Shown here: piece by piece, positions 1 through 64,000 of the stretch
Layout of the letters: each line of letters begins with the position of its first letter
How positions within the stretch are numbered: the stretch's first letter is position 1
Assembly (NCBI GenBank): GCA_964554715.1
Contig: CAZKPU010000001.1
Span: 5,833 to 69,832 of the forward strand
Origin: an uncultured Thermotogae bacterium
GTDB taxonomy: Bacteria > Bipolaricaulota > Bipolaricaulia > UBA7950 > UBA9294
Direction of reading: 5' to 3'
Length of the DNA stretch: 64,000 nucleotides
Position numbers and translations under genes: made by a program
The notes under the pieces: model-generated
Told to the model about the DNA's origin: nothing
What the model saw: only the letters and a program-made list of their open reading frames with translations
The model's database searches: none

Positions 1-1302
1 CAGAGGAGCCTTGAGCTTCTCGAGCATCGTGAAGAATCCGGGAAACGAATCGTGCGTTCGATCGTCTCCGCTTACGATGGGACGATTGCCGGAAGTGATC
101 AGAGATGCAATCGCCAGCATCATCGCCAAACGGTGGTCTCCGTGATCGCTGACGTTCGCCCCATGAAGCGGTGTCGGACCTTCGACGACAAACCCGTCGT
201 CGGTGGCGGTGATCGCTGCCCCCAGGGCTCGTAGCTCGTTGACCACGGTTGCGATCCGATCCGTCTCCTTGAACCGCAACTCGCCGGCGTTTCTAACGAT
301 GGTTGTGCCGAGCGCTTGCGTGGCAAGCAGCGCAAGGACCGGTAATTCGTCGATCATGCGGGGAATAAGCTCTCCACCGATGGTGACCCCGCGCAGCGCC
401 GATGAACGAGCACGGATCGTTGCGGTCGGCTCGTTTCCGAACGCTTCCGGCGCATCGGTGATGATCTCGATATCAGCGCCCATGGCCCTGAGCACGTCAA
501 GCAGGCCCGTTCGGGTCGGATTGATCCCTACTCGATGAAGCTTGACGTCAGAGTCCGGGGATATCAGGGCCCCGGCAAGAAGAAACGCCGCCGACGATAG
601 ATCGCCCGGAACGGAGATCGACAGCGGGCGTAGGGAGCGTGTGTTGTGGATCGACACCTCGGAAGTCGTCTCATTCACAACGACTGGAGCTCCCATCCTC
701 CGGAGCATTCGCTCGGTGTGGTCACGCGTTGGCGCGCCCTGTGTGATCCGCGTGATTCCTGCGGCGGTCAGTCCCGCAAGAAGAATGGCGCTTTTCACCT
801 GGGCGCTCGGGACGGCAAGCTGATGCTCGATCCCGTGCAGCGCCCGTCCTTCAATCCGCAGCGGAGCTTTCCCGTCTGTATCCTCGATGAGCGCTCCCAT
901 CTTGCGGAGCGGTTCGACAACGCGGCCCATCGGACGGCGTAGCAGCTGCGGTTCGCCGAGCAGCGTTGCGTGCACCCGCTGTCCCGCGAGTGTCCCTGCG
1001 AGCAAGCGCATTGCGGTTCCGGATCTGCGGCAATCAAGGTGAACAGGGGCTTCCGTAGGTCGGAAACGGCTCAATCCCTCTCCGACCACACGAAGGGAGA
1101 GTTCATTGCTGCGCTCGATTTCGACCCCCAAGCGGCGCAGACACGCGATGGTTGCCAGACAGTCCTCGCACGGCAGGAACCCCTTGATATGCGACGATCC
1201 CTCGGCCAATGCAGCAAGGATCAGCGCTCGATGCGTGATCGACTTATCACCCGGGATGACCGCCTCGCCCCTCAGACTCGCCACTGTGCAGTGTTGCATC
1301 AT
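1..1302 (-). CDS. aroA: 3-phosphoshikimate 1-carboxyvinyltransferase (EPSP synthase), partial; C-terminus lies beyond the window start
   Basis: Hand translation of the minus strand from ATG 1302-1300 gives [34 protein letters not shown]..., the EPSP synthase N-terminal signature. It is absent from the ORF track because its stop is outside the window. The start overlaps the tyrA stop (tcATGa). Confidence 0.8.
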   Translation of the reverse strand, partial: MMQHCTVASLRGEAVIPGDKSITHRALILAALAEGSSHIKGFLPCEDCLATIACLRRLGVEIERSNELSLRVVGEGLSRFRPTEAPVHLDCRRSGTAMRLLAGTLAGQRVHATLLGEPQLLRRPMGRVVEPLRKMGALIEDTDGKAPLRIEGRALHGIEHQLAVPSAQVKSAILLAGLTAAGITRITQGAPTRDHTERMLRRMGAPVVVNETTSEVSIHNTRSLRPLSISVPGDLSSAAFLLAGALISPDSDVKLHRVGINPTRTGLLDVLRAMGADIEIITDAPEAFGNEPTATIRARSSALRGVTIGGELIPRMIDELPVLALLATQALGTTIVRNAGELRFKETDRIATVVNELRALGAAITATDDGFVVEGPTPLHGANVSDHGDHRLAMMLAIASLITSGNRPIVSGDDRTHDSFPGFFTMLEKLKAPL

Positions 1303-2159
1303 GGGAACATCCTTCTTCTCTCAGCACGGATCTTCGACAGCGCTTCCCGTAAGGCCGATTCATCCTCTTCGGCGATCCACTGCGTCAATTGCCCCAGCCT
1401 GCCCTGGAACGCGGCAACGGCGGAACAGATCTCCTGACGGTTCGTGAGCAGGATATCGATCATCATGTCGATATCGCTCCCGGAGATCCGCGATGTGTCA
1501 CGGAACCCGCCGGCGACGATCTCCCATGCCGCCGGATCACCGGATGTCACAGCATCGGCCGTAGCAACAAGACCGCACGACAGGAGATACGGGAGATGGC
1601 TGAGTGTTGCCGTCAGATGGTCCTGACGGGATGGATCGAGGATCAGGGGCACGCTTCCGATGGCACGAACAAGTGCTTCTGCCGTGGTAAGCGCCTCCGG
1701 AGTCGTTCGATCGAGCGGTGTCAGAATGAATGTGGCATCGTTGAAGATCTGCGGATCGGCGTGGCGGATCCCCGACAGCTCCTTGCCACACATCGGATGA
1801 CCGCCGAGTGCATGCACCGATGCGGGCAGGATCTCCATTCTCCTGACAATCTCCTGCTTTGTGCTTCCCAGATCGAGAAGCAAAGAGCCGGCGGGCCAGG
1901 AACGCGCATATGTGCTGATTTGGTCGAGGATTGCGCGAACCGGTGCCGCAAGGATCGTGATGTCGATGTCCGACACGGCTTCCTCGATGTCTGAGACGCC
2001 GGCATCGATGAGGTTGTGATCCAGCGCGAACTGAACGGCTTCGGGCCGTCGATCCATCCCGATAACCGTTGCACAACGATCACGGATCGCCGCGGCGAAC
2101 GATCCCCCCATGAGGCCAAGACCTAGCACGGCAACTCGACTGGATTCGATCGGCTTCAC
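1299..2159 (-). CDS. tyrA: prephenate dehydrogenase
   Basis: 286-aa ORF with an N-terminal Rossmann motif ([14 protein letters not shown]) and PDH-family similarity. The start codon is GTG, overlapping the aroF stop (GTGA). Confidence 0.8.
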
Positions 2160-3169
2160 AGCGTCCTCCCCACGGCGGCGGCCACGGCACCAACGGAATC
2201 CACAAGAGACGAGAACATCTCGGGAGGAAGCGACTGCGGACCGTCCGACAACGCAAGCTCTGGATGAGCGTGAACCTCGACCAGCAGTCCATCGGCGCCG
2301 CCGGCGACGGAGGCTTGCGCTACCGGAGTCACCAACTCCCGCTTGCCTGTTCCGTGACTGGGGTCGACGACCACGGGAAGATGTGTCAGCTGCTTCAGAA
2401 GAGGAATCGCGTTGATGTCCACCGTATTCCTTGTGTACGGCTCGAATGTACGGATTCCTCGCTCACACAGAACAACCCGTTCGTTCCCGTGGCTAAGGAT
2501 GTACTCGGCGGCCATCAACAGTTCCTCGATGGTCGACATCATTCCGCGCTTGAGGAGTACCGGTCGTTGCGCTCTACCGGCGGCATGCAGCAACGCGAAG
2601 TTCTGCATGTTCCTCGCGCCGATCTGCAGCATGTCCGCGTAGCTCGTGACCAAGGGAACGAGTTCCGGATCCATGACCTCCGTCACAACTGGGAGGCCCG
2701 TTTCCCGCCGTGCCTCCGCCAGAATCCGCAAGCCGGCCTCGCCCATTCCTTGGAAGCTGTACGGGGATGTTCGCGGCTTGAACGCTCCACCTCGTAGCAT
2801 GTGCGCACCTCTTTCCATGACGGAGTTTGCCGTTTCGAGAAAAGCATCCCGGCTCTCGACGGCGCAAGGGCCGGCAATGAGAGCCACTTGGCTTCCTCCG
2901 ATGCGCAAGTCGCCGATCGGCACAATCGTGTCTTCGGGATGAAACTCACGGCTTGCGCGCTTGAACGGCTTCTGGATCGGTACCGCTTCTTCAACGCCCC
3001 CCATCTGGCGGATGCGATCTGCATACACCGTCGCCCCGTCTCCGATAATTCCGACCACAGAGTGATCCTTGCCTTGAGAAACGTGCGTTTGGCAGCCCAT
3101 CTGCTCGATGAGAGCAATGACGTTGTTCAGTTGGATCGGCGTCGCATCCTGTTTCATGATGATAAGCAT
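2156..3169 (-). CDS. aroF: 3-deoxy-7-phosphoheptulonate (DAHP) synthase, type I-beta with N-terminal regulatory domain
   Basis: 337-aa ORF; the KDO8P/DAHP-synthase core (…GPCAVES…KPRTSP…) is preceded by a short ACT/FL-like N-terminal domain. Confidence 0.8.
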
Positions 3170-4044
3170 GGGTCTTTCTCACCTCGCTTTCGATCTTCGG
3201 GCGAGGACTCGTGAAGCTCGGCAATCGGCGTGGTGGCCGCAGGATACGACCCAAGCAGCTTGACGAAAGAGGATCGCCTTAGCAGCCCGCTGATCGCCGC
3301 CTCACACGCTGGGTCCTGACAGTGACCCTCGAAATCCAGGTAAAACACGTACTGCCACGGGCGGGTGGCCCGAGGTCTCGACTCCAGCTTACTTAGACTG
3401 ATGTGCCGTACCGCGAACTCTCCGAGACACTCGTACAAGGCGCCGGGATGGTGGGGGGTCGTAAAGATGATGGAGGTCTTGTTCCGTGGGGCACGCTCTG
3501 GAGCCTTTGTCGACAGGACGAAGAAGCGGGTGTAGTTCTGAGGAAAATCCTCGATGTTCCGGTCGAGGATCTCCAATCCCGAAAGCTGCGCAGCATCCTG
3601 GCTCGCGATCACGCCTACCGTGAGGTCGGGATGGGCTGCCAGATCATGTGCGGAGCTTGCCGTATCTGATGTGGCTTGTGGTCGGAAGTTCCTTTTCTGG
3701 AGGTAGTGCCGGCACTGAGAGAGTGCTTGCGGATGAGAACGTACGCTGACGAGCGACTCGATTGTCGCTCCCGGGGTACCGAGGAGCATGTGGTGCACGG
3801 AGAAGATGACTTCTGCGTAGATGCGAAGATCGTGCTCCATCAGCAATTCATAGCTCTGGTTCACCGATCCGGCGATGGAGTTCTCCACGGGAATCATTCC
3901 GTACTCTGTAGAACCTCGCTCGACCCGGGAGAAAACGTCGGCAAACGTCTCGCACGGGATCGATTCCGACGAACCTCCGAAGAACTGCCGAATCGCCTTC
4001 TCGGAGTAGGCCCCCGACTCTCCTTGGAATGCAACACGTGTCAT
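3154..4044 (-). CDS. pheA: prephenate dehydratase with C-terminal ACT domain
   Basis: The track ORF (353 aa) has a spurious N-terminal extension. The true start is [15 protein letters not shown] at ATG 4044 with an AAGGAGAG SD; it overlaps the aroH stop (ATGA). Confidence 0.85.
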
Positions 4045-4439
4045 GGTTGTCTCTCCTTCAAGGCCCAATCGGGGCGTAGAGTCCGCGTCTCGCCAAGGTA
4101 GATGTGGCGTATGGGATTCGATGAACGGCGGCACACAAGCAGCACTCGGATGCAATGGCGCAGGCTTCCGAGTACGTTCATTTCTTGCAAGCAGAGAAGA
4201 GGTGTGGCATGCCATCCCATGGCACGTGCCGCTTCGGCCGGATAGGCGGCATCCAAGTCGGATGTTGCGGTGAACAGGACATACGTGATCGCATCCACCG
4301 AGATGTCATTCTCACGAACGAGCGTCGCCAGCAATGTTCGTGTTGCGTCATGGATCGCTCTGACGGTGTTGGCCTCTGCCACAACAGCACCCCGGATCCC
4401 CACCTGTCCTTCCGGCACATCCAACCTCTCGATCTGCAT
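4041..4439 (-). CDS. aroH: chorismate mutase, AroH class (monofunctional)
   Basis: MQIERLDVPEGQVGIRGAVVAE…CLQEMNVLGSL…IRHIYLGETRTLRPD matches B. subtilis AroH. Start ATG 4439 with a GGAAGGAG SD. Confidence 0.8.
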   Translation of the reverse strand: MQIERLDVPEGQVGIRGAVVAEANTVRAIHDATRTLLATLVRENDISVDAITYVLFTATSDLDAAYPAEAARAMGWHATPLLCLQEMNVLGSLRHCIRVLLVCRRSSNPIRHIYLGETRTLRPDWALKERQP

Positions 4440-4461
4440 CGCGCTCCTTCCGTGCGAGGAA

Positions 4462-4497
4462 GCAAAAAAGAAAGACCGCAGGCACTTGCCTGCAGTC
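4462..4497 (-). terminator. intrinsic terminator (attenuator) in the aro operon leader
   Basis: Minus-strand RNA GACUGCAGGC-AAGU-GCCUGCGGUC (10-bp stem, 4-nt loop, one GU) followed by UUUCUUUUUUGC, ending 22 nt upstream of the aroH SD. Confidence 0.6.
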
Positions 4498-4531
4498 CAC
4501 AACGGCTTCCCTGGTCCGAATCGCCTATTCG

Positions 4532-4630
4532 CTAGACGACGTCAGGAAAGCCAACCGGAAAATAATAGTAAAAACGGACCTGGGTGGGCGAACTACTTCG
4601 ACTCACATCCACCATCAGGTCTTTCCGCAT
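4532..4630 (-). CDS. aromatic amino-acid attenuator leader peptide MRKDLMVDVSRSSSPTQVRFYYYFPVGFPDVV
   Basis: Hand-translated 32-codon ORF. The ATG lies 3 nt after the predicted TSS (leaderless). The codon run UUU-UAC-UAU-UAU-UUU (F-Y-Y-Y-F) plus two further Phe codons sits between hairpin A and the terminator. Confidence 0.6.
   Translation of the reverse strand: MRKDLMVDVSRSSSPTQVRFYYYFPVGFPDVV
4577..4621 (-). promoter_or_regulatory. leader hairpin A (pause / alternative-structure element) inside the leader-peptide ORF
   Basis: GACCUGAUGGUGG…CCACCCAGGUC forms an 11-bp stem with a 2-nt bulge, immediately upstream of the Phe/Tyr codons. The segment CCCAGGUCCG can alternatively pair with CGGACCAGGG at 4509-4518. 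Confidence 0.4.
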
Positions 4631-4639
4631 GATGCGAGC

Positions 4640-4668
4640 ATCATAGGATGGACAGGATGCAGTGTCAA
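4640..4668 (-). promoter_or_regulatory. sigma70-type promoter of the aro leader/operon
   Basis: Minus-strand TTGACA (4668-4663), 17-nt spacer, TATGAT (4645-4640). Confidence 0.6.
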
Positions 4669-4727
4669 GCCCCGCATCGATCCGCCCGTCTCCAACCACT
4701 CTCGGGCAGGAGGTCACAGGCGCTGCC

Positions 4728-5495
4728 CTATTGCGGCATCTCGATCTTTCCGACCGGTGCAACATACAGTGCGATCTCGTCGTCCCCATCGACGCCCAGA
4801 TACGTATCCAGCATGCTCTGGCTGTAGGCAACGATAGCACACGTCCCTGCCCTGATCGCTTCACACGCCAGATACAAGTTCTGACAGATATGACCACAGG
4901 ATAGCAGGATATCCTTAAGCGAATCGGTGGGATAGCGCCACTCGCTGCGATAAGGAATTGCTGTCCACACGAACGATACGGTCGCTGTGTCGACGAACGA
5001 TTGCCCAAAGCAGACTGCGCCGAGGGTCGGATCCTGTGGGCTTCGATCATCCTCAGGCCACAGTTCGACCAGCTGATGCTCGATCGGCGCATATCGGTAC
5101 AGACCCGGGACAACTCCTTCGACGTTGCGAATCCGCAGGTAGGTCTCGAACGGATGACGGCATCCGCCGGACGGCACGGTGCGAAACGCGTGGATCTTCT
5201 TGGGATGGATGCTGCGGATCCCTTGGGTGGACCACAGCAAGAAGGACAGCTCCACAAGGGAAAGAGGCTCGCCGTTGAACGATCGGTGACTCTGCCGATC
5301 CCGGATTGCGGCGATCAGAGGCACGTCTCCCAGCGTCGTAGGGAACTGCTCCGGCGGGACCAAGTCGATCAGCCGGGCTCCGCGGGGGATTTCCTTCTCG
5401 ATCGGAGGAGCGGGGATGCCTTTTTGCTGATCGGATTCAACATCAGGAAAAGAAGAGAAGTCTGGGTTCCGCAGATGCTTACGCGTATCACTCAT
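4728..5495 (-). CDS. SagB/ThcOx-type nitroreductase-family dehydrogenase
   Basis: 255 aa with nitroreductase-fold motifs (…RSFNGEPLSL…, …GGCRHPFETYL…); AAAGGAG SD. Confidence 0.6.
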   Translation of the reverse strand: MSDTRKHLRNPDFSSFPDVESDQQKGIPAPPIEKEIPRGARLIDLVPPEQFPTTLGDVPLIAAIRDRQSHRSFNGEPLSLVELSFLLWSTQGIRSIHPKKIHAFRTVPSGGCRHPFETYLRIRNVEGVVPGLYRYAPIEHQLVELWPEDDRSPQDPTLGAVCFGQSFVDTATVSFVWTAIPYRSEWRYPTDSLKDILLSCGHICQNLYLACEAIRAGTCAIVAYSQSMLDTYLGVDGDDEIALYVAPVGKIEMPQ

Positions 5496-5861
5496 TCTTG
5501 TTTTCTCCTTTGGTCTGCGATCATCTTCTTCTAGGTCGCCGGCAATCCCATGGGCGGTTCAATCAGGTCTCCGCAAGGCAGTCTCAGCGTGCGTCATCCT
5601 GACGGCTCACTCAATGGGCACGTTTTGAGCACGATCATCATCACGAAGCTGTGGAAGCACTCTTCGGTGGCTCGCGATCTCGGTGCCTTTCAAGACGAGC
5701 TGGCTTGGTGGACCAGCGATGGCTCACCTGAATGGATCCCTCCTGTCGATGGCCTCATGGGCCGCCCTGATCATACCAGCAAGCGAACGCTGCGATGGAG
5801 TTCGGACGCGTCTTCTTGTGTTCACAGCTTCTTCCGATCCGTGTGATAGGATACCCTCACG

Positions 5862-6581
5862 ATGGATGTGAAAAAGGCCTTTCGTGCCGTAGTTTGGGTC
5901 GTGCTTGCCGGAGTTACGCTTCTCTTGTCTGCTTGCTTCACAGTTGGGGGTCCTGGTGACCTAGTGGCTGTCTTATCGGCCGAGCCGCAGCAAGGGACCG
6001 CTCCGCTTGGGGTCGAATTCGATGCTTCGGCATCCACAGCTCCGGGAGCGAACATCGTCGCTTACTCGTGGGATTTTGGCGATGGTGCAAGCGGTACCGG
6101 CGTGACGGCAGTGCACACGTTTCACGCCGATGTCGAACGTGTTTTCACCGTGACGCTGACGATCCACGACAGCCAAGGCCGCCAGGCCACTGCCTCGGCG
6201 ACGGTTCTTGTGCGGCCGGCTGACGCGCCCTCGATTGACGTGCAAGTGGAGTTCATCTGGCCGTTCCACTACGACGCAGAGGGGGAGGACGCCGCCAACC
6301 TCAACGACGAGTACTTCGTCCTTCAGAACACCGGGGCCGATCCGGTGGATCTCGGGGGGTGGACGTTGGAGAACGAAAGGGGGTTCCGCTACCGGATTCC
6401 CAACGGATTCACGCTAGCGGCAGGTGCAGTGGTCTACATCCACAGCGGAGCGGGCATCGACACGGCGCAGATCCTCTACTGGAACGCACCTGCCCCCGTG
6501 TGGAACAACAACTCAGACATTGCCGTCCTTCGCGACGCGACGGGAACGATCGTCACCTACTACGCCTACTTCTCCTGCTGA
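5862..6581 (+). CDS. lipoprotein with PKD domain and C-terminal lamin-tail domain (LTD)
   Basis: Signal peptide plus lipobox LLLSAC; a PKD repeat (WDFGDGASGTG…HTF); the C-terminus (EYFVLQNTGADPVDLGGWTLE…) matches the LTD pattern. Confidence 0.65.
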   Translation: MDVKKAFRAVVWVVLAGVTLLLSACFTVGGPGDLVAVLSAEPQQGTAPLGVEFDASASTAPGANIVAYSWDFGDGASGTGVTAVHTFHADVERVFTVTLTIHDSQGRQATASATVLVRPADAPSIDVQVEFIWPFHYDAEGEDAANLNDEYFVLQNTGADPVDLGGWTLENERGFRYRIPNGFTLAAGAVVYIHSGAGIDTAQILYWNAPAPVWNNNSDIAVLRDATGTIVTYYAYFSC

Positions 6582-6641
6582 TCACCTAGAGGAAGAAGCC
6601 GCGCCCCCGGCTTCCGTCGATCTCCTCCCGCCCGATCCGTG

Positions 6642-8093
6642 TCATAGCTCCTTGACCAGCTTCTTCACGGCGTTGCGTCCCATACTTGCGCATCCGGGGA
6701 TCCCACCACCGCCCGCCGATTGCCCGATGTAGAAGAAGTTGTCCAGGCGCGGGAGCGTCTTGGGTATCGAGAACATCATCGACATCGTCTCGAGCTTCCC
6801 GGACTCGGACGTGTAGGTAAGGCCGTTTCCGGTGAAACGCTCCGTGGTCAACGGCGTGGCGACATCGCTGACTTCGATCTGGTTTGTCAGGCCGGGAAAA
6901 CGAGGCTCGAGCTGCCTCACGACGACCTCGACCAGCTGCTCCTTGGCTTCGCGGTAGCGGGACTTGTCTGTGGCCAGATCCGCCCAATACGCATAGCTGG
7001 TGCTGATCAGCACCTTGATCACGCTTCTCCCCGCTGGAGCGAGGGTCGGATCGAAGCCGTACAGCTCGATCGGGATGCGATCTACGGTCTGGTCGGCTAG
7101 CTTGACCGGTTCATCCAACAGCCACACCAGCGCATGCGGTTCCTCCGTCAGATCGCGGTCAACGCCGAGGCTCACGTGGATCCCCATGGTCATCTCGTCG
7201 ACGGGAACAGCGTGTTTCGCGAGCGTCTTCGGGTCTACGAACTCCCTGCCCAGAAACTGAAACAGCGTGGTGTGAGCAAAGGCATTGGAGATAACGGCAT
7301 CCGCAGGGATTTCCCGTCCATCGGCAAGCCGGACACCTGTTACCCGATGTCTGCTTGTCAGGATCTTGGACACAGAGGAGTTGTAGTGCACCGAGCCCCC
7401 CAATTCGGTGAAGCGCTCGGCGATGGATCGAGCGAACGAGAGTGAGCCGCCTTCCGGGAAACCGTAGTTCCGCACGGAGCATTGGCTGAGCAGGTTGAGG
7501 TGAATAAGGACAGGAATCTCCGGCCAATCGTATTGGATGGTTGGAAACGCCCGGCGAAGGAACGGGTGGCGGAATCCTTCCGCGTACTGATGCATGGTGA
7601 CACTCCCCCATCGCACGATGCGCGGGAGAACAGGGAGTGCCGGGACAAGCCCGAGCGGCCCTGCTGCGGTGAGCGCGAGCAAGTCGTGCCGCTGCATGGC
7701 GCGCAATGCTCGAAGGTAGGGAGCGATCCGCCGCCGGTCCTCCGGGAACGACGACATCATGTGATCCTCGAGTCGATCGAGATCGGTATACACTGTGAAC
7801 GCCTTACCGTCAGGGGACTCTACGTGCGTCAGATCTTCCGGGAATAAGACGTTCCTGGGCATCGCTCCAAGCTCTTCCCACATTCGATACAACACACTGT
7901 CGGGGTGACAACCGGCAAGATGGTGGATGCTGCCGTCAAACGTGTATCCCTGCCGCGTCCACGCCGTGCACATCCCTCCCGGCAGCGCGTGCATCTCGAA
8001 GATGTGGGCGTCCATCCCCATCTGCTGTGCCGTTACGCCTGCAGCCAATCCGCCGATCCCTGCGCCGATAATCACAAGTCTCTTCTGCGCCAT
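6642..8093 (-). CDS. FAD-dependent oxidoreductase, phytoene-desaturase (CrtI) family
   Basis: 483 aa; N-terminal GAGIGGLAAG dinucleotide motif; overall CrtI-like. Paralogous to the partial ORF at 63539. Confidence 0.7.
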   Translation of the reverse strand: MAQKRLVIIGAGIGGLAAGVTAQQMGMDAHIFEMHALPGGMCTAWTRQGYTFDGSIHHLAGCHPDSVLYRMWEELGAMPRNVLFPEDLTHVESPDGKAFTVYTDLDRLEDHMMSSFPEDRRRIAPYLRALRAMQRHDLLALTAAGPLGLVPALPVLPRIVRWGSVTMHQYAEGFRHPFLRRAFPTIQYDWPEIPVLIHLNLLSQCSVRNYGFPEGGSLSFARSIAERFTELGGSVHYNSSVSKILTSRHRVTGVRLADGREIPADAVISNAFAHTTLFQFLGREFVDPKTLAKHAVPVDEMTMGIHVSLGVDRDLTEEPHALVWLLDEPVKLADQTVDRIPIELYGFDPTLAPAGRSVIKVLISTSYAYWADLATDKSRYREAKEQLVEVVVRQLEPRFPGLTNQIEVSDVATPLTTERFTGNGLTYTSESGKLETMSMMFSIPKTLPRLDNFFYIGQSAGGGGIPGCASMGRNAVKKLVKEL

Positions 8094-8212
8094 GAACTCC
8101 TCCCCAAGGACGTCGATTCGTACCCGAGTGTAGTACGCAAGACGGCGAGCTGGCTACGAGGTCCGGATCGAACTGCAAATGCTCATCAGCCCGCACCATG
8201 ATGTCGAGCTAC

Positions 8213-8650
8213 TCAGAGATGGAACGGTCCTCGTCCGGTGATATGCGGGAGGAGATCCTCCAAGGCGCGTTGCGGAAGGACGATCCGCGTGCCGGAGACG
8301 GCGGGGAAAGCAAGCTGCCGGCCGGCAACGGTCCGTCCTGTGGCTTCCTCGATCCGCATCTCGCTCCACGGGACAAGAAGTGGGCGGTGAAACGGGCGGA
8401 AGATGCGATAGGGAGCCAGAAACATCCCGCGGTCATCGATGGCGAGTCGGAGGACGCCGTTGTAGCGAACCGCGCCGATGAACGCATGGCCAAGCCGACG
8501 TGCGTCGGTGGGAGCGAGCGGGAGCGCATCGAACTGCCTAGCGAGCCTCCTCCATCCGCTGGCAACGGAGAGAATCCAAAGAACCAGAAACCAGATCCCC
8601 AGGGAATAGGCGATTGCCCCAAGTGAGATCCAGACCCCAAGCGGAACCAT
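8213..8650 (-). CDS. hypothetical membrane protein (two N-terminal TM helices plus a small soluble domain, possibly bacterial PH-like)
   Basis: 145-aa ORF with a hydrophobic N-terminus (GVWISLGAIAYSLGIWFLVLWILSV); I could not assign a family. Confidence 0.35.
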   Translation of the reverse strand: MVPLGVWISLGAIAYSLGIWFLVLWILSVASGWRRLARQFDALPLAPTDARRLGHAFIGAVRYNGVLRLAIDDRGMFLAPYRIFRPFHRPLLVPWSEMRIEEATGRTVAGRQLAFPAVSGTRIVLPQRALEDLLPHITGRGPFHL

Positions 8651-8847
8651 CTGCCCTCCTTACGTTGATCGATCATTGATCCCGGCTCGAGCACGTGCGG
8701 GATCCGGTTTGCCAGAATGGTATCGCGTAGGCCTTGCTCCTGCGCGAAGCGAAGCCGGGACTCCTCGCGAAAACCCGGGCACGCTGAGACGTTGTGATGT
8801 CCCGGAGCCCTGAGGCTACGTCTCGCTGGCGAGCGCGATGCCGATTT

Positions 8848-9837
8848 CTAATGAGACGCAACCCACGTACCGATTCGCTTGGCGATCTCTTTCGCGTAGG
8901 CCAGCGGTGACAGGTCGGTTCCACCGCTGTAACAATTGGAGCCTGCATTCCATCGTCCGCCGAAGTGAGGATCGAACCCCGAATCCTTCAACCGCAGGGC
9001 GAAGAGAGTCAACCCATCTGGTCGACCTTGCCCCAGCCAGAGCTTGATCCCGTGGCGATACATGCCGTCCTTCGAGCATTTGCCGGGCAAGACGAACATG
9101 ATGGCAGAAGCCTGTGGGAGGAGGGGAAGGAAGAGGCAGCCATCCACGTTGTGCTCCAAGGTTGCATAGCGAACGCTGCCGACGCTCTCGAAGACCTCCC
9201 GGGCAAGCGTCTCGGCTTCCCTCCGCTCTCGCTTGCGGTCCTCGAGTGCCCTCTTTGCAGCGTCCTCGAGCGGTTCTCTCGACAGCAGTTGCTTGAGGTT
9301 CCGCAGAGAGAGTCCGTAGTCGTGGCTGTGGCGTAACCCCTGGAGCAGGTCGGCGATCTCGTTTTCTTCTCCCGTGTGATCGGCGGCGATGGATGCCTTT
9401 CCGAAGCGTTCTTCGGGGGCGAGGTCACCCGCTAGGATTGCTGCAGCGAGGATGCTGTCGCAGTCCGTGTGGTTGATGGCAACCTGTGCTACGCAATCCG
9501 GCTTGCCGAACGCCTGAACTCTCTCGATGGCAAGCGTGGTGCTCGTGACCTCCTGCTGCATTCTCGTTGTGTGTGCGTGATGATCGACGTTGACGATACG
9601 CCCCCATTGATAGCCGCCTGCCGTCTCTCTGCCGTTGGACTCGATTCCCGCGACGCGGAAGTCACACGCGAAGATGAGCCCTCTCGGATAGCAGGCATCG
9701 AGGTTGCGGTATGTGGGCTCACCATCCTTCTCCTTCCACAGGTGGACTCTTTCGTAGCATGGGCTCCCGGGTGGGACGTCTCGCGACGCGTGGTGCGCTA
9801 CGTCGAGCTCAGAGAATCTCATGTTCTCTTGAAGCAT
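8848..9837 (-). CDS. hypothetical protein (possible metal-dependent phosphoesterase-like motifs)
   Basis: 329-aa ORF with an AGGGGG SD. The motifs VNVDHH and NHTDCDS resemble DHH-type signatures, but the family is uncertain. Confidence 0.4.
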   Translation of the reverse strand: MLQENMRFSELDVAHHASRDVPPGSPCYERVHLWKEKDGEPTYRNLDACYPRGLIFACDFRVAGIESNGRETAGGYQWGRIVNVDHHAHTTRMQQEVTSTTLAIERVQAFGKPDCVAQVAINHTDCDSILAAAILAGDLAPEERFGKASIAADHTGEENEIADLLQGLRHSHDYGLSLRNLKQLLSREPLEDAAKRALEDRKRERREAETLAREVFESVGSVRYATLEHNVDGCLFLPLLPQASAIMFVLPGKCSKDGMYRHGIKLWLGQGRPDGLTLFALRLKDSGFDPHFGGRWNAGSNCYSGGTDLSPLAYAKEIAKRIGTWVASH

Positions 9838-9933
9838 GTTGATGAAATGCCCCCTGTTGCGTGGTCGCGGCTATGGCATGAACGGTTGCTTCCGGATGGT
9901 ACCGTGCCGGAGCGCGTCTTGCTCCAACAAGAA

Positions 9934-9956
9934 GCCGGGCCCGTGATGGGCCCGGC
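9934..9956 (-). terminator. GC-rich hairpin downstream of aclA (candidate terminator)
   Basis: GCCGGGCCC-gtgat-GGGCCCGGC is a perfect 9-bp inverted repeat; the U-tract is weak. Confidence 0.35.
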
Positions 9957-9989
9957 GCCTGCGTTTCCAGGGTTTTACCCTGTCCCTGC

Positions 9990-11837
9990 CTATCCCACCT
10001 TGTCCGGTTGCTCCGGCACGTCGTAGAGGATGTCATCCAGTGGATGACGGTACAGACCCTGAGCGAGCCGGTTCTGGTCGAAGTAGTGGCCCATCAGGCC
10101 GATCGAGCGGCCGAGGACGAACAGCGCGTTGAACATCCCCATCTTGATCATCTGGTCGATCTCGGCGTCGCCGAAGCCGACTTCCTTGAGGAGGTCGACA
10201 AGGAGAACGCCGATGCATCCGTCGACGTTGAGGATGAGGTTGTTCTTCTTCTGGGTTGTCACCGCTTCCACTGACAGCGCGTAGTCGAGAAGCGGCGTGG
10301 CCTTGAAGTTCTTCTTGGCGAAGCCCTTCATCAACTCGACCCGTTTGTCGGGGTTCTCCACGGTGTGCAGACGGTGACCGATCCCCTGAACCCGCACGTT
10401 CTTCGCCTTCATGTGGGCGATGAACTCACGGGGCGGCAGTTCGTTTCGCAGTCCGAACAGGAAGTGCTCGGCTGCGCCGTTGACCGCTCCGCCGAATCGG
10501 GGGCCGATGGTGAGGATTCCGCTGACCAGCGAGCTTATCAGGTCTTTGCCCGCCCGGGCCGTGACGATCGTGTTGTGGGCGCCGGATACGGCTGCACCGT
10601 GGTCGGCGATGATCTGGATGACCATCTCCATGAACCGGCGGGCGTAGGCGGGGATGTCCTTCTTGAACCACAGCAATCCAAGGACACCGCCGATCCCGTA
10701 GCCCTGCTCGATCACGTCGTCGATCGGCACTCCGCAGTAGTTGTGGACTTCACCGGATTCATCGCAGATGGTCGAGATGAAGTTGGTGGGCTTACGGACA
10801 AGGCCTTCGGCCTTCGCCTGCTTGTAGTCCATCGGCACATGGGGCGGCTCGAACTCTTCAGCCGGTACGATCGTCCCCGCGGCCACGAGCTTGTCGTAGG
10901 TCGCCTTGATCTTCTCGGCGTAGTCGTCGAAGGAGTCGGGGACGATGACGCCTGCGTCGCGCAACGCTTGATTCTTGGCGTCTGCGGTCTCGTCTTCGCC
11001 GCCGGCCTTGGCGCCGGCGTGGCCGAACTGCACCTGACCGGGAAGAACCTTAGCGCAGGTTCCGGTCGTCCACATCACCAGCGGCTTGGTGATCCGATGA
11101 TCTCTGACAGCGGCTGCGATCTCATGCTCGGCGGTGCCACCGACCTCGCCGAGGCACACGAGCATCTTGATCGCCGGGTTCTGCTCGTATCGGAGAAGGT
11201 GATCGAGAAGACTGGCGCCTGGGTGAGCGTCACCTCCGATCGCGATCCCCTCGTAGACACCGTCGGTGGTCCGCGAAACGATGTTGTATGCTTCGTTCGA
11301 CATCCCTCCGGAGACCGAGACGAACCCCACCGAGCCGGGACGATACAGCTTGGACATCTTGATGTTGTCCATCGTTCCGGCGGTGTTCCCGATTTTGAAC
11401 GCGCCCGCTTTGATCCCGCCGACGGTGGCCGGGCCGATGATCCACTTGTTCTTCGCCTTGGCGGTGGCGGAGAGGATGCGGGCATGACGCTCGGGAACGC
11501 CCTCGGCAATCACGGCGATCGTGCGGATCGTATCCGTCTCCAGGGCCTCCATGGTGGTCTCGAACGCCGAGCGCTGGGATGCGAAGTTGACCATCACATC
11601 CGCGTTGGGGAACTTGCTGACCGCGTCGGCGATGGAGCGAAGCCGCGGGATCGTGATCTCGCGGGTTCCCCAGAAGAACTTCTCGAATCCACCGCGTTCC
11701 GGCGTGATCATCGCAACAACGCTCGGGCTTTCTTTACGGCAGAGATAGTCGAAGTCGAGCATCCGCTGCACTGCGTTGGTCTGCGCACCGTAGATGAACG
11801 CTTTGGTGTCGCGAGAGAAGAGTTCGTAGCTATTCAT
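9990..11837 (-). CDS. aclA: ATP-citrate lyase large subunit (CoA-binding / phospho-His / citrate-synthase-like domains)
   Basis: 615 aa. It aligns to the C-terminal two-thirds of eukaryotic ACLY and carries the GHAGA active-site His region. It overlaps aclB by 8 nt. Confidence 0.85.
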   Translation of the reverse strand: MNSYELFSRDTKAFIYGAQTNAVQRMLDFDYLCRKESPSVVAMITPERGGFEKFFWGTREITIPRLRSIADAVSKFPNADVMVNFASQRSAFETTMEALETDTIRTIAVIAEGVPERHARILSATAKAKNKWIIGPATVGGIKAGAFKIGNTAGTMDNIKMSKLYRPGSVGFVSVSGGMSNEAYNIVSRTTDGVYEGIAIGGDAHPGASLLDHLLRYEQNPAIKMLVCLGEVGGTAEHEIAAAVRDHRITKPLVMWTTGTCAKVLPGQVQFGHAGAKAGGEDETADAKNQALRDAGVIVPDSFDDYAEKIKATYDKLVAAGTIVPAEEFEPPHVPMDYKQAKAEGLVRKPTNFISTICDESGEVHNYCGVPIDDVIEQGYGIGGVLGLLWFKKDIPAYARRFMEMVIQIIADHGAAVSGAHNTIVTARAGKDLISSLVSGILTIGPRFGGAVNGAAEHFLFGLRNELPPREFIAHMKAKNVRVQGIGHRLHTVENPDKRVELMKGFAKKNFKATPLLDYALSVEAVTTQKKNNLILNVDGCIGVLLVDLLKEVGFGDAEIDQMIKMGMFNALFVLGRSIGLMGHYFDQNRLAQGLYRHPLDDILYDVPEQPDKVG

Positions 11838-13116
11838 TCGTTCCTCCCGAAAGCGCCATCGAAACGATGCGCGTCATGTGAGTTTCGGGTCCGTAGACTT
11901 CGACCGGAACGCCGATCTCCTCACCGACGCGGCGCATGTTTTCCAGGCCTTCTTTGAAGTTGGGACCGCCACGGCGGACGTAGACCCTGACCTTGTTCTG
12001 TTGCAGCTTGTCTTTGTAGGCTTTGAGCGCTTGGATGATCCCGGTGAACGTCTTTGCCACGTCCGTGAAGTTGGCGATTCCGCCGCCGATCAGCAGGAAC
12101 TTCGGGCGTCCTTGCGGGTCCGGCTTCCGGGTCATCAAGTCGAGAAGGGTCTTGGCGTATTCGTAGGTCATCTCGGTCGAAGGGTTCCCGGAGTATTCGC
12201 CGTAGCAGGCGAGTTCTTTTGCGAACCCAAGGTCGACGACCGTGTCGGCATAGATCACGCTGGCGCCGCCGCCGGCGACCATCGGCCAAACCCGTCCGTC
12301 CGGGTTGAGAACGGTCAGCTTCAGTGAAGCTCCGGTCTTCTCATCGAGCGACGCGATGTACGCCTCTTCGGGGGTCGCCGTCGATCCGAACGGCTTGGGG
12401 AACTCCAGCTTTCCCCAGACCTCGGCGCATTGGAAGGCGGCCGTGTCATCCATCTTAGCGACCGTATCCAACGGGACGAGTGCGCCTTCGGCAAACGTGA
12501 TCGGGTTGAACTCCAAGTAGGTGAAGTGATACTCGGTGAACACCCGGTACAACGTCTCGATGAATCGGGCTACCTTCTCCTTCTCAGGCAGATCGGGAAG
12601 GGCGTCGGCCACGTGGATCGCTGCCGGATCGCCGAGGATCGGGACATCGAGGGTTGTGACGCTTTCCCACACCTCTTCGATGTCGACGCCTCCCTTGGTC
12701 GAGAAGTGGATGGTGTCCTTGTCATGGCCGGTCGTGAACGCCAGGTAGTACTCTTCCTCGTGGGGGACGAACGGCTCGATCAGGAAGTGCGTCAGCGTAC
12801 CGGTGGTTTCCCCGGTGGTCTGCTGGATCGTGACCGTCTTGTTCATCCTCTCCCGAATCCATGCAACGACTTCATCGAGACGCTTGTTCACGAACAGCAG
12901 GTTGTTCTTGCCGCGCTTCCCGAATAACTGATCCGGCTTACAGACCAACGGCGCACCGGTCAACCACGGGTGTTGTTCGGCAAGCGCATTCAGATCGGTG
13001 TCCGGCGTCACGAGTACCAAGCGGTCCTCGAACTTGAGCGCTCCATCGGACAGCTTGTCGACGGCAGCGGCCAGCATCCGCTTCGCATCGTACTCGCGTA
13101 TTCCTTTCTGTGCCAT
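11830..13116 (-). CDS. aclB: ATP-citrate lyase small subunit (ATP-grasp)
   Basis: 428 aa. There is strong collinearity with the ACLY N-terminus (…HPWLxxxxLVxKPDQLxxRRGK…FLIEPFVPH…GASLKLTxLNPxGRxWxMVAGGGASVxYxDT…). Confidence 0.85.
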   Translation of the reverse strand: MAQKGIREYDAKRMLAAAVDKLSDGALKFEDRLVLVTPDTDLNALAEQHPWLTGAPLVCKPDQLFGKRGKNNLLFVNKRLDEVVAWIRERMNKTVTIQQTTGETTGTLTHFLIEPFVPHEEEYYLAFTTGHDKDTIHFSTKGGVDIEEVWESVTTLDVPILGDPAAIHVADALPDLPEKEKVARFIETLYRVFTEYHFTYLEFNPITFAEGALVPLDTVAKMDDTAAFQCAEVWGKLEFPKPFGSTATPEEAYIASLDEKTGASLKLTVLNPDGRVWPMVAGGGASVIYADTVVDLGFAKELACYGEYSGNPSTEMTYEYAKTLLDLMTRKPDPQGRPKFLLIGGGIANFTDVAKTFTGIIQALKAYKDKLQQNKVRVYVRRGGPNFKEGLENMRRVGEEIGVPVEVYGPETHMTRIVSMALSGGTNE

Positions 13117-13134
13117 GTTGGCTTTCCCCCTACC

Positions 13135-14439
13135 CTAAAGGTTTCCGATGATCTCGTCGCCGAATTCGGAGCACGACAGAAGTGTGGCTCCGTCCATCTG
13201 ACGTTCGAGATCGTAGGTGACACGCTTGTTGTCGATCGCCTTCTTGATCCCGTCAATCACAAGATCCGCGGCCTCCGTCCAGCCCAGATACCGGAGCATC
13301 TCCACGGCCGACAGGATGATGCTGCCGGGGTTCACCCTGTTCTTGCCGGCATGCTTCGGAGCGGTTCCGTGAGTTGCCTCGAAAATGGCGTGGCCGGTGT
13401 TGTAATTGATGTTGGCCCCGGGTGCGACGCCCAGCCCGCCAACCTGAGCTGCGGCCGCATCGGTGACGTAGTCGCCGTTCAGGTTCATGGTTGCAACCAC
13501 CGAGTACTCCGTAGGACGAAGCAGCATCTGCTGGAAGAACTGATCGGCGATCCGATCGTTGATGACGATCTTCCCCTCGGGAACGGTGCCTCCATGTTTC
13601 TGGGCGACCTCGTTCTCGGTGACGAGTTGCGGGTAGTCCTTGGCGACCTCGTATCCCCAATCCCGGAACGCACCCTCGGTGAACTTCATGATATTGCCTT
13701 TGTGGACCAGGGTTACAGTGGGCCTGCCACTCTTGATCGCATACTCGATCGCGGCGCGAACCAGACGCTTCGTTCCTTCTTCACTGATCGGCTTGATCCC
13801 GATTCCGCACATCTTCGGGAAACGGATCGCGGTCGTGACCCCCATCTCGTCCCGCAGCCAGCCTATGACCTTGTCGGCGTCCGGGGTTCCGGCGCGCCAC
13901 TCGATCCCGGCATAGACGTCTTCCGTGTTCTCGCGGAAGAATACAACGTCGACGTCGCCCGGGCGTTTCACGGGTGCCGGCGTGCCGATGTGCTGGACAG
14001 GCCGAACACACGCGTACAGGTCGAGCAGCTTGCGCAGCGTCACATTTAGGCTGCGGATTCCTCCCCCCACCGGGGTCGTCAGGGGACCCTTGATGGCAAC
14101 GAAGTACTTGCGGATGGCTTCGACGGTCTCCTCCGGCAAGTACAGCGCCTGGCGCCTGTCCGGCGGGATCGCGACGATCTCCTCTTCGGAAAGCTCCGGA
14201 TGATTGGTCGCCACGGCCTCATCACCGGCGAGGACCTTCATCCACTCGATCTTTCTTGCCTCCCCGTACGCCTTTCGAACGGCCGCATCAACGACCTTCT
14301 GCATGACGGGAGAAATGTCGACTCCGGTGCCATCTCCACGAATGGCGGGAACAATCGGATGATCGGGGACGTTGAGACGACCGTTGACCATCGTGATCGG
14401 AACACCCGACTCCGGCGGCTGCGGGATGTAGTTGGACAT
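13135..14439 (-). CDS. icd: isocitrate dehydrogenase (NADP, homodimeric prokaryotic type)
   Basis: Near-collinear with E. coli Icd (GDGIGVD…, [19 protein letters not shown]…, NLNGDY…). The true start is MSNYIPQ at ATG 14439 (AAAGGAG SD); the track ORF is N-terminally over-extended. Confidence 0.85.
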
Positions 14440-14456
14440 GGTGTCCTGGCTCCTTT

Positions 14457-15215
14457 TTACTGCACGTGGCTTGCGTGCAGGCCCTCTGAAATCTTCCCGG
14501 CGGAACGCACGACCCGCCGGATCACTCGGTCTCGCTTCTTGCCCTCCAAGCGGTGGGACGGTGCCGACACGCACAACGACGCCACGACTTGGCCGTCTGC
14601 AGCAAGGATCGGCGCACCGATCCCATAGGTTCCTTCATCGACTTCGCTGTCGGACTCTGCGTATCCCAGACTGCGGATTCTGTTGAGTTCCTCATGCAGC
14701 TTCTTGGGGGTTGTGATCGTATTGGCGGTAAACCGCGCAAGCCCGTACCGCTCGATGATGGTGTCTTGGCGTTCGGGATCCAGGAACGCCATCAGCGCCT
14801 TTCCGGATGCACCTGCGTGCAGAGGGAAGACCGCCCCACGCTGGTGCGACACGCGAAGCGCGTGAAGACCTTCGATCCTCTCCAAGCACACGCCGTCGTG
14901 ATCGCGCAGCGAAGAGAGAATCACTGTTTCACCTTCCTGTCTGGACAAGGTACGCATGATCGGCAACGCGATCTCACGCAGGCTTGGCCGGACAACGCAG
15001 CCGGCGAGTTCGAGAATCTTCGTTCCCAGACGATAGATTCCGCTGCGTTCTTGGACGATGAGATGGTGCTTGCGGAGCACGGCGAGATATCGATACGCCG
15101 TACTCGCTGGCAGATCCATGCGCTCAGCGATCTCCCCGGCCGACAGGGCAGGTGTCTCAGGTGAGAACAGGGTGAGGATCCGGATCCCTTTCTCCAGCGT
15201 TGATAGCCCGCTCAT
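14457..15215 (-). CDS. IclR-family transcriptional regulator
   Basis: N-terminal wHTH ([24 protein letters not shown]) and C-terminal IclR effector domain. The preferred start is MSGLST (GGGGG SD). Confidence 0.75.
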
Positions 15216-15305
15216 GACGCCCCCGGCTCGAGAGGATCGCACAGAGGCCGTGCGGGCCTCTTCTTGGGGAGGCGCACGCACGGCTTAGATCCACAATCGG
15301 AGTCG

Positions 15306-15331
15306 ATGGAGACACATTTCCTCATCTCCAT
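15306..15331 (-). promoter_or_regulatory. perfect 7-bp inverted repeat ATGGAGA-N12-TCTCCAT upstream of iclR (candidate operator)
   Basis: Seen directly in the acn-iclR spacer. Confidence 0.3.
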
Positions 15332-15351
15332 CGTCGCCGGATTGATATCGT

Positions 15352-17235
15352 TCATTGTGTTGTGTAGGCAAGCAGTCCGCCCGCTCGGATCATGTCCATC
15401 TCGCGCTCGGACAGATCGTGGCGGATCTCGATCGTCTCCCCCGTGGTCCGGTTGAGCACGGAAAGCGGCCGGGTGAGATCCGAAACATCGATCTCGAGTT
15501 CGTCTCCCGGATTCAACCGATCCGTATCGGCCATGAACGGGATGATCCCGACGTTGATCAGATTCGCACGGTGAATCCGTGCGTAGGTCTTGGCAAAGAC
15601 GGCCTTGATGCCGAGCTGCCAAGGAGCGAGCGCTGCGTGCTCTCTGGAAGAGCCTTGGCCGTAGTTGTCTCCACCCACAATGAAGCCGCCGTTCTTCTCG
15701 GTGGCGCGGTCGGCGAACTCCTTATCCTCGTAGAAGAAGGTGAACTTCGCGATCTCCGGAAGGTTGCTGCGGAGATGCTGAGTCAACGGACCGGCCGGAA
15801 GGATGGCGTCTGTAGAGATGCCGTCTCCGACCTTGAGAAGGACCTCTCCTTTCAGCGTCTGAGGGAGAGGCTGTTGCGGTCGCAGAGCGACGATATTCGG
15901 TCCTCGGCGGATCTCCATCGAAGCGCCGGCCGGCTCGAGGATGAGCGTGTCGTCGATCGTTAGGCTGGAGACCTCGACTTCGACCGCGGGCAGCTTCCGC
16001 GGATCGGCGATCGCCCCAGCGAGCGCCGAAGCCGCAGCAACCTGCGGGCTGCAAAGGGCGAGCTTCCCGAACTTGTTTCCGCCGCGACCTTTCCAGTTTC
16101 GGTTCACCGTTCGCAGAGAGAGGTGTTCGTGACCGGGAACGAACCCGATTCCGATGCAAGCATTGCATCCCGGCTCGATCATCCGGACACCGGCCTTGGT
16201 CATCGCCAAGAAGCTTCCGTCCTCCATCAGCATCTCCCAGGCCTGTCGCGATCCGGGTGATACAACGACATCGATGTCGGGAGAGACCTTCTTGCCCTTC
16301 AGAATCTCGGCCGCGATCTTCACATCCTGATAGCTTCCGTTTGTGCACGATCCGATGTAGACCTGATCGATCTTCGTACCCTCGACTTCTTCGATGTCGA
16401 AGACGTTGTCGGGCATTCCGGGCATGGCAACCAGCGGCTTCAGCGCAGACAGGTCGATCTCGATCGTCTTGTCGTAGGTTGCCCCCGGATCAGGCTGTAC
16501 GGCGACCCAATCCCCCTCTCGCTCCTGCATGGCAAGGAACTGCCGGGTGATGTCGTCGGACGGGAAGATCGACGAGGTAGCTCCCGTTTCCGTACACAGG
16601 TTGGTGATCGTAGCGCGTTCGGGAACGGTCAGCGTCTTTACTCCGGGGCCGTCGAATTCGAGGAAGTACCCCACGCCTCCCTTCACCGAGATGCGTCGCA
16701 GAATCTCGAACGCGATGTCTTTGGCCGCAGCGCCCCAGGGCAGCTTCCCGGTGAGCACGACCCGCAGCGTTTGCGGAACGGTCAAATAAAACAACCCGCC
16801 GCCCATGGCGACGGCGACATCGACCCCTCCTGCACCGATTCCGAGCATCCCCAATCCGCCTGCCGTCGGGGTGTGCGAATCGGACCCGAGAAGCGTCTTG
16901 CCGGGAACGCCGAACCGCTCGTAGTGAAGCTGGTGGCAAACGCCGTTCCCGTTCTTGGAGAACTTGGCGCCGTAGTGGGAAGCGATCGTCTGCAGGAAGA
17001 TATGGTCGTCCGTTGACTCGCCCTTGAATCCGAGCGATGTGTGATCGGAGTACGATACGACCGTCTCCGCCTTGACCCGATCCAATCCGAGCGATTCGAA
17101 CTCCAGCCAGGCCATCGTTCCGGTCGAATCCTGCGTCAGACAGTGATCAATCTGGATTCCGACGGGGGTTCCTTTGGTGAGTTCCCCCTCCCGAATGTGA
17201 TGGGAGAGGATCTTTTCCGTGATCGTCTGCGGCAC
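15352..17235 (-). CDS. acn: aconitate hydratase, ~630-aa Aquifex/archaeal type (fused catalytic and swivel domains)
   Basis: Aconitase-family Fe-S ligand motifs (…GSCTNGS…, …CNACIGIG…) and a C-terminal swivel domain. The likely start is GTG 17235 (MPQTITEKIL, AGAGGTGAT SD); the track start at 17292 is an alternative. Confidence 0.75.
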   Translation of the reverse strand: MPQTITEKILSHHIREGELTKGTPVGIQIDHCLTQDSTGTMAWLEFESLGLDRVKAETVVSYSDHTSLGFKGESTDDHIFLQTIASHYGAKFSKNGNGVCHQLHYERFGVPGKTLLGSDSHTPTAGGLGMLGIGAGGVDVAVAMGGGLFYLTVPQTLRVVLTGKLPWGAAAKDIAFEILRRISVKGGVGYFLEFDGPGVKTLTVPERATITNLCTETGATSSIFPSDDITRQFLAMQEREGDWVAVQPDPGATYDKTIEIDLSALKPLVAMPGMPDNVFDIEEVEGTKIDQVYIGSCTNGSYQDVKIAAEILKGKKVSPDIDVVVSPGSRQAWEMLMEDGSFLAMTKAGVRMIEPGCNACIGIGFVPGHEHLSLRTVNRNWKGRGGNKFGKLALCSPQVAAASALAGAIADPRKLPAVEVEVSSLTIDDTLILEPAGASMEIRRGPNIVALRPQQPLPQTLKGEVLLKVGDGISTDAILPAGPLTQHLRSNLPEIAKFTFFYEDKEFADRATEKNGGFIVGGDNYGQGSSREHAALAPWQLGIKAVFAKTYARIHRANLINVGIIPFMADTDRLNPGDELEIDVSDLTRPLSVLNRTTGETIEIRHDLSEREMDMIRAGGLLAYTTQ

Positions 17236-17345
17236 AGCAATCACCTCTGCGCTGCGCGCGGCGGAAGGCTGCATGCGCAACTGCGCCGCCACGCGCGGGT
17301 GCGTTTCTCACATGATGAGAAGGGAGTCTCATTTTGTGGTTGCGC

Positions 17346-17374
17346 ATCGTAGACGATCCTTGAGGAATTGTCAA
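17346..17374 (-). promoter_or_regulatory. sigma70-type promoter of the acn/rTCA cluster
   Basis: Minus-strand TTGACA (17374-17369), 17-nt spacer, TACGAT (17351-17346). Confidence 0.55.
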
Positions 17375-17408
17375 GCGGAAACCCCGGGAAGTAAGGAGAG
17401 CGTTTGTC

Positions 17409-18791
17409 CTATGCGAGGAGGTCAGATTTCGCATCGGCGTAAGCGCCGTTTCGAACGGATTTTGCGGCGTTGAGTCCAGCGCGCACGGCCCCCTCGATCG
17501 TTGAGGGCCATCCGGTTTCGATCCAGTCTCCGGCGAGCTGCAACCCAGCAATCCCTGAACAGGCGTGAGGGCGAAACGCATCGGCACCGGGGTCGGCAAC
17601 AAACGTCGCTTCTCGCCAACGAGATGCGAACCATCCGCGAAGGCCGGCCGATGCCGTTGGGGGCAGAAGGCGCGTCAGCGGGTCGAGGAGCGAGTTGAGG
17701 ATCTCTACGTCGGGAAGCGAGATGAGATCGTGGGCGTTGCTCTGCGAAAGCACGAGATGATGACCGATCGGCTCATGCCGGATCGCCGACACGTCGAAGA
17801 CCGCTTGAACCGGTCCGTCCACGGCGATGAAAAACGGTTGCTTCCTCTGCATCACCGGTCGATCGAACCACAGGTGCAGGTTCACAATCGGTGCCCAGCG
17901 GAGGTTCAAGGCAGAGCGGATGGCTTGCTGGATGCGCCCTTCGACGTTGCTGCGGAGCATCGCGACCAGATGGGCGGGAGGAACGGCGGCAACCACCGAG
18001 GACGCGCTGATGCGATCTCCGGTGGATAGCTGAACACCGACACAACGCCCGTCTCGAATCTCGATCGATCGGACCCGGGTCCTCAGCCGGACCGTTCCAC
18101 CATGATGTTCGATGTACGGAACCGCTGCACCGAACAACTGGGAGAGAGGGCGAAGGAAGAAGCCCAAGTCCGCACCGTGAGGGGAAAGAAACGCATCCCG
18201 AAACACCTTGGCTGCAGCGCCGATGTCAACAGTGGACGCAGCTGCATTGAGTGCGGCGATCGACACCGGATCCCAAAAACGGGCGATCGTTCTCTCCGAC
18301 TGAGCCCTGCGGCGAAGCCACGCGGCGAACGTCTCCTCTTCTTTGGGCGCCCTCAGCCAGAGAGTCAGTGCCGCTGGGAGAACTCGGATCCGGTCTGCCG
18401 TCGACAACGGGCGGTACCGAAGCAGGCTGGGGAGGAGGTTGAGCGGCGAGGGAAGAGGGGCTGAGGCGATCCGCGCGCGAATCGGTTCTGGAACGTCATG
18501 GGTTGTGATCGGTACTTCCAGCGAGGGCTGGAAGCAGACATCATCTCCGACGCCAAGACGTCGGAACAACGCTGTCGATTCGGTACAGCAGCGCATGAGA
18601 ACGTGCTGTCCTGCATCAAGATCGCCGAATATCGGGTGAGAAAGCGAACCGGCGCGTCCTCCGAGCCGGGGACCCTGCTCGATGAGGGTGACGCGGTATC
18701 CGTGGTCTGCGAGCGAGCAGGCGCAAGCGATGCCGGCGGCACCGCCGCCGACTATGATGATCGGGTCGGAAGGCATCTTGTCCCGATCCAT
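17409..18791 (-). CDS. hpnE: hydroxysqualene dehydroxylase (FAD-dependent, HpnE)
   Basis: 460 aa with an N-terminal GGGAAG FAD motif. It is the last gene after hpnC-hpnD. Confidence 0.75.
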   Translation of the reverse strand: MDRDKMPSDPIIIVGGGAAGIACACSLADHGYRVTLIEQGPRLGGRAGSLSHPIFGDLDAGQHVLMRCCTESTALFRRLGVGDDVCFQPSLEVPITTHDVPEPIRARIASAPLPSPLNLLPSLLRYRPLSTADRIRVLPAALTLWLRAPKEEETFAAWLRRRAQSERTIARFWDPVSIAALNAAASTVDIGAAAKVFRDAFLSPHGADLGFFLRPLSQLFGAAVPYIEHHGGTVRLRTRVRSIEIRDGRCVGVQLSTGDRISASSVVAAVPPAHLVAMLRSNVEGRIQQAIRSALNLRWAPIVNLHLWFDRPVMQRKQPFFIAVDGPVQAVFDVSAIRHEPIGHHLVLSQSNAHDLISLPDVEILNSLLDPLTRLLPPTASAGLRGWFASRWREATFVADPGADAFRPHACSGIAGLQLAGDWIETGWPSTIEGAVRAGLNAAKSVRNGAYADAKSDLLA

Positions 18792-19657
18792 GTTTTCGTT
18801 ACCAGGAGCAGCTTCGTGCTTGTGCCGATCGGTGTGATGGAGAGAGAGGCCCGACCTACGGCCTGAGAGATCCTGCGGAAGTATTCCTCGTAGACAGCAG
18901 CCATCAACGCCGGTGCGAGCCGGCTTCGAGCGGGAAGCATCCGGAACAGCTTCTTGCCTTCGACCAGATAGGAGTTCGCTCGTCGGAGCTGGAACTCCAG
19001 CATTTCACGCGCCGGGCCGGTGAGGGGGTCCTCCAACAGATCCCGTTCGGACAACCCGAAGCGGACAAGATCCTCTTGGGGCAGGTACACGCGATCGATC
19101 GCGTGGTCCGCGCGGACATCGCGCAGGATGTTGATCAGTTGAAGCGCCAGTCCGAGCGCTTCGCCTTTCTCCCGGAGTTGCTCCCGATGGCAGGGGTAGC
19201 GTCCTTGGGCGAGAATCGGCAGCACAGACAGTCCAACCGCGGACGCAACCAGGGCGCAATACCTTTGAAGCTGCTCGAACGTTCGGTACCGGCTGATCGT
19301 CAGATCCATCTCCACACCATCGATGATGGCGATCAGGTCGTCAAGTTCAATCCCGAAACGTTGGATGGCATCGCCAAGCGCGATGTCGCGGAGTTCGGAG
19401 TCATCGGAATCACGGTTTGCGCAACGGACGAGGCGTTCACGCAGTTTCACAAGCTTCGGTCTCTTTGCCTCGACGGAGGCGTCGCCGTCGGCGATGTCAT
19501 CGGCCTCTCGACAGAACGCATACACGGCACACATGGCGAGCCGTTGCTGTGTTGGCAGAGATCGGATCCCGAGCGCGAAGCTGCTGGATGCGGCCTGCGT
19601 GGCTTGCTCGGCCGCGCGATAGGCATGGAGGATCTGCGGTGAGATGACGTGGGTCAT
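18752..19657 (-). CDS. hpnD: presqualene diphosphate synthase (HpnD)
   Basis: Squalene/phytoene-synthase fold with Asp-rich motifs; its start overlaps the hpnC stop (ATGA). Confidence 0.75.
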   Translation of the reverse strand: MTHVISPQILHAYRAAEQATQAASSSFALGIRSLPTQQRLAMCAVYAFCREADDIADGDASVEAKRPKLVKLRERLVRCANRDSDDSELRDIALGDAIQRFGIELDDLIAIIDGVEMDLTISRYRTFEQLQRYCALVASAVGLSVLPILAQGRYPCHREQLREKGEALGLALQLINILRDVRADHAIDRVYLPQEDLVRFGLSERDLLEDPLTGPAREMLEFQLRRANSYLVEGKKLFRMLPARSRLAPALMAAVYEEYFRRISQAVGRASLSITPIGTSTKLLLVTKTWIGTRCLPTRSS

Positions 19658-20580
19658 GGGTGGCTGAGTAGGCTGAGCAGAAACAGCCTCAGCTTGTCCT
19701 TTCCGCCGACCTCCGGACGGGTGATCAGCGTATCAAAGCCCTGGTCCGAGATCTTCCTGAGGATCGCCTGTCCGCCGCGGCTGAACAGCGCCAGATCGAC
19801 ACGCAGGTGTCCGCGCACATGCCTGACAAGCGGCCATCCTTGCTCGAACAGCGCCTCGGTTCTACCGGCCTCGAACGCCACCAAACGCCGGAGAGAGTCG
19901 GATGCCGCTGCCCGATCAAGATCGCCCTCGCGGACGTTGAAGCGGTCCATATCTTCTTGGGGAAGGTAGATCCTGCCCATGGCACGGTCCCGGCGGATGT
20001 CCTGCCAGAAGTTGGTCAGTTGCAGCGCCGTGCAGGTGGCGTCCGACAGCTGATGGAGCTTCTCATCCCGATAGCCGTACAGGAGGAGGAAGAGGCGTCC
20101 GACCGGGACGGCGGAGAAGCGGCAGTAGCTCAGAAGATCCTCGTAGGTCTCGTAGCGATGGTTGACCTGGTCCAGTCGATTCGCGGTCACAAGATCGATG
20201 AACAGTTGTTCCGGCAGGCAGTAGTCCGCGACGGTCTTCTGCAAGGCGATGAGGATCGGATGGGTCGTGTCTCTCCCGGCGATCGCGTCCCGTAGCATCC
20301 TCTCGAACCGGTCGAGGAGTTCGGTGCGATCCCCCGGAGCCTCGTCGCCAAGATCATCGACCGTGCGGCAGAAGCCGTACAATGCCGCGAGATGCGGTCG
20401 CAGTCGCCGGGGAACCAACCACGAGATGACGGTGAAGTTCTCGTAATGTCTCCCTGCGAGGCGAAGGCATGCGGCCTGGGCTTCCGGCAACGAGACAGCG
20501 GAAGCCGGAGGAGCGATGACGGCAGCAACATGAGGAGCGGGTTCGGACATCGTCCGGGTCTCCGTTTCCGGATCTACCAT
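19654..20580 (-). CDS. hpnC: hydroxysqualene synthase (HpnC)
   Basis: Squalene-synthase-like, 308 aa, paralogous to hpnD. Confidence 0.75.
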   Translation of the reverse strand: MVDPETETRTMSEPAPHVAAVIAPPASAVSLPEAQAACLRLAGRHYENFTVISWLVPRRLRPHLAALYGFCRTVDDLGDEAPGDRTELLDRFERMLRDAIAGRDTTHPILIALQKTVADYCLPEQLFIDLVTANRLDQVNHRYETYEDLLSYCRFSAVPVGRLFLLLYGYRDEKLHQLSDATCTALQLTNFWQDIRRDRAMGRIYLPQEDMDRFNVREGDLDRAAASDSLRRLVAFEAGRTEALFEQGWPLVRHVRGHLRVDLALFSRGGQAILRKISDQGFDTLITRPEVGGKDKLRLFLLSLLSHP

Positions 20581-21029
20581 CCCTGTACCTGCACGATCAC
20601 CTCACGGTCTCGAGGTCGGTCGAGTTCGATGAGGAACAAAGTCTGCCACCGCCCGAGCATTAACTCGCCGTTACAGATCGGGATGGTCTCGCTCGTTGTC
20701 ATCAGCAAGTGCTGACAGTGCGAATGACCGTTCGGGCATTCATCTTCGGTCATGTTCGCAGTTCGTACGGCGAAATCGTTGTGCCGGTACGGTGCTTCTC
20801 TTGGGGCGATCCGTTTTAGGAAGTACGTCATGTCCTGCAGCAACAGGGGCTCGTTCTCGTTGATCTTCACCGCGGCCGTCGTGTGCCGCGAGAAGATGAC
20901 GACGGATCCTTCTTGGATTCCCGAACGCCCGACGATCTCTCTGACGTTGGCCGTGATGTCCATGAATTCGGGCGCCGCTTTCGCTTGACGACGGATCGTC
21001 TCCCGGTGCCCTCGGACCATCGGAGGCAT
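20574..21029 (-). CDS. YjbQ/UPF0047-family protein (secondary thiamine-phosphate-synthase-like)
   Basis: The C-terminus LMLGRWQTLFLIELDRPRDREVIVQVQGW resembles the E. coli YjbQ C-terminus. The start is uncertain (track ORF begins at 21110). Confidence 0.55.
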   Translation of the reverse strand: MPPMVRGHRETIRRQAKAAPEFMDITANVREIVGRSGIQEGSVVIFSRHTTAAVKINENEPLLLQDMTYFLKRIAPREAPYRHNDFAVRTANMTEDECPNGHSHCQHLLMTTSETIPICNGELMLGRWQTLFLIELDRPRDREVIVQVQGW

Positions 21030-21130
21030 CTCCCGATCGTGGTTTTGATCCTGCGCTGTGTCACGGTCTTGAACCGGAACCTGCATCGGATGGGTTGCTT
21101 TCCTGTTCATGAGGTGTTATCAGCACGATC

Positions 21131-22009
21131 TTAGCGATCTGCCTTCCCTCCTTTCGTACAAGATTTCGTCGAGAGCTCGAGTTGCTCCACGACTTCGGCG
21201 ATCACATCATCCGGGGTGGACGCACCGGCGGTAACGCCGATCCGTTCGAAGGTACCGCTGGTAATCTCCTGAAGCTCATCTGCCGATTCGATGTGGTAGG
21301 TCGGGATTCCGGTAGCTCGGCAGGTCTCGGCCAGTTTTCGGGTGTTCGCCGAGGAACGGCTTCCAACCACGATCAGCGCGTCGACTTCCATCGCGAGGTG
21401 CTTCGCCGCGTCGTAGCGGCGCCCGGTTTCCGGACATGTTGTGTTGACGATCCGAATCTCCGGAGTCCTGCCGGCGAATCGGCGCGTCAGTGCCTGAGCA
21501 AACTCTGCGAACAGCTCGGGCTTCTTTGTCGTCTGAGCAATGATGCCGATCCCCTTTGTGCCTTCGGGGACCTCGACATCGGCAGAGACCGTTGCTGCTC
21601 CGCACCCTCTTGTCCATGAGAGGATGCCCTTCACCTCGGGATGATCGGCATCGCCGTAGAGAATGACGTAGAACCCGTCATCGACCAGCTTGGCTGCCGT
21701 TTCCTGCGCCCGACGGACGATCGGACAGGTTGTGTCGACCAACCGAAGACCTCGCTGACGGATTTCGGTATGAACCTCCTCGCCGGCGCCGTGGGCGGTG
21801 ATGGCGACGGTTCCTCCCTCCGGAACCTCATCCAGGGTGGACACCAGGTGCGCCCCCTTGCGAGCGAGGCCGTTGACAACATGCGTGTTGTGGACGATTG
21901 CACCGAGCGTGCACAACGGGCCGTGCTCGGAAAGGTCCGTCTCAATCATATTGACGGCTCTTCGGACGCCGAAACAGAACCCGAAGATGTTCGCGCGAAC
22001 GATGTTCAT
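21131..22009 (-). CDS. ispH: 4-hydroxy-3-methylbut-2-enyl diphosphate reductase
   Basis: Collinear with LytB/IspH (…FGFCFGVRRAV…, …TTCP…, …NTTCPET…). The true start is MNIVRAN at ATG 22009, overlapping the shc stop (ATGA). Confidence 0.85.
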   Translation of the reverse strand: MNIVRANIFGFCFGVRRAVNMIETDLSEHGPLCTLGAIVHNTHVVNGLARKGAHLVSTLDEVPEGGTVAITAHGAGEEVHTEIRQRGLRLVDTTCPIVRRAQETAAKLVDDGFYVILYGDADHPEVKGILSWTRGCGAATVSADVEVPEGTKGIGIIAQTTKKPELFAEFAQALTRRFAGRTPEIRIVNTTCPETGRRYDAAKHLAMEVDALIVVGSRSSANTRKLAETCRATGIPTYHIESADELQEITSGTFERIGVTAGASTPDDVIAEVVEQLELSTKSCTKGGKADR

Positions 22010-23964
22010 ACCGACTCTCCCCCGTTTCTCAAGCTGCGACACTTCTTCTCGTACCGCCCCAGCGCCATCAGAGGGAACACATCGCGATAGATGTGATAGC
22101 GGATCATGAAGTCGGTCGGGAACCCTGTTCCTGTGAACCACGGCTCGTCCCACCCGCCGTCATCGCGCTGCGTGCGGATGAGGTATTCGATCCCGCGCTC
22201 CACCGCCGGATGGTGCACCTCTCCAGCAGCGATCAATCCGAGAAGAGCCCATCCGGTCTGCGATGCAGTTGATGGACCACGGCCGCGATACGTCGGGCCG
22301 TGATAACTCTCCACCCTCTCTCCCCAGCCTCCGTCTTCGTTCTGCCGTTCGAGAAGCCATGACACCGCGCGCCTCACGTACGGTGCCCTCATGTCTTCCC
22401 CCACCGCTTCCAGCGCCGGGAGGACGGTACCGGTTCCGTAGATCAGATTGACGCCCCATCGGCCGTACCAGGCGCCGTCTTCTTCCTGTTGCTGCTTCAG
22501 ATACCGGAGGGCACGTCGGAGAACGGGATGATGCATCGGCCATCCCAGCCGGCCGAGGAACTCGACGATATGACCGGTCACATCGGCGGACGGAGGATCG
22601 ATCATCTCACCGAAGTCGGCGAAGGGGATCTTGCGCGTCCAGGTTTGCGTGTTGTTCCGGTCAAACGCACCCCACCCACCGCCACGGCTCTGCATCCCCA
22701 CCAACCACTCGGTACCGCGGGCAATCGCTTCCCGTTTGCGACCCTCATCCAGTTTCGCCTCGGCAAGAGCCATCATGACCACTGCGGAGTCGTCCGTGTC
22801 CGGATAGATGTCGTTGTCGAACTCGAACGCCCACCCGCCCGGGCGAGCGTTGCAGCGAACCTGCCAATCTCCACCGACAAGGATCTGCTCGCGCAGCAGC
22901 CATTCCCCTGCACGGATCAGAACATCATCATCTTCCGAGACGCCCGCATCCTCCAGCGCCATCATCGCCAATCCGGTATCCCAGACCGGCGAAAGACACG
23001 ACTGCAAGTGGAACGTATCCTCGTCCTCCATCGCGAACCCCTGAGGTCCGTAGAACCCGTCGAGACCCTTCTTGATCACAGGATGATCGAGTTTGTATCC
23101 GAGTTCATGCAGAGCGATCAGCGAGTACACCCACGGGGGCTGGATGCCGCCCCACGACCCATCGGCTTCCTGCCGATCCGCGATCCACCGCTCGGCTCTG
23201 CGAAGCGCCGTCTTCCGAAGAGGTTTGTACGGGAGCCGGTTGTAGAGGCGATAGAGCTTGTCGAACACCACGAACATCCGGCTGATCGGTGTCTTCTTGC
23301 GGTCGGGGACACGATCGTCGGCTCCTTCGCGTCCGTTGACGAACAGCTCGTCGATCGTTGCTTCCCGCGGAAGCGGTACGACCGGTTCCAGAGTTCGGAC
23401 GACGGCCAACGCCCCAACGGTCTGCCTTGCCCAGCATGCGAAGGAGTAGATGTTCACCGGGAAACGGCGCGGCAGAAGGAACAGCTCGATAGGGATCATC
23501 GGCGTTCCCCGCCACGTCCACTCACCCATCATGGCGAACCACATCTTGGTGAAGATGCGCGCGTTCTCCATGCCCCCTTCAGACAAGATGTAGTCTCGAG
23601 CCCGCACCATCTCGGGGGTCTCCACGGGGATGTCGGCCATCTTCAGGGCCAGATACGCTTCGATCGTGGTCGAAAGGTCGGCTGCTCCCTCGAACCAGTT
23701 GCTCCATGTCCCATCTTCCCGTTGCATCTCGAGGATGTAGCGGGCCGCCTTTTTCTGTTCCTTCTTGTCGGAGATCCCGAGGATATGGCGGAGAAAGACG
23801 TGTTCCGCCGTGATGGTGACGTTGGACTCCAGCTCGGCCCACCAGTAACCGTCTTCATGTTGCATCCTGCGAAGATGCTCAATGGCCTGCTCGATCGCGT
23901 GTTGCCGCGCTTGGGCAGCAGATCCCGTTCTCACCGTTGTCGTTGCCGTCTGTTCGATACTCAT
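22006..23964 (-). CDS. shc: squalene-hopene cyclase
   Basis: 652 aa with repeated QW motifs and a DGGWG-type terpene-cyclase signature. Confidence 0.85.
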   Translation of the reverse strand: MSIEQTATTTVRTGSAAQARQHAIEQAIEHLRRMQHEDGYWWAELESNVTITAEHVFLRHILGISDKKEQKKAARYILEMQREDGTWSNWFEGAADLSTTIEAYLALKMADIPVETPEMVRARDYILSEGGMENARIFTKMWFAMMGEWTWRGTPMIPIELFLLPRRFPVNIYSFACWARQTVGALAVVRTLEPVVPLPREATIDELFVNGREGADDRVPDRKKTPISRMFVVFDKLYRLYNRLPYKPLRKTALRRAERWIADRQEADGSWGGIQPPWVYSLIALHELGYKLDHPVIKKGLDGFYGPQGFAMEDEDTFHLQSCLSPVWDTGLAMMALEDAGVSEDDDVLIRAGEWLLREQILVGGDWQVRCNARPGGWAFEFDNDIYPDTDDSAVVMMALAEAKLDEGRKREAIARGTEWLVGMQSRGGGWGAFDRNNTQTWTRKIPFADFGEMIDPPSADVTGHIVEFLGRLGWPMHHPVLRRALRYLKQQQEEDGAWYGRWGVNLIYGTGTVLPALEAVGEDMRAPYVRRAVSWLLERQNEDGGWGERVESYHGPTYRGRGPSTASQTGWALLGLIAAGEVHHPAVERGIEYLIRTQRDDGGWDEPWFTGTGFPTDFMIRYHIYRDVFPLMALGRYEKKCRSLRNGGESV

Positions 23965-25019
23965 GGCTTCGCTTCCCCTGCGGTTTTTCGGATAGTGGAC
24001 ACCATCTGCGCGACAAGATCCCCTTCTGGGACGTTGACGGCAGCGGGTTCTCCGTGGACGTAAATCGTCGCCCGTCCCGGAGCACCGACCATGCCGACAT
24101 CCGCCTCACGTGCCTCCCCGAGTCCGTTGACCACGCAGCCCATCATGGCAACCGTCAACGGAGCATCAAGATCTCGGACCGCCTCTTGCACGCCAAGGGC
24201 GATTTTCTCCAGCGGAATCCCGGTCCGTCCGCACGTCGGACAGACACGGAAGGTGATCCCTCGCTGGCGCAGGCCGAGAGCACGGAGGATGGCATAGGCG
24301 ACCCGCACTTCTTCGACGGGATCGCCGGTCAGGGAGACGCGGACTGTGTCGCCGATCCCCTGTTCGAGCAGCACGCCGAGACCGACGGCCGATCGGATTC
24401 CGCCTTCCCATGCCGTTCCCGCTTCCGTGATCCCGATGTGCAAGGGGTAATCGCGTTCATCGGCCATTCTGCGGTAAGCGGCGACCGTCATCGGAACATC
24501 GGTTCCCTTGAGCGAGACGACGATCTCCGTGAACCCGTGATCTTCGAGAAGACGCACCTGTGCGAGAGCGCTTTCGACCATTCCTTGTGCGGTAGCGCGA
24601 CCGTGCTCATCGAGGAACTCTCGCGCGAGAGACCCGGAGTTGGCCCCGACCCGGATCGGGATCCCAGCGGCGGATGCAGCGTCAACGACTTCCATAACCT
24701 TCTTCGGATCAGTGATATTCCCTGGGTTGAGCCGCAGCTTGTCGACTCCGGCGTGGATCGATGCCAGGGCGATGCGATGATCGAAGTGGATGTCGGCCAC
24801 AAGGGGGATGCTGATCCGCTCACGGATGCCGGGGATCGCGGCCGCTGCGGCCACGTCGGGAACGGCAACGCGGACAAGCTCGCAACCCGCGGCCTCTAAT
24901 CTTCGGATCTGGTTCACGGTGGCATCGATATCGTGAGTGTCCGTATTGGTCATCGACTGGACGATGATCGGAGCCCCCCCACCGATACGAACGCCGCCGA
25001 CAAGGATCTCGCGTGTCAT
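23961..25019 (-). CDS. ispG: 4-hydroxy-3-methylbut-2-enyl diphosphate synthase
   Basis: GcpE-family with the C-terminal CPTCGRT cluster motif. The true start is MTREILVGG at ATG 25019; the track ORF is over-extended. Confidence 0.85.
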   Translation of the reverse strand: MTREILVGGVRIGGGAPIIVQSMTNTDTHDIDATVNQIRRLEAAGCELVRVAVPDVAAAAAIPGIRERISIPLVADIHFDHRIALASIHAGVDKLRLNPGNITDPKKVMEVVDAASAAGIPIRVGANSGSLAREFLDEHGRATAQGMVESALAQVRLLEDHGFTEIVVSLKGTDVPMTVAAYRRMADERDYPLHIGITEAGTAWEGGIRSAVGLGVLLEQGIGDTVRVSLTGDPVEEVRVAYAILRALGLRQRGITFRVCPTCGRTGIPLEKIALGVQEAVRDLDAPLTVAMMGCVVNGLGEAREADVGMVGAPGRATIYVHGEPAAVNVPEGDLVAQMVSTIRKTAGEAKP

Positions 25020-25657
25020 GATTCGACCCCTTGCTCGATTTCTTCCTGGACCAATGCAACAGCACGGCCGATGGTTGCTGCAGCCCGCACGGCGCTTCGA
25101 GCGATGCGCCGGGTCGCGACGGGATGGCAAAACGCTGATCGGACCGGCGAATCTGCGTTGGAGAACGGGAGGTCTTGATCCGCCGAGTCCAGAACGACAC
25201 GGACGATGACCAACTCTCCGCCGTGGCCGGAAACCATCTCGGCCAACGGTCCGCTCTCGGTATCGACGGCGAGCGCGTGTGTCCTTGCCCAAAGCGCGCG
25301 CTTGGCGGCGGGGGTTGAGAAGACATCCGGGCGGTATGCGACGGTGCCGCGCAGGCAGCGGACTCCTCCGCGTTCAAGGCGTTCTGCAATCCGCTCCGCG
25401 AGATGGCTGTTGAGAGGGCGCAGACCCGTCCCGTCTTCGATCGATTCGGCGATGATGACCTCATTCGCCCTTAGGTGGCTGGCGAGCGCACCACAGTATC
25501 CTGTGGAGACGACGGTCGTCGGCTGGACCGTCCGGCCCAAGAAGCCCGCCAAGGTCTTCCCGGCATCTTCTCCCATGCCGGTCTTGACCTTCTCCCAGCC
25601 GCGCCTGCGCGGGATGCGGGAGAGTTCTATGCGCGTGCTTGCCGCCACGACGTTCAT
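25016..25657 (-). CDS. hpnG: hopanoid-associated phosphorylase/nucleosidase (HpnG, PNP/MTAN family)
   Basis: PNP_UDP-like fold. The true start is MNVVAAS at ATG 25657, overlapping the hpnH stop (ATGA). Confidence 0.65.
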   Translation of the reverse strand: MNVVAASTRIELSRIPRRRGWEKVKTGMGEDAGKTLAGFLGRTVQPTTVVSTGYCGALASHLRANEVIIAESIEDGTGLRPLNSHLAERIAERLERGGVRCLRGTVAYRPDVFSTPAAKRALWARTHALAVDTESGPLAEMVSGHGGELVIVRVVLDSADQDLPFSNADSPVRSAFCHPVATRRIARSAVRAAATIGRAVALVQEEIEQGVES

Positions 25658-26658
25658 GATCGGCCTTCCTCCAGCGCAACCTTCAGCAGATCCCACGGCC
25701 TCCGGAACGATGCAAGGATGCTCGCTCCTTCGAACGACGAGTGAATCATGCAGTTCGCGCACCGTTTGTCCTTCCCGGGGCCGTAGCGCTTCCACAACGC
25801 CGGATCCAGGAGTGGATCGATGGAATCCACGTGTTCATCGGCGATCAAATAGCAGGGAAGCCGCCATCCGCGGACCGTGTAGGTGGGCGTGGTCCACGCC
25901 GCGCAGTCGTAGGTGCGGTTACCACGGAGGAACTCGAGATACAGAGGGTTGTTGTAGAACGGCAGCTTCCGTGAGGGATCGAGAACCTCGCGAAATACAC
26001 GGATCGCCTCTTGCCGTTGCAGGAACTGCTCCTGCTCACTGACGTCCTCGTAGGCGTATCCGGCCGAGACCATCAATCCCTCGATCCCGACGTTCTTGAG
26101 CCGGTCGAACGACGCATGAAGGTCTTCGACATCCGAGCCGTGGAAGATCGTCGTATTCGTGTTGACCCGGAACCCGCGGCGGATCGCCTCTTGGATTGCC
26201 GAGAAGGCGGTGTCGTACGAACCCGGACGTCCGGTCACCTGATCGTGAATCTTGGCGGTTCCGTCCATGTGAACGACAAACGCCAGGTACGGTGATGGTT
26301 TGAACAGGTCGAGATTCTCCTCGAGCAACAGCCCGTTCGTGCACAGGAAGATGAACCGCTTGTCTTCCACCAACGCGCGGATCAGTTCATCCAGATGCTC
26401 ATACAGCAGAGGCTCTCCACCGGACACCGAGACGACGGGCGCTCCCGCAGACTGCACGGCAGTCATGGCATCATCGACGGACATCCGTTGATCAAGGACA
26501 TCCTGGTATTCTCGGATGCGTCCGCAGCCCTGACAGCGAAGGTTGCACGCCTCCAACGGTTCGATCATGGTCACGAACGGGAAGTGCGATTGCCGTGACA
26601 GCTTCTTCTTCAGGATGTACCTGGCCATCGTCATATCGAATGTGGCTGGCCTTTTCAT
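25654..26658 (-). CDS. hpnH: adenosylhopane synthase (radical SAM, HpnH)
   Basis: CNLRCQGCG radical-SAM motif. 334 aa. Confidence 0.75.
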   Translation of the reverse strand: MKRPATFDMTMARYILKKKLSRQSHFPFVTMIEPLEACNLRCQGCGRIREYQDVLDQRMSVDDAMTAVQSAGAPVVSVSGGEPLLYEHLDELIRALVEDKRFIFLCTNGLLLEENLDLFKPSPYLAFVVHMDGTAKIHDQVTGRPGSYDTAFSAIQEAIRRGFRVNTNTTIFHGSDVEDLHASFDRLKNVGIEGLMVSAGYAYEDVSEQEQFLQRQEAIRVFREVLDPSRKLPFYNNPLYLEFLRGNRTYDCAAWTTPTYTVRGWRLPCYLIADEHVDSIDPLLDPALWKRYGPGKDKRCANCMIHSSFEGASILASFRRPWDLLKVALEEGRS

Positions 26659-27650
26659 TTGTCTCTCCTTGCCAAGAAGGCCACCAGTTCACGCATCTCA
26701 TCTTTTCCGGACGGATCGAACGGCAGGCTTTCGAGGATGGTTTCTGCTTGTTGTAGGTCGGAGTGTACGTGCACTCCCGATTGCTCCCTTGTGTCGGTTC
26801 GCTGGAGGATATTCATGACGGTGGAAACCTGCTCATCATCGATCGAGCCGCCGGCGTACACGGACGTCAGGGTGGAACGATCCTCCGCGCTGGCGTGCTC
26901 GAACGCATGCGCAATGGGGAACGACTTCTTCCGCCGCCGGATGTCGGAGCCTCTCGGTTTTCCGGTGGTCCCCGGATCCCCCCAGATTCCGAGCATGTCG
27001 TCCCGGATCTGGAATGCACGCCCGACGTGACGTCCGAATGAGACCAGGTCACGTCGTACACCGGCGGGCGCATCGGCACATACGGCCCCCAGTTCGAACG
27101 CGCAGCGAAGAAGGGCGCCGGTCTTACGATCGATCATCTCCAAGTATTCGGCCACATCCACGTGACGTTCCTCGAACGACAGGTCCATGGCTTGTCCTTC
27201 GATCATCGCTGTCGTTGCCCGGTTCAGCACGCTCAGTGCCTCGGTGCCGCTTTCGAGAGCTTCTCCGATGGCCATCGAATGCAGGAGATCGCCGGCGTTG
27301 ATCGCTTGTGCAACGCCGATGCGGCTCCACACGGTGGGACAGCCACGTCGTGTGGGATCCTTGTCCTGGATGTCGTCGTGGATCAGCGAGAAGTTGTGCA
27401 CAAGCTCCAGCGCAACCGCCGCTCGGAGCGCTCGATCGAGCCGCCCGCCCAAGCGTTCGCAGGTGAACAGGACAAGAGATGGGCGGAGCAGTTTCCCCAA
27501 CCGGTTTCTTGATGCACCGTGTTCATCCTCGAGGCCGACGTGGTATCGAAGAACAGGGTGGAGAAGGCTGTCCCCGCACAGGGCGGATCGCAGCGCCTTC
27601 TCGAGAGGCTCGGTGTAACGGCTGAGGAGAAGCGGGGCGTTTGAGGTCAT
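26655..27650 (-). CDS. ispA: polyprenyl diphosphate synthase (FPP/GGPP synthase)
   Basis: DDxxD motifs (LIHDDIQD, FQIRDDMLG). The true start is MTSNAPL at ATG 27650; the 512-aa track ORF carries an Arg-rich spurious extension. Confidence 0.8.
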   Translation of the reverse strand: MTSNAPLLLSRYTEPLEKALRSALCGDSLLHPVLRYHVGLEDEHGASRNRLGKLLRPSLVLFTCERLGGRLDRALRAAVALELVHNFSLIHDDIQDKDPTRRGCPTVWSRIGVAQAINAGDLLHSMAIGEALESGTEALSVLNRATTAMIEGQAMDLSFEERHVDVAEYLEMIDRKTGALLRCAFELGAVCADAPAGVRRDLVSFGRHVGRAFQIRDDMLGIWGDPGTTGKPRGSDIRRRKKSFPIAHAFEHASAEDRSTLTSVYAGGSIDDEQVSTVMNILQRTDTREQSGVHVHSDLQQAETILESLPFDPSGKDEMRELVAFLARRDK

Positions 27651-28291
27651 GTTGTCCTTTCCGGAGGCCGCAAGTCCACGAGGTGCATCCGCTCCGCGAC
27701 GGTGATGAGATCTGCGGCCGTTCCCACACCGAGCTTGCGCATGATTCGAGCGCGGTGATTCCTGACGGTGTGGAGACTGCGCATCATGATGTCGGCGATT
27801 TCCGCGTTCCGTCTTCCTTCGACGATTAGTTGCAGGACTTCTCGTTCTCGTGATGTGAGTGCTCCGACGTTTTCGTTTGCGCTGTCTTCTTGTTGCGCCC
27901 CTTCGACGTTCGGGAACACGCGTTCTCCGCCGGCGACTCTGTGCAACATCTCCAGCATGGTGGCTGCCGGAGTGTCTTTGAAGACGTAGCCGGAGACACC
28001 ACGCTGCCGCGCCTGATTCACGAGCTCCCGGCTGGTGTGCATCGACAGGATGACAATCTTCGTCTCGGGTGAGACTCTGCGGACGTGGCGAATCGCTTCC
28101 AGCCCGTTTAGAAGGGGCATCGAGATATCTACAAGCACGATGTCCGGCTGGTGAACGCGGGTCAGCCGAACGAGCTCGCGCCCGTCTCCGCACACACCGA
28201 CCACGTCAAACGATGCGCTGGCAAGAAGGGTAGAGAGACCCTCTCGCACCAACGCATGATCGTCTGCAAGCACCACCCGAAGCGAACTCAT
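27647..28291 (-). CDS. NarL/LuxR-family response regulator (REC plus HTH)
   Basis: REC domain with the phospho-acceptor Asp in LVDISMP and a LuxR-type HTH. Its stop overlaps the ispA start (ATGA). Confidence 0.8.
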   Translation of the reverse strand: MSSLRVVLADDHALVREGLSTLLASASFDVVGVCGDGRELVRLTRVHQPDIVLVDISMPLLNGLEAIRHVRRVSPETKIVILSMHTSRELVNQARQRGVSGYVFKDTPAATMLEMLHRVAGGERVFPNVEGAQQEDSANENVGALTSREREVLQLIVEGRRNAEIADIMMRSLHTVRNHRARIMRKLGVGTAADLITVAERMHLVDLRPPERTT

Positions 28292-28392
28292 AACCCATTA
28301 TTCTATCGAGGACAACCCGAGCAACCACGGGGTAAATGTATCAATCGTGCGTGCGGCTCTCCGGGCCGTTCGACGAGTCATCTGAGGCGTGC

Positions 28393-29040
28393 TCAGGAAC
28401 CCCGGCATGGCTCGTCATCGGCCATCGACGTTTCGTTGTCGAGCAGCGCTCTTGTGCCGACTCGACGCGCGTGGGCGACCAGCCCGGTCCTCGTACGGAT
28501 ATCGAGTTTGGACATCAACCCTTGAATCCTGTTTTCGACCGACCTCGGGCGAAGGGAAAGGCACTCGGCGATCTCCTCGTTGTCCTTGCCGAGGCACAAG
28601 AGAGAGAGGATCTGACACTCTCGTGGGGTCAGCAGGGTGGAGGGCGGAATCGTCCTGCCGCGGGCCGCCTGCCGAATGGCAGCGCAGAGTTCCTCTCGCG
28701 AGCAGGTCTTGGAGATCAACCCCAGTGCTCCGAGACGCAATGCGCGCTGGGCGATCTCCGGCTCGTCGTACATGGAAAGCATAAGCACCGCTGTGTTCGG
28801 GGAAGCGGAGAGGAACGTCGGAATCGCGTCAAGTCCGTTGCCATCGGATAATGCGATATCCAAGAGCATCACATCGGGGTGCTGGGCCGCGGCAAGACGG
28901 ACACCTGAGGCAAGGTTGTCTGCCGCACCGATCACGGAGAACTCAGGATCGGAACCGAGCAGCAGGTTCAAACCCTGCCGTACGAGTTCATGATCGTCAA
29001 CGATGAGAATGTGGATCGGGCTCATACGGTACCTTGGCAA
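28393..29040 (-). CDS. NarL/LuxR-family response regulator
   Basis: REC domain plus LuxR-type HTH; it overlaps the 3' end of the kinase gene. Confidence 0.8.
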   Translation of the reverse strand: MPRYRMSPIHILIVDDHELVRQGLNLLLGSDPEFSVIGAADNLASGVRLAAAQHPDVMLLDIALSDGNGLDAIPTFLSASPNTAVLMLSMYDEPEIAQRALRLGALGLISKTCSREELCAAIRQAARGRTIPPSTLLTPRECQILSLLCLGKDNEEIAECLSLRPRSVENRIQGLMSKLDIRTRTGLVAHARRVGTRALLDNETSMADDEPCRGS

Positions 29041-30241
29041 TCAGCTCCGTTCCTTCCCCCGGAGATGCATTGATCAGCAAACGTCCGCCAACGGCGTCCA
29101 GCCGCTCGGACGCGCTACGGAGGCCCAGCCCCTGCATGTGTGATGGGTCGAACCCGATGCCGTTGTCTTTGACTTGGACATGAAGCGAGGCGGGGTGCTG
29201 CCGGATGGTGATCGATACTTCGCTTGCATGGGCATGACGGGTGACGTTTCGTAGGGCTTCGGAGATCACCGTGTAGACCAGCCACTCGATTCCCTCGGGC
29301 AAGCGATGCTCGATGTCGATCTCGGTCACGATCCGCAGATCGGTCGCCTCGCCGCTCATCCGCCCCAATTCCCGGATCGCCGGCTCGAGTCCCAGTTCAT
29401 CGAGAAGCGGAGGTCGCAGTGTACGGGTGAGATGACGCGTCTGGCGGATGGCGTGATCCGCAACGGCTTCCAGCTTGCTTCGGTCATCTTGCGAGATCGA
29501 GGGAAGAACGGCTGCATGAAGCTTAATCGCCGCCAGAGATTGACCGACTTCATCGTGAAGCTGTCGAGCGATCCGCCGCCGCTCCTCATCTTGGGCGATA
29601 AGAAGCTGGCGCGAGAGGCGTGCGAGATCAGCCTCTCTGCGTACCAACGCTCGCTGCTTGCTCCAGTAGTATCCGTTGAAGGAGCGCACGGTGTGAGAGA
29701 TGACCACATAGATCGCGAGCGCGCCGGCAAGGATGGTCGGGAGCACGTATCCAAGGCTCCGATAGCCGTTGGGACCAAGCGATGAGAACAACGAACGGTG
29801 GGGAAGCACGCCGAGATACTCCAGAAGGACGAGGCCCGTGTACAGCAGGATCACGGTCGACGTTAGGATGATGCTGTGGCGGTTGGACAAGAAGTAATTG
29901 GCGGTAACAACTGTGGGCATGTAGAAGATGATCCCGATCCACTCCGCACCTCCCATCAGATGAACCAGGATCGTAATGACCATGGCTTCAAGGACGGAGT
30001 AGCTGATGTGTGCCCACTGCAGCTCCCGCTCGTTTTGTTGACGTCGGATGAGGAACGAGAACAGAAACGTTAGCGCGAGCCACGCGAACGGAGAGTAGAA
30101 GAGAGGGTTGAGATAGCTGATGTCGGTGGCAAGGATCACCACCGAAGCAATCACACAGAAGACCGACAGTGTCACCAGACGTGAACGGACCGTTCGTTGA
30201 ACGGACGCGCGCAGCTGCTCCAGAGCCGATTCCGTCGGCAT
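28997..30241 (-). CDS. sensor histidine kinase, HisKA_3 (DesK/NarX-like) with polytopic membrane N-terminus and no periplasmic domain
   Basis: About 6 predicted TM helices in the first 200 aa, then an H-box (LHDEVGQSL) and HATPase_c. Confidence 0.75.
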   Translation of the reverse strand: MPTESALEQLRASVQRTVRSRLVTLSVFCVIASVVILATDISYLNPLFYSPFAWLALTFLFSFLIRRQQNERELQWAHISYSVLEAMVITILVHLMGGAEWIGIIFYMPTVVTANYFLSNRHSIILTSTVILLYTGLVLLEYLGVLPHRSLFSSLGPNGYRSLGYVLPTILAGALAIYVVISHTVRSFNGYYWSKQRALVRREADLARLSRQLLIAQDEERRRIARQLHDEVGQSLAAIKLHAAVLPSISQDDRSKLEAVADHAIRQTRHLTRTLRPPLLDELGLEPAIRELGRMSGEATDLRIVTEIDIEHRLPEGIEWLVYTVISEALRNVTRHAHASEVSITIRQHPASLHVQVKDNGIGFDPSHMQGLGLRSASERLDAVGGRLLINASPGEGTELIAKVPYEPDPHSHR

Positions 30242-30252
30242 GATCTTCGTCC

Positions 30253-30537
30253 TCAGGTGAGCTTCGCGGGAAGGACGATCTGGCCGAAGTTCTTCTCGTA
30301 CCGTTGGATGTTCTCACCGATCGCCTGGTAAAGGCGTTTCATGTGTCCGGGGTTGAGAATCACGCGGGACGTGAGAAACGCCTGGCTTGGCTTGCTTCCC
30401 CCCGCCGGTGTCTGAGGATCGAGGAACAAGAAATCGAGGACGAACTCCTCTTTGCGGTGTGAGATCAGTGCAAGGTTGGCGTACTTGCCTCGTCTTGTCT
30501 CGTTGTCTGCAGCGATCTGCATCTGGCGTTCCGGCAT
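30253..30537 (-). CDS. DUF3467-family protein
   Basis: …EFVLDFLFLDP…GHMKRLYQAIGENIQRYEKNFG matches the DUF3467 C-terminal signature. Start MPERQ with an AAGGGGG SD. Confidence 0.5.
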   Translation of the reverse strand: MPERQMQIAADNETRRGKYANLALISHRKEEFVLDFLFLDPQTPAGGSKPSQAFLTSRVILNPGHMKRLYQAIGENIQRYEKNFGQIVLPAKLT

Positions 30538-30597
30538 ATGGACATACCCCCTTGGTCTAAGGATGATGGTAGCTCCGGGGGGGCGGAACGGCAACGC

Positions 30598-31857
30598 CTA
30601 CGGACGTAGGAAGCGGCGGAAGAACTCCGAAATCGTGGCTGCGTGATGGCCCGGAAGGAGCACGTGGTGATTGCCGAGCGGCGAAAGGAGCAGTTCACTC
30701 ATGTCTTCCTTCATGGTCAAGGAGGCTTGGGTACGGCACTGCCCCTCCATCGGCGTGGTTTCGTGGATCGAACCCTCGCGGATAAACAGCCGATCCAGCC
30801 TCTCGCCACCCAGACGGAAGAGGGTGCAAGGCCCGTCCGGGATCTTCGCGGAGATCCCGACGCCGATCCCGGACTCAAAATGACTGCGGATGACATATCC
30901 CTCGGACAAGGAAAGGGGACACGTGCAGTGGGCGATCAACACACCGCGTTTCGGCACGTCCACGGAGGCGATGTTGCCCATGAATCCGATCCGATCAGTC
31001 AGCAGCGAGCCGAGCAGCAACGAGAACAGGGTTTGCAGGTCTCCTTCGCAGGACGACGGGATGTTCTCATCGTTCAGACGGGACAGGGCGTAGCAGCCTG
31101 TGTTGTGGAGGGCGTCGAGAAGATCGAAACAGCGAACGGTGCAAGCGGTTAGGCGGTTTTCATCGACAAGAGAGCGGAGGGCATGGTAGATCGACACCGC
31201 GCCGCGAACATCTTCCTTTGACGTCTCCTGAGACGCGTCAGCTTGCTTGCTGAACGAAGCCGCTGTCCTGCGATCCGCCTTGGCTTCGCGCGTCCGCTCG
31301 ATCAGCGTCTCGATGGAGATATCGACCAGCTCGATCCCCAGCTTCCCCTTCAGGAACGACCGATCGACACCGCTGGAGACCAGCCACTCGGACGGCTCAC
31401 CGACCAGTCCGATGCGGCTGAAACGGAGCATGTCCCAAGCAGCGGCGATCCTCTGCTCCCGAAGGAGATCGTTGGCCACTTCCGAGGGCGGCCCGAACAG
31501 GATTCTCCCTTCACCTCCGTCTTGACGGATCCGGGCGAGGATCTCGAGCGCTGCCGGGAGGGAGTTCTGAGATCCGTGAGCGATGAGCAGCGCAGGAGAG
31601 GGGAGTTGCGAGAGGATCTTGAGGATCTCCCGCTCCGTTCCGCCGGTCAGAACCAACGTGGCAGCCAACGCGTTTCCGGTCGGGTACTCAACCTCGACAA
31701 CAGGTGCACCCGCGGCTCGCCACTCGGACAACAGCCGCTGCTTCATATCCCTTACGGCTTGCGGGTTGTGCAATCCGGATGCTCGCACAACGACTTCGAT
31801 GTTCTCCATGAGGGATAGGGTAGCTTGTCCCACCAAGCTGGTGGACTCATGAGTCAT
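30598..31857 (-). CDS. L-fucose/L-arabinose isomerase-family protein (COG2407-like)
   Basis: CEGDLQTLFSLLLGSLLT matches the catalytic-core motif of FucI-like proteins; ~419 aa. Confidence 0.45.
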   Translation of the reverse strand: MTHESTSLVGQATLSLMENIEVVVRASGLHNPQAVRDMKQRLLSEWRAAGAPVVEVEYPTGNALAATLVLTGGTEREILKILSQLPSPALLIAHGSQNSLPAALEILARIRQDGGEGRILFGPPSEVANDLLREQRIAAAWDMLRFSRIGLVGEPSEWLVSSGVDRSFLKGKLGIELVDISIETLIERTREAKADRRTAASFSKQADASQETSKEDVRGAVSIYHALRSLVDENRLTACTVRCFDLLDALHNTGCYALSRLNDENIPSSCEGDLQTLFSLLLGSLLTDRIGFMGNIASVDVPKRGVLIAHCTCPLSLSEGYVIRSHFESGIGVGISAKIPDGPCTLFRLGGERLDRLFIREGSIHETTPMEGQCRTQASLTMKEDMSELLLSPLGNHHVLLPGHHAATISEFFRRFLRP

Positions 31858-31992
31858 CTAAATAGCAGGACATGGATCACCTTTTCAGGCGCACGAGGTG
31901 TGAAGGAGGGTACGCGTGTGCAGGGATGGCCTGCGAAGTGACGGATGACGAGACGGCAAGGTATACTCCAGCGAGCCGATCAAGGGGGTGCG

Positions 31993-33051
31993 ATGGGGTT
32001 TCTGAGCGAGTTGTGGTATGGCAACGAGATCTGGAAATGGTTGCTTGCCGTGGCGGTCGTTGTCCTTGTTGCTGCGTTCTTTTGGATTGCCGTCCGCTTG
32101 CTTCTCCGCCGTTTGTCCAAGATTGCCGCGCAGACGTCAACGCGGTTCGATGATCTTGTCCTCAAGCTTCTCGAGCGGACGAAGCTCCTCTTCCTGATCG
32201 TCGGGGCTGTGTATGCCGGATCGCTGGTTGTGAAGCTTCCCGATGTGGCGGATCGGGTGTTGAGGGTATTTTCCGTCTTAGCATTGCTTTTCCAGGCAGG
32301 ATACTGGGGAAACGCTCTCATCTCTTATTGGATCGACCGCTCGATCAGGGATCGGCTGTCGTCCGATGCGCGGAAGGCGACATCGCTTTCCGCGATCGGG
32401 TTTGTGGCGAAGGTCGTTGTCTGGTCTGTGGTCATCCTGATCGGGCTGGACAACATCGGTGTGGACATCACTGCATTGATCGCCGGCCTTGGCGTCACGG
32501 GGATCGCTATCTCGCTTGCCGTACAGAATATCCTGGGAGATCTGTTTGCTTCTCTGTCGATCGTTATTGACAAACCGTTCGAGATCGACGATTTCGTTGT
32601 GGTCGGAGAGCTTTCCGGAACGGTGGAGAAGATCGGCCTCAAGTCGACGCGTGTTCGAAGCCTGTCGGGCGAACAGCTCATCTTCGGCAATAGCGATCTG
32701 TTGTCCAGCAGGATCAAGAACTACAAGCGGATGGACGAACGACGGATCGTCTTCAGCTTGGGAGTCGCCTATGAAACACCGAAAGAGAAGCTTGAGGCGA
32801 TCCCGGAGATGATCGCCGAGATCGTCGAGCGCCGTGAAAACACGCGGTTTGACCGCTGCCACTTCAAGAGCTACGGGGACTTCGCGCTTCTATTCGAGAC
32901 GGTGTACTTCATGCTCATCCCCGACTACGCAGCGTACATGGATGCGCAACAGGCGATCAACCTTGAGATCCATGAGAGGTTCGATGCTGCCGGAATCGAG
33001 TTTGCCTATCCGACGCAGACCATCCGCCTGGAGAACAGCCCTCGGTCATAA
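31993..33051 (+). CDS. mechanosensitive ion channel (MscS family)
   Basis: N-terminal TM helices followed by the MscS beta-domain (…ISLAVQNILGDLFASLSIVIDKPFEIDDFV…); AAGGGGG SD. Confidence 0.8.
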   Translation: MGFLSELWYGNEIWKWLLAVAVVVLVAAFFWIAVRLLLRRLSKIAAQTSTRFDDLVLKLLERTKLLFLIVGAVYAGSLVVKLPDVADRVLRVFSVLALLFQAGYWGNALISYWIDRSIRDRLSSDARKATSLSAIGFVAKVVVWSVVILIGLDNIGVDITALIAGLGVTGIAISLAVQNILGDLFASLSIVIDKPFEIDDFVVVGELSGTVEKIGLKSTRVRSLSGEQLIFGNSDLLSSRIKNYKRMDERRIVFSLGVAYETPKEKLEAIPEMIAEIVERRENTRFDRCHFKSYGDFALLFETVYFMLIPDYAAYMDAQQAINLEIHERFDAAGIEFAYPTQTIRLENSPRS

Positions 33052-33098
33052 GTGGGCGCCTTCCTGCGGAGAGAACGTCGTTTCGGAGAGTCTCCTTC

Positions 33099-34319
33099 CT
33101 AAAGGAGCAGCCAACCGGCGACAACGGTCAACCCCCATCCGATCGCCACGGGAACAGCGATTCGACGGAGAAACGCACTGATCGATGTGTGGAAGTACTC
33201 GACCGACACCGAGATGCACGGGTGGACCGGGGTGAGGATGTAGCCGAGGAACACGGCGGTGTACGTGACGGCGAACGCGATCATCCCCATCGCTCCATAG
33301 GTGCTGACGAAGATCGGAATCAGGATGGCCATCGGCGCTTGGATCCGGCCGGTGACGGCGCCGAGCAAAAACCCGACAACGACACACAGGAGAACCGGAT
33401 GGAGCGACATGTCGGCAATCGCCTCGGGGATTCCGGAACTCTGGAACACGGCCAAGAACAGAAACATCGCCAGGATGATGAGCGCGTACTTCCACGGACG
33501 CATACGCCGAAACACGGTCCTCAGGGTGGCTCGCTGCGTCCGCCCGACAACAGCAGAGATCACAAGGCTCACCGAAATCCCGATCGCCGTTCCGATCTCC
33601 GCGTAGGGAAGCGAGCAGGTCATCGCCAGCGTCAGATCGAGGATCGGGGCGATGAGGATCAGCATCAGCGGGATGAGGAGCCCTTTCCAAGAGAAGGGAT
33701 CGCGACCGTCTCCATCGGATCCGTCGTTGCTCCCCGGAAGCGTCCCAGCGGGGCCTTCCGCTCGACGCAACAGAAACACCACGCCTAACAGCGCGATGAT
33801 CAGGCACGACGGCACCATGAACGGAATGACACGATAGACGCTGAGGCCGGCTGCCTTGGACGAGGCGATCAAGGCGGAGCCAAGCGGATAGACCAGAAGC
33901 AGCACGTGCCGGAACCAAACGTTGGCCGATGCCTTGATATCGTTGGGTACATGCCCTGCACCCCGTTCAACAAGGGGTGCAGACAGCAAGGCGCCGCCGG
34001 GCATCGGAAGCATGCCGAGGAGCGCGGGAGCAAACGCCAGGAACGGACGAACGCCGATCCGCAGGTTCGAGACGAGCCGATCCATCTGCCCGGACTCCTC
34101 GAGGACGCCGCCGATCATCGGAATCAGAGCGACGACCCACGCTAGAAGCCACACCGAAGGGTCTGCTGCCGTGGAAGCAAGGGCGCTTACGATCTGGCGG
34201 CCGGACAAGGAGAACGCCGCGAGCACGACGGCAGCGACGAACATCCCAAGGGCGAGGTTGCGGCGCGAGAGGACAAGCAGTAGAACGATAGAGAGCGAGA
34301 ACCCGATCCATGTGCCCAT
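33099..34319 (-). CDS. polytopic membrane transporter (DUF401/ArsB-NhaD-like permease superfamily)
   Basis: About 10-12 TM helices. Start MGTWIGF with an AGGAGG SD. Confidence 0.5.
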   Translation of the reverse strand: MGTWIGFSLSIVLLLVLSRRNLALGMFVAAVVLAAFSLSGRQIVSALASTAADPSVWLLAWVVALIPMIGGVLEESGQMDRLVSNLRIGVRPFLAFAPALLGMLPMPGGALLSAPLVERGAGHVPNDIKASANVWFRHVLLLVYPLGSALIASSKAAGLSVYRVIPFMVPSCLIIALLGVVFLLRRAEGPAGTLPGSNDGSDGDGRDPFSWKGLLIPLMLILIAPILDLTLAMTCSLPYAEIGTAIGISVSLVISAVVGRTQRATLRTVFRRMRPWKYALIILAMFLFLAVFQSSGIPEAIADMSLHPVLLCVVVGFLLGAVTGRIQAPMAILIPIFVSTYGAMGMIAFAVTYTAVFLGYILTPVHPCISVSVEYFHTSISAFLRRIAVPVAIGWGLTVVAGWLLL

Positions 34320-34428
34320 GTGACCTCCTGTGTTGATCAGGCAGGTTTCGATGGAACAGGGTACAGGGCCGGAGCGATTCATGCACAGCAAGGAGACTCG
34401 ACGAACCTTGGAAAGAGGAGCTGACAAG

Positions 34429-34812
34429 ATGTCTTTGATCGAAGAACGTTTGAAGGAAGCATCAGCGGAAGGGCGGATCGCCTGCGCGAAGCTGTTCGAG
34501 ATGGCCGCCGAACTGGGCGTTGCGCCGGTGCAGCTCGGGACAGCGGCCAGCGAGATGGATCTACGGATCGAGCACTGCCAGTTGGGAGCGTTCGGCTACG
34601 ACACCTTCGGAGAACGGCGTCTGCTTCGTGCGTTGCCCGAGCTTCCCGAACCGGTTGCCACCGCGCTTGCCAAGGGCGTCGTCGATGGCAGGCTTCCCTG
34701 TGTGACGGCGTGGAAGATCGCCGAGCGGTTCGGACTGCCTCGGTTCGTCGTCGGCTGTGCCGCGGAAACGAAGGAGATTCGAATCGGGCCGTGCCAGCTC
34801 GGTTGCTTCTAG
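34429..34812 (+). CDS. hypothetical protein with two R-I-x-x-C-Q-L-G motifs
   Basis: ATG 34429 follows an AAGAGGAG SD. 127 aa; the motifs are LRIEHCQLGAF and IRIGPCQLGCF. Confidence 0.5.
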   Translation: MSLIEERLKEASAEGRIACAKLFEMAAELGVAPVQLGTAASEMDLRIEHCQLGAFGYDTFGERRLLRALPELPEPVATALAKGVVDGRLPCVTAWKIAERFGLPRFVVGCAAETKEIRIGPCQLGCF

Positions 34813-34946
34813 GCGATACCCATCAGGCGAGATCGCTCTCTCCGACCGGTTGAGGGCGATGTTCGCTTTGCCAAGTGAGAACCTGACCCGCAGTGCCGTG
34901 GATCTTTCTTGGCGTTCCCGGATTGGGGCAACCGCACGTGTTGCCC

Positions 34947-35852
34947 ATGAAGGGCAGTCGATTTGTCCTCCATGGTGCTGGCTCCCACTTCTTGGTCGTG
35001 CTACCATCCCCGTGTGATGATGTGCATCTCAGGCAGTACCCGTTCGAGACAAGCGAGGTCGTCCTCAACTGCATCGAAGGTCCAGCGCCTGGGCCGCCGT
35101 TTCTCCTCTTGCACGGGCTCTGTGACCGGTGGCAGTGGCTTCTCCCCGTAGTGAATCACGTATCCACGTACGCAAAGGTTCATGCATTCGATATGCGTGG
35201 CCACGGTAGGTCGAGCCGTGCGCAAGGAGCGTATCTTCCGGCGGACTTCTGCCGTGATGCGGAAGCTTTCCTCTGCGCTCACCTTTCCGAACCGGCCATC
35301 ATCTTTGGCCACTCGGCAGGCGGACTCGTCGCCCTCTGGTGTGCAGCCGCCCATCCCGACAAAGTGCGAGCGGTCGTCAACGGTGACCTCTTCGCTTCGA
35401 CGCAACGGTTAGCTGCTCTGATCAAGCGTCCGGAGTCAATCTCGTTCTACAAGGCACTACAGTCGCTCGCTGGCCAACCCCAAGATCAGATTGAGGCATC
35501 AGCGTTGGCCAGCCATGTGTCCAAGAAGACGCTGACTAGCTGGTCGATCTCCACAAGCCTCCTTGACCCATCTACATTGACCTACTACGCTTCCGGAGAG
35601 GGAGAAGCCTACGTAGCTGGCATCAGTATGGATGAGATTCTTGCAGCGGTGGTCTGCCCTTGTCTGCTGGTGAGTGGAGATCGTTCTCTCGGCGGCGTCA
35701 TGGCAGAGGAGGACGTCATCTATGCTTCTGATCGACTCAGTGATGTGCGTCACGTTCGGCTGAAAGGAGTTGGGCACGGAATCGGGTTGTCCACAGCGAG
35801 CCCCGGGCAACTCCTTCGGGCGATTGACGGGTTCATCGAATCGCTCCGCTAG
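34947..35852 (+). CDS. alpha/beta-fold hydrolase
   Basis: …LLLHGLCDRW…HSAGG… nucleophile elbow. The start is uncertain (GTG 34893 is an alternative). Confidence 0.6.
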   Translation: MKGSRFVLHGAGSHFLVVLPSPCDDVHLRQYPFETSEVVLNCIEGPAPGPPFLLLHGLCDRWQWLLPVVNHVSTYAKVHAFDMRGHGRSSRAQGAYLPADFCRDAEAFLCAHLSEPAIIFGHSAGGLVALWCAAAHPDKVRAVVNGDLFASTQRLAALIKRPESISFYKALQSLAGQPQDQIEASALASHVSKKTLTSWSISTSLLDPSTLTYYASGEGEAYVAGISMDEILAAVVCPCLLVSGDRSLGGVMAEEDVIYASDRLSDVRHVRLKGVGHGIGLSTASPGQLLRAIDGFIESLR

Positions 35853-36160
35853 CGCCGAAACGGTCGCGAACCACCATGCAGCAGCGAACGAACGCGTTCT
35901 GCATTCAGTCCCCAAAGGCTCCAATACCCCCCCTATGGTGGCGCGATTTCTGAAACATACTCATTCGCTTCTGCACGATGAAGCGCATCGGATCTGGTTT
36001 GTCGATCGAATTGATGTTCGCACGGAAGCGCTGTCATCGGTGACGCCGATGGCCGGCCTCGCACCCTTTGCGCTCACCTGCTACTCTTCCTTGGGAAAAA
36101 CAGCCGGATTCTTTGAGGAAGCGAACACGTCGAGTTGATGGAAGTCGGGAGGGAAACCAA

Positions 36161-36652
36161 GTGCATAACGACGCATGCAGATGTTCACAGCGCACATATC
36201 TGGGTGCCTACGCGCTGACTGTTGACACCCGCAATCGCCTCCTTCTGTGCCGTCTGAGCACGGAGTGCGTCGAAGCGGGCTATTGGACGCTCCCGGGCGG
36301 AGGCGTCAAGTGGGGCGAGCCACCTGAATACGCAGTTGCGCGTGAACTCCTTGAGGAGACCGGCCTGAAGGCATCCGGACCCGGAATGGAACTCGTTCAA
36401 AGCGTCTTCTCGAAAGTGTATCCCGAGACCGAGGAGACACGTGGAGGTCCGGTTCACCACGTCGGCCTCCTCTATCGAGTTCGAGAACCTGAGGGGGTGC
36501 TACGGCCGGAAGCCGCTGGCACCACGGATCTCTGTGCCTGGTTCACAGAAGAGGAAGCACGGAACCTGCCGCTCACACCGCTTGCCCGATTCGCTCTCTC
36601 CATTGCGTGGAAGCAGGCGCCGACCTCATCGGGGGATGGATTCGCTGGCTGA
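36161..36652 (+). CDS. NUDIX hydrolase
   Basis: Nudix box GGGVKWGEPPEYAVARELLEETG. The preferred start is GTG 36161 after GGGAGGG; the track ORF starts at 36068. Confidence 0.7.
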   Translation: MHNDACRCSQRTYLGAYALTVDTRNRLLLCRLSTECVEAGYWTLPGGGVKWGEPPEYAVARELLEETGLKASGPGMELVQSVFSKVYPETEETRGGPVHHVGLLYRVREPEGVLRPEAAGTTDLCAWFTEEEARNLPLTPLARFALSIAWKQAPTSSGDGFAG

Positions 36653-36701
36653 TCTCCATCGCCGTTAGCAACTCAGACGTCACCACCCAGCGTCATACGA
36701 A

Positions 36702-36733
36702 CGGGTTCTACATGTAGTCCCCCAGGCTTTTTT
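36702..36733. terminator. candidate bidirectional terminator between NUDIX and rnhA
   Basis: Palindrome GGGTTCTACATGTAGTCCC followed by CAGGCTTTTTTG. Confidence 0.4.
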
Positions 36734-36766
36734 GCCGAAACGAGAACCCTCGGCGGTGGTCGTTCT

Positions 36767-37219
36767 CTACGGCTCTTCTGCGGCGGGGATCGCCGAGCGG
36801 GCAAGCTCGTCGCATCGCTCGTTCTCCTCATGACCGTTGTGACCCTTGACCCAATGGAACCGGACTTCATGGATCTCCGTGAGCGCGTCCAACTCCTTCC
36901 AAAGGTCGACGTTCTTCACAGGGAGCCACCGCTTTCCGCTGCGTCGCCGCCAGCCGTTTCGCTTCCATCCCGGGAGCCACTCGGTGATTCCGTTCTTCAG
37001 ATACGTCGAGTCGGTATGGAGATCGACGCGAGACGGCGAACGAAGCGTCTTCAGCGCTTCGATCGCCGCGGTCAGTTCCATCCGGTTGTTCGTTGTTGCC
37101 GGTTCACCGCCGGCAAGCTCCTTGCGGTGCTTGCCGGAGATTAACACCGCTCCCCAGCCGCCGGGACCGGGGTTGCCGCTGCATGCGCCGTCCGTGTAGA
37201 TCGTGACATCATGGATCAT
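36767..37219 (-). CDS. rnhA: ribonuclease HI
   Basis: [26 protein letters not shown] is collinear with the E. coli RnhA N-terminus. Confidence 0.85.
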
Positions 37220-37306
37220 GCTGCTAGGTATAGCCGATCGCCGCCTGCCTGTCGAGAGCGCAGGCAAGCGGCCGTCCGAAGTGTTGCTCGGAGATTCGGC
37301 GCATCT

Positions 37307-37738
37307 TCAGTCGTACGCCTTGCGGATCTCCTCGGTGGCGAGAAGATCCTCGAGATCCTTCATGCTTCCCCATGACGGAAGCTCGCGATGGACCAGGAAG
37401 TACTTCTGCGGGATCGGATGGGTTCCGATGACGACAGGGACGCCGTAGCGAGCTTCGATGAACTGCTTGAAGTACTCCCGTCGCGGGCACGGCGGGTATC
37501 CGACGACAAGACCGGTCGCCACATGGATGACCTCTGCGCCGTTCTTGATCATCTCTTCGGGAACGTACTCGATGTTCCCGCCCGGACAACCTCCGCAGGT
37601 GGAGTAGCCGACCAGTTCCACCGGTTCGTCCTTGGCGTAGCGAGCGAACCCGCCGACGCGTTCGTGCATCGCGCGGATGCACTTCCCGCCGCCACACGTC
37701 CTGTATCGATCGCAGATGATGATTCCGATGCGTGCCAT
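37307..37738 (-). CDS. CGGC-domain protein
   Basis: YSTCGGCPGG motif plus additional Cys pairs; 143 aa. Confidence 0.6.
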   Translation of the reverse strand: MARIGIIICDRYRTCGGGKCIRAMHERVGGFARYAKDEPVELVGYSTCGGCPGGNIEYVPEEMIKNGAEVIHVATGLVVGYPPCPRREYFKQFIEARYGVPVVIGTHPIPQKYFLVHRELPSWGSMKDLEDLLATEEIRKAYD

Positions 37739-37767
37739 GCAAACCTCCTCGATGAGTGGGTGGGTTT

Positions 37768-38625
37768 CTACTGTGTGTTGTCGTGATCAAACTTGCTGCC
37801 TGTGGCCGCCGGATCCGAGCAGCCGAGGTCAAGTCCGAGCCGGTTGACGATCGACCGGAACGCTCGAGCCGAAGGCGACTCCGGATGGGATACAACGATC
37901 GGCTCCCCTTGGTCACTTCCGGTCCGCAGATCCGGATCGATCGGGATCTGTCCGAGGTACTCAACCCCAAGGCGCGCGGCATCGGATTGCGCCGTTCCCG
38001 ATCCGAACAGATCCAGGCGTGTTCCGCAGTTCGGACAGACGAACCCCGACATGTTCTCCAGTAGGGCGATCCGCGGAATCTTCAGCTCCTTCGCCATGTT
38101 GACCGCGCGGCGTGCATCCATCAATGAAACCTCTTGAGGCGTAGTGACCACAATCGCCATCTGCGGCGACGTTCGTTGGGCGATCGTCAATACCTCATCT
38201 CCGGTCCCCGGGGGAAGATCGATGATCAACGCATCCAGCGTTCCCCAAGCTGTTTCTCCCAGGAGCTGCTCAATCGCGTTGGATCGCATCGGCCCTCGCC
38301 AAATCACCGGTGCTTCTGCGGGTACCATCGATGCGAGGGACACAACCTTCACCCCGTAAGCTTCTTGGGGCTGGATTTCGGTCCCGATCGCTTCGGCAGG
38401 ATCGTGAATCCCCAACATGTGGGGGATGTTCGGGCCGGTGATATCTGCGTCGAGCAGCCCGACCGAGCAGCAGCTTTCCGTAAGGGCGCACGCAAGGTTG
38501 ACGGCCACCGTAGACTTGCCGACTCCGCCTTTGCCGCTGAATACGACGATCCGGAAGCGGATGTTCTCCAGAGCCTGTGCAACAGCTTCATGTCGTGCGT
38601 TGATGCCTTCTTGCTTTGCGTTCAT
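37768..38625 (-). CDS. Mrp/NBP35 (ApbC) Fe-S cluster carrier ATPase
   Basis: Walker A GKGGVGKST and a CPNCG motif. Confidence 0.8.
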   Translation of the reverse strand: MNAKQEGINARHEAVAQALENIRFRIVVFSGKGGVGKSTVAVNLACALTESCCSVGLLDADITGPNIPHMLGIHDPAEAIGTEIQPQEAYGVKVVSLASMVPAEAPVIWRGPMRSNAIEQLLGETAWGTLDALIIDLPPGTGDEVLTIAQRTSPQMAIVVTTPQEVSLMDARRAVNMAKELKIPRIALLENMSGFVCPNCGTRLDLFGSGTAQSDAARLGVEYLGQIPIDPDLRTGSDQGEPIVVSHPESPSARAFRSIVNRLGLDLGCSDPAATGSKFDHDNTQ

Positions 38626-38637
38626 GAAATCCCTTCC

Positions 38638-39633
38638 CTATCCTGCGGGTATCGTTCGAGTGTCGGTAACAGGCATCCCCGATTTCGGAAGCGGTGGCGG
38701 ATCCTTTGCTGTTCGATCTCCCTGATTGCCTTGCCGAACAGGGCCCTGATCGAGCTTCAGATCCTGATGCGGCAGATCGCTCCCCGAGCGAAGAACGATC
38801 GTTCCCATCGGGGTGCAGGCATGCTGTGCAACGACATGGCACTTAACACGAAACAGAAAGAAGATCCGCAGCGGCTCTCCCGAGAGCCCTTCGTAGTTTC
38901 CTTGTCCCTTGGACAAGATCAGACGCGCGTTGCGGACTCGTCCTGCGAACCCCGGATCGGCAAGACGCAGCGAGGTTCCCGGCCCTCGTTGACCGCTTGC
39001 GATGACATCGGCGAACTCGTGGATCCCGGCAACTTCCGCATCTTCCATCGTTGCATCGTTGAGGATCGGCCCTCCCCGCACAACGAACGTGACTTCTTTC
39101 CCGAGCGCCGCGAGCTGCTCGACCACGAGCCGGTCGAACACAATCTCCCCGGCGTTATCTGCCAGATACAACACGCGGTCGGTTGTGTCCAGGTGTTCAC
39201 GGAATACGGCATAGCCGTCGAAGCCGAACCGGCCCTCGAGGATCTTGTCGAGCGCGACAGCCACATCGTACGTGTGGCCGAAGCTTGGCCCGACATCGAT
39301 TGCGTTGGCAGCAGCGGCAAGCCGCATCGCTGTGAGCAGGGGTTCGGGCGATTCCGCAACGGACCGCCGGTAGCGAGGGAGCACGTCCAGGCAGATGCGG
39401 TTGCTGGTCTGTTTGATCTGCCGGAACGGATCGTCGCATCCGAGGGTCTGTCGAGCGATCTGATGAACGATGTTTCCGTTGTCGGCGGGGGTCGCACTCA
39501 GATCCATGTGTGGAATCTGTTGGGAAACCGCCTCAAGGACAGCCCTCTGGCGTGTGAGATCCGATGTCACATGCTGTGCTGCGGTCAGCGATTGCCGCAG
39601 GAGGCAGGGGAAGCATTCCAGGTACGTACGCAT
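38638..39633 (-). CDS. DUF89 (ARMT1-like damage-control phosphatase family) protein
   Basis: Diagnostic LADNAGE motif; 331 aa. Confidence 0.6.
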   Translation of the reverse strand: MRTYLECFPCLLRQSLTAAQHVTSDLTRQRAVLEAVSQQIPHMDLSATPADNGNIVHQIARQTLGCDDPFRQIKQTSNRICLDVLPRYRRSVAESPEPLLTAMRLAAAANAIDVGPSFGHTYDVAVALDKILEGRFGFDGYAVFREHLDTTDRVLYLADNAGEIVFDRLVVEQLAALGKEVTFVVRGGPILNDATMEDAEVAGIHEFADVIASGQRGPGTSLRLADPGFAGRVRNARLILSKGQGNYEGLSGEPLRIFFLFRVKCHVVAQHACTPMGTIVLRSGSDLPHQDLKLDQGPVRQGNQGDRTAKDPPPLPKSGMPVTDTRTIPAG

Positions 39634-39788
39634 CTTGCTTTTCGTGTTTCCCTTCGGGACCGTGGGTCCTCAGAACCGGTGCGATGCACATCGTAACGCA
39701 TTTGCCGCGCCGTTCCAGCAACCCCTTCTCACATTCCCGTTCTCGTTGGGGTTGGGAAAATGGGGGCGGCACTCGTCCTGATGAACGA

Positions 39789-40655
39789 TCATGCCACAGC
39801 CTCAAGAAACCGGGAAAACACCGTTCGCATCGCTTGTCCGGCGGGGCTTTCCGGATCGTCCACGGGGCTTCTCCGCGTGAGAAGATACTGGGGTACGAGG
39901 CTGTCGTAGGGGATCCTGCCGAGAACGCGAACGGACGAGCGGCGTGCATGGTCTTCCAGAGCGTCGGACATCTCGGTGCAGAGGTCGGCCTTGTTGATGA
40001 CGAGATACGCGGGAACCTTGAAGTGCTCAAGGACTCCGAGAATTCTCTCAAGGTCGTGCTTCCCGGACGCTGTCGGCTCCGTAACGAGGACGGCGGCATC
40101 CGCGCCGCTGATCGACGCAATCACCGGACAACCGATCCCCGGTGCGCCGTCGATCAACTGGAATTCGATCTCCGCTTCCTGCGACGCTGCGAGCTGATCC
40201 GCACGCTTCTTGACCTCGGTAACCAGTTTCCCGGATGTCTCTTCACCGGGGAACAGCTCTGCCCCGGCAAGCGGTCCTTGCGGTGTTTCGGCGGTGTACC
40301 ATTCGCCTGACTCGGTCGGATGCAGAGAGATCGCTGCCGTGGGGCAGACAGTGACACAGGCTCCGCATCCCTCACACATGAACGGGTCGATCGTGTATCT
40401 GTCGTCGATCGCGCGGAACCGGCACACCGGCTGACATGCACCGCACGAGGTGCAAAGATCGACGTCTTTCACGGCGATCTGCGCGCCTGAGTAGGTTCCC
40501 TGCTCACGGATGGTCGCCGCAAGGAGGAGATGGAGGTTGGCTGCATCGACGTCACAATCCACGAGGATCTTCCGGTCGAGCAAGCGGGCGAAGGCGCCGG
40601 CCAGCGAGGTCTTCCCCGTTCCACCCTTGCCGGAAAGGAACACAATGCGTTTCAT
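39789..40655 (-). CDS. MinD/CooC-like P-loop ATPase with inserted 4Fe-4S ferredoxin domain (COG1149)
   Basis: Walker A GKGGTGKT and two CxxCxxC clusters. The true start is MKRIVFL, overlapping the upstream paralogue's stop (ATGA). Confidence 0.75.
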   Translation of the reverse strand: MKRIVFLSGKGGTGKTSLAGAFARLLDRKILVDCDVDAANLHLLLAATIREQGTYSGAQIAVKDVDLCTSCGACQPVCRFRAIDDRYTIDPFMCEGCGACVTVCPTAAISLHPTESGEWYTAETPQGPLAGAELFPGEETSGKLVTEVKKRADQLAASQEAEIEFQLIDGAPGIGCPVIASISGADAAVLVTEPTASGKHDLERILGVLEHFKVPAYLVINKADLCTEMSDALEDHARRSSVRVLGRIPYDSLVPQYLLTRRSPVDDPESPAGQAMRTVFSRFLEAVA

Positions 40656-41497
40656 CGGATCACCGCCTTGAGATCGTCGTAGAGCTTCCGGAACGGCGGC
40701 ATCCATTCGGGGAACGTCCGCACAAGAGTTTCTCCGACGGCGTACGTTGCCGCGATCTCACGCCGGAACGGAATCCGCATGATCACCGGAATCTTCTCCT
40801 CGCGGCAGAAGGTTTCGACTTGATCGTCGCCGATGCCGTCACGGTTGATCACCACAGCAACGGGGATATCCAACGCTTTGGCGACGCCGACGGCTGCACG
40901 GAGATCATGGAGTCCGAACGGGGTTGGCTCAGTGACTAGCAAAGCGATATCGGCGCCATGCATGGCGGCGATGGTCGGACAACCGGTTCCCGGCGGGGCA
41001 TCGATGAGGCTGAGACGGGACGGATCGATCACGTCGCCGAGGGCGTGGATAATCGGCGTGGCCATGGCTTCCCCGACGCGAAGGAGCCCCTGGGCGAAGG
41101 CCAGGCGGGCTGAGGCTGTTCCGATCTCGATGACTCCAAGTTCATGGGGGTTCTCCGTGATGGCCCCTTCCGGGCAGACCAAGGTGCAGCGCCCGCAGCC
41201 GTGGCAGAGCTGGTCAAACACGAGGACCTTCCCGGCGACGACGGAGATGGCGTGGAACTGACACGCTTCGGCGCACGCACCGCACGCCGTACACTTCTGT
41301 TCATCCACAACCGGGAGCCGCTTGGTGACGGTGCGGCGAGATGTGATCTGCGGATGGAGAAACAGATGAGCGTTGGGCTCTTCGACATCCGCATCAACCA
41401 GTTGTGGTTCTTCCAGATCTTCGAGCGCAAGGGCGAGGTTGACGGCAACGGTCGTCTTGCCGGTCCCACCCTTCCCACTGGCGATGACGATTCTCAT
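40652..41497 (-). CDS. MinD/CooC-like P-loop ATPase with inserted 4Fe-4S ferredoxin domain (COG1149)
   Basis: Walker A GKGGTGKT and CTACGACAEAC / CHGCGRC clusters. Confidence 0.75.
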   Translation of the reverse strand: MRIVIASGKGGTGKTTVAVNLALALEDLEEPQLVDADVEEPNAHLFLHPQITSRRTVTKRLPVVDEQKCTACGACAEACQFHAISVVAGKVLVFDQLCHGCGRCTLVCPEGAITENPHELGVIEIGTASARLAFAQGLLRVGEAMATPIIHALGDVIDPSRLSLIDAPPGTGCPTIAAMHGADIALLVTEPTPFGLHDLRAAVGVAKALDIPVAVVINRDGIGDDQVETFCREEKIPVIMRIPFRREIAATYAVGETLVRTFPEWMPPFRKLYDDLKAVIR

Positions 41498-41895
41498 TGG
41501 TTACGGCCTTGCGGATCGAGCTTCTCGTGGTCATGGAAGGTGTGTTGCTGACAAGCCGAGTCCTCGCCGACCGGATTTGTCTTGCCTTGCTTCCAGGCAT
41601 CGATGGCTTCTGCAGCGCTGCCGCGGAATCCGATCGACACATGGATTCCGCGTTGCGAGAGGATACTGATGGCGCGTCTTCCGAGCCCTTGGCACAATAC
41701 GACATCGATCCCCATGTTGGCGAGGAGGTCCGCAGGCAAGCCTTGGCCTCCCATGTGTTCGGAGGTGTTCGGCACAACGCGGGCGCTGCCGGATTCGGTA
41801 TCGAACACGGTGAAGGTCGGAACTCGACCGAAGTGTTCACCAACCGCAGCATCCAGACCGCCTGCGCCCTCTGTGGGTATGCAGATCTTGGTCAT
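41494..41895 (-). CDS. NifX/NafY-like (dinitrogenase FeMo-cofactor-binding fold) protein
   Basis: 133 aa, Nitro_FeMo-Co-like; ATGA overlaps on both sides. Confidence 0.6.
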   Translation of the reverse strand: MTKICIPTEGAGGLDAAVGEHFGRVPTFTVFDTESGSARVVPNTSEHMGGQGLPADLLANMGIDVVLCQGLGRRAISILSQRGIHVSIGFRGSAAEAIDAWKQGKTNPVGEDSACQQHTFHDHEKLDPQGRNQ

Positions 41896-42254
41896 CTCAT
41901 CCCTCCTTGGTGTTGCCGGCCGGTGGGGGCATCCGTTTGATCGATTGTGCCGGCCTGGAAAGCGGTGAGCGCGTCGCGAACCGTCCCCGATGCATTCACG
42001 TGGACTTTGACACCGGCTGCGTTCAACACACTGAACGCGTTGGGTCCGATGCGTCCCGTGATCACGACCGAAGCGCTTCGATCGATGACGAGCTGGGCGG
42101 ATTGAACCCCAGCACCGTGAGCTCCTGGGGAGTTGGTCACGGATTGGAGTTCGTTCGTTTCGGAATCCACAAACAAGAAGTGGGCGGCACGGCCGAACGT
42201 CGGATCGATCTGGGCATCAAGGGTTTCTCCTGTGGCGGAAAAGCAAATGATCAT
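41892..42254 (-). CDS. NifX/NafY-like protein (orange-protein-like)
   Basis: 120 aa; paralogue of the previous gene. Confidence 0.6.
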   Translation of the reverse strand: MIICFSATGETLDAQIDPTFGRAAHFLFVDSETNELQSVTNSPGAHGAGVQSAQLVIDRSASVVITGRIGPNAFSVLNAAGVKVHVNASGTVRDALTAFQAGTIDQTDAPTGRQHQGGMR

Positions 42255-42365
42255 GGTTGGCTCCTTTCGGTGGGCGATCTGATTCTACGCGGGCAATCCC
42301 CGTTTTTCCGGCGCGAGTCGAACCCCAACGATCACGAGGATCGCCCGAGGGTCAAGCAACGTCCT

Positions 42366-42394
42366 CGAGCATGGCGATTATAGGCATATGCACA
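42366..42394 (-). promoter_or_regulatory. candidate sigma70 promoter of the nifX-like/MinD-Fd operon
   Basis: Minus-strand TTGCTG, 16-nt spacer, TATAAT (42371-42366), in an AT-rich island. Confidence 0.4.
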
Positions 42395-42438
42395 GAAACA
42401 GCAAGCGGGTTGTGTCTCTTGTTTGCTGGATCTTACGG

Positions 42439-42467
42439 TTGGGACGGGCTTCCCCGCAGCGTATACT
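42439..42467 (+). promoter_or_regulatory. candidate sigma70 promoter of DUF134-holA
   Basis: TTGGGA, 17-nt spacer, TATACT; the predicted TSS is only ~3 nt before ATG 42477. Confidence 0.35.
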
Positions 42468-42476
42468 CTGAAGATC

Positions 42477-42866
42477 ATGGAATCTGAGACCCAGAAGCCC
42501 GGTGTCGGGAGGCCGAAGAAGCCCCGATACTGCCAAACGTTCCGCGGTCCGGCGTTGTTCAAGCCAGCAGGCGTCCCGATGGCCGAGCTGGAGATCGTTT
42601 CACTGGGCATCGATGAGCTGGAAGCGTTGAGGCTCTGTGACGTAGAGGGGTTTCATCAGCAACAGGCGGCCGATGCCATGGGGATCTCGCGTGGAACCGT
42701 GCAGAGGCTTCTGGAATCAGGGCACAGGAAACTGACCGATTCGGTGCTTGTCGGCAAGGCGCTTGCCGTCGAAAGCGCTGATCATGTTATCGTTCCGGAC
42801 CGCCGCGGCGGACGTCACCGACACCACGGACGGTTCGGACCAGCTCCGAGACCGGGCCGGCGATGA
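42477..42866 (+). CDS. DUF134 (UPF0251) putative DNA-binding protein
   Basis: MESETQKPGVGRPKKPRYCQTF…ELEALRLCDVEGFHQQQAADAMGISRGTVQRLL is a conserved DUF134 pattern with a sigma-70 region-4-like HTH. Its stop overlaps the holA start (ATGA). Confidence 0.7.
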   Translation: MESETQKPGVGRPKKPRYCQTFRGPALFKPAGVPMAELEIVSLGIDELEALRLCDVEGFHQQQAADAMGISRGTVQRLLESGHRKLTDSVLVGKALAVESADHVIVPDRRGGRHRHHGRFGPAPRPGRR

Positions 42867-43804
42867 CCGTTCCTCGAGTTGCTCTGGTCCACGGAGATGA
42901 TCTTCGGGCAACGCAGGCTCTTGTGCAGCGGCAGGAGACGCTCGCTGCAGAGATCGACGGAATCGAACGGATCGTCAAATTCGCCGACGATCTGAACCCC
43001 GCCGAGTTTCACATCGAACTGCAGCTGCAAGGACTGTTCTCTCAGGCAAGGCACTTCGTCATCCGTCACGCAGAAGCCGTGAAGCGGCCGAAGGATCTTG
43101 TCGCAGCGCTGTGCTCGCAGCACGCCCCGGGAACCTATCTCACGGTTGTTGCGTCTTCCCTTCCGGCGACAAGTCTCTGGATCAAGGGTTTGAAGGGGGT
43201 GGCGGAGATCACGGCCGTCCCGGCACCCCATCGAAAGGATCTCCTCGCGCTCGCGAGGAGGATCTTCGCCGACCACGGACTTGCCGGTACGCCGGCGCTT
43301 ATCCGGGACGCTGTCGAAACCAGCGGCGGCGATCTGCTTGCTCTTGAGCAGGAAGCGACGAAGCTCCGTACCTATCTCGGACAGGGCGAAGGCCTGGAGG
43401 CGAGGAAGCTTGATCGGGACGCAATCCAATCGTTGGTGTTTCCCGTTGGCGAAACCACGATCTGGCCGGTGCTGGATCGGATCGGAGAACGAGACGCCAG
43501 CCGGTGTCTGAGTGCGCTTCGCGGGCTCCGGGAAGAGCCGGTCCGGGTGATGTCGATGATCATGCGGCATCTGACCCGCCTGGCGGTGGTCCGTGCCTTG
43601 CAGGACGAGGGGATGAACTCCGGCGACATCGGGACGTTCTTGGGGATCCCGGGCTGGCAACTCCGGAAGCTATCCGGGCAAGCGAAGCGGTGGACCGCCC
43701 AAGAACTCACCGCCGCCCTCGACCGCGCGATCCGATTGGATCTCGAGGTCAAGAGCGGCGATCGTCGTCCGTATGACGCTATGCTGAAACTCGTTTTGTC
43801 GTGA
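42863..43804 (+). CDS. holA: DNA polymerase III delta subunit
   Basis: 313 aa with overall delta-subunit architecture (N-terminal …LVHGDD… clamp-loader fold). Confidence 0.55.
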   Translation: MTVPRVALVHGDDLRATQALVQRQETLAAEIDGIERIVKFADDLNPAEFHIELQLQGLFSQARHFVIRHAEAVKRPKDLVAALCSQHAPGTYLTVVASSLPATSLWIKGLKGVAEITAVPAPHRKDLLALARRIFADHGLAGTPALIRDAVETSGGDLLALEQEATKLRTYLGQGEGLEARKLDRDAIQSLVFPVGETTIWPVLDRIGERDASRCLSALRGLREEPVRVMSMIMRHLTRLAVVRALQDEGMNSGDIGTFLGIPGWQLRKLSGQAKRWTAQELTAALDRAIRLDLEVKSGDRRPYDAMLKLVLS

Positions 43805-43846
43805 GTTTCAGCTCTATGCTGAAACTCGTTTTGTCGTGAGTTTCAG
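43779..43846 (+). repeat. tandem duplication (2 x ~34 nt), each copy containing a perfect 9-bp-stem hairpin CTGAAACTC-N10-GAGTTTCAG
   Basis: CTATGCTGAAACTCGTTTTGTCGTGAGTTTCAG occurs at 43779-43811 and 43814-43846. Copy 1 contains the last 8 codons and stop of holA. It lies between convergent holA and secD. Confidence 0.7.
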
Positions 43847-43852
43847 CCCTAT

Positions 43853-45232
43853 CTATGCTTCAGCTGCCTCCGACGCCCTATGCGGGATGTGCTTGGACAG
43901 CGACGTCTTCTCCAGCAGCAGCCGGCTTGCGACCAGTGCGCAGAACAGGCTTCCGATGATGCCGATCATCAGCGTGATGGCGAACCCTCGAACCGTCCCC
44001 GTGCCGACAAGCAGAAGCATCAACGCAGTGAGAAGCGTGGTGATGTTGGCGTCCATCAAAGTAGAGAGCGACTTCTCGAACCCCGCTCTTACGGCTGCAA
44101 GCGGGGACTTTCCTGTCTTGTGCTCTTCTTTGATGCGTTCGAAGATGATGACGTTGGCATCGACGGTCATACCGATCGTCAGGATGATTCCGGCGATTCC
44201 CGGAAGCGTCAGCGTTGCTTTGAACACCACAAGTGCGCCGACAACGATCAACATGTTCATCAGCAAGGCAGCGTCTGCGACGATTCCCAGCGTGCGGTAG
44301 TACGCCAGCATATAGATCAGGATGATCGCGAAACCGATCACGATCGACATCATCCCGCGGCGGATCGAATCGCTTCCCAGGCTCGGTCCCACCGTTTGCT
44401 CCTCGACGATGTTCAGCGCCACCGGAAGCTGACCGGATCGCAACACAACAGCCAGCAGCGTGGCTTCATCGCGTGTCGGGATGTTGGTAATGGAGGCCTC
44501 ATCGATCCCCCGGTTCCCGGAGGACAGCGCTGCACTCATGATGTCATCGGAGATCAGCGGAGCGCTGTACACGGTTCCATCAAGCACGATCGCCAGGCGA
44601 TCGCCGATATCGGAGTCGCGGATCATGCTGGCGAACTGGCGGGCTCCCTCATCGGTGAGTTCCATCCGGATCAGATACATCCCGCCCGAAGTCAGACTGC
44701 TTGATGCGGAGACGGTGGCGTTCTCCAACGCCGATCCAACAAGAACCGGTTGCGCCTCGAGAATGTAGGGAACGCCGTCTCGATCGCGCATGAACTGGTG
44801 AAGTACCGACGTGGGGACGAGTTCGTCCGTGGGGCTTGTGCCGGCTTCGATGACCCAATGGAACGTCAGGGCGGCGGTCTGCCCGATCAATTGCTTCGCT
44901 TCGTCCGGATCTTGTGCGCCAGGGATGCTGACCACGACCGTTCCCGAACTCTGCTTGCGGATCTCCGTATTGGCGAGTCCGTATTCATCCGTGCGCCGTG
45001 AGAGGATGTCGACGACTTGGTCCAGCGTGGACTCCTGTTGTTCGGCATCCATGCTCCCGATGCCCTCGGGCTCGAGAACCAGGCGGACACCGCCTTGGAG
45101 GTCGAGACCCAGGTTCACGATTTTGTCAACGGGCCGCAGCGGGAAAATGATCAAGGCGATGGCGGCGACAAACACCGCAACAACAACCCCCAAGCGCAGC
45201 CAGTCGTTTCGAGTCATGTGGACTTGAGACAT
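43853..45232 (-). CDS. secD: protein translocase subunit SecD
   Basis: 459 aa with SecD periplasmic-domain and C-terminal TM-bundle similarity. No secF follows. Confidence 0.75.
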   Translation of the reverse strand: MSQVHMTRNDWLRLGVVVAVFVAAIALIIFPLRPVDKIVNLGLDLQGGVRLVLEPEGIGSMDAEQQESTLDQVVDILSRRTDEYGLANTEIRKQSSGTVVVSIPGAQDPDEAKQLIGQTAALTFHWVIEAGTSPTDELVPTSVLHQFMRDRDGVPYILEAQPVLVGSALENATVSASSSLTSGGMYLIRMELTDEGARQFASMIRDSDIGDRLAIVLDGTVYSAPLISDDIMSAALSSGNRGIDEASITNIPTRDEATLLAVVLRSGQLPVALNIVEEQTVGPSLGSDSIRRGMMSIVIGFAIILIYMLAYYRTLGIVADAALLMNMLIVVGALVVFKATLTLPGIAGIILTIGMTVDANVIIFERIKEEHKTGKSPLAAVRAGFEKSLSTLMDANITTLLTALMLLLVGTGTVRGFAITLMIGIIGSLFCALVASRLLLEKTSLSKHIPHRASEAAEA

Positions 45233-45253
45233 CCTCTTGCTCCCCTCGTTGTA

Positions 45254-45604
45254 CTACTTCTCGAGTTTGTTGGCGATACTGCTCTTGGCGATGCGCAGCT
45301 TGACGCCCTCTTCGAGGATCAGGACAGCGCTCGTATCACCGATCGAATCAATTTCCCCGTGAATCCCGCCTGCCGTAACGACTTTGTCGCCCCGCTTGAG
45401 GTTGGTGACCAGGTCGTCATGCTTCGCCTGGCGTTTCCGCTGCGGGCGGATGAGCAGGAAGTAGAAGACGCCCACGAAGACAACAAGGATCACCACCATA
45501 GAGATGAGCGAACTTCCGGTTCCCTCCGTCGCCGCTTCCTGGGCCATCACCGACCCGGAAAACAAAGCGAGCATCAATCCGATGAGCGCGACAACTCGAC
45601 TCAT
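45254..45604 (-). CDS. yajC: preprotein translocase subunit YajC
   Basis: MSRVVALIGLML…FYFLLIRPQRKRQ…; ATG 45604 with an AAGGAG SD. The track ORF is over-extended. Confidence 0.8.
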   Translation of the reverse strand: MSRVVALIGLMLALFSGSVMAQEAATEGTGSSLISMVVILVVFVGVFYFLLIRPQRKRQAKHDDLVTNLKRGDKVVTAGGIHGEIDSIGDTSAVLILEEGVKLRIAKSSIANKLEK

Positions 45605-45615
45605 AGTATCACTCC

Positions 45616-46143
45616 TTAAGATCGACCGGCCCGCCTGTGGCGTTGGATCCCCACGTAGATGAAACCACAACCAAAGACAGCGAAGCAAGCTGCAAGAACA
45701 GCCGCCACCGATCCTTCCAATCCTCTTCCCGCAACGATTACGCGTTCTAGCAGGAAGAGCAATGCAGCCCAGATTATAGCGTAGCTTCCGGCTGATATCG
45801 ACGTTCTTCCCGTCCATCCGGACGCCGACCGGCCGACGGCATCGTAGACGATCGTCCACGGGATCACCAGCAACCAGACAACCATCAGCCACAGATCCGA
45901 TCCGGACGTGAACAAGATCGCGAACAGCAGCAACAAATGACCGGGAAGCAGCGTGATCAGACCCGCCAAAGGCTTGGGGCGATCCGCCTTCTGATCCATC
46001 CACCAAGCGTACCCGAGCCAGCCCAAGCAGCCGACCGTTACAAGAACCGACCAAAGCAGCGGCGTCGAGTTCACGAGCAACACGATTACCAGCAAGGCGG
46101 CGATCAACGGATACGTCCAGAAGGCAAGGCGGTCGGAGAACAT
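45616..46143 (-). CDS. hypothetical integral membrane protein
   Basis: 175 aa, 4-5 TM helices; between mgtE and yajC. Confidence 0.4.
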   Translation of the reverse strand: MFSDRLAFWTYPLIAALLVIVLLVNSTPLLWSVLVTVGCLGWLGYAWWMDQKADRPKPLAGLITLLPGHLLLLFAILFTSGSDLWLMVVWLLVIPWTIVYDAVGRSASGWTGRTSISAGSYAIIWAALLFLLERVIVAGRGLEGSVAAVLAACFAVFGCGFIYVGIQRHRRAGRS

Positions 46144-46144
46144 G

Positions 46145-47449
46145 TCAGCTCAACTCCGGTAGCAACAGCCACGCGAGGATAAACAACACGGCATAACCGA
46201 AGACGTCGGTGATTGTAGTCAGGAAGATCCCCGAAGCGAGCGCAGGATCCTTCCCGAGGGCTCGGACAAGAAGCGGGATCAACGCACCGGCGGCACCGGC
46301 CGCTGTCAGTGTCAGGGTCATCGCTCCGAGCATTGCCACACCGAGAAGGAGATCCCCTTTCCAGATGTAGGTGATCAATCCGACCGTAAGGCCGACAAGC
46401 AATCCGTTGACCATGCCCAGCAGCGCCTCCTTGCCGAGCAAGCGGAACCCCTTGCCTTGATCGATGTCCCCGAGGGCGATCCCGCGAGTCATGATCGTAA
46501 CCGTCTGCATCCCCGCGCTTCCGCCTTGTCCGGCAACGACCCCCATCAGAACGGCGAGCGCAGCGACCTTGGCGACCATGTCTTCGAACAATCCGACGAC
46601 GATCGCCGCCGCCAACCCGGTCGCCAGCCGGACATACATCCACGGAAGACGCATTCGAAACGAAGATCCCCAACTGGTGTCGACCCCCTCTTCGCGAGGG
46701 ACGGTCGCCAACCCATAGATGTCCTCGGTGGCCTCTTCTCGGATGACGTCGATCACATCGTCGACGGTGATGATCCCGAGAAGCTTCCCGCTCTCCTCAA
46801 CGACGGGCAGCGCAACGAAGTTGTACTTGTCGAACAGACGGGCGACGTCCTCGACGTCGTCGGTGACCGGCACGCTGATCACATCGCGGTCCAGGATCTG
46901 CACGAGCTGCGTACCGGGTGGCGCGAGAGCCATATCCCGCAGTCCGACCACGCCGACGAGAAGGCCTTCCGAATCGGTGATGTAGGCGTAGTAGACGGTT
47001 TCCGCTTCTTCGATCTGACGGCGCAACAGGTCGATTGCCTGTCCGGTTGTCATTTCGAGCGTAAGCGCGACGAACTCCGGCGACATCAACCCGCCGGCCG
47101 AATCGGGAGGATAGGCAAGGAGATTGCTGAGAAGCTCCGCGTCCTCATCGGCGAGGCGTGACAGCAGTTCCTGCTGGGTCTCGGCCGGAAGTTCTTCCAG
47201 GAGATCCACCGCATCATCAGGATCCATCCGCGAGAGGATCTTGATCGCTTCGTCACGATCCAACCGGGCGAGGATCTCCGCCGAGTCCTCGGGTTCCATC
47301 TCGGAAAGCGGCTCCGCTGCCTGCTGCCTGAGGAACAACCGGTGGACGAGTTCAATCGCCTGATCCTCGGAGATTTCCGTCAAGACCGCGGCCACATCTG
47401 CAGGGCGCTTCGACAGCAAGTCCCGCAAGATCACCCGTTGCTGCTCCAT
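46145..47449 (-). CDS. mgtE: magnesium transporter MgtE
   Basis: N-domain, CBS pair and TM domain are collinear with MgtE. The true start is MEQQRVIL at ATG 47449 (GGAGG SD); the 905-aa track ORF is an antisense-of-ggt artefact. Confidence 0.85.
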   Translation of the reverse strand: MEQQRVILRDLLSKRPADVAAVLTEISEDQAIELVHRLFLRQQAAEPLSEMEPEDSAEILARLDRDEAIKILSRMDPDDAVDLLEELPAETQQELLSRLADEDAELLSNLLAYPPDSAGGLMSPEFVALTLEMTTGQAIDLLRRQIEEAETVYYAYITDSEGLLVGVVGLRDMALAPPGTQLVQILDRDVISVPVTDDVEDVARLFDKYNFVALPVVEESGKLLGIITVDDVIDVIREEATEDIYGLATVPREEGVDTSWGSSFRMRLPWMYVRLATGLAAAIVVGLFEDMVAKVAALAVLMGVVAGQGGSAGMQTVTIMTRGIALGDIDQGKGFRLLGKEALLGMVNGLLVGLTVGLITYIWKGDLLLGVAMLGAMTLTLTAAGAAGALIPLLVRALGKDPALASGIFLTTITDVFGYAVLFILAWLLLPELS

Positions 47450-47479
47450 CGTGTGTCCTCCATCGATTGAAACGCGACC

Positions 47480-47485
47480 GGGATT
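47480..47485 (-). promoter_or_regulatory. perfect -10 hexamer TATAAT 30 nt upstream of mgtE
   Basis: The -35 is weak; the predicted 5' UTR is only ~24 nt. Confidence 0.25.
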
Positions 47486-47596
47486 ATACTTCGAGGAGCC
47501 GACGGATGTCCGGCGGAATATCGGACACGGGGAGCGGGATCGGCTCCGGTGTCGAGCCGAACGGCGTCGCGATGACCCAGCGAAAGAGGTGCTCGC

Positions 47597-49252
47597 GTGC
47601 AACAAACGAACGGACTGTCGGAGGATGCAAGATCGGAAAGCGGCCGGCGTTCGGCTGTCTTCGCGCCGCATGCGGTGGCTGCAACCAGCCAGCCGTTGGC
47701 GACGGCGGCGGCCGTTGAGATCATGAGGCGGGGCGGGACCGCCATCGACGCCGCGATCTGCGCCAACGCCGTTCTGGCTGTTGTCGAGCCGATGAGCTGC
47801 GGGATCGGCGGCGACCTGTTTGCGATCGTCTGGGAGGCGGACACGGCTCGTCTCTACGGCTTCAACGGAAGCGGTCGAGCCCCCGGCGGCCTGACCCGCG
47901 AGCTGTTTTCCGAACGCGGGATGCAACGGATCCCCGAGCAGGGTCCGCTGTCGTGGAGCGTTCCAGGGTGTGTGGACGGATGGGTTTCGCTTCATGAGCG
48001 GTTCGGACGTCTGGACATGACTGCGCTGCTGGCTCCGGCGATCGGATACGCACGCGGTGGATTCCCGGTTTCGCCGGTGATCGGCCAGGCGTGGAACGCG
48101 TCGGCGGAGATGCTCTGCGCAGACGACGGTGCGGCAAGAACCTTCCTCCCGGAAGGCCGAGCGCCCCGTGTCGGCGAGCTGTTCCGCAACCCTGCATTGG
48201 CCGAGGTGTTGGAGCGGATCGCCGCTGACGGCCGCAACGGCTTCTATGGAGGACGGACCGCAACTCAAATCGATGCGTACGCCCGATCGATCGGAGCCGT
48301 CCTGCGGGGAGACGACCTTGCCGAACACCGGTCCGACTGGGTCGATCCGGTCTCGGTCGAATACAGGGGGCATCGGGTGTGGGAGCTTCCGCCGAACACA
48401 CAGGGGATCGCCGTGCTGGAAATGCTGCAGGTCCTGAGCGGTTTCGACTTGCAGTCGCTGGAGCACAACACGGATGCGTACGTGCACGTGCTCACCGAGG
48501 CAAAGAAGCTTGCGTATGAGGACCGGGCCCGCTTCTACGCCGACATGGAGGCTGCGGATGTTCCCATCAAACGATTGTTGTCTTCGGAGTACGCGCAGCA
48601 GCAGCGCAAGCGGATCGATCCCGATCGTGCGGCGACGGAGTATCCGACCGTCGGGGCATCGTCGTTTGCGGCCGACACGGTGTACCTGTCGGTCGTTGAT
48701 GAGGAAGGAAATGCAGTCTCTCTGATCCAGAGTATCTTTCACCCGTTCGGCTCCGGGAACGTCCCCGCCGAACTGGGGTTCGCACTGCAGAACAGAGGTT
48801 GCCTCTTCTCCCTTGACGAAACCCACGCCAACCGGCTCGAACCGCGGAAGCGACCGTTTCACACGATTATTCCCGGTTTTGTCACCCGTGGGGGGAGACC
48901 CGTCTTCTGCTTCGGTGTGATGGGCGGAGACATGCAGCCGCAGGGTCAGGTTCAGGTTCTTCTCAACCTGCTAGAGTTCGGAATGGATCCGCAACAAGCG
49001 GGCGATGCACTCCGGTTTCGCCACGAGGGCTCATCAACACCGGTCGGAGATCGGATGCAAGACGGAGGAGAGGTGCTTCTCGAACCCGGATTCCCCAACA
49101 GCGTCATCCACGGACTCGAACGCCGGGGACATCGCGTTCGCGTGCAAACAGGAGGGTATGGCGGTTATCAGGGGATCTGGATCGATCCGAACACGGCCGT
49201 TCGAATCGGGGGATCGGAACCGCGCAAGGACGGCTGTGCGGTTGGGTACTAG
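47597..49252 (+). CDS. ggt: gamma-glutamyltranspeptidase-family protein (no signal peptide)
   Basis: GGT family with the catalytic Thr region (…LEPRKRPFHTIIP…). GTG start with an AAAGAGGTG SD. Confidence 0.8.
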   Translation: MQQTNGLSEDARSESGRRSAVFAPHAVAATSQPLATAAAVEIMRRGGTAIDAAICANAVLAVVEPMSCGIGGDLFAIVWEADTARLYGFNGSGRAPGGLTRELFSERGMQRIPEQGPLSWSVPGCVDGWVSLHERFGRLDMTALLAPAIGYARGGFPVSPVIGQAWNASAEMLCADDGAARTFLPEGRAPRVGELFRNPALAEVLERIAADGRNGFYGGRTATQIDAYARSIGAVLRGDDLAEHRSDWVDPVSVEYRGHRVWELPPNTQGIAVLEMLQVLSGFDLQSLEHNTDAYVHVLTEAKKLAYEDRARFYADMEAADVPIKRLLSSEYAQQQRKRIDPDRAATEYPTVGASSFAADTVYLSVVDEEGNAVSLIQSIFHPFGSGNVPAELGFALQNRGCLFSLDETHANRLEPRKRPFHTIIPGFVTRGGRPVFCFGVMGGDMQPQGQVQVLLNLLEFGMDPQQAGDALRFRHEGSSTPVGDRMQDGGEVLLEPGFPNSVIHGLERRGHRVRVQTGGYGGYQGIWIDPNTAVRIGGSEPRKDGCAVGY

Positions 49253-49254
49253 AG

Positions 49255-49722
49255 ATGGCGGCAAGAGGAATCGCCGAATTGCGACGGAACGGGATCGCAT
49301 TCGATGAGCTTCGGTACCGGTTCGAGCATGGGACGGATGTGGCACGGACGGCAGCGGATACGCTTGGGATCCCGCACGATGAGGTGGTCAAGAGCCTGGT
49401 TTTCCGTGCTTTCGATGGCTCTTTCCTGTTTGCCTTGCTCGGCAGTGATGCCCATGTCAGCGTCCGCAATCTAGGCCGCGCCACCGGACACAAGCATGTG
49501 GAGGCGGCTTCGCCGCGAGATGCGCAACGGATCACCGGCTATCAGGTTGGCGGAATCAGTCCTCTTGGGGCGAAGACACCGCTGCCGGTTGTGCTTGACG
49601 CCACCACGGCGAGGCATCCACAGCTTGTCATCAACGCCGGAGCGCGGGGCACGCTGATCCGGCTGAGAACTGACGATCTTGTCTGCGTCACCGGAGCAAC
49701 GGTTGCCGACATCCGCATGTAG
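49255..49722 (+). CDS. YbaK/ProX-type aminoacyl-tRNA deacylase
   Basis: 155 aa, YbaK fold (…GYQVGGISPLGAK…). Confidence 0.65.
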   Translation: MAARGIAELRRNGIAFDELRYRFEHGTDVARTAADTLGIPHDEVVKSLVFRAFDGSFLFALLGSDAHVSVRNLGRATGHKHVEAASPRDAQRITGYQVGGISPLGAKTPLPVVLDATTARHPQLVINAGARGTLIRLRTDDLVCVTGATVADIRM

Positions 49723-49723
49723 A

Positions 49724-49775
49724 GCCGATCCGGACCGGTAGGATCCGGATCGGCCATCGGCTCCATTCGATCCGG
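49724..49775. repeat. GC hairpin (GCCGATCCGG-N11-CCGGATCGGC) embedded in three copies of GATCCGG
   Basis: Seen directly between convergent ybaK and pepF; no U-tract. Confidence 0.4.
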
Positions 49776-49782
49776 TCGAACG

Positions 49783-51573
49783 TTACCGCCTGTCGACCTG
49801 TGACGTCAGATCCTCGATCTGCTCAATCATCTCGGCGATGATGTCGAAGCCGCCTTGCCAGAACGATGCCGGACGGATGTCGATGCCGGCCTCATCAAGG
49901 ATATCGATCGGACGGCGCGATCCGCCGCTTTCGAGAATGCGCTCATACTTGGGGACGAACGCCTGCTGCTCCTTCTGGTACTGCTGGTAGAGCGACAAGA
50001 CAAGCAGCTGCCCGAAGGTGTATGCGTAGCAGTAGAACGGTGTCGCGTAGATATGCGGGATGCTCGTCCACTCCCAGCGGAACTCCTCGGACAGTTCGAA
50101 GCTGTCCCCGAACTGCTCCTTGAGGTTGTCCATATACAAGGCGGCGAGCTGATCCGTGGTGGCTCCCTTGCCGTTGATCAGATCGTGAGCGTCCCGTTCG
50201 AACAGGACGAAAAACGCCTGACGGATCGCGGTCGCGTAGGTTTCATCAACGAACTGAGCCAGCAGGGTGCGGCGGATCTCCGGATCGGTCTCGTCGGCAA
50301 GAACGCGTTCCAGAAGAAGGATCTCCGAGAAGACGGATGCCGTCTCCGCCAACGGCAAGGACGAGTGGAACGTCAGCGGCGAGTGCCCGGAGGCGAGCAT
50401 GCTGTGGATCGCGTGTCCGAGTTCGTGGGCCATCGTCGACACCGACCCGTAGCGGCCGGTGTAGTTGACCGATACCCATGGGGTCTTGTCGGGGACGACG
50501 CCGTAGCAGAACGCTCCCGTGTCTTTGCCCGGACGCGTCTCCGAATCCAGATGCCCCTCGGCAAGGACACGTTTGGCGAGTCCGGCGATCCGCGGGGAGA
50601 AACGGCGCATGGCGTCGGAGATCAGCGGCACGGCCTCCTCGAACGCGTATGTCTTCTCTTCGGAAGCGAGAGGGGCGTACAGATCGTAGCGCCGGAGCTT
50701 CTCTTCGCCTAACCATGTGGCCTTGAGTTTGAAGTAGCGTTGGAAGAGCGATGCGTTCCGACGGCAAACCTCGAGAAGGGTGTCTACGACGTCATCCGGG
50801 ATGTCGTTGGCCAGATTCCGGACCGAAACCGGGCCGGCCATCCCGCGAAGCGCGACGTTCTCCTGGTACCAGTCGCCGACGACATAGCGGTAGATCTGGC
50901 CGAGAACGCCGCTGTGCTTCTCGTACTCACGGTATAGGATCTGATACGCGCGTGCCCGTTGCTCCGGGGACGCGCTGAACGCGAACGCCATCAGCTCCGA
51001 CCGCGTCAGGTGTTTGACCTCGCCGTCCGATTCCCATTCGAACAGAAGCCCGTTGGTGATCATGTCGTAGACCGTGACCAGACCTTGGGTGCCGTTGATA
51101 TCCTTGGTTGTGATGGCCTTCTCGACCGGTTCGGACAGCGTGTACGGAGCGTACCGCCGGAGCGACTCCAAGTGATAGCGGACATCGCCGCTGTTTTCGA
51201 GCAAAGGCGTGGCGTGCTGTTCGTCGAGCGATTTCCACCACAGGTCGAAGAACAGCGTACGGTTCTGAGCTTCCGCGAGCGTCTTCTCAACTCGCCCGCG
51301 GAATGCGAGCGCGTCCTGATCGCTGGTGTCCTCCGAGAACCAGAGGTGGGCGTATCCGTTGAGCTGGCGAACGAGATAGCCGATCCGTTCAACGGTCGTG
51401 AGCACCTCGGCCAGCCGCTGTGCGGGGATGTCATCCGTGAGCAGCGAACGTTTCGCTTCCAGCGTTTCGATGGCGGATTCCAGCTCTGTAAACACAGCCT
51501 CCATCTCGGGTCCGGTCGGCGAGGTGATCAGATCGTTCAGTGACCAGCGACCTTGCGTGTAGCGTTCGGACAT
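49783..51573 (-). CDS. pepF: oligoendopeptidase F (M3B)
   Basis: HELGHAIH zinc motif; 596 aa. Confidence 0.8.
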   Translation of the reverse strand: MSERYTQGRWSLNDLITSPTGPEMEAVFTELESAIETLEAKRSLLTDDIPAQRLAEVLTTVERIGYLVRQLNGYAHLWFSEDTSDQDALAFRGRVEKTLAEAQNRTLFFDLWWKSLDEQHATPLLENSGDVRYHLESLRRYAPYTLSEPVEKAITTKDINGTQGLVTVYDMITNGLLFEWESDGEVKHLTRSELMAFAFSASPEQRARAYQILYREYEKHSGVLGQIYRYVVGDWYQENVALRGMAGPVSVRNLANDIPDDVVDTLLEVCRRNASLFQRYFKLKATWLGEEKLRRYDLYAPLASEEKTYAFEEAVPLISDAMRRFSPRIAGLAKRVLAEGHLDSETRPGKDTGAFCYGVVPDKTPWVSVNYTGRYGSVSTMAHELGHAIHSMLASGHSPLTFHSSLPLAETASVFSEILLLERVLADETDPEIRRTLLAQFVDETYATAIRQAFFVLFERDAHDLINGKGATTDQLAALYMDNLKEQFGDSFELSEEFRWEWTSIPHIYATPFYCYAYTFGQLLVLSLYQQYQKEQQAFVPKYERILESGGSRRPIDILDEAGIDIRPASFWQGGFDIIAEMIEQIEDLTSQVDRR

Positions 51574-51618
51574 GTTCCCTTCTCCCTCCTGATCTTGATC
51601 CTGATTCGGGCATCAATC

Positions 51619-52236
51619 TCAACCTTCTCGGCCCGCTTTCTCGTGTTGCACCGGATCTGAGGCAAGAGAACCGTCCAACCCCAGCTCCGCCGCCGCGTCC
51701 TGCATCCCGGCGATCACATCGGCGAACAGATCCGGAAGTTCGATCCCGACGCGCTCGGCGCCTTCGCTGATCACGTCACGGTTTGCTCCGGCGGCGAACG
51801 CCTTGTCTTTCCATTTCTTCTTCAAAGACTTCACGGTCAGATCCGCAATGTTCTTCGACGGACGAACAAGCACCGCGGCGGTAACGAGCCCGGTGAGTTC
51901 GTCGATGGCATAGAGGACATTCTCCATCGGATGGGTCGGTTCGACGTCGGTGCACAGTTTCCAGCCATGAGAGACGACGGCATGAACGGCATCCTCCGGC
52001 CAGTGACGCTCGCGGAGGATCTTCTCGGTCATCTGGCAGTGTTGTGCCGGAAACTGCTCGTAGTCGAGATCGTGAACCAGTCCGATCGCACCCCACTTCT
52101 CCTCATCCTCATCGAGTTTTCGCGCCATGTATCGCATCACAGATTCCACGGCGAGCGCATGCTTGACCAGGCTCTCGCTCTTGTTGAACTCGACAAGCAG
52201 GTCGTACGCCTGTTGGCGGTTCGGCATCGTCATCAA
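51619..52236 (-). CDS. HD-domain phosphohydrolase
   Basis: H…HD motif (VHDLDYE); 205 aa. Confidence 0.6.
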   Translation of the reverse strand: MMTMPNRQQAYDLLVEFNKSESLVKHALAVESVMRYMARKLDEDEEKWGAIGLVHDLDYEQFPAQHCQMTEKILRERHWPEDAVHAVVSHGWKLCTDVEPTHPMENVLYAIDELTGLVTAAVLVRPSKNIADLTVKSLKKKWKDKAFAAGANRDVISEGAERVGIELPDLFADVIAGMQDAAAELGLDGSLASDPVQHEKAGREG

Positions 52237-52345
52237 CGGCCACCTCTTGAGTCGGGATGTGTGCTTGTGATGACTCTACCTCCGGGGCGGCCGGCCGTCC
52301 AGCGTTCGTGAGAAGCGTCCGCCGGTAACGTATAGTCCATCGCAT

Positions 52346-53134
52346 ATGATCTTGGGACTCGATGTAGCAACCTTCGTGGAGTTGTTCGCTGCGGCGATCG
52401 GCATCGGAACACTTGCCAGCCTGCTCGGTCTGGGAGGAGGCGTGTTCATGGTTCCCCTTCTTTCCCTTGGAGGGTTCGTGGCCACGATGCCGGAGGCCTC
52501 GGGTACGAGCATCGCCGCCGTGGTGTTCACCAGCCTCTCCGGTTCGATCGCCTACTACAAACAGCGAAAGATCAACGTGCGGATCGCCATTCTCTTCATG
52601 CCCACGGCGATCGCCGGGATCCTTGTCGGCGCCCAGCTGACCAGCGTTCTCGATCCATCGTGGCTGATGGTCGCGTTTGGCGTTTTCCTCTTGTATCCCG
52701 TCAGCATGATGATCACCGGACGCTCCCCGAAAGAGATCCGCTTCTCGCTCAAAGGACAGGCAGGGGGGAGCAAGCTGTATGGATTTGCTGCGGTGCTCGG
52801 CTTTGTCGCAGGGCTGGCCTCGGGTTTGTTCGGAATCGGTGGCGGAACGGTGTTTGTCCCCTCGCTTGCTGTGTTTCTCGGTCTCGACATTGTCACCGCG
52901 GTGGCAACCAGCCTATTCGTGATGGTCCCGACGACGATGGTCGGAGCGGCGAAACACTGGTTGCAGGGGAATCTTCATCCTGAGCTTGCACTGCCGATGA
53001 TCCTCGGGATCATCATCGGAGCGCAGATCGGCCCGCGGATCAGTCATCGGATCCCTAAGCGGAGGCTGCGCCAGCTGTTCGGAGTACTTCTCTTGTATGC
53101 CTCGATCCATATGCTCGTACAAGGCCTTTCCTAA
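52346..53134 (+). CDS. TSUP/TauE-SafE family membrane exporter (DUF81)
   Basis: Duplicated 4-TM halves with Gly-rich motifs. Confidence 0.65.
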   Translation: MILGLDVATFVELFAAAIGIGTLASLLGLGGGVFMVPLLSLGGFVATMPEASGTSIAAVVFTSLSGSIAYYKQRKINVRIAILFMPTAIAGILVGAQLTSVLDPSWLMVAFGVFLLYPVSMMITGRSPKEIRFSLKGQAGGSKLYGFAAVLGFVAGLASGLFGIGGGTVFVPSLAVFLGLDIVTAVATSLFVMVPTTMVGAAKHWLQGNLHPELALPMILGIIIGAQIGPRISHRIPKRRLRQLFGVLLLYASIHMLVQGLS

Positions 53135-53241
53135 CACTCCACATTGCTGTCCTTCTCGCATATCACAAGTGACGGCGAACCATCTCCGAGCGCCCGAGGA
53201 ACCGGCGTTTGACTTCCGAACGATCCGTTGCTAGACTTCGT

Positions 53242-53268
53242 TTAGCAGTTAAGGTATGAGACTGCTAA
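53242..53268 (+). promoter_or_regulatory. CIRCE-like HrcA operator TTAGCAGTT-N9-GACTGCTAA
   Basis: Compare the consensus TTAGCACTC-N9-GAGTGCTAA. It lies 14 nt upstream of the clp start codon; the spurious track start ATG 53256 falls inside its spacer. Confidence 0.55.
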
Positions 53269-53282
53269 CCAAGGAGATAGTC

Positions 53283-55505
53283 ATGATTCGCTTTGATAAG
53301 ATGACGCAGGGCGCACAGGAGCTTTTTCGCGAATCCCAGGATCTTCTCACGCGGTATAAGCACAATCAGCTCGATGTCGAGCACTTGGTCAGTGTTCTTG
53401 CCGGCAAAGAAGGAACCGGGCGCGAGATTCTGCAGGCGATGGGGGTTCATGTCGACGGTTTGGTGAAGGATCTTGACTTCCTGCTTCGCCGCAAACCAAC
53501 GGTCTCCGGCCCGACCGGCGGACAGATCTACATCACCCCCCGCCTCGAATCCGTCGTCACGGGGGCACAGATGGAGGCGGACCGCCTGCGGGACGAGTTC
53601 ATCGGGGTGGATCACCTGCTGCTGGCGATCAGCCGGGTGATCGAGCCTGAGTTCAAGCGGGTCCTCGATAAGCATCACATCACCCCCGAGGCGATCTACG
53701 CCGGACTGAAAGAGGTGCGCGGCGAGCAGCGGGTGACGGATCAGGACGCCGAAGATCGGTACCAGGTGTTGAAGAAGTACTCCAGCAACCTCACGGAGAT
53801 GGCTCAGCGCGGAGATCTCGATCCGGTGATCGGGCGCGATGAGGAAATCCACAGGATGCAGCAGATTCTCTCCCGGCGCCGCAAGAACAACCCGGTCTTG
53901 ATCGGGGAGCCCGGCGTGGGAAAGACGGCCGTGGTGGAAGGACTCGCTCAACGGATCGCTGACGGTGAGGTGCCGGAGGGGCTCAAGAACAAGGAGATCA
54001 TCTCCTTGGACATCGGGGCGATGGTTGCCGGTTCGAAATTCCGTGGCGAGTTCGAGGATCGGTTGAAGGCGGTCATCAAAGAGATCGAAGCGACGGCCGG
54101 CCAGTCGATCGTGTTCATCGACGAGGTCCACACCATTGTTGGTGCAGGGGCCGCGGAAGGTGCGATCGATGCATCGAACATGCTCAAAGAACCGCTTTCC
54201 CGGGGAAGGTTCCAATTGATCGGAGCGACAACGCTGGATGAGTACCGGGAGCATGTGGAGAAGGACTCCGCTTTGGAGCGCCGGTTCCAGAAGATCTTCG
54301 TTGACGAACCGACGATCGAGGAAACGGTGGCGATCTTGAATGGACTCCGGAGTACCCTTGAGGAACACCATGGGGTCAAGATCACCGACGACGCTCTTGT
54401 GGCGGCCGCCAAGCTGTCGGAGCGGTACATCTCGGATCGGTTCCTGCCCGACAAAGCGATCGATCTGATCGATGAGGCGGGCAGCCGCATCCGTGTCGAT
54501 GCCAGCGGAGAAGAGGTCACCGAGGCGCAGATCGCAGCGTTGGTCTCTCAATGGACGGGGATTCCGGCTGAACGGATGATCGAAGAGGAACGAGCGCGGC
54601 TGGCACAGATGGAGGACATCCTCCACGAGCGTGTGATCAACCAGGTGGAGGGGGTCCGCGCTGTATCCCAGGCGGTCCGCCACTCCCGTGCCGGTCTTTC
54701 GGATCCGCGCCGGCCGATCGGAACGTTTCTCTTCCTCGGCCCAACCGGCGTGGGGAAGACCGAACTCGCCAAGGCGCTGGCGTCGTTTCTGTTTGGCTCC
54801 GACGACGCGCTATTGCGGATCGACATGAGCGAGTACATGGAGCGCCACGCCGTATCGCGGCTGATCGGATCGCCCCCCGGGTATGTCGGGTATGAGGAAG
54901 GTGGCCAGCTCACCGAATCGGTCCGGCGTCGGCCGTATCAGGTTGTGCTTTTCGATGAGGCGGAAAAAGCCCATCCTCAGGTGATGAACCTGATGCTCCA
55001 ACTGCTTGACGAGGGGCGGCTCACGGACGGGCACGGGCGGACGGTGGATTTCAAGCACACGATCCTCATCCTCACATCCAACGTCGGCAGCGAGCGGTTC
55101 GAATCGGATGCGGCCTGGGAATCGATCGAGGAACAGGTGCGAGAAGATCTCAAGGGCGCGTTCCGGCCGGAGTTTCTGAACCGGATCGACGAGACGATCG
55201 TTTTCCACCGCCTCGAACAAGATGCAATTGCCCAGATCGTGGATCTGAAGATCGGCGCGCTCAACGAGCGGCTTGCCGAACAAGGGATCGCTCTCTTGTT
55301 GACGCAGAGCGCTCGAACGGCGCTTTCTCGGAAGGGGTTCGATCCGCACTACGGAGCGCGGCCGCTGGAGCGCGCGATCAAGCGGTTGATCGAGAACCCT
55401 CTTGCCGAGAAGATCGTAGCCGGAGAGATCGCAGAGGGAGATCACGTATCGGTCGATGCTGCGGCAATGTCCGACACGCTCCTCATCAGGAAAGCTTCGT
55501 CTTGA
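53283..55505 (+). CDS. Clp/Hsp100 AAA+ ATPase with ClpB-like N-domain and two NBDs but no M-domain and no ClpP-docking tripeptide
   Basis: Walker A GEPGVGKT / GPTGVGKT. The NBD1-NBD2 linker (…[33 protein letters not shown]…) is ~10 aa where ClpB has ~120. No IGF/L loop. Start ATG 53283 after AAGGAG. Confidence 0.7.
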
Positions 55506-55548
55506 ACGCTGACCGGATACGGTCTTCCGGGACCACGCTCCGGTGATG

Positions 55549-57162
55549 CTAGCTGGGCGGCTCGTAGCGGCTGACCTGAGGGGCCATGATGACGCGGGCG
55601 ACGTCCCAAACCTGATGGATGTCGCCTTCCTCCAGCCCCCATGGGTCCACCCCCAGCGGCAACGTTGAGCCGTCGACTGCCGTCTCCGCCAGTGCATAGA
55701 TCCGGCCCTCGATCACCCACAGACCGCCGGATTCAAACCCTTGCCGGGTGAGGCGGGCAGCAAAATCCTCACCCACGGGGACGAAGACCACCATGTGGTT
55801 GGCAACACCCGAGCCGCTCGTATCGACACCGGCAATCACCGCTCCGTGCCCGAGGGTGCGCAGCAAGCTGGCGTAAAGGATGGAAGAGTCTTCGCAATCC
55901 CCGATGCGTTCAACCAGCGTCTCCACGGGGTAGCGAGGGTACTCGACGCCGCTTGGATCAGGTGCATACGCAACGACGCTCTGCACGAACGCTAGGGCGT
56001 TGTCGGCGATATCGTAGTAGGCGGTGCTGTCTACGCTTGCCGTCAGCAACGCTGCAAGTTCGGCCATTAGCGGATCGTCGAGCGGGTCGAGAACGTACCG
56101 GTCATAGGTTCCGTAGACGGCGACGCATCTGGATCGCGATGAGTACTCCTCGATCAGCGACACGGGGATCGAGAGCGACACCGAGCTTCGCCGGCCGTCG
56201 AACCACCAGCTGTATCCGTAGGAGGCGGTTTCTCCGTGTTCGGTCGAGGGAGGATCTTGTCCATCGTCTGTGGGTTGAGTGACAAGGATCTCCGTCTCGC
56301 GCGAGGCGACCGATCCCGATGCGTCCGCGACGATCAGCCGTACGGTGAACTGCCCGGGTGCCAAATAACGGTGTGTCACGATCGATCCTTCGGTTGAATC
56401 GCCGTCCCCGAACGTCCACACGTAGTGGACGACCCTCCCCGTAGCGGATGTCGATGCGGTTCCGTCGAACGTCACCGCTTCTCCAAGCGCTAGAGACGCA
56501 GCCGATGCGGAAATGCGAGCGACAACGGCCCCGTCCTGAGCCTCCGCCTCGCCCTGCACGGACAGTGTTGTCGTTGCCGAGGACGTGGCTCCGTCCTCGT
56601 CGGTGACGACAAGTGTGACGGTGTAGTCTCCCGCGAGTTGGTACCTGTGGGATGCCGACGTTCCTTGCCCTTCCGAACCGTCTCCGAACGACCAGCGGCA
56701 GCCGATGATCCCTCTGTCGTCGGTGGACGCCGAGGCGGAGAACTCGACGTCCTGTCCGACCGATGCCGGATTGGGCGTAGCGGAGATCCTTGCCACGGGA
56801 GGAGTGTTCGGAGGATCGACCTCAACGGTGAGTTCGGTCTGGGAAAGCTGCCCGTGATCGTCGGTCACGGCGAGCGTTACCGTGTGCTGTCCGGCGCCGA
56901 CGAAGGTGTGCTCGGGAGACTCTCCCGTCACGGACTGGCCGTCGTCGAACCACCAGGTGTAGTCGACGATGATGCCGTCGGGATCATAAGAGGGCGAAGC
57001 ATCGAAGGTGACGACCAGCGGTGCGCGGCCGGTGGCCGGCGACACGGAGGCGCCCGGTACGGGAGGCTGATTGCGAAAGAACGTACATCCGGAAAGCAGG
57101 AGCGCCCCCAGCGTTACGAGCGTCAACAACAGCCCTGTGGCACGGGATAAGGGCCCAGACAT
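55549..57162 (-). CDS. lipoprotein with four PKD repeats and a C-terminal transglutaminase-like cysteine-peptidase-like domain
   Basis: Lipobox LLSGC; four repeats of the WxFGDG…HxY pattern; C-terminal GDCEDSSILYASLLRTLG / NHMVVFV motifs. The track ORF is over-extended to 57327. Confidence 0.6.
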   Translation of the reverse strand: MSGPLSRATGLLLTLVTLGALLLSGCTFFRNQPPVPGASVSPATGRAPLVVTFDASPSYDPDGIIVDYTWWFDDGQSVTGESPEHTFVGAGQHTVTLAVTDDHGQLSQTELTVEVDPPNTPPVARISATPNPASVGQDVEFSASASTDDRGIIGCRWSFGDGSEGQGTSASHRYQLAGDYTVTLVVTDEDGATSSATTTLSVQGEAEAQDGAVVARISASAASLALGEAVTFDGTASTSATGRVVHYVWTFGDGDSTEGSIVTHRYLAPGQFTVRLIVADASGSVASRETEILVTQPTDDGQDPPSTEHGETASYGYSWWFDGRRSSVSLSIPVSLIEEYSSRSRCVAVYGTYDRYVLDPLDDPLMAELAALLTASVDSTAYYDIADNALAFVQSVVAYAPDPSGVEYPRYPVETLVERIGDCEDSSILYASLLRTLGHGAVIAGVDTSGSGVANHMVVFVPVGEDFAARLTRQGFESGGLWVIEGRIYALAETAVDGSTLPLGVDPWGLEEGDIHQVWDVARVIMAPQVSRYEPPS

Positions 57163-57342
57163 GACGGCTTGATCAGCGGGATCTGTACGATTCGGCACAA
57201 CCGTTTCCTCTCTTTCCGAGTTGATCATCGCACGGCGGCTGAGCAAGCGTGGGAAGCGATGCGACAGAGGCGTGAGACATGCGCCAAGAACGAACGAGTC
57301 AGATGTCGGCCCGGTGGCCCGGGACATCGCGGCCGGCTGCGC

Positions 57343-58236
57343 TTAGTGGCGAAGTTCGCTGCTTCGAACCGCTTCGATCCGCCGGGACAGGACATCGATT
57401 TGAGAACGGATCGACGGTTCGATCAATGCAGGCGACTCCCCCGGCGGCGGCTTCAGCCCAAGCCGCTGATGCAGCTGGAGGGCGTTGACGACGCTCTGAC
57501 CGAGGTGACAGTTGTTGGTGAACACGAAGGTCTTGCGTGCGGTCCCCGCCTTCTCTTCTGCACGCCTTGCCCACGCTTCGAGGTTGTCAGCCGTATAGAG
57601 GTAGTCGTAGCGAAGGCCCGGAGCCTCATGGTGCCACCACGTCTTCGCGTTGCGGCCGTGAAGCCGGTAGTAGGCGATGTCGGATGTGACCTCGTTGCTG
57701 GGGCGGGGAAGTCCGGGAAGCGGCGGGAGATCGACATTGACGAAACCCAATCCGAGATTCCGCAGCGTCTCGAACGTCTCGGGTTCGTACCACCCGATGT
57801 GACGGAATTCGACGTTGATCGGGATGCCCTTGTCGGTCCGGATTCCGGACAGCTGCTCAAGATGACGGATGGAGTCAAGGTTGTTCTTGAACGCGTACGG
57901 GAACTGTGCAAGCAGCGCCGCGAGCTGGCCCCGCTCGACCAACGGAGCGATCGCGTCATAGAACGGCACGGTGATAGAGGCGAGCTTCTCCCGCTGGTGG
58001 GTCGCCTCCCGCGGCAGCTTGACGACGAACGTGAACTCCGGAGGAACCTTGGCCACGATCGCCTCGAACATCTTCGGTGAAGGGATGCGGTAGTACGTCG
58101 CGTTGATCTCGACGGCATCGAACCAGCGGGCGTAGTGCGTCAGGTACTTGACCGGCGGCGTCCCCGGCGGATAGACGGTGCCTACCCAGTCCCGGAAGCT
58201 GTAGCCCGAGGTTCCGACGTGAGTCTCATGTTCCAT
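57343..58236 (-). CDS. DUF72-family protein
   Basis: MEHETHVGTSGYSFRDW… is a typical DUF72 N-terminus. The 416-aa track ORF has a spurious Arg-rich extension. Confidence 0.6.
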   Translation of the reverse strand: MEHETHVGTSGYSFRDWVGTVYPPGTPPVKYLTHYARWFDAVEINATYYRIPSPKMFEAIVAKVPPEFTFVVKLPREATHQREKLASITVPFYDAIAPLVERGQLAALLAQFPYAFKNNLDSIRHLEQLSGIRTDKGIPINVEFRHIGWYEPETFETLRNLGLGFVNVDLPPLPGLPRPSNEVTSDIAYYRLHGRNAKTWWHHEAPGLRYDYLYTADNLEAWARRAEEKAGTARKTFVFTNNCHLGQSVVNALQLHQRLGLKPPPGESPALIEPSIRSQIDVLSRRIEAVRSSELRH

Positions 58237-58328
58237 GCTTCGATCGTAGGGAAACGTCGTTCTCTGCACAACGGGAAAACGAGCTGGGATCTCGGCGAGG
58301 TCCGTTTTCGTGATTGGCGAAGCTCTTC

Positions 58329-59558
58329 TTAGAACTCCCATGCTTCTCCTGAGGCGAACCCGCCGACGTGCTCGGGGATGGCGTCGAATAGCAGGGTTTC
58401 TCCGGTGACGATCGCCTTTTCGCCGAAACGGTCGCGGATATGGTCGATCGATGCATTCAAGGCGGCGCGTTTGCGATCCTCTTCGAGCAAGAAATCGGGA
58501 AGGTCCTTGCGATCGGTGAGGTTGCGAACGGAAACGCCGATGTTGAACACAGTTTCCGGGGGAAGGGGCATCTTGCGGTGGATGTTGAGACAAGCGTTGT
58601 AAAGGGTCTCGCCATCATCGGTGGGAAAGGGAAGCGAAATCTGCTTGCCGCAGTGAGGGCCGAGCGCGCCGAGTCGGCATCCAAAGTATACCGTCCGTCC
58701 GACGAACCCGAGCTTCCTCATTCTTCGCGCCACTTTGTCGCACAAGCCGCGGAGGACGAGGCAAGCAAGGGGAAACGGGCGCAGTTCCGGGGGGAGTGTC
58801 TTAGAGTGCCCCACCGATTTCACGGGAGCAGCGACCGTATAGGGAATGACCGGCGTCGGATCCTTGCCTTGTCCGACGGTGTGCAGGAAATGACCGTAGA
58901 CCCCGAATTCCTTCCGCAGGTACTCCAACGGCGTAGCGCCGAGTTCGGCGAGGGTGCGGATACCGACGCGTTGCAGACGAGCGGAGATCCGAGATCCGAT
59001 CCCGCAGATCTCTCCCACCGGTGTTGTTTGCAGAAGATCGGGGATCTGTTCGGGAAGAAGCATGCCGATCCCATTCGGTTTGTGTTTCTTGGCGATCAGT
59101 TTGGCGAAAGCGCGGCTCTCGGCGATGCCGATCGTGCCTGTGATGCAGGGGCCGAGCGATTCGCGGAATTCGGTTTGGATCGACCGGGCCATCGCCATCG
59201 GACCTCCGTATCGCACCGCTTCTTGTGTGACATCCATGAACACCTCGTCAATGCTGAAGACCTCGAGCTGTGGGGTGTAATTCTTGAGGATGCCGAGAAA
59301 TCTTTGGGTGACGGCGATATAGCGGGAGGCATGACCGGCGACGAACTGTAAGGAGGGACAAAGGCGGCGTGCTTCCCAGATCGGCATCGCGGATTGGACA
59401 CCGCGACGCTTCGCTTCACGGGACGCGGCGACCACGATGGAACGTTCCTGCGGCTTCCCGGTGACGGCAATCGGTTTTCCCCGCAGCCTTGGATCGGCTT
59501 GTTGCTCCACCGAGGCGAAATAGGAATCCATGTCGAGATGGACAATGATCCTTGCCAT
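58329..59558 (-). CDS. dinB: DNA polymerase IV (Y-family)
   Basis: MARIIVHLDMDSYFASVEQ… with catalytic D-D-E residues; 409 aa. Confidence 0.85.
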   Translation of the reverse strand: MARIIVHLDMDSYFASVEQQADPRLRGKPIAVTGKPQERSIVVAASREAKRRGVQSAMPIWEARRLCPSLQFVAGHASRYIAVTQRFLGILKNYTPQLEVFSIDEVFMDVTQEAVRYGGPMAMARSIQTEFRESLGPCITGTIGIAESRAFAKLIAKKHKPNGIGMLLPEQIPDLLQTTPVGEICGIGSRISARLQRVGIRTLAELGATPLEYLRKEFGVYGHFLHTVGQGKDPTPVIPYTVAAPVKSVGHSKTLPPELRPFPLACLVLRGLCDKVARRMRKLGFVGRTVYFGCRLGALGPHCGKQISLPFPTDDGETLYNACLNIHRKMPLPPETVFNIGVSVRNLTDRKDLPDFLLEEDRKRAALNASIDHIRDRFGEKAIVTGETLLFDAIPEHVGGFASGEAWEF

Positions 59559-59561
59559 ACG

Positions 59562-59816
59562 CTACTCCTCGATGTCGATCGTGGAGAGACTCCAATGACA
59601 CGCGCGGGTGTCAAACCGTATGCAACACCGCTGAGATCCGCAGCTGACCGCGTAATGGAGAAGCTTGGTTTGACCCTGATGCTCAGGATAGACGAGATGG
59701 GTGCCGGTGACGTCGAACCGGCGGTTCCTCCAGCGAAACGCACGCAAGAGGGGGTACGGGGCCCCGATGGGGTAGATCACATATGCGTCGATCCTCTCGT
59801 CTACGGCCTGATCCAT
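59562..59816 (-). CDS. small Cys-rich hypothetical protein immediately upstream of dinB
   Basis: 84 aa. Its stop lies 3 nt before the dinB start; C-terminal Cys cluster CGSQRCC…C. Confidence 0.45.
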   Translation of the reverse strand: MDQAVDERIDAYVIYPIGAPYPLLRAFRWRNRRFDVTGTHLVYPEHQGQTKLLHYAVSCGSQRCCIRFDTRACHWSLSTIDIEE

Positions 59817-59819
59817 GTC

Positions 59820-59862
59820 GGTTCACGTGGTTCAGTGTATAGGCTGAACCGAGCTTTGTCAA
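59820..59862 (-). promoter_or_regulatory. promoter plus palindromic operator of the small-ORF/dinB operon
   Basis: Minus-strand TTGACA (59862-59857), 15-nt spacer, TATACA. The inverted repeat GGTTCAG-N8-CTGAACC (59829-59850) brackets the -10, and a third GGTTCAC half-site sits at 59820-59826. Confidence 0.45.
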
Positions 59863-59882
59863 GCGGATGTTGAGCCGGTTTC

Positions 59883-60500
59883 TTATCGAGCCTGAAGATC
59901 GGAAAACAGCGATGCCAACTCATACATCGAATGCGGTCCGGCCGCTCCGACCCGCCGCCGATAGATCAACCGCAACGCCGCGAGACGGTTGACGCGATGA
60001 AGACAGGTGTTGTGTTGAATCTCCAGGTCGTCGGCCAACTGTCGGGCCGAGGTCTGACCGGCGGTGAGGATCCGAGCCAATGTCTCCCGCATCGGGTCCG
60101 GCAAGGGACCAAGAACGGTCCACGCGTCTTGCCGCGCATCGGGTCCGGGAAGCGGCCACGTATCGGGGGATGGAGAAGACACCCCAAGCATCGCCAGATG
60201 GCGGCGCTCCAGTTTGTGAGCGAGATCATCGACAATCTCGGACTCCGGCGACGAGATGACGATGGATCGCTCACCGTACTCGCCGGCGCAGATCCGGGCG
60301 TAGGGGATGGCGATCGTTTCGTCGGCAAACGAGCCGCTCAATACGTCGAGTCCGGCGAGCGAGACAAGGAGGAACCCCGGCTCGGGAACCGCAAGCAATG
60401 CAGGGAGAAGCGACTCGCGAGCCCTCCGCCCTTCAAGACGTGTGCCAAGCCGTGTGCCGAACTGCGAAATCTCGAACCGGAATCGATATCCAGCGATCAT
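59883..60500 (-). CDS. STAS-like (DUF4325-type) domain fused to a C-terminal winged-helix DNA-binding domain
   Basis: The N-terminus (…FRFEISQFGTRLGTRLEGRRARESLLPALLAVPEPGFLLVSLAGLDVLSGSFADE…) fits the DUF4325 pattern; the C-terminus (…TSARQLADDLEIQHNTCLHRVNRLAALRLIYRRRVG) is wHTH-like. Confidence 0.45.
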   Translation of the reverse strand: MIAGYRFRFEISQFGTRLGTRLEGRRARESLLPALLAVPEPGFLLVSLAGLDVLSGSFADETIAIPYARICAGEYGERSIVISSPESEIVDDLAHKLERRHLAMLGVSSPSPDTWPLPGPDARQDAWTVLGPLPDPMRETLARILTAGQTSARQLADDLEIQHNTCLHRVNRLAALRLIYRRRVGAAGPHSMYELASLFSDLQAR

Positions 60501-60534
60501 TGTACGTTCATTGAACCCACTGAACGTGCGTTCG

Positions 60535-61386
60535 TCAAGCCGTTCCCGGATCCGGCTCTACGCCCAGCACATAACGAGGAAGCGACACGGCGATCTGAAC
60601 ACCCGCCAGAAACGGGGTCTCATAGACGTCCCCGTGTTCACTGTCCATGTAGAGCACGGCATCCCCGCTACGGATGACCAGCGTCCCGTCCCACGTCTTG
60701 ATCAGCCGGGCGATCCGTCGCAGCTCTCCTCCGCGTCCCGGATCCTCATGCCGGCTGATCCCTTTGAACAGGATCTCGTTCAGGGCCTGTGCGTGGGTGA
60801 CGTCCGAATATGTCTCTCGTGTGGAAAGGCTCCCACGCAATCCGACGCCGTCATCGGCGACCGCAAGCATCAGCTGCTGCTGCGACAGATCCTCCATGGC
60901 GGCGAGGCCGAGGACATCCGGCGCGTCTCCGGTGGCGTTGGCGTGCTGCGGGATGTTCTGGAACAGTTCGAGCATGATGCGCACCAATCCACGGCGCGAT
61001 TGCTCGGTGAGCGGATATCGAAGCGCCAACCGACGGTCGAACGTCTCTACGATCCGGCGAACGCTCCGCTCGGTATCGATTTGGGTGATCGGCTGAGCAA
61101 CGGAGGATGCCGGATCCACCGGGGATGCCTCCGCAGCAGAGCGCCGCCCGAGCCACTGCGGAAATCCCATCCTGTTCAACCGGGTTCGTATGCGGTCGTT
61201 GCGCGGCCAATCCAACGGAAGCATCTGTCCCTGTCTTCGCTTCCGGTATTCGCGGGCGGTCACGACCAGGACAAGCAGCGCGTACGGATCGATCGCTTCG
61301 ACGTCCGAGAGATCGAGACGGCCTGCGTGTCTACAAAGAACATCATCCACCCATTGGTCGACGGTCTGGATCGTCAGCTGAACCAT
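60535..61386 (-). CDS. GHKL/HATPase_c-type ATP-binding protein (anti-sigma-factor-kinase-like)
   Basis: N-box LELFQNIPQHA, G1 VADDGVG and G2 GRGGEL, preceded by a ~130-aa unassigned N-terminal region. Confidence 0.5.
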   Translation of the reverse strand: MVQLTIQTVDQWVDDVLCRHAGRLDLSDVEAIDPYALLVLVVTAREYRKRRQGQMLPLDWPRNDRIRTRLNRMGFPQWLGRRSAAEASPVDPASSVAQPITQIDTERSVRRIVETFDRRLALRYPLTEQSRRGLVRIMLELFQNIPQHANATGDAPDVLGLAAMEDLSQQQLMLAVADDGVGLRGSLSTRETYSDVTHAQALNEILFKGISRHEDPGRGGELRRIARLIKTWDGTLVIRSGDAVLYMDSEHGDVYETPFLAGVQIAVSLPRYVLGVEPDPGTA

Positions 61387-61399
61387 GAGCCTCCTGGGA

Positions 61400-62545
61400 T
61401 TAGGCGGAGTGCGGAGGGGTCTTCTTCACACGCAGTTGAAAGGCAAGCCGCTGCAGGAGGTCGCGCAGCGAGACGATCCCCACCAACCGCGTCCCATCCA
61501 CGACCAGCAACCGCTTCTTGCCTGTACGACGCATTAGGGCCAACGCCTCGTTGGCATCGGTATCCAGCGGAATTGTGTTCTCGGGCGTACACGCAAGGGT
61601 GATCTCCTTGACCGTTGTGGACTCCCACCGCTCGCGCGGGAGCTTCTCGATCTCGTCGGCGGAGACGCAGCCGATGAGCGTGTCCTCCTGGATCACCGGA
61701 AACAGGCTGTCGGGACGACGGTAGACGTATTCGTCCACCAACTGATCGACGGAGATGTAGTACGAGACTGTCATCGTATCGCGTTCGATGAAGCGCACAA
61801 CCGGCTCCCCTTCCAGGTATTCGTGGATGAGGAGTTGTCGATACGCCCCTTGCGATGCATTGTGGAGGAACAGGCCGATCATGAACCACCAGACGGCGTT
61901 TAGCAGGCTCCCGCGCCACAATGAGAACACGGCGAAGCCCATCAGAAGGAAAGCGAAACCCGAGCCGATCATCGTTGCGATCCGCGTCGAGCGCCGGAGC
62001 CTGCCAGTGAACCTCCACAGGGCGGCGCGAAGAACGCGGCCCCCGTCCAGCGGGAACGCCGGAACTAGGTTGAACGCCGCGAGCGCCAAGTTGATCGGCC
62101 AGAGGTAGGCGAGAACGCCGAGAAGAGGAAGCGGCGCCGACCATCGGTCGGCAAGAAGCGTCAGTCCGTAGAACACACCGCCAAGGAACAAGCTGGTGAG
62201 TGGACCGGCGATTGCCATGAGGAATTCGGATCGCGGATCCGGGGGTTCATCGTGCATTTCTGCGACGCCGCCGAACAGAAACAGCGTAATCCCGTGGATC
62301 GTCATCCCGGATCTTCGGGCGACCCACGAGTGCATGAACTCGTGAGCGACAACCGATGCGAACAGGAGCAGCGCTCCGACGACGCCCATTCCCCAGTAGA
62401 CCGATGCCGCCAACCCGGGGAACGACTGCGGGAACAGAGACGAAGCAAGAGACCAAGCGACGAGGAACGCGATGATCAGCCAAGAAGCGTCGACGCGTAC
62501 CTCGAACCCGAATAAGTGAAACAGCGTGATCCGTTTCCCGAACAC
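61400..62545 (-). CDS. site-2 protease (M50) with C-terminal CBS pair
   Basis: HEFMH zinc motif within TM helices; two CBS domains. Its stop is 13 nt before the GHKL gene. Confidence 0.75.
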   Translation of the reverse strand: MFGKRITLFHLFGFEVRVDASWLIIAFLVAWSLASSLFPQSFPGLAASVYWGMGVVGALLLFASVVAHEFMHSWVARRSGMTIHGITLFLFGGVAEMHDEPPDPRSEFLMAIAGPLTSLFLGGVFYGLTLLADRWSAPLPLLGVLAYLWPINLALAAFNLVPAFPLDGGRVLRAALWRFTGRLRRSTRIATMIGSGFAFLLMGFAVFSLWRGSLLNAVWWFMIGLFLHNASQGAYRQLLIHEYLEGEPVVRFIERDTMTVSYYISVDQLVDEYVYRRPDSLFPVIQEDTLIGCVSADEIEKLPRERWESTTVKEITLACTPENTIPLDTDANEALALMRRTGKKRLLVVDGTRLVGIVSLRDLLQRLAFQLRVKKTPPHSA

Positions 62546-62655
62546 CCCTGCTTCCTCCCTTTTCCCTTATGATCGTATCCTCGCCCCTACGTGTGGAGCA
62601 ATGATGGCTGCCCGGTGGCTTCATCGTGTAGGGTTTCGCGAAGGAGGCGGATCTG

Positions 62656-63444
62656 TTGATGGTACATTCTCTTGTTGTGCTGCACTGCGGGCTTCAATGT
62701 CCCTGGCACGATTGGGCTGTATCGCAGGCAGAAGAAGCGGCCGAGCGACTTCGGGCGAAGTTTGAGGTCATCGACATCTGGCGGGATCGCGAGGCGGCGG
62801 AGACGCACCGGATCTTCTCCCCCTTCCTGCTGATGATCGATGAAACGCTTCGCATCTCTTCGCCGTTCTCGTCCCAGCAGATTGAGACGTTCGTGCAATC
62901 CGGCGTTCCGGACACGGAAATCGAGCCGGTTGCCCCGCGCGTGTCCGGGATCCCCGAAGAGATCGTGCCTCTCACCCCCGGCAATCTGATGGACAGCGCT
63001 CGTGTCTGTGGCTGTCGAACCGGATGCCGCGAGATGGTGGCCAAGCAGGATTGGTACTTGCGGGTTGCCGAAGAGACGGGCAGCGAAACGATCGGTCTCA
63101 TCGGATACTGCGAGCAACAGGCGGTATGCCATGCCGAGTTCCTTCCGGCCCTTCTCTCTCCGTATCCGCTGCCCGACAGATCCCCGCAGACTGCCGTGAT
63201 TCACTGTCTGTACAATCTTGAGCAAGGTCCGGATTACCGAAAAGCCCTTCTCGAAAGCACATTGAATCATCTTGTCGGCAGGGGCTACCGCCGGATCCAA
63301 GTGGTGGTCGGGCGTCACTCGCCCGCCCCCAACGGGCCGGCATCTTCCTATGCTGAGGCGGGGTTTCGCGAGATCGCGGAAGTCGATCGGTTCTTCGTGA
63401 AACGGGGCTGGGAGACGCTTGCGCTGATGGAGTGGCTCGCCTAG
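62656..63444 (+). CDS. GNAT-family acetyltransferase with N-terminal CxxxC-containing extension
   Basis: C-terminal GNAT core (…QVVVGRH…AGFREI…); N-terminal HCGLQCPW; AAGGAGG SD. Confidence 0.5.
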   Translation: MMVHSLVVLHCGLQCPWHDWAVSQAEEAAERLRAKFEVIDIWRDREAAETHRIFSPFLLMIDETLRISSPFSSQQIETFVQSGVPDTEIEPVAPRVSGIPEEIVPLTPGNLMDSARVCGCRTGCREMVAKQDWYLRVAEETGSETIGLIGYCEQQAVCHAEFLPALLSPYPLPDRSPQTAVIHCLYNLEQGPDYRKALLESTLNHLVGRGYRRIQVVVGRHSPAPNGPASSYAEAGFREIAEVDRFFVKRGWETLALMEWLA

Positions 63445-63456
63445 CGATCCGGGAGA

Positions 63457-63486
63457 TTGACCGGTGTCCGCGGGACGCGCTACGAT
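63457..63486 (+). promoter_or_regulatory. sigma70-type promoter
   Basis: TTGACC, 18-nt spacer, TACGAT, ~50 nt upstream of GTG 63539. Confidence 0.5.
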
Positions 63487-63538
63487 CCCGTCTTGAGCCG
63501 GAGATTCGTGGCTTCTTGCATCCCTCGGAGGGGGTCAG

Positions 63539-64000
63539 GTGAAACCGAACAAGACCGTGGCGATTGTTGGAGCCGGCGTTTCCGGGCTGTCGGCCGGCTG
63601 CTATGCCTGCATGAACGGGTTCATCACGCGGATCTATGAGATGAACAGCCATCCCGGCGGGCTTTGCGCGGTGCGGGAGAAGGACGGATACACGATCGAT
63701 GTGTGCCTGCAATCCGTTGATGGCTGCGCAGACCCAAATCCGTACTATCGGATGTGGCGTGAGTTGGGGATGATCGGCACGCAGACGTTCGTTTGTGACG
63801 AGGCGCTGGTGCGTATCGAGGATGCGGATGGCTCTGCGCTGACTCTTTATGCGGATGCGAAGCGGCTTCGGCGTCACCTTGCCGGTATTGCTCCCGAAGA
63901 CAGGGACCTGATCAGAGAGTTCAGCGAAGCCGTGCTGAGGCTGGGAGGGCGGCGATCTGGATTGACCAAGCCGAGAGAGCTGGCCGCTCCGGTGTCGTTC
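63539..64000 (+). CDS. FAD-dependent oxidoreductase, CrtI family (partial; paralogue of 6642-8093)
   Basis: GTG start after GGAGGGGG. VAIVGAGVSGLSAG dinucleotide motif. Its N-terminus is collinear with the 6642-8093 protein. Confidence 0.65.
   Translation, partial: MKPNKTVAIVGAGVSGLSAGCYACMNGFITRIYEMNSHPGGLCAVREKDGYTIDVCLQSVDGCADPNPYYRMWRELGMIGTQTFVCDEALVRIEDADGSALTLYADAKRLRRHLAGIAPEDRDLIREFSEAVLRLGGRRSGLTKPRELAAPVSF

Follow-up and report, generated by a model that had tools for sequence, protein, structure and literature searches.

A probable phenylalanine- and tyrosine-sensing leader-peptide attenuator of Candidatus Bipolaricaulota with no detectable RNA antiterminator

The aroH-pheA-aroF-tyrA-aroA operon in our window, the whole 64,000-nucleotide stretch of DNA analysed here, is preceded by a leader whose sequence very probably encodes a Phe/Tyr-sensing leader-peptide attenuator. 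Conservation, a shared layout and the match between control codons and downstream genes across a wider family strongly support amino-acid sensing by ribosome stalling. Textbook leader-peptide attenuation is defined by competing hairpins, and a family with a sensor and a terminator but no competing hairpin would reveal a second route from ribosome position to RNA polymerase. A first-pass annotation of this DNA had proposed a Phe/Tyr-sensing leader peptide under pheL/trpL-style control; the sensing peptide is well supported by conservation and by the cognate genes, whereas the pheL/trpL-style pairing is not, as no antiterminator was found.

The aroH operon and its leader

The operon was assigned as follows.

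4041..4439, minus strand: aroH, AroH-type chorismate mutase, 132 aa (Pfam CM_1, E = 9e-39)
3154..4044, minus strand: pheA, prephenate dehydratase, 296 aa (Pfam PDT; length by synteny and the gene calls in L001 and L179)
2156..3169, minus strand: DAHP synthase, type I-beta, with an FXD domain (Pfam DAHP_synth_1)
1299..2159, minus strand: tyrA, prephenate dehydrogenase (PDH; Pfam)
1..1302, minus strand: aroA, EPSP synthase, incomplete at the window edge (read from the sequence and from synteny with L001)

The mixed Phe/Tyr operon described in the first-pass annotation is therefore confirmed by Pfam for its first four genes and by sequence and L001 synteny for EPSP synthase. The aroA start overlaps the tyrA stop (ATGA), and synteny in L001 continues beyond aroA with aroE and then aroC. 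A start giving pheA a 353-aa ORF was rejected as too far upstream, the 296-aa length being set by synteny. The host is a member of Candidatus Bipolaricaulota with a genome GC of ~60%, not an actinobacterium, and the earlier hint of a high-GC lineage was misleading.

Upstream of aroH, the leader comprises a promoter, a short ORF and a series of hairpins.

4663..4668, minus strand: -35 hexamer TTGACA (sequence)
4640..4645, minus strand: -10 hexamer TATGAT (sequence; unchanged in five close relatives)
4628..4634, minus strand: predicted transcription start region with the leader ATG at 4630-4628 (promoter geometry)
4532..4630, minus strand: leader ORF of 32 codons plus TAG (4534-4532), MRKDLMVDVSRSSSPTQVRFYYYFPVGFPDVV (sequence; length and stop position kept in L181, L105, L003 and L001)
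4577..4621, minus strand: hairpin H1, RNA nt 10-54, within the leader ORF (minimum free energy (MFE) structures)
4559..4573, minus strand: control codons TTT TAC TAT TAT TTT (F20-F24), in an unpaired linker separating H1 and H2 (sequence and folding)
4504..4552, minus strand: hairpin H2, 49 nt, between the control codons and the terminator (MFE structures and consensus fold)
4499..4503, minus strand: spacer GUUGU between H2 and the terminator (sequence)
4473..4498, minus strand: terminator stem-loop GGACUGCAGGCA-AGUG-CCUGCGGUCU, 11 pairs of which 7 are G-C, loop of 4 (sequence)
4463..4472, minus strand: U tract UUCUUUUUUG (sequence)
4444..4462, minus strand: small hairpin CUUCC (4462-4458):GGAAG (4451-4447), masking the aroH Shine-Dalgarno GGAAGGAG at 4451-4444 (consensus fold, five relatives)

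The near-consensus promoter, TTGACA-17-TATGAT, is present as first annotated, matches at 11/12 positions and lies 9 nt (gctcgcatc, minus strand) from its -10 hexamer to the leader ATG. From this geometry, the aroH-operon mRNA is predicted to have a 5' UTR of 0-3 nt, making it leaderless and without a Shine-Dalgarno. The 32-codon ORF, with its F-Y-Y-Y-F control codons behind an ORF-internal hairpin (H1), was likewise recovered. The ORF does indeed lie hidden in a mechanical 241-aa ORF (4532-5257), which overlaps, in a different frame, a Pfam-supported nitroreductase gene (4728-5495).

Folding of the 199-nt leader gives -84 kcal/mol, which is z = -4.4 relative to dinucleotide shuffles. Three nucleotides separate the H1 3' arm from the control codons, and in MFE structures H1 gains a basal extension in which 4627-4622 pair with 4561-4556. 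H2, which was absent from the earlier list of features, begins 6 nt past the last control codon. Its 5' arm is GGCUUUCCUG (codons G-F-P), its apical part holds the leader stop codon and its 3' arm, CAGGGAAGCC, is purine-rich and Shine-Dalgarno-like. Two potential start codons fall in the spacer: UUG (4502-4500), 5 nt before GACU, and GUG (4500-4498), which extends into the first base of the terminator stem. The intrinsic terminator proposed between the leader stop and aroH is present in the sequence, with a U tract and a stem of 11 bp rather than the 10 bp first counted. Its stem-loop is followed by TTCTTTTTTG, and its sequence occurs a single time in the whole window.

Reading UUG 4502 as the start of an extended AroH (153-aa ORF) was rejected as chance, the frame relation being lost in L181 and L003.

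A family of leaders with a common architecture

Five close relatives keep the promoter, the ATG position, the 32 codons, the F[YFS]YYF motif and the stop. Their control runs read FFYYF or FSYYF, with variation at position 21 (TAC/TTC/TCC/TCG) and in the codon after the run (CCG, GTG, GCA, GCC), and four pairs of H1 show compensatory changes among them.

A terminator-pattern scan of metagenomes yielded 95 stretches. The window leader is one of at least 90 with a common layout: a promoter abutting the ATG, H1, unpaired control codons, H2, a short spacer and a near-invariant terminator. Among the 80 members with enough upstream sequence, 77 carry TTGAnn-17/18-TAnnnT with the ATG 6-10 nt past the -10 (a looser pattern flagged 78). 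Of these 77, 72 have 17 nt and 5 have 18 nt between the two hexamers, and the ATG most often follows the -10 at 9 nt (50 members) or 8 nt (18). H1 starts within nt 1-9 in all members (family mean z = -2.4), with the AUG partly paired in 50/88.

H2 is a constant element of variable sequence. Folded one sequence at a time against shuffles, it reaches z < -2 in all 84 non-redundant members (mean -5.2), yet these have 58 distinct basal 8-mers. MAFFT with RNAalifold on 38 or 22 diverse members recovered the terminator alone, H2 having diverged beyond what could be aligned. The last control codon lies a median of 4 nt before H2 (interquartile range 3-6; 6 nt in the window), and the spacer from H2 to the terminator has a median of 5 nt (range 0-7). 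The family is defined in part by control codons that lie in an unpaired linker and end 3-6 nt upstream of a stop-bearing hairpin of 39-65 nt, an arrangement also seen in the window. An apparent correlation between the control-codon-to-H2 and H2-to-terminator distances (r = 0.82) was discarded as an artefact of the MFE-set hairpin base.

The family terminator is GACU[AG]CAGGC-loop-GCCUG[UC]GGUC plus a U tract, 0-7 nt past H2, and the window conforms to it. It is near-invariant, with covariation at pair 5 only (GC 17, AU 15, GU 6), although in the metagenome set this invariance is largely imposed by the search pattern and only the ~10 members found through AroH form an independent sample. The loop ranges from 3 to 6 nt, and pairing between the first-gene Shine-Dalgarno and the U tract, or its flank, is frequent.

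Control codons match the genes that follow. AroH follows runs of F/Y/W and DAHP synthase follows WWW; a PF04392 binding protein lies downstream of RWYWF, homoserine dehydrogenase or a ThrRS-like protein downstream of TT(T), and LivJ-like binding proteins downstream of MMM and HYFILWM. It is hardly credible, then, that the window leader is a chance small ORF beside an unremarkable promoter and a terminator that is leaky or constitutive, with no regulation at all. Such a promoter site occurs just once in 3900-5600, where shuffles give 0.7, so that one promoter-like site per 1.7 kb is by itself near chance; but the ORF, frame, length, control run and architecture are kept in about 90 leaders with cognate downstream genes.

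Known RNA families did not account for the leader. A cmscan search of 4200-4900 against Rfam gave no leader, T-box or riboswitch match at E <= 10, and nothing relevant reached the gathering score in the whole window. A T-box reading was considered and rejected, with no Rfam match and with UGGU of the terminator 3' arm being CGGU in about half of the members. Literature searches turned up no account of leader peptides in either Bipolaricaulota or Chloroflexota, nor of this leader family.

No competing helix found for the terminator

The first-pass annotation had invoked mutually exclusive antiterminator and terminator pairings. Folding finds no structure that sequesters the terminator arm, an outcome that the annotation itself had named as refuting its proposal: the terminator is kept in the MFE of the window leader in every ribosome state, and the probability of its 5' arm pairing with its 3' arm is 0.97-0.98 in all 84 members and every state. 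These are ViennaRNA equilibrium folds, by which tertiary or kinetic traps cannot be excluded. Complementarity of upstream RNA to either terminator arm is at chance level for every segment (duplex-vs-shuffle z -0.2 to +0.6). As a positive control, the same test gave z -3.28 for the unrelated Anaerolineae-type aroH leaders (96% below -1.5), against +0.52 for this family (2%). With no RNA segment able to pair with the terminator arms, H2 is therefore not a classical antiterminator.

Two candidate partners outside the linker failed. The 5' arm of H1 scored z +0.18 and -0.22 against the terminator arms, and a match by eye of a terminator arm to the 16S 530 loop (8/10 with mismatches) was at chance level.

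A classical trpL/pheL-type attenuator, with an overlooked antiterminator helix overlapping the terminator 5' arm, is accordingly very improbable. The leader peptide, control codons and terminator do fit its overall logic. When the transcript is cut short of the 3' arm, nucleotides downstream of the control codons can form a weak duplex with the terminator 5' arm in some members (UUUGCAGUU:GGACUGCAGG in L003), and the mean probability of linker:terminator 5' arm pairing is 0.32 in untranslated RNA. But this pairing has the wrong sign, because a stalled ribosome would cover the linker bases. It is also degraded in the window (one mismatch and extra wobble pairs; shuffle z +0.59), and the L003 match UUUGCAGU:ACUGCAGG, likewise of the wrong sign and not kept in the window, was rejected. 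Moreover, the purine (R) and pyrimidine (Y) pattern of the arms, A-R, B-Y, C-Y, D-R, E-R and F-Y, forbids B:C and D:E pairing, and the positive control shows that the test detects real antiterminators, leaving this reading largely refuted.

The conserved terminator could instead be the binding site of a trans-acting factor (a protein, or else a small RNA, for example the terminated leader transcripts of sister operons) that sets read-through across the regulon while the leader peptide adds amino-acid specificity or merely synchronises ribosome and polymerase. The terminator is conserved though it has no cis partner, while H1 and H2 drift freely; it is nearly confined to leaders, 77/80 occurrences having the leaderless promoter layout upstream; and one terminator is common to at least five amino-acid classes. 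We nevertheless regard such a factor as improbable: the loop length varies from 3 to 6 nt, no candidate factor was found and much of the invariance in the metagenome set stems from the search pattern.

Ribosome position, H2 and comparison with known attenuators

For the leader-peptide attenuator itself, we propose that H2 acts as a distance switch. RNA polymerase would start at, or 1-3 nt before, the AUG, and a 70S ribosome would have to load on the bare 5' end ahead of H1 closure. With ample Phe-tRNA and Tyr-tRNA, the ribosome would pass F-Y-Y-Y-F, unwind H2 and exit at the UAG in the H2 apex, after which H1, H2 and the terminator would all fold and transcription would stop at the U tract; termination is also expected where no ribosome has loaded. 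If Phe or Tyr were short, the ribosome would park on the control codons, its leading edge between ~5 nt before and 5 nt inside the H2 5' foot. Folded H2 sets its two feet side by side, and the parked ribosome would therefore be just the 5-nt spacer from the terminator base, where it would sterically keep RNA polymerase from closing the weak basal pairs (G-C, A-U, C-G and U.G). Once a ribosome moved into H2, this hairpin shortcut would be gone and the terminator, ~20-30 nt away, would fold.

E. coli pyrBI likewise achieves antitermination with no alternative RNA helix: a ribosome following the polymerase closely is a physical obstacle to the terminator hairpin. The pyrBI leader ORF extends across the terminator, with polymerase pausing that depends on UTP as the signal, whereas the Bipolaricaulota leader ORF stops 34 nt before the terminator and H2 would create the proximity. 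An effect of ribosome proximity has a precedent, in that nearby ribosomes are reported to repress a terminator to an extent that depends on distance (PMC4824070).

The explanation as a whole, with its ribosome-proximity step, is nonetheless offered tentatively, and the proximity mechanism specifically has, in our estimate, somewhat less than an even chance of being correct. Against it, a ribosome on the last control codon should already open 4-7 bp of H2, loosening the geometry, and a clash with 5-12 nt of chain between ribosome and polymerase is plausible, not certain. The near-invariance of the terminator sequence is unexplained by proximity, and the start codon found exactly 5 nt before the terminator in 30/78 members is not required by a steric model.

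That start codon invites another account, in which two ribosomes act in relay. Here the stalled ribosome would open the H2 foot and unmask the SD-like 3' arm and the spacer start codon (UUG 4502 or GUG 4500 in the window, the terminator 5' arm beginning 5 nt downstream); a second ribosome, its 30S subunit binding at the candidate stretch GGGAAGCCGUUGUG, would cover the terminator 5' arm and translate through the terminator toward the first structural gene. This would amount to erm/cat-type translational attenuation driving transcription antitermination. GGAG, GAGG or AGGA occurs in the H2 3' arm plus spacer in 65/84 members, clustered 13-17 nt before the terminator, and the mean anti-SD duplex energy is -7.0 kcal/mol there against -2.0 in the 5' arm. 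Start codons concentrate at offsets -5 (30/78), -11 (13) and -2 (9), which share a reading frame; the end of the spacer ORF overlaps the start of the structural gene as ATGA in at least 8 members; and translation through the region would help where the first-gene Shine-Dalgarno is paired with the U tract. Mycobacteria provide a documented case in which a ribosome, once stalled on a leaderless short ORF, unmasks an SD (10.1101/834739).

Several observations make the relay unlikely all the same. No start codon is present at this place in 48/78 members (AAG, GAG, CAG or ACG instead), including 34/45 aromatic-type leaders, and AUG alternates with ACG or CCG inside classes. The frame is open to the gene start in 25/27 members with a start codon and in 31/43 without, a difference that is not significant (p = 0.06). 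Within the clade of the window, how the frame relates to aroH shifts with U-tract length, as in L181, and that same arm would also be exposed by a ribosome that had reached the stop codon in the apex.

Set beside known attenuators, the Bipolaricaulota leader shares with E. coli pheL-pheA (PMC3082878) and trpL a short leader ORF, tandem cognate codons and an intrinsic terminator before biosynthetic genes, with stalling expected to give read-through. It differs in having no 2:3 antiterminator, in sensing Phe and Tyr together, in placing its control codons in an unpaired linker before a hairpin and not in segment 1, and in being a predicted leaderless mRNA without a Shine-Dalgarno, unmatched in Rfam. 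The Corynebacterium glutamicum ilvBNC leader (PMC11857589) resembles it in layout, with three consecutive hairpins, an H2 adjoining the terminator and a 5'-end H1 that can block initiation while still permitting termination; its leader peptide is leaderless, as promoter geometry predicts for the Bipolaricaulota one. In C. glutamicum, a GCC trinucleotide is common to H2 and the terminator, which compete for it, and H2 is a true antiterminator (PMC11857589), whereas in Bipolaricaulota, another phylum with other amino acids, the two share no bases (0-7 nt apart).

The leaderless short ORFs with polycysteine codons of mycobacteria are also sensory, with a stalled ribosome opening a structure, and have been described as an operon set read by stalling on one codon kind (a 'ribulon'); the abstract on them (10.1101/834739) describes no regulated intrinsic terminator, while a canonical terminator with a U tract forms the conserved core of the Bipolaricaulota leader. 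The Anaerolineae-type aroH leaders of our positive control (L004-L083) likewise place a terminator and a leader peptide rich in Phe and Tyr ahead of aroH. In contrast to the Bipolaricaulota leaders, they have a 5' UTR with a Shine-Dalgarno, the terminator GUGGAGC..GCUCCAC and a strong antiterminator, GGGUCGGCUCC:GGAGCGACCC.

We suggest, as a possibility we would not yet call probable, that leaderless leader-peptide attenuators form a regulon across the phylum (Phe/Tyr, Trp, Thr, Met, mixed hydrophobic and possibly Pro/Gln) and link ribosome stalling to an intrinsic terminator with no RNA antiterminator, in which a sequence-free H2 serves as distance switch or as second-ribosome unmasker. Either role of H2, if true, would be a mechanistically new class of ribosome-mediated attenuation. 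The family offers a first view of amino-acid regulation in Bipolaricaulota, and its leader peptides predict substrates of several transporters and enzymes. The scaffold is compact (~165 nt) and modular, with at least five amino-acid specificities, and may be usable as a programmable part.

Such leaders are miscalled in annotation, as with the 241-aa ORF in the window. In L001, the gene calls place a 51-aa gene across the leader and lengthen AroH to 154 aa.

Leader and operon in the window

The leader upstream of aroH comprises the following elements.

4668-4663, minus strand: -35 hexamer, TTGACA
4645-4640, minus strand: -10 hexamer, TATGAT, after a 17-nt spacer
4630-4628 (ATG) to 4534-4532 (stop TAG), minus strand: leader ORF of 32 codons, peptide MRKDLMVDVSRSSSPTQVRFYYYFPVGFPDVV
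Inside the leader ORF, minus strand: H1, a hairpin predicted by RNA folding
4573-4559, minus strand: control codons 20-24, TTT TAC TAT TAT TTT
4552-4504, minus strand: H2, a hairpin holding the leader stop codon
4498-4473, minus strand: terminator stem-loop of 11 bp, followed by TTCTTTTTTG
ATG at 4439, minus strand, 3' of the terminator: aroH, an AroH-type chorismate mutase, with Shine-Dalgarno sequence GGAAGGAG

The promoter (11/12 matches) is the sole sigma-70-like site in 3900-5600, and its -10 hexamer lies 9 nt from the leader ATG. The leader RNA folds more stably than shuffled sequences (z = -4.4), forming three hairpins: H1, H2 and the terminator. All features described in the first-pass annotation, which had proposed a pheL/trpL-style Phe/Tyr attenuator with a leaderless F-Y-Y-Y-F peptide, are present (promoter, ORF, control codons, terminator, operon and the mechanical ORF of 241 aa in which the peptide is concealed); H2 was absent from that description.

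Downstream of aroH, the operon encodes prephenate dehydratase (PDT), DAHP synthase (I-beta with an FXD domain), prephenate dehydrogenase and EPSP synthase, and at the syntenic locus L001 it extends into aroE and aroC. The mechanical ORFs 3154-4215 and 4041-4502 overstate the PDT and AroH genes: synteny places the PDT start at 4044 (296 aa, not 353), and the 153-aa TTG-extended AroH was rejected as a chance open frame. Gene callers erred similarly at L001, where they gave AroH a length of 154 aa and placed a 51-aa gene over the leader.

Through AroH homologues we found four close relatives (loci L001/L002, L003, L105 and L181; AroH identity 71% to over 90%). In all four, the promoter is the same, a gctcgcatc-type spacer leads into the ATG, and the ORF keeps both its length of exactly 32 codons and its stop position. 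The control pentad across these and the window leader is FYYYF, FFYYF or FSYYF. The N-terminal half of the L001 leader has strongly diverged, yet H1 is retained through four compensatory pairs; sequence changes in the H2 3' arm of the close relatives affect pairing to the 5' arm only by exchanging U-A for U.G.

A family of leaders and its control codons

Eleven more AroH-linked GTDB loci, from Bipolaricaulota MAGs and MAGs labelled Thermotogae or uncultured, share this layout and have a nearly identical terminator. A metagenome scan with the terminator pattern returned 95 stretches, 80 with sufficient upstream sequence; 77 of these 80 carry TTGAnn-17/18-TAnnnT with an ATG 6-10 nt past the -10 hexamer (78 with a looser pattern), so the terminator is essentially leader-specific. 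Fifty members have 9 nt between the -10 hexamer and the ATG, and 18 have 8 nt. Common to all members is the order H1, unpaired control codons, H2, spacer (median 5 nt) and terminator. H1 begins at nt 1-9 of the leader, with the AUG partly paired in 50/88 members. H2 spans 39-65 nt, has z < -2 in 84/84 members and shows 58 different basal 8-mers, with the leader stop codon at its apex or first base.

Control-codon runs and the genes downstream
F/Y/W runs: AroH
WWW: DAHP synthase, or family-5 binding protein
RWYWF: PF04392 binding protein
TT(T): homoserine dehydrogenase, or TGS/tRNA_SAD protein
MMM and HYFILWM: LivJ-like binding proteins
YLYWW: M24 peptidase

Because the control runs vary and fit the genes downstream, the leader ORFs are read as putative translated sensors, and this fit is the strongest evidence for that reading. 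Three 21-codon leaders of the same architecture (L132, L147, L150), ending in RPVQPGP, RPVPPGS or RPLQPDS, precede citrate synthase, and their H2-adjoining codons are Pro and Gln. PPG is a known stalling motif, and these leaders may be glutamate-family or EF-P-type sensors. Thr-type leaders (...FLNTTTS*; L088, L111, L127, L152, L153 and others) precede a conserved ~160-aa protein without a Pfam match, whose start codon overlaps, as ATGA, the end of a spacer ORF (MTTTG...). Three contigs (L092, L124, L139) carry divergent leader pairs, in which terminator matches on the two strands are separated by about 420-520 nt, so that attenuators lie back to back in a common intergenic region; one leader has an F/W/Y run before aroH, and its partner reads WWW (FWYWH in L092), preceding DAHP synthase in L124 and L139, where the downstream gene is present.

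No Rfam family matches the leader. The nearest described systems are the C. glutamicum ilvBNC attenuator, leaderless and with three hairpins, in which H2 and the terminator have a GCC trinucleotide in common (PMC11857589), and mycobacterial leaderless poly-Cys ORFs, which 10.1101/834739 presents as acting via Shine-Dalgarno unmasking. When leader peptides were surveyed in 2010, Proteobacteria and Actinobacteria were the only groups known to have them, and candidates were reported in Firmicutes (PMC2965389); we found none described for Bipolaricaulota or Chloroflexota in the literature searched. The element belongs to a sizeable family without description in that literature.

Signal transfer to the terminator

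A trpL-type switch depends on a helix in competition with the terminator. Constrained minimum-free-energy folds, in which a 28-nt ribosome footprint masked either the control codons or the stop codon, retained the terminator in 11/11 leaders, and partition functions for 84 non-redundant leaders gave pairing of its two arms at P = 0.97-0.98 in free, stalled and stop-codon states. In truncated transcripts, with the 3' arm not yet made, the 5' arm was mostly unpaired. Duplex energies of every upstream segment against each terminator arm did not beat shuffles (mean z from -0.2 to +0.6). The hairpin arms alternate in purine/pyrimidine content (R-Y, Y-R, R-Y), and neighbouring arms (B:C and D:E) are therefore non-complementary.

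As a positive control, the same duplex test was applied to 46 Anaerolineae-type aroH leaders, which have a different terminator and a Shine-Dalgarno-led leader peptide; it detected their antiterminator (mean -18.7 kcal/mol, z = -3.28, 96% below -1.5), versus z = +0.52 and 2% below -1.5 in the window's family. The four tests and the positive control therefore largely refute the classical mechanism. The earlier reading very probably stands for what the element senses and for the leaderless start, but not for trpL-type signal transfer: these tests revealed no alternative structure that could sequester the terminator arm, an outcome which the first-pass annotation itself had named as refuting its model.

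Of 80 aroH loci from Anaerolineae/Chloroflexia (L004-L083, e.g. L041, L046, L017, L057), about 65 encode such a distinct leader peptide rich in Phe/Tyr (FSYYYFYFSCP, YYYYYYY, FAFFYYYFYW) about 100-250 nt upstream of aroH. These leaders have a 5' UTR and Shine-Dalgarno, their terminator is CGUGGAGC..GCUCCACG, and the antiterminator, GGGUCGGCUCC:GGAGCGACCC, is clear; no description of them was found in the literature searched.

The pyrBI attenuator functions without an antiterminator. Across all classes, the first control codon lies a median of 17 nt, and the last 4 nt, before H2, and our preferred reading is that H2 acts as a distance switch. A starved ribosome would park with its leading edge ~5 nt before to ~5 nt inside the H2 foot; with H2 folded, only the spacer would separate it from the terminator base, where it would hinder the weak basal pairs from closing next to RNA polymerase. 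A fed ribosome would move into H2 and then be released; with H2 unwound, the terminator would be 20-30 nt distant. Repression of terminators by ribosomes close by is reported in PMC4824070.

The main rival is a two-ribosome relay, consistent with a Shine-Dalgarno-like H2 3' arm in 65/84 members, a start codon (AUG, GUG or UUG) placed precisely 5 nt ahead of the terminator in 30/78 (with secondary peaks in the same frame) and at least eight members whose spacer ORF terminates on an ATGA that it shares with the structural gene. However, most aromatic-type leaders miss the start codon and the open-frame test was not significant; in the window, AGGGAAG precedes UUG 4502 and GUG 4500, but their frame relation to aroH is not conserved. 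Alternatively, a trans-acting factor may recognise the near-invariant terminator. The Shine-Dalgarno of the first gene is predicted to be paired in the family (mean P 0.62), with CUUCC in the window (4444-4462) and with the terminator U tract in many members; such pairing could add a translational layer silencing leaky read-through.

Host and neighbouring genes

ClpC at 53256-55505 places the genome (GC ~60%) in Bipolaricaulota, with 88% identity to a protein named Candidatus Bipolaricaulota, 79% to Candidatus Acetothermia and 77% to Candidatus Bipolaricaulis. AroH at 4041-4439 points to Anaerolineae, the source of its closest sequences (up to 61% identity). The aro operon may have been transferred from one phylum to another, although its leader is Bipolaricaulota-type, not Anaerolineae-type. 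On the same contig, 9990-17292 and 22006-23964 hold an ORF with both CoA-ligase and citrate-synthase domains (ATP-citrate-lyase-like), isocitrate dehydrogenase, aconitase and squalene-hopene cyclase. Such a gene content suggests that this Bipolaricaulota lineage may have a reductive TCA cycle and hopanoids.

Follow-up and report, generated by a model that had tools for sequence, protein, structure and literature searches.

An IclR-family regulator gene embedded in an ATP-citrate lyase operon of a Bipolaricaulota-type anaerobe, with a predicted operator at the operon promoter

Closest described systems and the gene cluster

Two-subunit ATP-citrate lyases (ACLs) are known from Methanothrix (ACLY-A/B; PDB 6HXI) and Chlorobium limicola (AclAB; 6HXJ), and the enzyme encoded in the 64,000-nucleotide stretch of DNA analyzed here (the window) is split in the same way, with the same domain order as in both of these and in human ACLY. 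Clusters of the form acn-aclB-aclA have been described in Cloacimonadota, Thermoplasmatota, and Elusimicrobiota (Williams et al. 2021, PMC8542988). Their aconitase (~47-54% identity) and ACL (~58-70%) are homologous to those in the window and their genes lie in the same order, but they have neither the iclR-icd insert nor the operator motif that are found here. A described relative of the inserted regulator is Escherichia coli IclR, which represses aceBAK (glyoxylate shunt). The two proteins share family and architecture, and each would act locally on a branch of central carbon metabolism near isocitrate. They are not orthologues, however: the predicted operator here is of group 1 (GTCTCA-N5-TGAGAC) rather than an A/T-rich IclR box, and the regulator gene lies inside the operon, whose putative targets are acn, icd, and aclBA instead of the glyoxylate shunt.

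The earlier note described a five-gene cluster, acn-iclR-icd-aclB-aclA, and the open reading frames, their coordinates (unchanged), and their family scores all agree with it. The genes and their flanking signals, in the direction of transcription, are as follows:

17346-17374, minus strand: sigma-70-type operon promoter (TTGACA at 17374-17369, 17-nt spacer, TACGAT at 17351-17346)
15352-17292, minus strand: acn, Aquifex/Clostridium-type aconitate hydratase with fused large and small domains
14457-15215, minus strand: iclR, IclR-family transcription factor, 252 aa
13135-14439, minus strand: icd, isocitrate dehydrogenase, NADP-dependent and of the prokaryotic homodimeric type
11830-13116, minus strand: aclB, ATP-grasp and citrate-binding subunit of ACL, 428 aa
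9990-11837, minus strand: aclA, CoA-binding, phosphohistidine, and fused citryl-CoA lyase modules of ACL, 615 aa
9934-9956, minus strand: intrinsic terminator, hairpin GCCGGGCCC-atcac-GGGCCCGGC followed by TTCTTGTT

Family scores identify the first and third genes as named. The acn product (start GTG 17292 or, alternatively, TTG 17280) has the Pfam domains Aconitase and Aconitase_C and scores 783.8 bits against the aconitate hydratase model NF005558 (cut-off, 612) and 764 bits against the Aquifex/Clostridium-type model TIGR01342; the icd product scores 632.3 bits against the NADP-isocitrate dehydrogenase model TIGR00183 (cut-off, 567.3). The short spacers reported earlier are both present, 17 nt between the iclR stop codon and icd, which is preceded by an AAGGAG ribosome-binding site, and 18 nt between icd and aclB; aclB and aclA overlap by 8 nt, and the terminator hairpin 3' of aclA marks the end of the operon. 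We take the predicted layout to be one transcription unit made up of promoter, putative operator, acn, iclR, icd, aclB, aclA, and terminator, into which there may be read-through from the upstream hpnCDE genes.

The regulator has the architecture of its family, ~250 aa with an N-terminal HTH_IclR domain (PF09339, 48.8 bits) and a C-terminal IclR_C domain (PF01614, 145.6 bits), and its best solved relative is TM0065 (1mkm; 104 bits). Translation most likely begins at ATG 15215, giving 252 aa. A start at GTG 15281 is less likely: homologues have 250 to 256 aa, gene prediction likewise yields 252 aa, and 5 nt ahead of ATG 15215 there is a conserved GGGGG. The acn-iclR spacer is therefore 136 nt long. 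All NCBIfam equivalog cut-offs exceed the scores of this protein (e.g., BhcR, 156 versus 350). It is not IclR in the strict sense, an orthologue of the glyoxylate-bypass repressor, since it scores 102.8 bits against NF008601 (cut-off, 380) and the cluster contains neither aceA nor aceB. The orthologous group is specific to Bipolaricaulota (~80 clusters at 50-93% identity), and homologues beyond it share at most 45% identity and occur in contexts of aromatic catabolism.

The closest loci come from Bipolaricaulota/Acetothermia metagenome-assembled genomes. The order acn-iclR-icd-aclBA is kept in 35 of the 36 loci that carry this IclR and are long enough to show it (all 29 IclR-bearing loci of the AclB genome scan, plus L082 to L084 and L093 to L095), at an IclR identity of only 48-93%, whereas both iclR and icd are missing from the acn-aclBA clusters of 51 loci of other phyla. 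The regulator is thus tied to the cluster, as the earlier note held from its position between acn and icd. With the motif described below, these loci would make up a new IclR regulog of a known kind.

ATP-citrate lyase and the direction of flux

The two acl products were previously reported as a two-subunit ACL of 428 and 615 aa collinear with the eukaryotic enzyme, and this holds in size and in alignment: AclB aligns with human ACLY residues 2-420, and AclA with residues 489-1098. AclB combines the ATP-grasp fold of the small subunit with the ACL-specific citrate-binding domain (PF16114, citrate-binding, 286.8 bits; PF24948, 246 bits), and AclA contains CoA_binding (PF02629), Ligase_CoA (PF00549), and Citrate_synt (PF00285) domains. 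The last of these, at residues 390-589, is the fused citrate-synthase-like module, i.e., the citryl-CoA lyase module whose fusion separates ACL from citryl-CoA synthetase with a separate lyase. As in the Methanothrix, Chlorobium, and human enzymes, the phosphohistidine loop GHAGA and the catalytic Asp of NVDG are present: 'vqfGHAGAka' aligns with the same loop of 6hxi_B, and in mutant entry 6znw the position aligned with the NVDG Asp, within NLILNVDGCIG, is Ala. AclB scores 473.7 bits against Methanothrix ACLY-A (6hxi_A), 405 against human ACLY, and 150 against Chlorobium AclB; the corresponding AclA scores are 845 (6hxi_B), 787, and 404 bits. A grouping with succinyl-CoA synthetase (SCS) or citryl-CoA synthetase (CCS), which was to be expected if the ACL assignment had been wrong, is ruled out by comparison of the ACL scores of 845 and 474 bits with 100 bits for AclA against SCS-alpha and 65 and 58 bits for AclA and AclB against the small and large subunits of CCS; scores against the NCBIfam SCS models fall far under the cut-offs. 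By these sequence comparisons, the operon encodes a genuine two-subunit ACL closest to those of Methanothrix and eukaryotes.

The citrate-cleaving enzyme of the reductive tricarboxylic acid (rTCA) cycle is therefore present, and the earlier note read the cluster as an rTCA signature, with citrate cleaved by ACL and autotrophic carbon flux adjusted by IclR. Apart from the genuine ACL with its fused lyase module, this reading can draw on the clustering of ACL with aconitase and NADP-isocitrate dehydrogenase, which also catalyze rTCA steps; on the acn-aclBA clusters of Cloacimonadota, which co-occur with 2-oxoglutarate:ferredoxin oxidoreductase and thiol:fumarate reductase and have been read as rTCA; on surveys that count Bipolaricaulis AclAB as an rTCA marker; and on the 2-oxoglutarate synthase reported for one OP1 genome. 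However, family searches of the 64-kb window found no 2-oxoglutarate or pyruvate:ferredoxin oxidoreductase, fumarate reductase, succinyl-CoA synthetase, or malate dehydrogenase, and the flanks of ~36 related loci contained no other rTCA gene, although 2-oxoglutarate:ferredoxin oxidoreductase, fumarate reductase, or citrate synthase may sit outside the 64 kb. Bipolaricaulota are characterized by the Wood-Ljungdahl pathway or fermentation and not as classical rTCA autotrophs, and two published Acetothermia genomes are reported to have no fumarate reductase and an incomplete TCA cycle (PMC4725000; bioRxiv 10.1101/207811). The module is also missing from the syntenic site of a closed Bipolaricaulota genome and thus appears dispensable at that site. 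Finally, the ACL is far nearer to that of the aceticlastic methanogen Methanothrix than to the Chlorobium rTCA enzyme, from which it is distant (404 and 150 bits), and its host is a Bipolaricaulota-type anaerobe.

ACL is, moreover, reversible: it can run towards citrate with a gain of ATP (Moller 1987, as cited in PMC8085960), so the direction of flux is not readable from the sequence of the operon. In the accounts given by PMC8085960 and PMC12137691, Moller et al. (1987) described the ACL of Desulfobacter postgatei as an ATP-yielding citrate synthase, a precedent from a strict anaerobe for the oxidative or biosynthetic direction; as described there, that organism has a complete oxidative cycle, whereas here a three-step module is seen, from the genes. 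The operon genes alone are no demonstration of an rTCA cycle, and we consider the autotrophic reading rather unlikely. With a little better than even confidence, we lean towards a role in biosynthesis, or one in both directions, in an anaerobe of the Wood-Ljungdahl type over the closing of an autotrophic rTCA cycle, to which we would give a possible but clearly smaller share. More specifically, and tentatively, the Bipolaricaulota ACL could be not an enzyme of autotrophy but a metabolite-gated, ATP-conserving citrate synthase or reversible valve making 2-oxoglutarate from Wood-Ljungdahl acetyl-CoA, under an IclR repressor that senses a TCA intermediate; the same may extend to the acn-aclBA clusters of Cloacimonadota, Thermoplasmatota, and Elusimicrobiota. 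If ACL indeed does not serve autotrophy in these organisms, the common habit of taking aclAB as evidence of an rTCA cycle wrongly assigns carbon fixation to anaerobes of several phyla.

The operon promoter and a predicted IclR operator

The cluster has the promoter of its own that the earlier note assigned to it (TTGACA-17-TACGAT). It is the sole sigma-70-like match between positions 9000 and 19000, where shuffled sequences average 2.0 matches, and it is kept in close relatives: among the window, L082, L083, and L002, the -35 box is the same throughout and the -10 reads TACGAT or TAGGAT, while the intervening spacer varies. Just downstream of the -10 box lies a second conserved element:

17305-17341, minus strand: predicted IclR operator, a palindrome with an additional half-site

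The palindrome spans 15 bp (TCTCA-tcatg-TGAGA, 17320-17306; arms TTCTCA/TGAGAA, 17321-17305), and the extra half-site, AATGAGAC, lies beside it at 17333-17326. Together they form two tandem boxes 21 bp apart, at approximately +9 to +35 from the inferred transcription start. TCTCA-N4-6-TGAGA has a single match in the 64 kb, the site at the acn promoter, and the fuller motif at 17305-17333, TGAGAC-N5-TCTCAy-N4-rTGAGA, is found again at promoters of acn or iclR throughout the clade. In the window, L082, L083, and L002, the boxes are nearly invariant and the flanking and spacer bases vary. In more distant relatives, boxes overlap the -35 region at acn and follow the -10 element at iclR-icd-aclBA.

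The motif is also concentrated upstream of acn and iclR over the related loci. TCNCR-N5-YGNGA occurs 33 times in 12.1 kb of acn and iclR upstream windows and 61 times in the remaining 393 kb of the same loci, a 17.6-fold enrichment (Fisher p = 2e-26, which overstates independence because the pattern came from the very promoter regions that were tested and because many of the loci are related). Under a stricter pattern, the matches that lie outside the promoter windows are nearly all at conserved places within the coding sequence of acn or icd. In loci from other phyla, the windows upstream of acn yielded one match only. In the closed Bipolaricaulota genome CP070725.1, where the enzyme genes are missing from the syntenic site, an orphan iclR retains two boxes 21 bp apart upstream of the gene, which ties the motif to IclR and not to the enzymes.

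The motif resembles known sites of the family, for which a group-1 consensus (GKTYCRYW3-4RYGRAMC) and a tandem spacing of 19-21 bp have been reported (Suvorova and Gelfand 2021, PMC8222616). GTCTCAy-aua-rTGAGAC matches 15 of the 17 positions of that consensus, differing at positions 3 and 15, which are C:G and not T:A, and the 21-bp center-to-center distance of the boxes is that of the tandem tetramer sites of regulators such as TtgV. A palindromic operator of the family type near the promoter, with tandem boxes 21 bp apart, is thus what comparative prediction finds. A palindrome with an external half-site one helical turn away is also seen in the three-box operators of PcaU, PobR, and HmgR. 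The nearest nonorthologous homologues of this IclR sit in aromatic-catabolism clusters, but the genes here encode enzymes of central metabolism.

IclR may have another relation to these boxes: it could be an activator rather than a repressor, or the TCTCA-N5-TGAGA boxes could be bound by another factor. Some IclR-family proteins are activators (PobR and PcaU), and at acn promoters of the type seen in L003, one box overlaps the -35 region, where a class II activator could bind. In most loci, however, the boxes come after the -10 element, which is where a repressor would bind; they match the consensus of the IclR family; and they accompany iclR even when it is orphaned. We regard both alternatives, taken together, as highly unlikely.

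The explanation that we favor, and consider probable, is that IclR represses a citrate/2-oxoglutarate module locally, under its own control and in response to an effector. The enzymes would form a self-contained three-step module leading from acetyl-CoA and oxaloacetate via citrate and isocitrate to 2-oxoglutarate, with ACL possibly serving as an ATP-conserving citrate synthase that feeds 2-oxoglutarate formation. The embedded IclR, presumably the module's own repressor, would sit, probably as a tetramer, on the tandem group-1 boxes AATGAGAC-N5-TCTCAT-N4-TGAGAA and block transcription until a small molecule fills its C-terminal domain; candidate effectors are citrate, isocitrate, 2-oxoglutarate, glyoxylate, pyruvate, and acyl-CoA. 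In distant relatives, the same protein and motif would control two separate units, acn and iclR-icd-aclBA. The sequences show which genes are present, how the operon is laid out, and that gene order and the motif with its position are conserved; binding, repression, and effector control by IclR, together with the direction of flux, are what we infer.

The acn-iclR spacer

The earlier note proposed that IclR binds an inverted repeat, ATGGAGA-N12-TCTCCAT (15306-15331), in the acn-iclR spacer. Two elements are found there:

15304-15333, minus strand: spacer palindrome, CGATGGAGA-N12-TCTCCATCG
15247-15284, minus strand: second, GC-rich hairpin by predicted fold, with no U-tract after it

The repeat is present, but its arms are 9 bp long and not 7 (CGATGGAGA/TCTCCATCG, both perfect). 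When the 136-nt spacer was shuffled, 11% of trials produced arms of 7 bp or longer, and 1% produced arms of 9 bp or longer. That rarity would speak for a main or auxiliary (looping) operator, as would the intact arms of L082, where 5 of the 12 bases between them differ, and the GAGA/TCTC cores, which resemble the half-sites of the predicted operator. Conservation argues otherwise: the arms are perfect only in the window and L082, and L083 and L002 have a degenerate right arm, although these are close relatives (88-93%). Moreover, the half-site orientation and N12 spacing fit neither published IclR consensus type, and the scan of 9000-19000 detected no adjacent promoter. The more distant loci have no counterpart of the palindrome; their spacers instead hold a terminator and an iclR promoter with TCTCA-N5-TGAGA boxes. 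An operator at this position is thus quite unlikely, and the DNA site of IclR is likely the much better motif at the operon promoter.

The palindrome, whose predicted fold is an 11-pair stem, may form a stem-loop in the mRNA or serve as a weak auxiliary site. A broader version holds that it works as RNA together with the neighboring hairpin, as stem-loops for processing or stability or as a leaky attenuator, and that this sets how strongly acn is expressed relative to the downstream genes; both may be remnants of the terminator seen at this position in relatives. We consider this somewhat unlikely. Neither hairpin is followed by a U-tract, the changes in the palindrome arms of L002 and L083 are not compensatory, the comparison comprises three or four sequences, and an Rfam search with the spacer hairpin returned no matching family. 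In favor of a role as RNA, canonical terminators occur at the same place in the more distant loci, and the spacer is predicted to form two strong hairpins (-57.8 kcal/mol, z = -2.4). In addition, the hairpin at 15247-15284, which is absent from L002, keeps its pairing through changes on both sides at 3 of its 17 predicted pairs, as seen in three sequences only (the window, L082, and L083).

The operon and its enzymes

The five genes acn, iclR, icd, aclB, and aclA lie in the same direction on the minus strand, with the coordinates and the subunit lengths (428 and 615 amino acids [aa]) that had been read from the sequence alone, and curated family models identify them clearly. The transcription unit comprises the following features.

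17374-17346, minus strand: promoter, TTGACA-17-TACGAT, the sole sigma-70-like site in 10 kb
15352-17292, minus strand: acn, aconitate hydratase equivalog (NF005558, 783.8 bits; cut-off, 612), also reaching TIGR01342
14457-15215, minus strand: iclR, HTH_IclR and IclR_C domains
13135-14439, minus strand: icd, NADP-isocitrate dehydrogenase (TIGR00183, 632 bits; cut-off, 567)
11830-13116, minus strand: aclB, 428 aa, ATP-citrate lyase (ACL) ATP-grasp and citrate-binding domains
9990-11837, minus strand: aclA, 615 aa, CoA-binding, CoA-ligase, and citrate-synthase-like domains
9934-9956, minus strand: terminator, GC-rich hairpin plus T-tract, closing the transcription unit

The promoter ascribed to the cluster is present, the aconitase is of the Aquifex type proposed earlier (TIGR01342 is the Aquifex/Clostridium-type model), iclR does sit between acn and icd, and the spacers are as short as claimed, at 17 nt for iclR-icd and 18 nt for icd-aclB; the aclB and aclA reading frames share 8 nt. 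The most likely iclR start is the ATG at 15215 (252 aa), because the gene caller gives this length and homologues measure 250 to 256 aa; this start makes the acn-iclR spacer 136 nt long. An Rfam search of positions 9500-17800 returned no relevant riboswitch or leader.

Grouping of AclA and AclB with succinyl-CoA synthetase or citryl-CoA synthetase was checked and not seen, because both subunits scored far higher against ACLs (845 and 474 bits with the Methanothrix enzyme) than against the synthetases (at most 100 bits).

Bit scores of AclA and AclB against reference enzymes
Methanothrix ACL (6hxi): AclA, 845; AclB, 474
Human ACLY: AclA, 787 (residues 489-1098); AclB, 405 (residues 2-420)
Chlorobium limicola AclAB (6hxj): AclA, 404; AclB, 150
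Succinyl-CoA synthetase alpha: AclA, 100; AclB, no value
Citryl-CoA synthetase: AclA, 65 (small subunit); AclB, 58 (large subunit)

AclA contains the phosphohistidine loop GHAGA, and its fused citryl-CoA lyase module has the NVDG aspartate, the residue mutated in 6znw. By sequence, the encoded enzyme is judged a genuine ACL, as the earlier note had held, and the enzymes of the operon are ordinary members of known families. An AclA identical to that of the window is encoded on ENA contig ERZ23495388 scaffold_58, where the adjoining orf329 and CrtI-like gene are 93% and 90% identical, respectively; given these differences in neighboring genes, the window comes from a closely related, nonidentical assembly or strain.

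Directly upstream of the operon lies a hopanoid/isoprenoid cluster (window 17409-28193, minus strand) with genes for hpnE, hpnD, hpnC, UPF0047/YjbQ, IspH, IspG, a radical-SAM/DUF3463 (HpnH-like) protein, a polyprenyl synthetase, and a squalene-hopene cyclase (22006-23964, minus strand). The hpnC-hpnD-hpnE-acn synteny is also found in the related loci L002, L003, L006, L009, L013, L082, and L083 and is kept only in part in L007, L008, and L084. This gene cluster and its recurring synteny with acn suggest hopanoid synthesis in a Bipolaricaulota lineage.

Conservation of the regulator and of gene order

A scan with AclB, in which each species was represented by one genome, gave 80 loci. It ruled out an origin in Nitrospira or Chlorobi, which the 60% GC content and the presence of an ACL had first suggested. 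The closest loci (70 to 93% identity) were from metagenome-assembled genomes (MAGs) named Candidatus Bipolaricaulota or Acetothermia, labeled “uncultured Thermotogae” in some TPA records; a second tier (58 to 69%) came from Thermoplasmatota, Cloacimonadota, Elusimicrobiota, and others. The NCBI names of IclR homologues were consistent with the Bipolaricaulota assignment. When gene order was read by tblastn of the window proteins against all loci, acn-iclR-icd-aclB-aclA was found in every Bipolaricaulota-type locus of sufficient length (enzymes 70 to 95% identical to those of the window; IclR, 48 to 85%), in metagenome loci L082 to L084, which were found via IclR, and in three of the three sampled IclR homologues (L093 to L095), bearing out the earlier proposal that an IclR regulator is wired into the citrate-cleavage cluster. 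Loci from other phyla carried acn-aclB-aclA without iclR or icd (51/51). A search for IclR homologues gave a compact group of ~80 clusters at 50 to 93% identity, followed by a drop to 45% or less, and three homologues below the drop had FAA hydrolase, cupin, and class II aldolase genes as neighbors, in clusters for aromatic catabolism. Because the order is conserved, identity drops, and contexts differ beyond the drop, we infer that the regulator belongs to a phylum-specific orthologous group tied to the acn-icd-aclBA operon. The regulator is not an orthologue of Escherichia coli IclR (103 bits versus a cut-off of 380).

Two loci have insertions of 4.5 to 5.7 kb between acn and iclR (L072, 2728-7668; L010, 3400-7870). 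TCA enzymes were ruled out for the L072 insert, whose two large open reading frames (ORFs) encode an HD-CE protein and an SMC-like ATPase and which looks defense-like; ORFs of the L010 insert had no Pfam match. These inserts fit an arrangement of acn and iclR-icd-aclBA as separate transcription units in the L010/L072 subclade. A different arrangement was found in CP070725.1 (locus L092), a closed 1.73-Mb Bipolaricaulota genome. Its syntenic site has the same flanks (DUF401, MscS, a hypothetical gene, and DUF3467) and iclR alone (L092 10001-10768; 58% identity to the window IclR), with GcpE, acn, icd, and aclBA all missing from the site. From this synteny, it looks as though the enzyme genes were lost or relocated and the regulator was left behind.

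The spacer palindrome and predicted operators

The candidate regulatory elements are listed below.

17333-17326, minus strand: extra half-site AATGAGAC, just downstream of the acn promoter -10 box
17320-17306, minus strand: TCTCA-TCATG-TGAGA palindrome, just downstream of the same -10 box
15304-15333, minus strand: inverted repeat CGATGGAGA-N12-TCTCCATCG in the acn-iclR spacer, 9-bp arms
15247-15284, minus strand: GC-rich hairpin 2 in the spacer, paired in the window, L082, and L083 and absent in L002

The spacer repeat, described earlier as perfect with 7-bp arms, is present, but its arms are 9 bp long; among shuffled 136-nt spacers, 7-bp arms occurred in 11% and 9-bp arms in 1%. Both arms match perfectly in the window and L082 (93% IclR identity); in two further close relatives, L083 and L002, the right arm has decayed through noncompensatory changes. 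Sought across at least 20 loci, the repeat was conserved no further than one close relative and had no counterpart in more distant loci; the proposal that it serves as the IclR operator is not supported. Folding of the spacer gives two hairpins (-57.8 kcal/mol; z = -2.4), the first being this repeat; pairing of the second is kept through three two-sided (compensatory) changes, in three sequences only. Neither hairpin is followed by a U-tract or has an Rfam match, and both occupy the position of the relatives' terminator. They may be terminator remnants or elements of mRNA stability or processing.

Many of the other loci have a canonical terminator after acn and then a TTGACA-17-TAnnAT promoter for iclR, downstream of which is a conserved element, TGAGA-N6-TCTCA-N5-TGAGA. 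In the window, L002, L082, L083, and the L019-L028 group, the acn promoter has this element immediately after its -10 box; in other loci, two boxes overlap the -35 region of that promoter. The upstream windows of acn and iclR (12.1 kb) contained 33 matches to the degenerate pattern TCNCR-N5-YGNGA, compared with 61 in the other 393 kb, a 17.6-fold enrichment (Fisher p = 2e-26) for a pattern derived from the same promoter regions and among loci many of which are related; acn upstream windows from other phyla gave only one match. With a stricter pattern, nearly all remaining matches fell within the acn and icd coding sequences, at conserved positions (FSKNGN in acn), and were set aside as look-alikes. 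TCTCA-N4-6-TGAGA matched exactly once in the window, at the promoter, and a scan of the window and all loci for further regulon members found only promoter-proximal sites and coding look-alikes.

The predicted operator gains independent support from a four-way footprint (window, L082, L083, and L002), in which the -35 and -10 elements and both boxes are invariant and neighboring bases vary; from the orphan iclR of CP070725.1, which is still preceded by two boxes at a spacing of 21 bp (L092 9949-9984); and from the published IclR group-1 consensus, GKTYCRYW3-4RYGRAMC (PMC8222616), which the box GTCTCAC-ATA-ATGAGAC fits at 15 of 17 positions. That comparative study also describes tandem sites in the IclR family, spaced 19 to 21 bp and explained by the binding of tetramers, as well as three-box motifs for PcaU, PobR, and HmgR; its main text does not mention citrate. 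The box positions, after the -10 or over the -35 element, are mostly repressor-like. The predicted design follows a familiar scheme, in which an IclR repressor acts locally through tandem palindromes and also regulates itself; in domain architecture and in the type of its predicted operator, the regulator is likewise an ordinary member of the IclR family. No relevant paper linking IclR and ACL turned up in a literature search, and what appears to be undescribed is the regulog of an IclR orthologue group dedicated to acn-icd-aclBA in Bipolaricaulota. The predicted pair of this group and its TCTCA-N5-TGAGA boxes could provide a handle on the signal that activates citrate metabolism in an uncultivated phylum.

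Pathway context and other features of the window

The operon covers exactly the steps linking acetyl-CoA and oxaloacetate with 2-oxoglutarate. The label “reductive-TCA signature” given to it earlier is not established: neither the 64-kb window nor the flanks of related loci contain genes for 2-oxoacid:ferredoxin oxidoreductase, fumarate reductase, succinyl-CoA synthetase, malate dehydrogenase, fumarase, citrate synthase, or the Wood-Ljungdahl pathway (a Pfam survey for these genes covered ~40 other ORFs in the window). Bipolaricaulota, described as Wood-Ljungdahl acetogens or fermenters, are no classical reductive TCA (rTCA) lineage. An OP1 genome has 2-oxoglutarate synthase and ACL and lacks fumarate reductase (Hu et al., PMC4725000), and the incomplete TCA cycle of a closed Ca. 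Bipolaricaulis genome was read as biosynthetic (bioRxiv 10.1101/207811). ACL works near equilibrium and, in Desulfobacter postgatei, runs in the citrate-forming direction and yields ATP (Moller 1987, cited in PMC8085960). Against this, Cloacimonadota with homologous clusters also have OGOR and thiol:fumarate reductase and were read as using the rTCA cycle (PMC8542988). Weighing these points, we lean toward a biosynthetic or bidirectional role. Metagenome surveys use aclAB as a routine marker of rTCA autotrophy, Bipolaricaulis MAGs included; caution is advised here, because the phylum is of the Wood-Ljungdahl type and the genes, part of a regulated module of three steps, are absent at the syntenic site of one closed genome.

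Elsewhere in the window, between the convergent holA-like (42863-43804, plus strand) and secD (43853-45232, minus strand) genes, lie three perfect inverted repeats (43783-43847; 10-bp arms) that overlap one another and probably form a terminator region acting in both directions. At 37768-41497 (minus strand), genes for P-loop and Fe-S proteins stand in a row: an Mrp/NUBPL-like ParA gene, a gene for an ARMT1-like damage-control phosphatase, and two for CbiA/MinD-type ATPases in which 4Fe-4S ferredoxin domains are embedded.

Follow-up and report, generated by a model that had tools for sequence, protein, structure and literature searches.

The question raised by this locus is whether eleven neighbouring genes in a 64-kb window (the whole stretch of DNA analysed, 64,000 nucleotides) form one transcriptional unit for hopanoid synthesis, and whether the two-component genes beside them control it. 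To judge from the sequence, both are likely: the array would be a hopanoid operon of an uncultured, probably Bipolaricaulota-related host, expressed as one transcript under the control of a kinase, a regulator and a conserved box. A preliminary description had reported eleven co-directional open reading frames, and all are present on the minus strand, from RR2 down to hpnE, followed by a promoter-like sequence:

27647..28291, minus strand: RR2, NarL/LuxR-type response regulator, first gene of the operon (PF00072, 90.5 bits; PF00196 (GerE), 60.3 bits)
26655..27650, minus strand: ids, short-chain trans-prenyl diphosphate synthase (polyprenyl_synt, 217 bits; below every equivalog cut-off)
25654..26658, minus strand: hpnH, radical-SAM adenosyl-hopene transferase (TIGR03470, 403 bits against a cut-off of 225; Radical_SAM and DUF3463)
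25016..25657, minus strand: hpnG-like nucleoside phosphorylase/nucleosidase (TIGR03468 best match, E 1.5e-26; PNP_UDP_1 domain)
23961..25019, minus strand: ispG, HMBPP synthase, two-domain form (NF001540, 459 against 345)
22006..23964, minus strand: shc, squalene-hopene cyclase (TIGR01507, 825 against 431)
21131..22009, minus strand: ispH, HMBPP reductase (TIGR00216, 253 against 188)
20574..21110, minus strand: yjbQ, UPF0047, subfamily with an insertion of ~13 residues (TIGR00149, 109 against 68; PF01894, 127 bits)
19654..20580, minus strand: hpnC, presqualene diphosphate to hydroxysqualene (TIGR03464, 308 against 250)
18752..19657, minus strand: hpnD-like, presqualene diphosphate synthase (TIGR03465 best match; SQS_PSY, 222 bits)
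17409..18791, minus strand: hpnE, FAD-dependent hydroxysqualene dehydroxylase, closing the operon (TIGR03467, 362 against 283)
17346..17374, minus strand: sigma-70-like promoter TTGACA-17-TACGAT (10/12 matches), past the hpnE stop and ahead of the aconitase gene

The array had also been described as largely overlap-coupled, which its junctions bear out. Four-nucleotide ATGA overlaps occur at seven of them (RR2/ids, ids/hpnH, hpnH/hpnG, hpnG/ispG, ispG/shc, shc/ispH and hpnC/hpnD), including the overlap claimed between the regulator stop and the prenyl synthase start, at 27650-27647. The hpnD and hpnE genes overlap by 25-40 nt, and yjbQ and hpnC either overlap by 7 nt or, with an hpnC start at 20550, are 23 nt apart. 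The widest gap of the array, 20 nt, separates ispH from yjbQ with the latter starting at 21110, a start backed by homology in the nearest metagenome-assembled genome (MAG; L012) and by ATGA/GTGA coupling to ispH in relatives. No convincing minus-strand terminator was found in the array, where one weak 5-pair terminator-like match lies in hpnE; such matches number 11, against 10.9 expected from shuffles. A scan of the array for sigma-70-like promoters found none before the end of hpnE, only the one listed after it, which is the likely downstream boundary of the operon. The genes share a strand, follow one another closely or overlap, and lie behind one promoter without a convincing terminator among them; by these sequence-level features the array appears to be a real, tightly packed hopanoid-lipid operon that starts from late isoprenoid precursors.

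That a response regulator heads the array, as first proposed, is independently supported by a promoter-like element, conserved across loci, that immediately precedes RR2:

28326..28345, minus strand: 20-nt box ATTGATACATTTACCCCGTG, conserved (consensus in the clade ATTAGTACrGTTCCCCCATT) and predicted to serve a LuxR-type activator as operator
28300..28305, minus strand: -10-like hexamer TAGAAT, 20 nt past the box, with 8 nt left to the ATG of RR2

Because the hexamer lies so close to the RR2 ATG, a leaderless or near-leaderless mRNA is predicted; the start codon itself, at 28291, is backed by conservation in L012 and by the promoter geometry. The -35 region is weak and overlapped by the box, which has no obvious inverted repeat that would indicate dyad symmetry. 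The box is centred ~43 nt ahead of the predicted transcription start, which is where class II activators of the LuxR type classically sit (near -43). The complete head element, in which the box is followed after 20-22 nt by TAnnAT and this after 6-10 nt by a start codon, recurs in 24 loci, three of which begin with ids instead of the regulator; TAnnAT keeps a fixed distance in all 19 loci whose spacing was checked, the aligned set comprising 22.

The box is also specific to this position. In the window it is the single high-scoring site, at 22.1 bits, with the next best at 15.3 and the shuffle maximum at 17. Across 2.27 Mb of loci the weight matrix picks out 23 sites, and 21 of the 23 sit 25-52 nt upstream of RR2 or ids, five loci that had no part in matrix building being among them; stray matches amount to two in 4.5 Mb of scanned strands. 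Three of those five loci (L118, L120 and L131) carry the box at 28.6 bits with ids as the first gene.

Nearly all box-carrying loci have two-component genes adjacent, and the functional unit probably includes the upstream histidine kinase and second NarL-type regulator (28393-30241) found here:

30594-30566, minus strand: candidate weak promoter TTGCCG-17-TACCAT of the DUF3467 gene, a promoter-like sequence conserved in L012
30253..30537, minus strand: DUF3467 small protein of 94 aa, first gene of the likely sensor unit (gene call; PF11950, 71.7 bits); the gene is conserved in L012 only
28997..30241, minus strand: sensor histidine kinase (HisKA_3 and HATPase_c; H-box His229)
28393..29025, minus strand: RR1, NarL/LuxR-type response regulator (Response_reg and GerE), overlapping the kinase stop by 29 nt

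By hydropathy the kinase has about six transmembrane segments (residues ~20-185) and lacks an extracytoplasmic domain, so that a multi-transmembrane sensor is joined straight to HisKA_3 and an ATPase domain, the architecture of DesK. Its best solved-structure match is indeed DesK (E 1.3e-10), the similarity being at family level and confined to the cytoplasmic domains. The kinase is kept at the matching position in Bipolaricaulota and metagenome loci, and the tandem of regulators is conserved in 19 loci. RR1 and RR2 are 31% identical; RR2 has intact receiver residues (DD10-11, D55, S83 and K105), and no model reached its specific equivalog cut-off for this protein.

Motif inspection found the catalytic motifs of the array enzymes intact. 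HpnH has the CNLRCQGC motif (CX3CX2C), IspG the cluster cysteines C260, C263 and C295, IspH the cysteines C12, C95 and C192, and SHC the DxDD protonation motif (DTDD, residues 389-392) and eight QW motifs. All three proteins of the HpnC-HpnD-HpnE squalene route are present, HpnC and HpnE passing their cut-offs and HpnD (TIGR03465, 219 bits) falling short of its curated cut-off of 279. The HpnG-like protein likewise scores 93 bits with TIGR03468, under the curated cut-off of 187, and its place after hpnH is conserved across loci. Profile and domain searches of the 64-kb window found no hpnI/J/K/O/P/N or hpnA/B.

The gene families named in the preliminary description thus hold, with one exception in detail: its assignment of the prenyl synthase as FPP synthase (IspA) is not established, every FPP synthase cut-off having been missed (NF045485, 153 against 275; PRK10581, 113 against 321). 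It most resembles hopD-like and archaeal-type C15-C20 synthases, and its best PDB matches are 3NF2, a putative polyprenyl synthetase and the most similar entry, and 1WY0. Its first Asp-rich motif is DDIQD, with Phe at -5 and without the bacterial type II insertion, and the second is the variant DDMLG. That the product is FPP is inferred from gene context.

Gene order, flanks included, is identical in L012, and the full order from RR2 to hpnE is found in nine metagenome contigs; the arrangement is therefore not due to chance. The core HK-RR-RR-ids-hpnH-(hpnG)-ispG-shc-ispH-yjbQ occurs in Bipolaricaulota/Acetothermia MAGs with SHC proteins 61-64% identical, and the operon, as far as gene content and order can tell, is common to an uncultured Bipolaricaulota-like lineage. 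In the Bipolaricaulota loci hpnCDE do not adjoin the cluster, which is thus not self-sufficient in every lineage. Much of this synteny could reflect inheritance within one clade rather than selective maintenance.

Clusters for hopanoid synthesis with ids, ispH or ispG among their genes have been described before, and the array is a variation on them, so that its portrayal as unusually complete stands only in a relative sense. Actinomycetota loci likewise combine hpnC-hpnD-hpnE-ids-shc-ispH-hpnH in one co-directional cluster, with ispG in L077, a type represented by the hop cluster of Streptomyces coelicolor (Poralla et al. 2000, as cited in PMC8069389). The array differs from these in order, in having both ispG and ispH as well as yjbQ, and in being headed by a two-component system with a conserved predicted operator; in none of the actinomycete loci does a response regulator gene lie next to ids, and no box site was found in them. 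Comparison with known hpn layouts, which the preliminary description had recommended, shows that MEP-containing hopanoid clusters are not new and that ispG and ispH occur together in 8 of 80 SHC-seeded loci, every one from this clade. The clusters of Proteobacteria and Acidobacteria (Zymomonas, Rhodopseudomonas) also link shc to hpnH, ispH and hpnCDE, and hpnH-shc-ispH clusters are found in Acidobacteria (SD1) (PMC5462960). Unlike the array, they usually have the tailoring and transport genes hpnI/J/K/O/N/P and hpnA/B, and the literature searched describes no two-component system dedicated to them. The core content is shared with the "terpenoid BGC" of Bipolaricaulota strain J31 (YjbQ, IspH, SHC, HpnH, polyprenyl synthetase and response regulator), to which the array adds hpnC-hpnD-hpnE directly past yjbQ; in the preprint that cluster figures as one for an antibiotic terpenoid, and neither hopanoids nor the operator nor YjbQ are discussed (bioRxiv 10.1101/2025.11.21.689855, Fig. 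S12).

For the sensory part, the parallel is DesK-DesR of Bacillus subtilis, a membrane-fluidity system that likewise pairs a multi-transmembrane HisKA_3 kinase, devoid of an extracellular domain, with a NarL-type regulator. DesK has five transmembrane segments against about six here, and one regulator against two; it controls a membrane-lipid gene (desaturase), whereas the predicted target here is the hopanoid operon.

In the proposed pathway, one transcript would have its 5' end on the RR2 start codon (28291) or a little ahead of it and would run to hpnE (17409). IspG and IspH would complete the MEP pathway, the prenyl synthase would provide FPP, and HpnD, HpnC and HpnE would convert this to squalene, for SHC to cyclise to diploptene or diplopterol. 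HpnH would add the adenosyl side chain and the HpnG-like enzyme remove adenine, turning adenosylhopane into ribosylhopane, with C30 hopenes and C35 ribosylhopane/bacteriohopanetetrol as the expected end products. The adjacent kinase would phosphorylate one of the two NarL/LuxR-type regulators, which would then bind the 20-nt box, so that a membrane signal would tune hopanoid synthesis along with the late MEP steps that limit flux; RR2, standing first in the operon, would amplify its own expression. A DesK-like kinase, NarL-type regulators and a 20-nt operator may thereby drive leaderless expression of the operon and couple late MEP steps to hopanoid output, and membrane feedback may then provide lipid homeostasis.

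Several other explanations have to be weighed against a kinase-controlled hopanoid operon. The genes might belong to several transcription units that are adjacent by descent, with RR2 unrelated to them and the hopanoid genes constitutive, as the 20-nt gap ahead of yjbQ, the uncertain yjbQ/hpnC junction and the derivation of full-order loci mostly from one clade would allow. The seven ATGA overlaps and the coupling of yjbQ to ispH in relatives argue against such a mosaic, as do the presence of the box at the operon head whether RR2 or ids comes first and the situation in L131, where the two-component genes are divergent but still adjoin the operon; we regard it as very unlikely. Rather less improbable, though still unlikely, is that the box serves as an upstream or -35 element for an alternative sigma factor or a distantly encoded regulator, while the adjacent two-component system controls something else. 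The overlap with the -35 region and the want of clear dyad symmetry fit this explanation, and L118 and L120 carry the box although the 4 kb upstream contain no two-component system. Against it, no sigma factor gene was found near the array, the box is operon-specific (only the two stray matches), and both the adjacency of two-component genes at nearly all box loci and the class II position of the box centre suit the local regulators.

Doubts may also concern what the operon is for. It could be mainly a housekeeping isoprenoid operon holding the sole ispG, ispH and ids, with hopanoid genes attached and regulation serving general isoprenoid supply; no second copy of any of the three was found in the 64-kb window, and pairs of ids and yjbQ without shc exist in other lineages. 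Yet seven of the ten enzyme genes are hopanoid- or squalene-specific, and a conditional activator over essential genes would be risky unless basal expression suffices, which leaves this explanation somewhat unlikely. That the product is a terpenoid other than a hopanoid, the natural-product role implied for J31, is highly improbable: although an antibacterial terpenoid-alkaloid-like compound, C50H68N8, was linked to that cluster in the preprint (bioRxiv 10.1101/2025.11.21.689855), its text reports no genetic link between the two, SHC, HpnH, HpnC and HpnE pass hopanoid equivalog cut-offs, and nitrogen-incorporating and tailoring enzymes are absent from the operon.

More tentative than the operon itself, and less likely than not, is the joint proposal that the locus holds both the first dedicated hopanoid sensory circuit and an isoprenoid or hopanoid role, so far unrecognised, for this insertion subfamily of YjbQ; the subfamily, taken separately, may represent an isoprenoid/hopanoid enzyme or accessory factor. 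The YjbQ family has a thiamine-phosphate synthase side activity, in which diphosphate is displaced, and in keeping with this the protein could act on an allylic diphosphate; alternatively, it might fill a gap in the pathway, for instance in the processing of ribosylhopane. The conserved insertion of ~13 residues, with the motif HNDFxxRTxNMxxDECPNGHxHCQH (subfamily alignments A1 and A3), sets the array's protein apart from nine solved YjbQ homologues. The gene accompanies isoprenoid genes across several phyla, and when insertion-subfamily yjbQ was searched by itself, isoprenoid or hopanoid genes adjoined it in 68 of 80 contigs.

The hopanoid genes of the window probably belong to a unit that extends further upstream than the response regulator placed at their head in the preliminary description, and that takes in a DUF3467 gene, a sensor histidine kinase (HK) and a second response regulator (RR1; the regulator opening the operon is RR2). 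The eleven genes from 28291 to 17409 are all minus-strand ORFs, and the co-directional, overlap-coupled array first described is borne out by their reading frames, family scores and junctions. ATGA overlaps occur at seven junctions, including that at which the RR2 stop had been said to overlap the start of the prenyl diphosphate synthase gene (ids); elsewhere the genes overlap by a short stretch or stand 20 nt apart.

Genes of the unit (window positions; scores in bits against curated cut-offs)
30253-30537, minus: DUF3467 gene, directly upstream and on the same strand as the operon
28997-30241, minus: histidine kinase, HisKA_3 plus ATPase domain
28393-29025, minus: RR1, second NarL-type regulator, 31% identical to RR2
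27647-28291, minus: RR2, Response_reg plus GerE/LuxR helix-turn-helix (profile search)
26655-27650, minus: ids, polyprenyl synthetase (profile search)
25654-26658, minus: HpnH, 403 (cut-off 225)
25016-25657, minus: HpnG-like PNP_UDP_1 protein, HpnG the best family, 93 (cut-off 187)
23961-25019, minus: IspG, 459 (cut-off 345)
22006-23964, minus: squalene-hopene cyclase (SHC), 825 (cut-off 431)
21131-22009, minus: IspH, 253 (cut-off 188)
20574-21110, minus: YjbQ, 109 (cut-off 68)
19654-20580, minus: HpnC, 308 (cut-off 250)
18752-19657, minus: HpnD as best match, yet 219 (cut-off 279)
17409-18791, minus: HpnE, 362 (cut-off 283)

Motifs are intact in SHC (DTDD and eight QW), HpnH (CX3CX2C), IspG and IspH (cluster cysteines) and HpnE (FAD-binding). 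The core identities therefore stand as originally assigned, whereas the labels "FPP synthase", HpnG and HpnD rest partly on context. The second Asp-rich motif of ids is DDMLG, as against DDLLG in the closest solved relative (PDB 3NF2), that is, DDxLG and not DDxxD, and its best NCBIfam model is "family 2 encapsulin cargo polyprenyl transferase" (304 bits vs 450). The yjbQ start at 21110 is backed by a homologous ATGAAC start in L012, the nearest MAG, and by ATGA/GTGA coupling of ispH to yjbQ in seven relatives. An 86-kb ENA metagenome scaffold with the exact SHC protein (ERZ23495388, scaffold_58) has matching gene calls. The only paralogues among the cluster genes in the window are RR1/RR2 and HpnC/HpnD. 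A search of about 40 window ORFs gave no further hopanoid gene (hpnI/J/K/N/O/P/A/B) and no dxs, and no tailoring, methylation or transport genes for hopanoids were seen in the window.

In the pathway proposed from these genes, IspG and IspH would yield IPP and DMAPP, the prenyl synthase would make FPP, HpnD, HpnC and HpnE would lead to squalene for cyclisation by SHC, and HpnH with the HpnG-like enzyme would build the C35 side chain up to ribosylhopane/bacteriohopanetetrol. With the two Fe-S, flux-limiting MEP steps (IspG, IspH) on the same transcript, precursor supply would rise together with demand.

Between hpnE and the aconitase gene, a sigma-70-like promoter (TTGACA-17-TACGAT, 17374-17346) marks the probable downstream end of the array. 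There is no convincing minus-strand terminator inside the array, the one weak match (17621-17604, within hpnE) having a 5-pair stem, and terminator-like matches in the region number 11 against a shuffled expectation of 10.9. Counts from the generic promoter/terminator scan likewise equalled shuffled expectation, and the scan was informative for the aconitase promoter alone. Rfam and tRNA scans of the whole window gave no match, so that no riboswitch or other RNA element is seen between the genes.

In the kinase, residues 20-185 contain about six hydrophobic segments, after which come the HisKA_3 and ATPase domains; it has no extracytoplasmic domain. Among proteins of solved structure DesK is its best match (E 1.3e-10). 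The HK-RR1-RR2 order is kept in 19 loci despite protein identities of only 35-55%. Operon expression is predicted to depend on this two-component system, acting through a conserved box 5' of the operon, and, because the kinase is all-membrane, the signal is suggested to be some membrane property.

The box lies in the 101-nt gap between RR1 and RR2, where the window and L012 are mostly divergent except for a nearly identical block of ~60 nt. A recurrent layout was found at 19 loci: a 20-nt box (consensus ATTAGTACrGTTCCCCCATT; T6, C8, C14-16 and T19 invariant), a 20-22-nt spacer, a TAnnAT hexamer and a start codon 6-10 nt further on. The copy in the window, on the minus strand, reads as follows.

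28345-28326, minus: box
28305-28300, minus: hexamer TAGAAT
28291, minus: RR2 ATG

With these spacings the transcript is predicted to be leaderless or nearly so, and the midpoint of the box falls near -43, on top of a weak -35 region.

Trained on 17 sites, a weight matrix has a single hit in the 64-kb window (22.1 bits; the next best scores 15.3, and shuffle maxima reach 17), and a search ahead of the kinase gene, of yjbQ and of hpnC gave no second copy. Across 2.27 Mb of fetched loci the matrix finds 23 sites, 21 of them correctly oriented and 25-52 nt 5' of RR2 or ids, and five of the box-positive loci were outside its training set. The box is thus no general promoter element in these genomes. 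Nor does it pertain to the regulator gene as such: the three top-scoring sites (28.6 bits; loci L118, L120 and L131) stand before ids, at loci that do not open with RR2, and in L131 HK-RR1-RR2 has a divergent orientation. It is assigned instead to the promoter of the hopanoid operon, and we infer that it is a putative operator for one of the LuxR-type regulators. To our knowledge very little is known of how bacteria regulate hopanoid synthesis, and the searched literature holds no two-component system, sensor-regulator pair or operator dedicated to a hopanoid cluster or to the synthesis. A 2025 genomic survey of hopanoid biosynthesis mentions two-component systems for Kdp only, and makes no mention of Bipolaricaulota, YjbQ, ispG or ispH. 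Since a Bipolaricaulota strain is now in culture, a conserved predicted operator of defined sequence beside a membrane-embedded kinase can be put to direct test.

The relatives of the cluster were gathered from a genome collection with SHC as seed (80 loci, genes mapped by tblastn). L012 (labelled "uncultured Thermotogae"; SHC 78% identical) has the gene order of the window unchanged, starting at the histidine kinase and ending at isocitrate dehydrogenase. In MAGs under Bipolaricaulota/Acetothermia labels (SHC 61-64%) the order is HK-RR-RR-ids-hpnH-(hpnG)-ispG-shc-ispH-yjbQ, with no hpnCDE nearby; loci of this type (L003, L005, L007, L008, L129, L149 and others) stop after yjbQ, and their fetched flanks are without hpnC/D/E. 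Dehalococcoidia/SAR202 loci read ids-hpnH-[~2 kb]-shc-yjbQ-hpnC-hpnD-hpnE, and Actinomycetota loci hpnC-hpnD-hpnE-ids-shc-(ispH)-hpnH, with ispG in one. The closest named YjbQ homologues (67-73%) carry Candidatus Acetothermia or Bipolaricaulota labels, and from such labels on the nearest homologues the lineage is probably Bipolaricaulota-related. ATP-citrate lyase and a GC content of 60% had raised Nitrospira as a possible source, which the same labels speak against. Hopanoid potential would be assigned to an anaerobic, deep-branching lineage that is common in sediments and in hydrothermal or serpentinising systems, which bears on the reading of sedimentary hopanes.

Among the 80 SHC-seeded loci, ids is present in 65, hpnH in 55, hpnCDE in 52, yjbQ in 19, ispH alone in 18 and ispG alone in two; ispG and ispH occur together in eight, all of this clade, and a regulator adjoins ids in five. 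The operon had been called unusually complete, and for its combination of ispG, ispH and a regulator the description is apt. It does not extend to the merging of precursor and hpn genes in general: clusters of hpn, prenyl synthase and MEP genes are described for Streptomyces in the account of Poralla et al. (2000) given in PMC8069389, the Actinomycetota loci here likewise join such genes, and Acidobacteria have hpnH-shc-ispH clusters (PMC5462960). New to the description are the upstream sensor pair, the conserved predicted operator with its predicted leaderless promoter, the putative link of a YjbQ subfamily to isoprenoids, and the probable lineage. The first Bipolaricaulota strain brought into culture (J31) is the subject of a preprint of November 2025, in which the homologous core is an antiSMASH "terpenoid BGC" tied to an antibacterial compound, with no mention of hopanoids; the gene content of this core argues for reading it as a hopanoid cluster.

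The YjbQ protein carries an insertion of ~13 residues (HNDFxxRTxNMxxDECPNGHxHCQH) that is absent from nine solved YjbQ structures and common to all cluster-linked YjbQ proteins, from several phyla. To avoid SHC-seeding bias, metagenomes were searched with a YjbQ alignment and neighbours were mapped in 80 contigs; an isoprenoid or hopanoid gene lies within 1.5 kb of yjbQ in 68 of these. The 80 contigs are those most closely related to the query alignment, and so are not a phylogenetically independent sample. Where at least 3 kb is available on both sides (n=34), 31 contigs have such a neighbour and 25 contain shc. The full RR2-to-hpnE order recurs in nine contigs of the YjbQ-seeded set. Shared ancestry of one arrangement might account for the association; the position of yjbQ varies with lineage, however (after ispH, between shc and hpnC, before hpnC, or after ids), which argues for a functional link. 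That link may be to isoprenoid metabolism generally and not to hopanoids, since in a separate group of contigs yjbQ is accompanied by ids alone (ids-yjbQ) or by ids and a PNP_UDP_1 gene (ids-PNP_UDP_1-yjbQ), and shc is absent over 10 kb. SAR202/Dehalococcoidia-like loci of this type are L123 (8767-10402), L132 (7939-10447), L124, L138, L143 and L150. In a Chloroflexota MAG (L078, about 5473-7011) a putative type 2 IPP isomerase (FMN-dependent), recognised by eye, precedes yjbQ-hpnC-hpnD-hpnE-shc-hpnH in the same reading frame. For YjbQ, AlphaFold predicts the core with confidence and the insertion (residues 106-134) with pLDDT <50, and the model does not illuminate function. No YjbQ-hopanoid connection appears in the searched literature. 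For this functionally orphan family, the isoprenoid genes are a reproducible genomic partner.

Directly downstream of the operon, the minus strand carries a reductive/oxidative TCA gene set (9990-17292): aconitase (15352-17292), an IclR regulator (14457-15281), NADP isocitrate dehydrogenase (13135-14574) and the ATP-citrate lyase subunits (11830-13116 and 9990-11837). The acn-iclR-idh order also follows hpnE in L012 and in metagenome contigs L089, L092, L095, L097 and L111. A 329-aa ORF (8848-9837, minus) has coding-like base composition and matches nothing in Pfam at E <= 1e-4. A 419-aa ORF (30598-31857, minus), which precedes the DUF3467-kinase unit on its upstream side, is conserved (86%) in L012 only; Pfam gives no match to it, and its NCBIfam similarity to sulfoquinovose isomerase is weak (64 bits vs cut-off 700). 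P-loop NTPase genes at 37768-41497 (minus) encode a Mrp/NUBPL-type ParA and two CobQ/MinD-like proteins with 4Fe-4S ferredoxin inserts, and a gene for an ARMT1-like damage-control phosphatase sits within this run. Aromatic amino-acid genes (prephenate dehydrogenase, DAHP synthase, prephenate dehydratase) occupy 1299-4215 (minus), and in the cluster figure of the J31 preprint, genes for prephenate dehydratase and for the shikimate pathway are likewise listed close to the SHC cluster.
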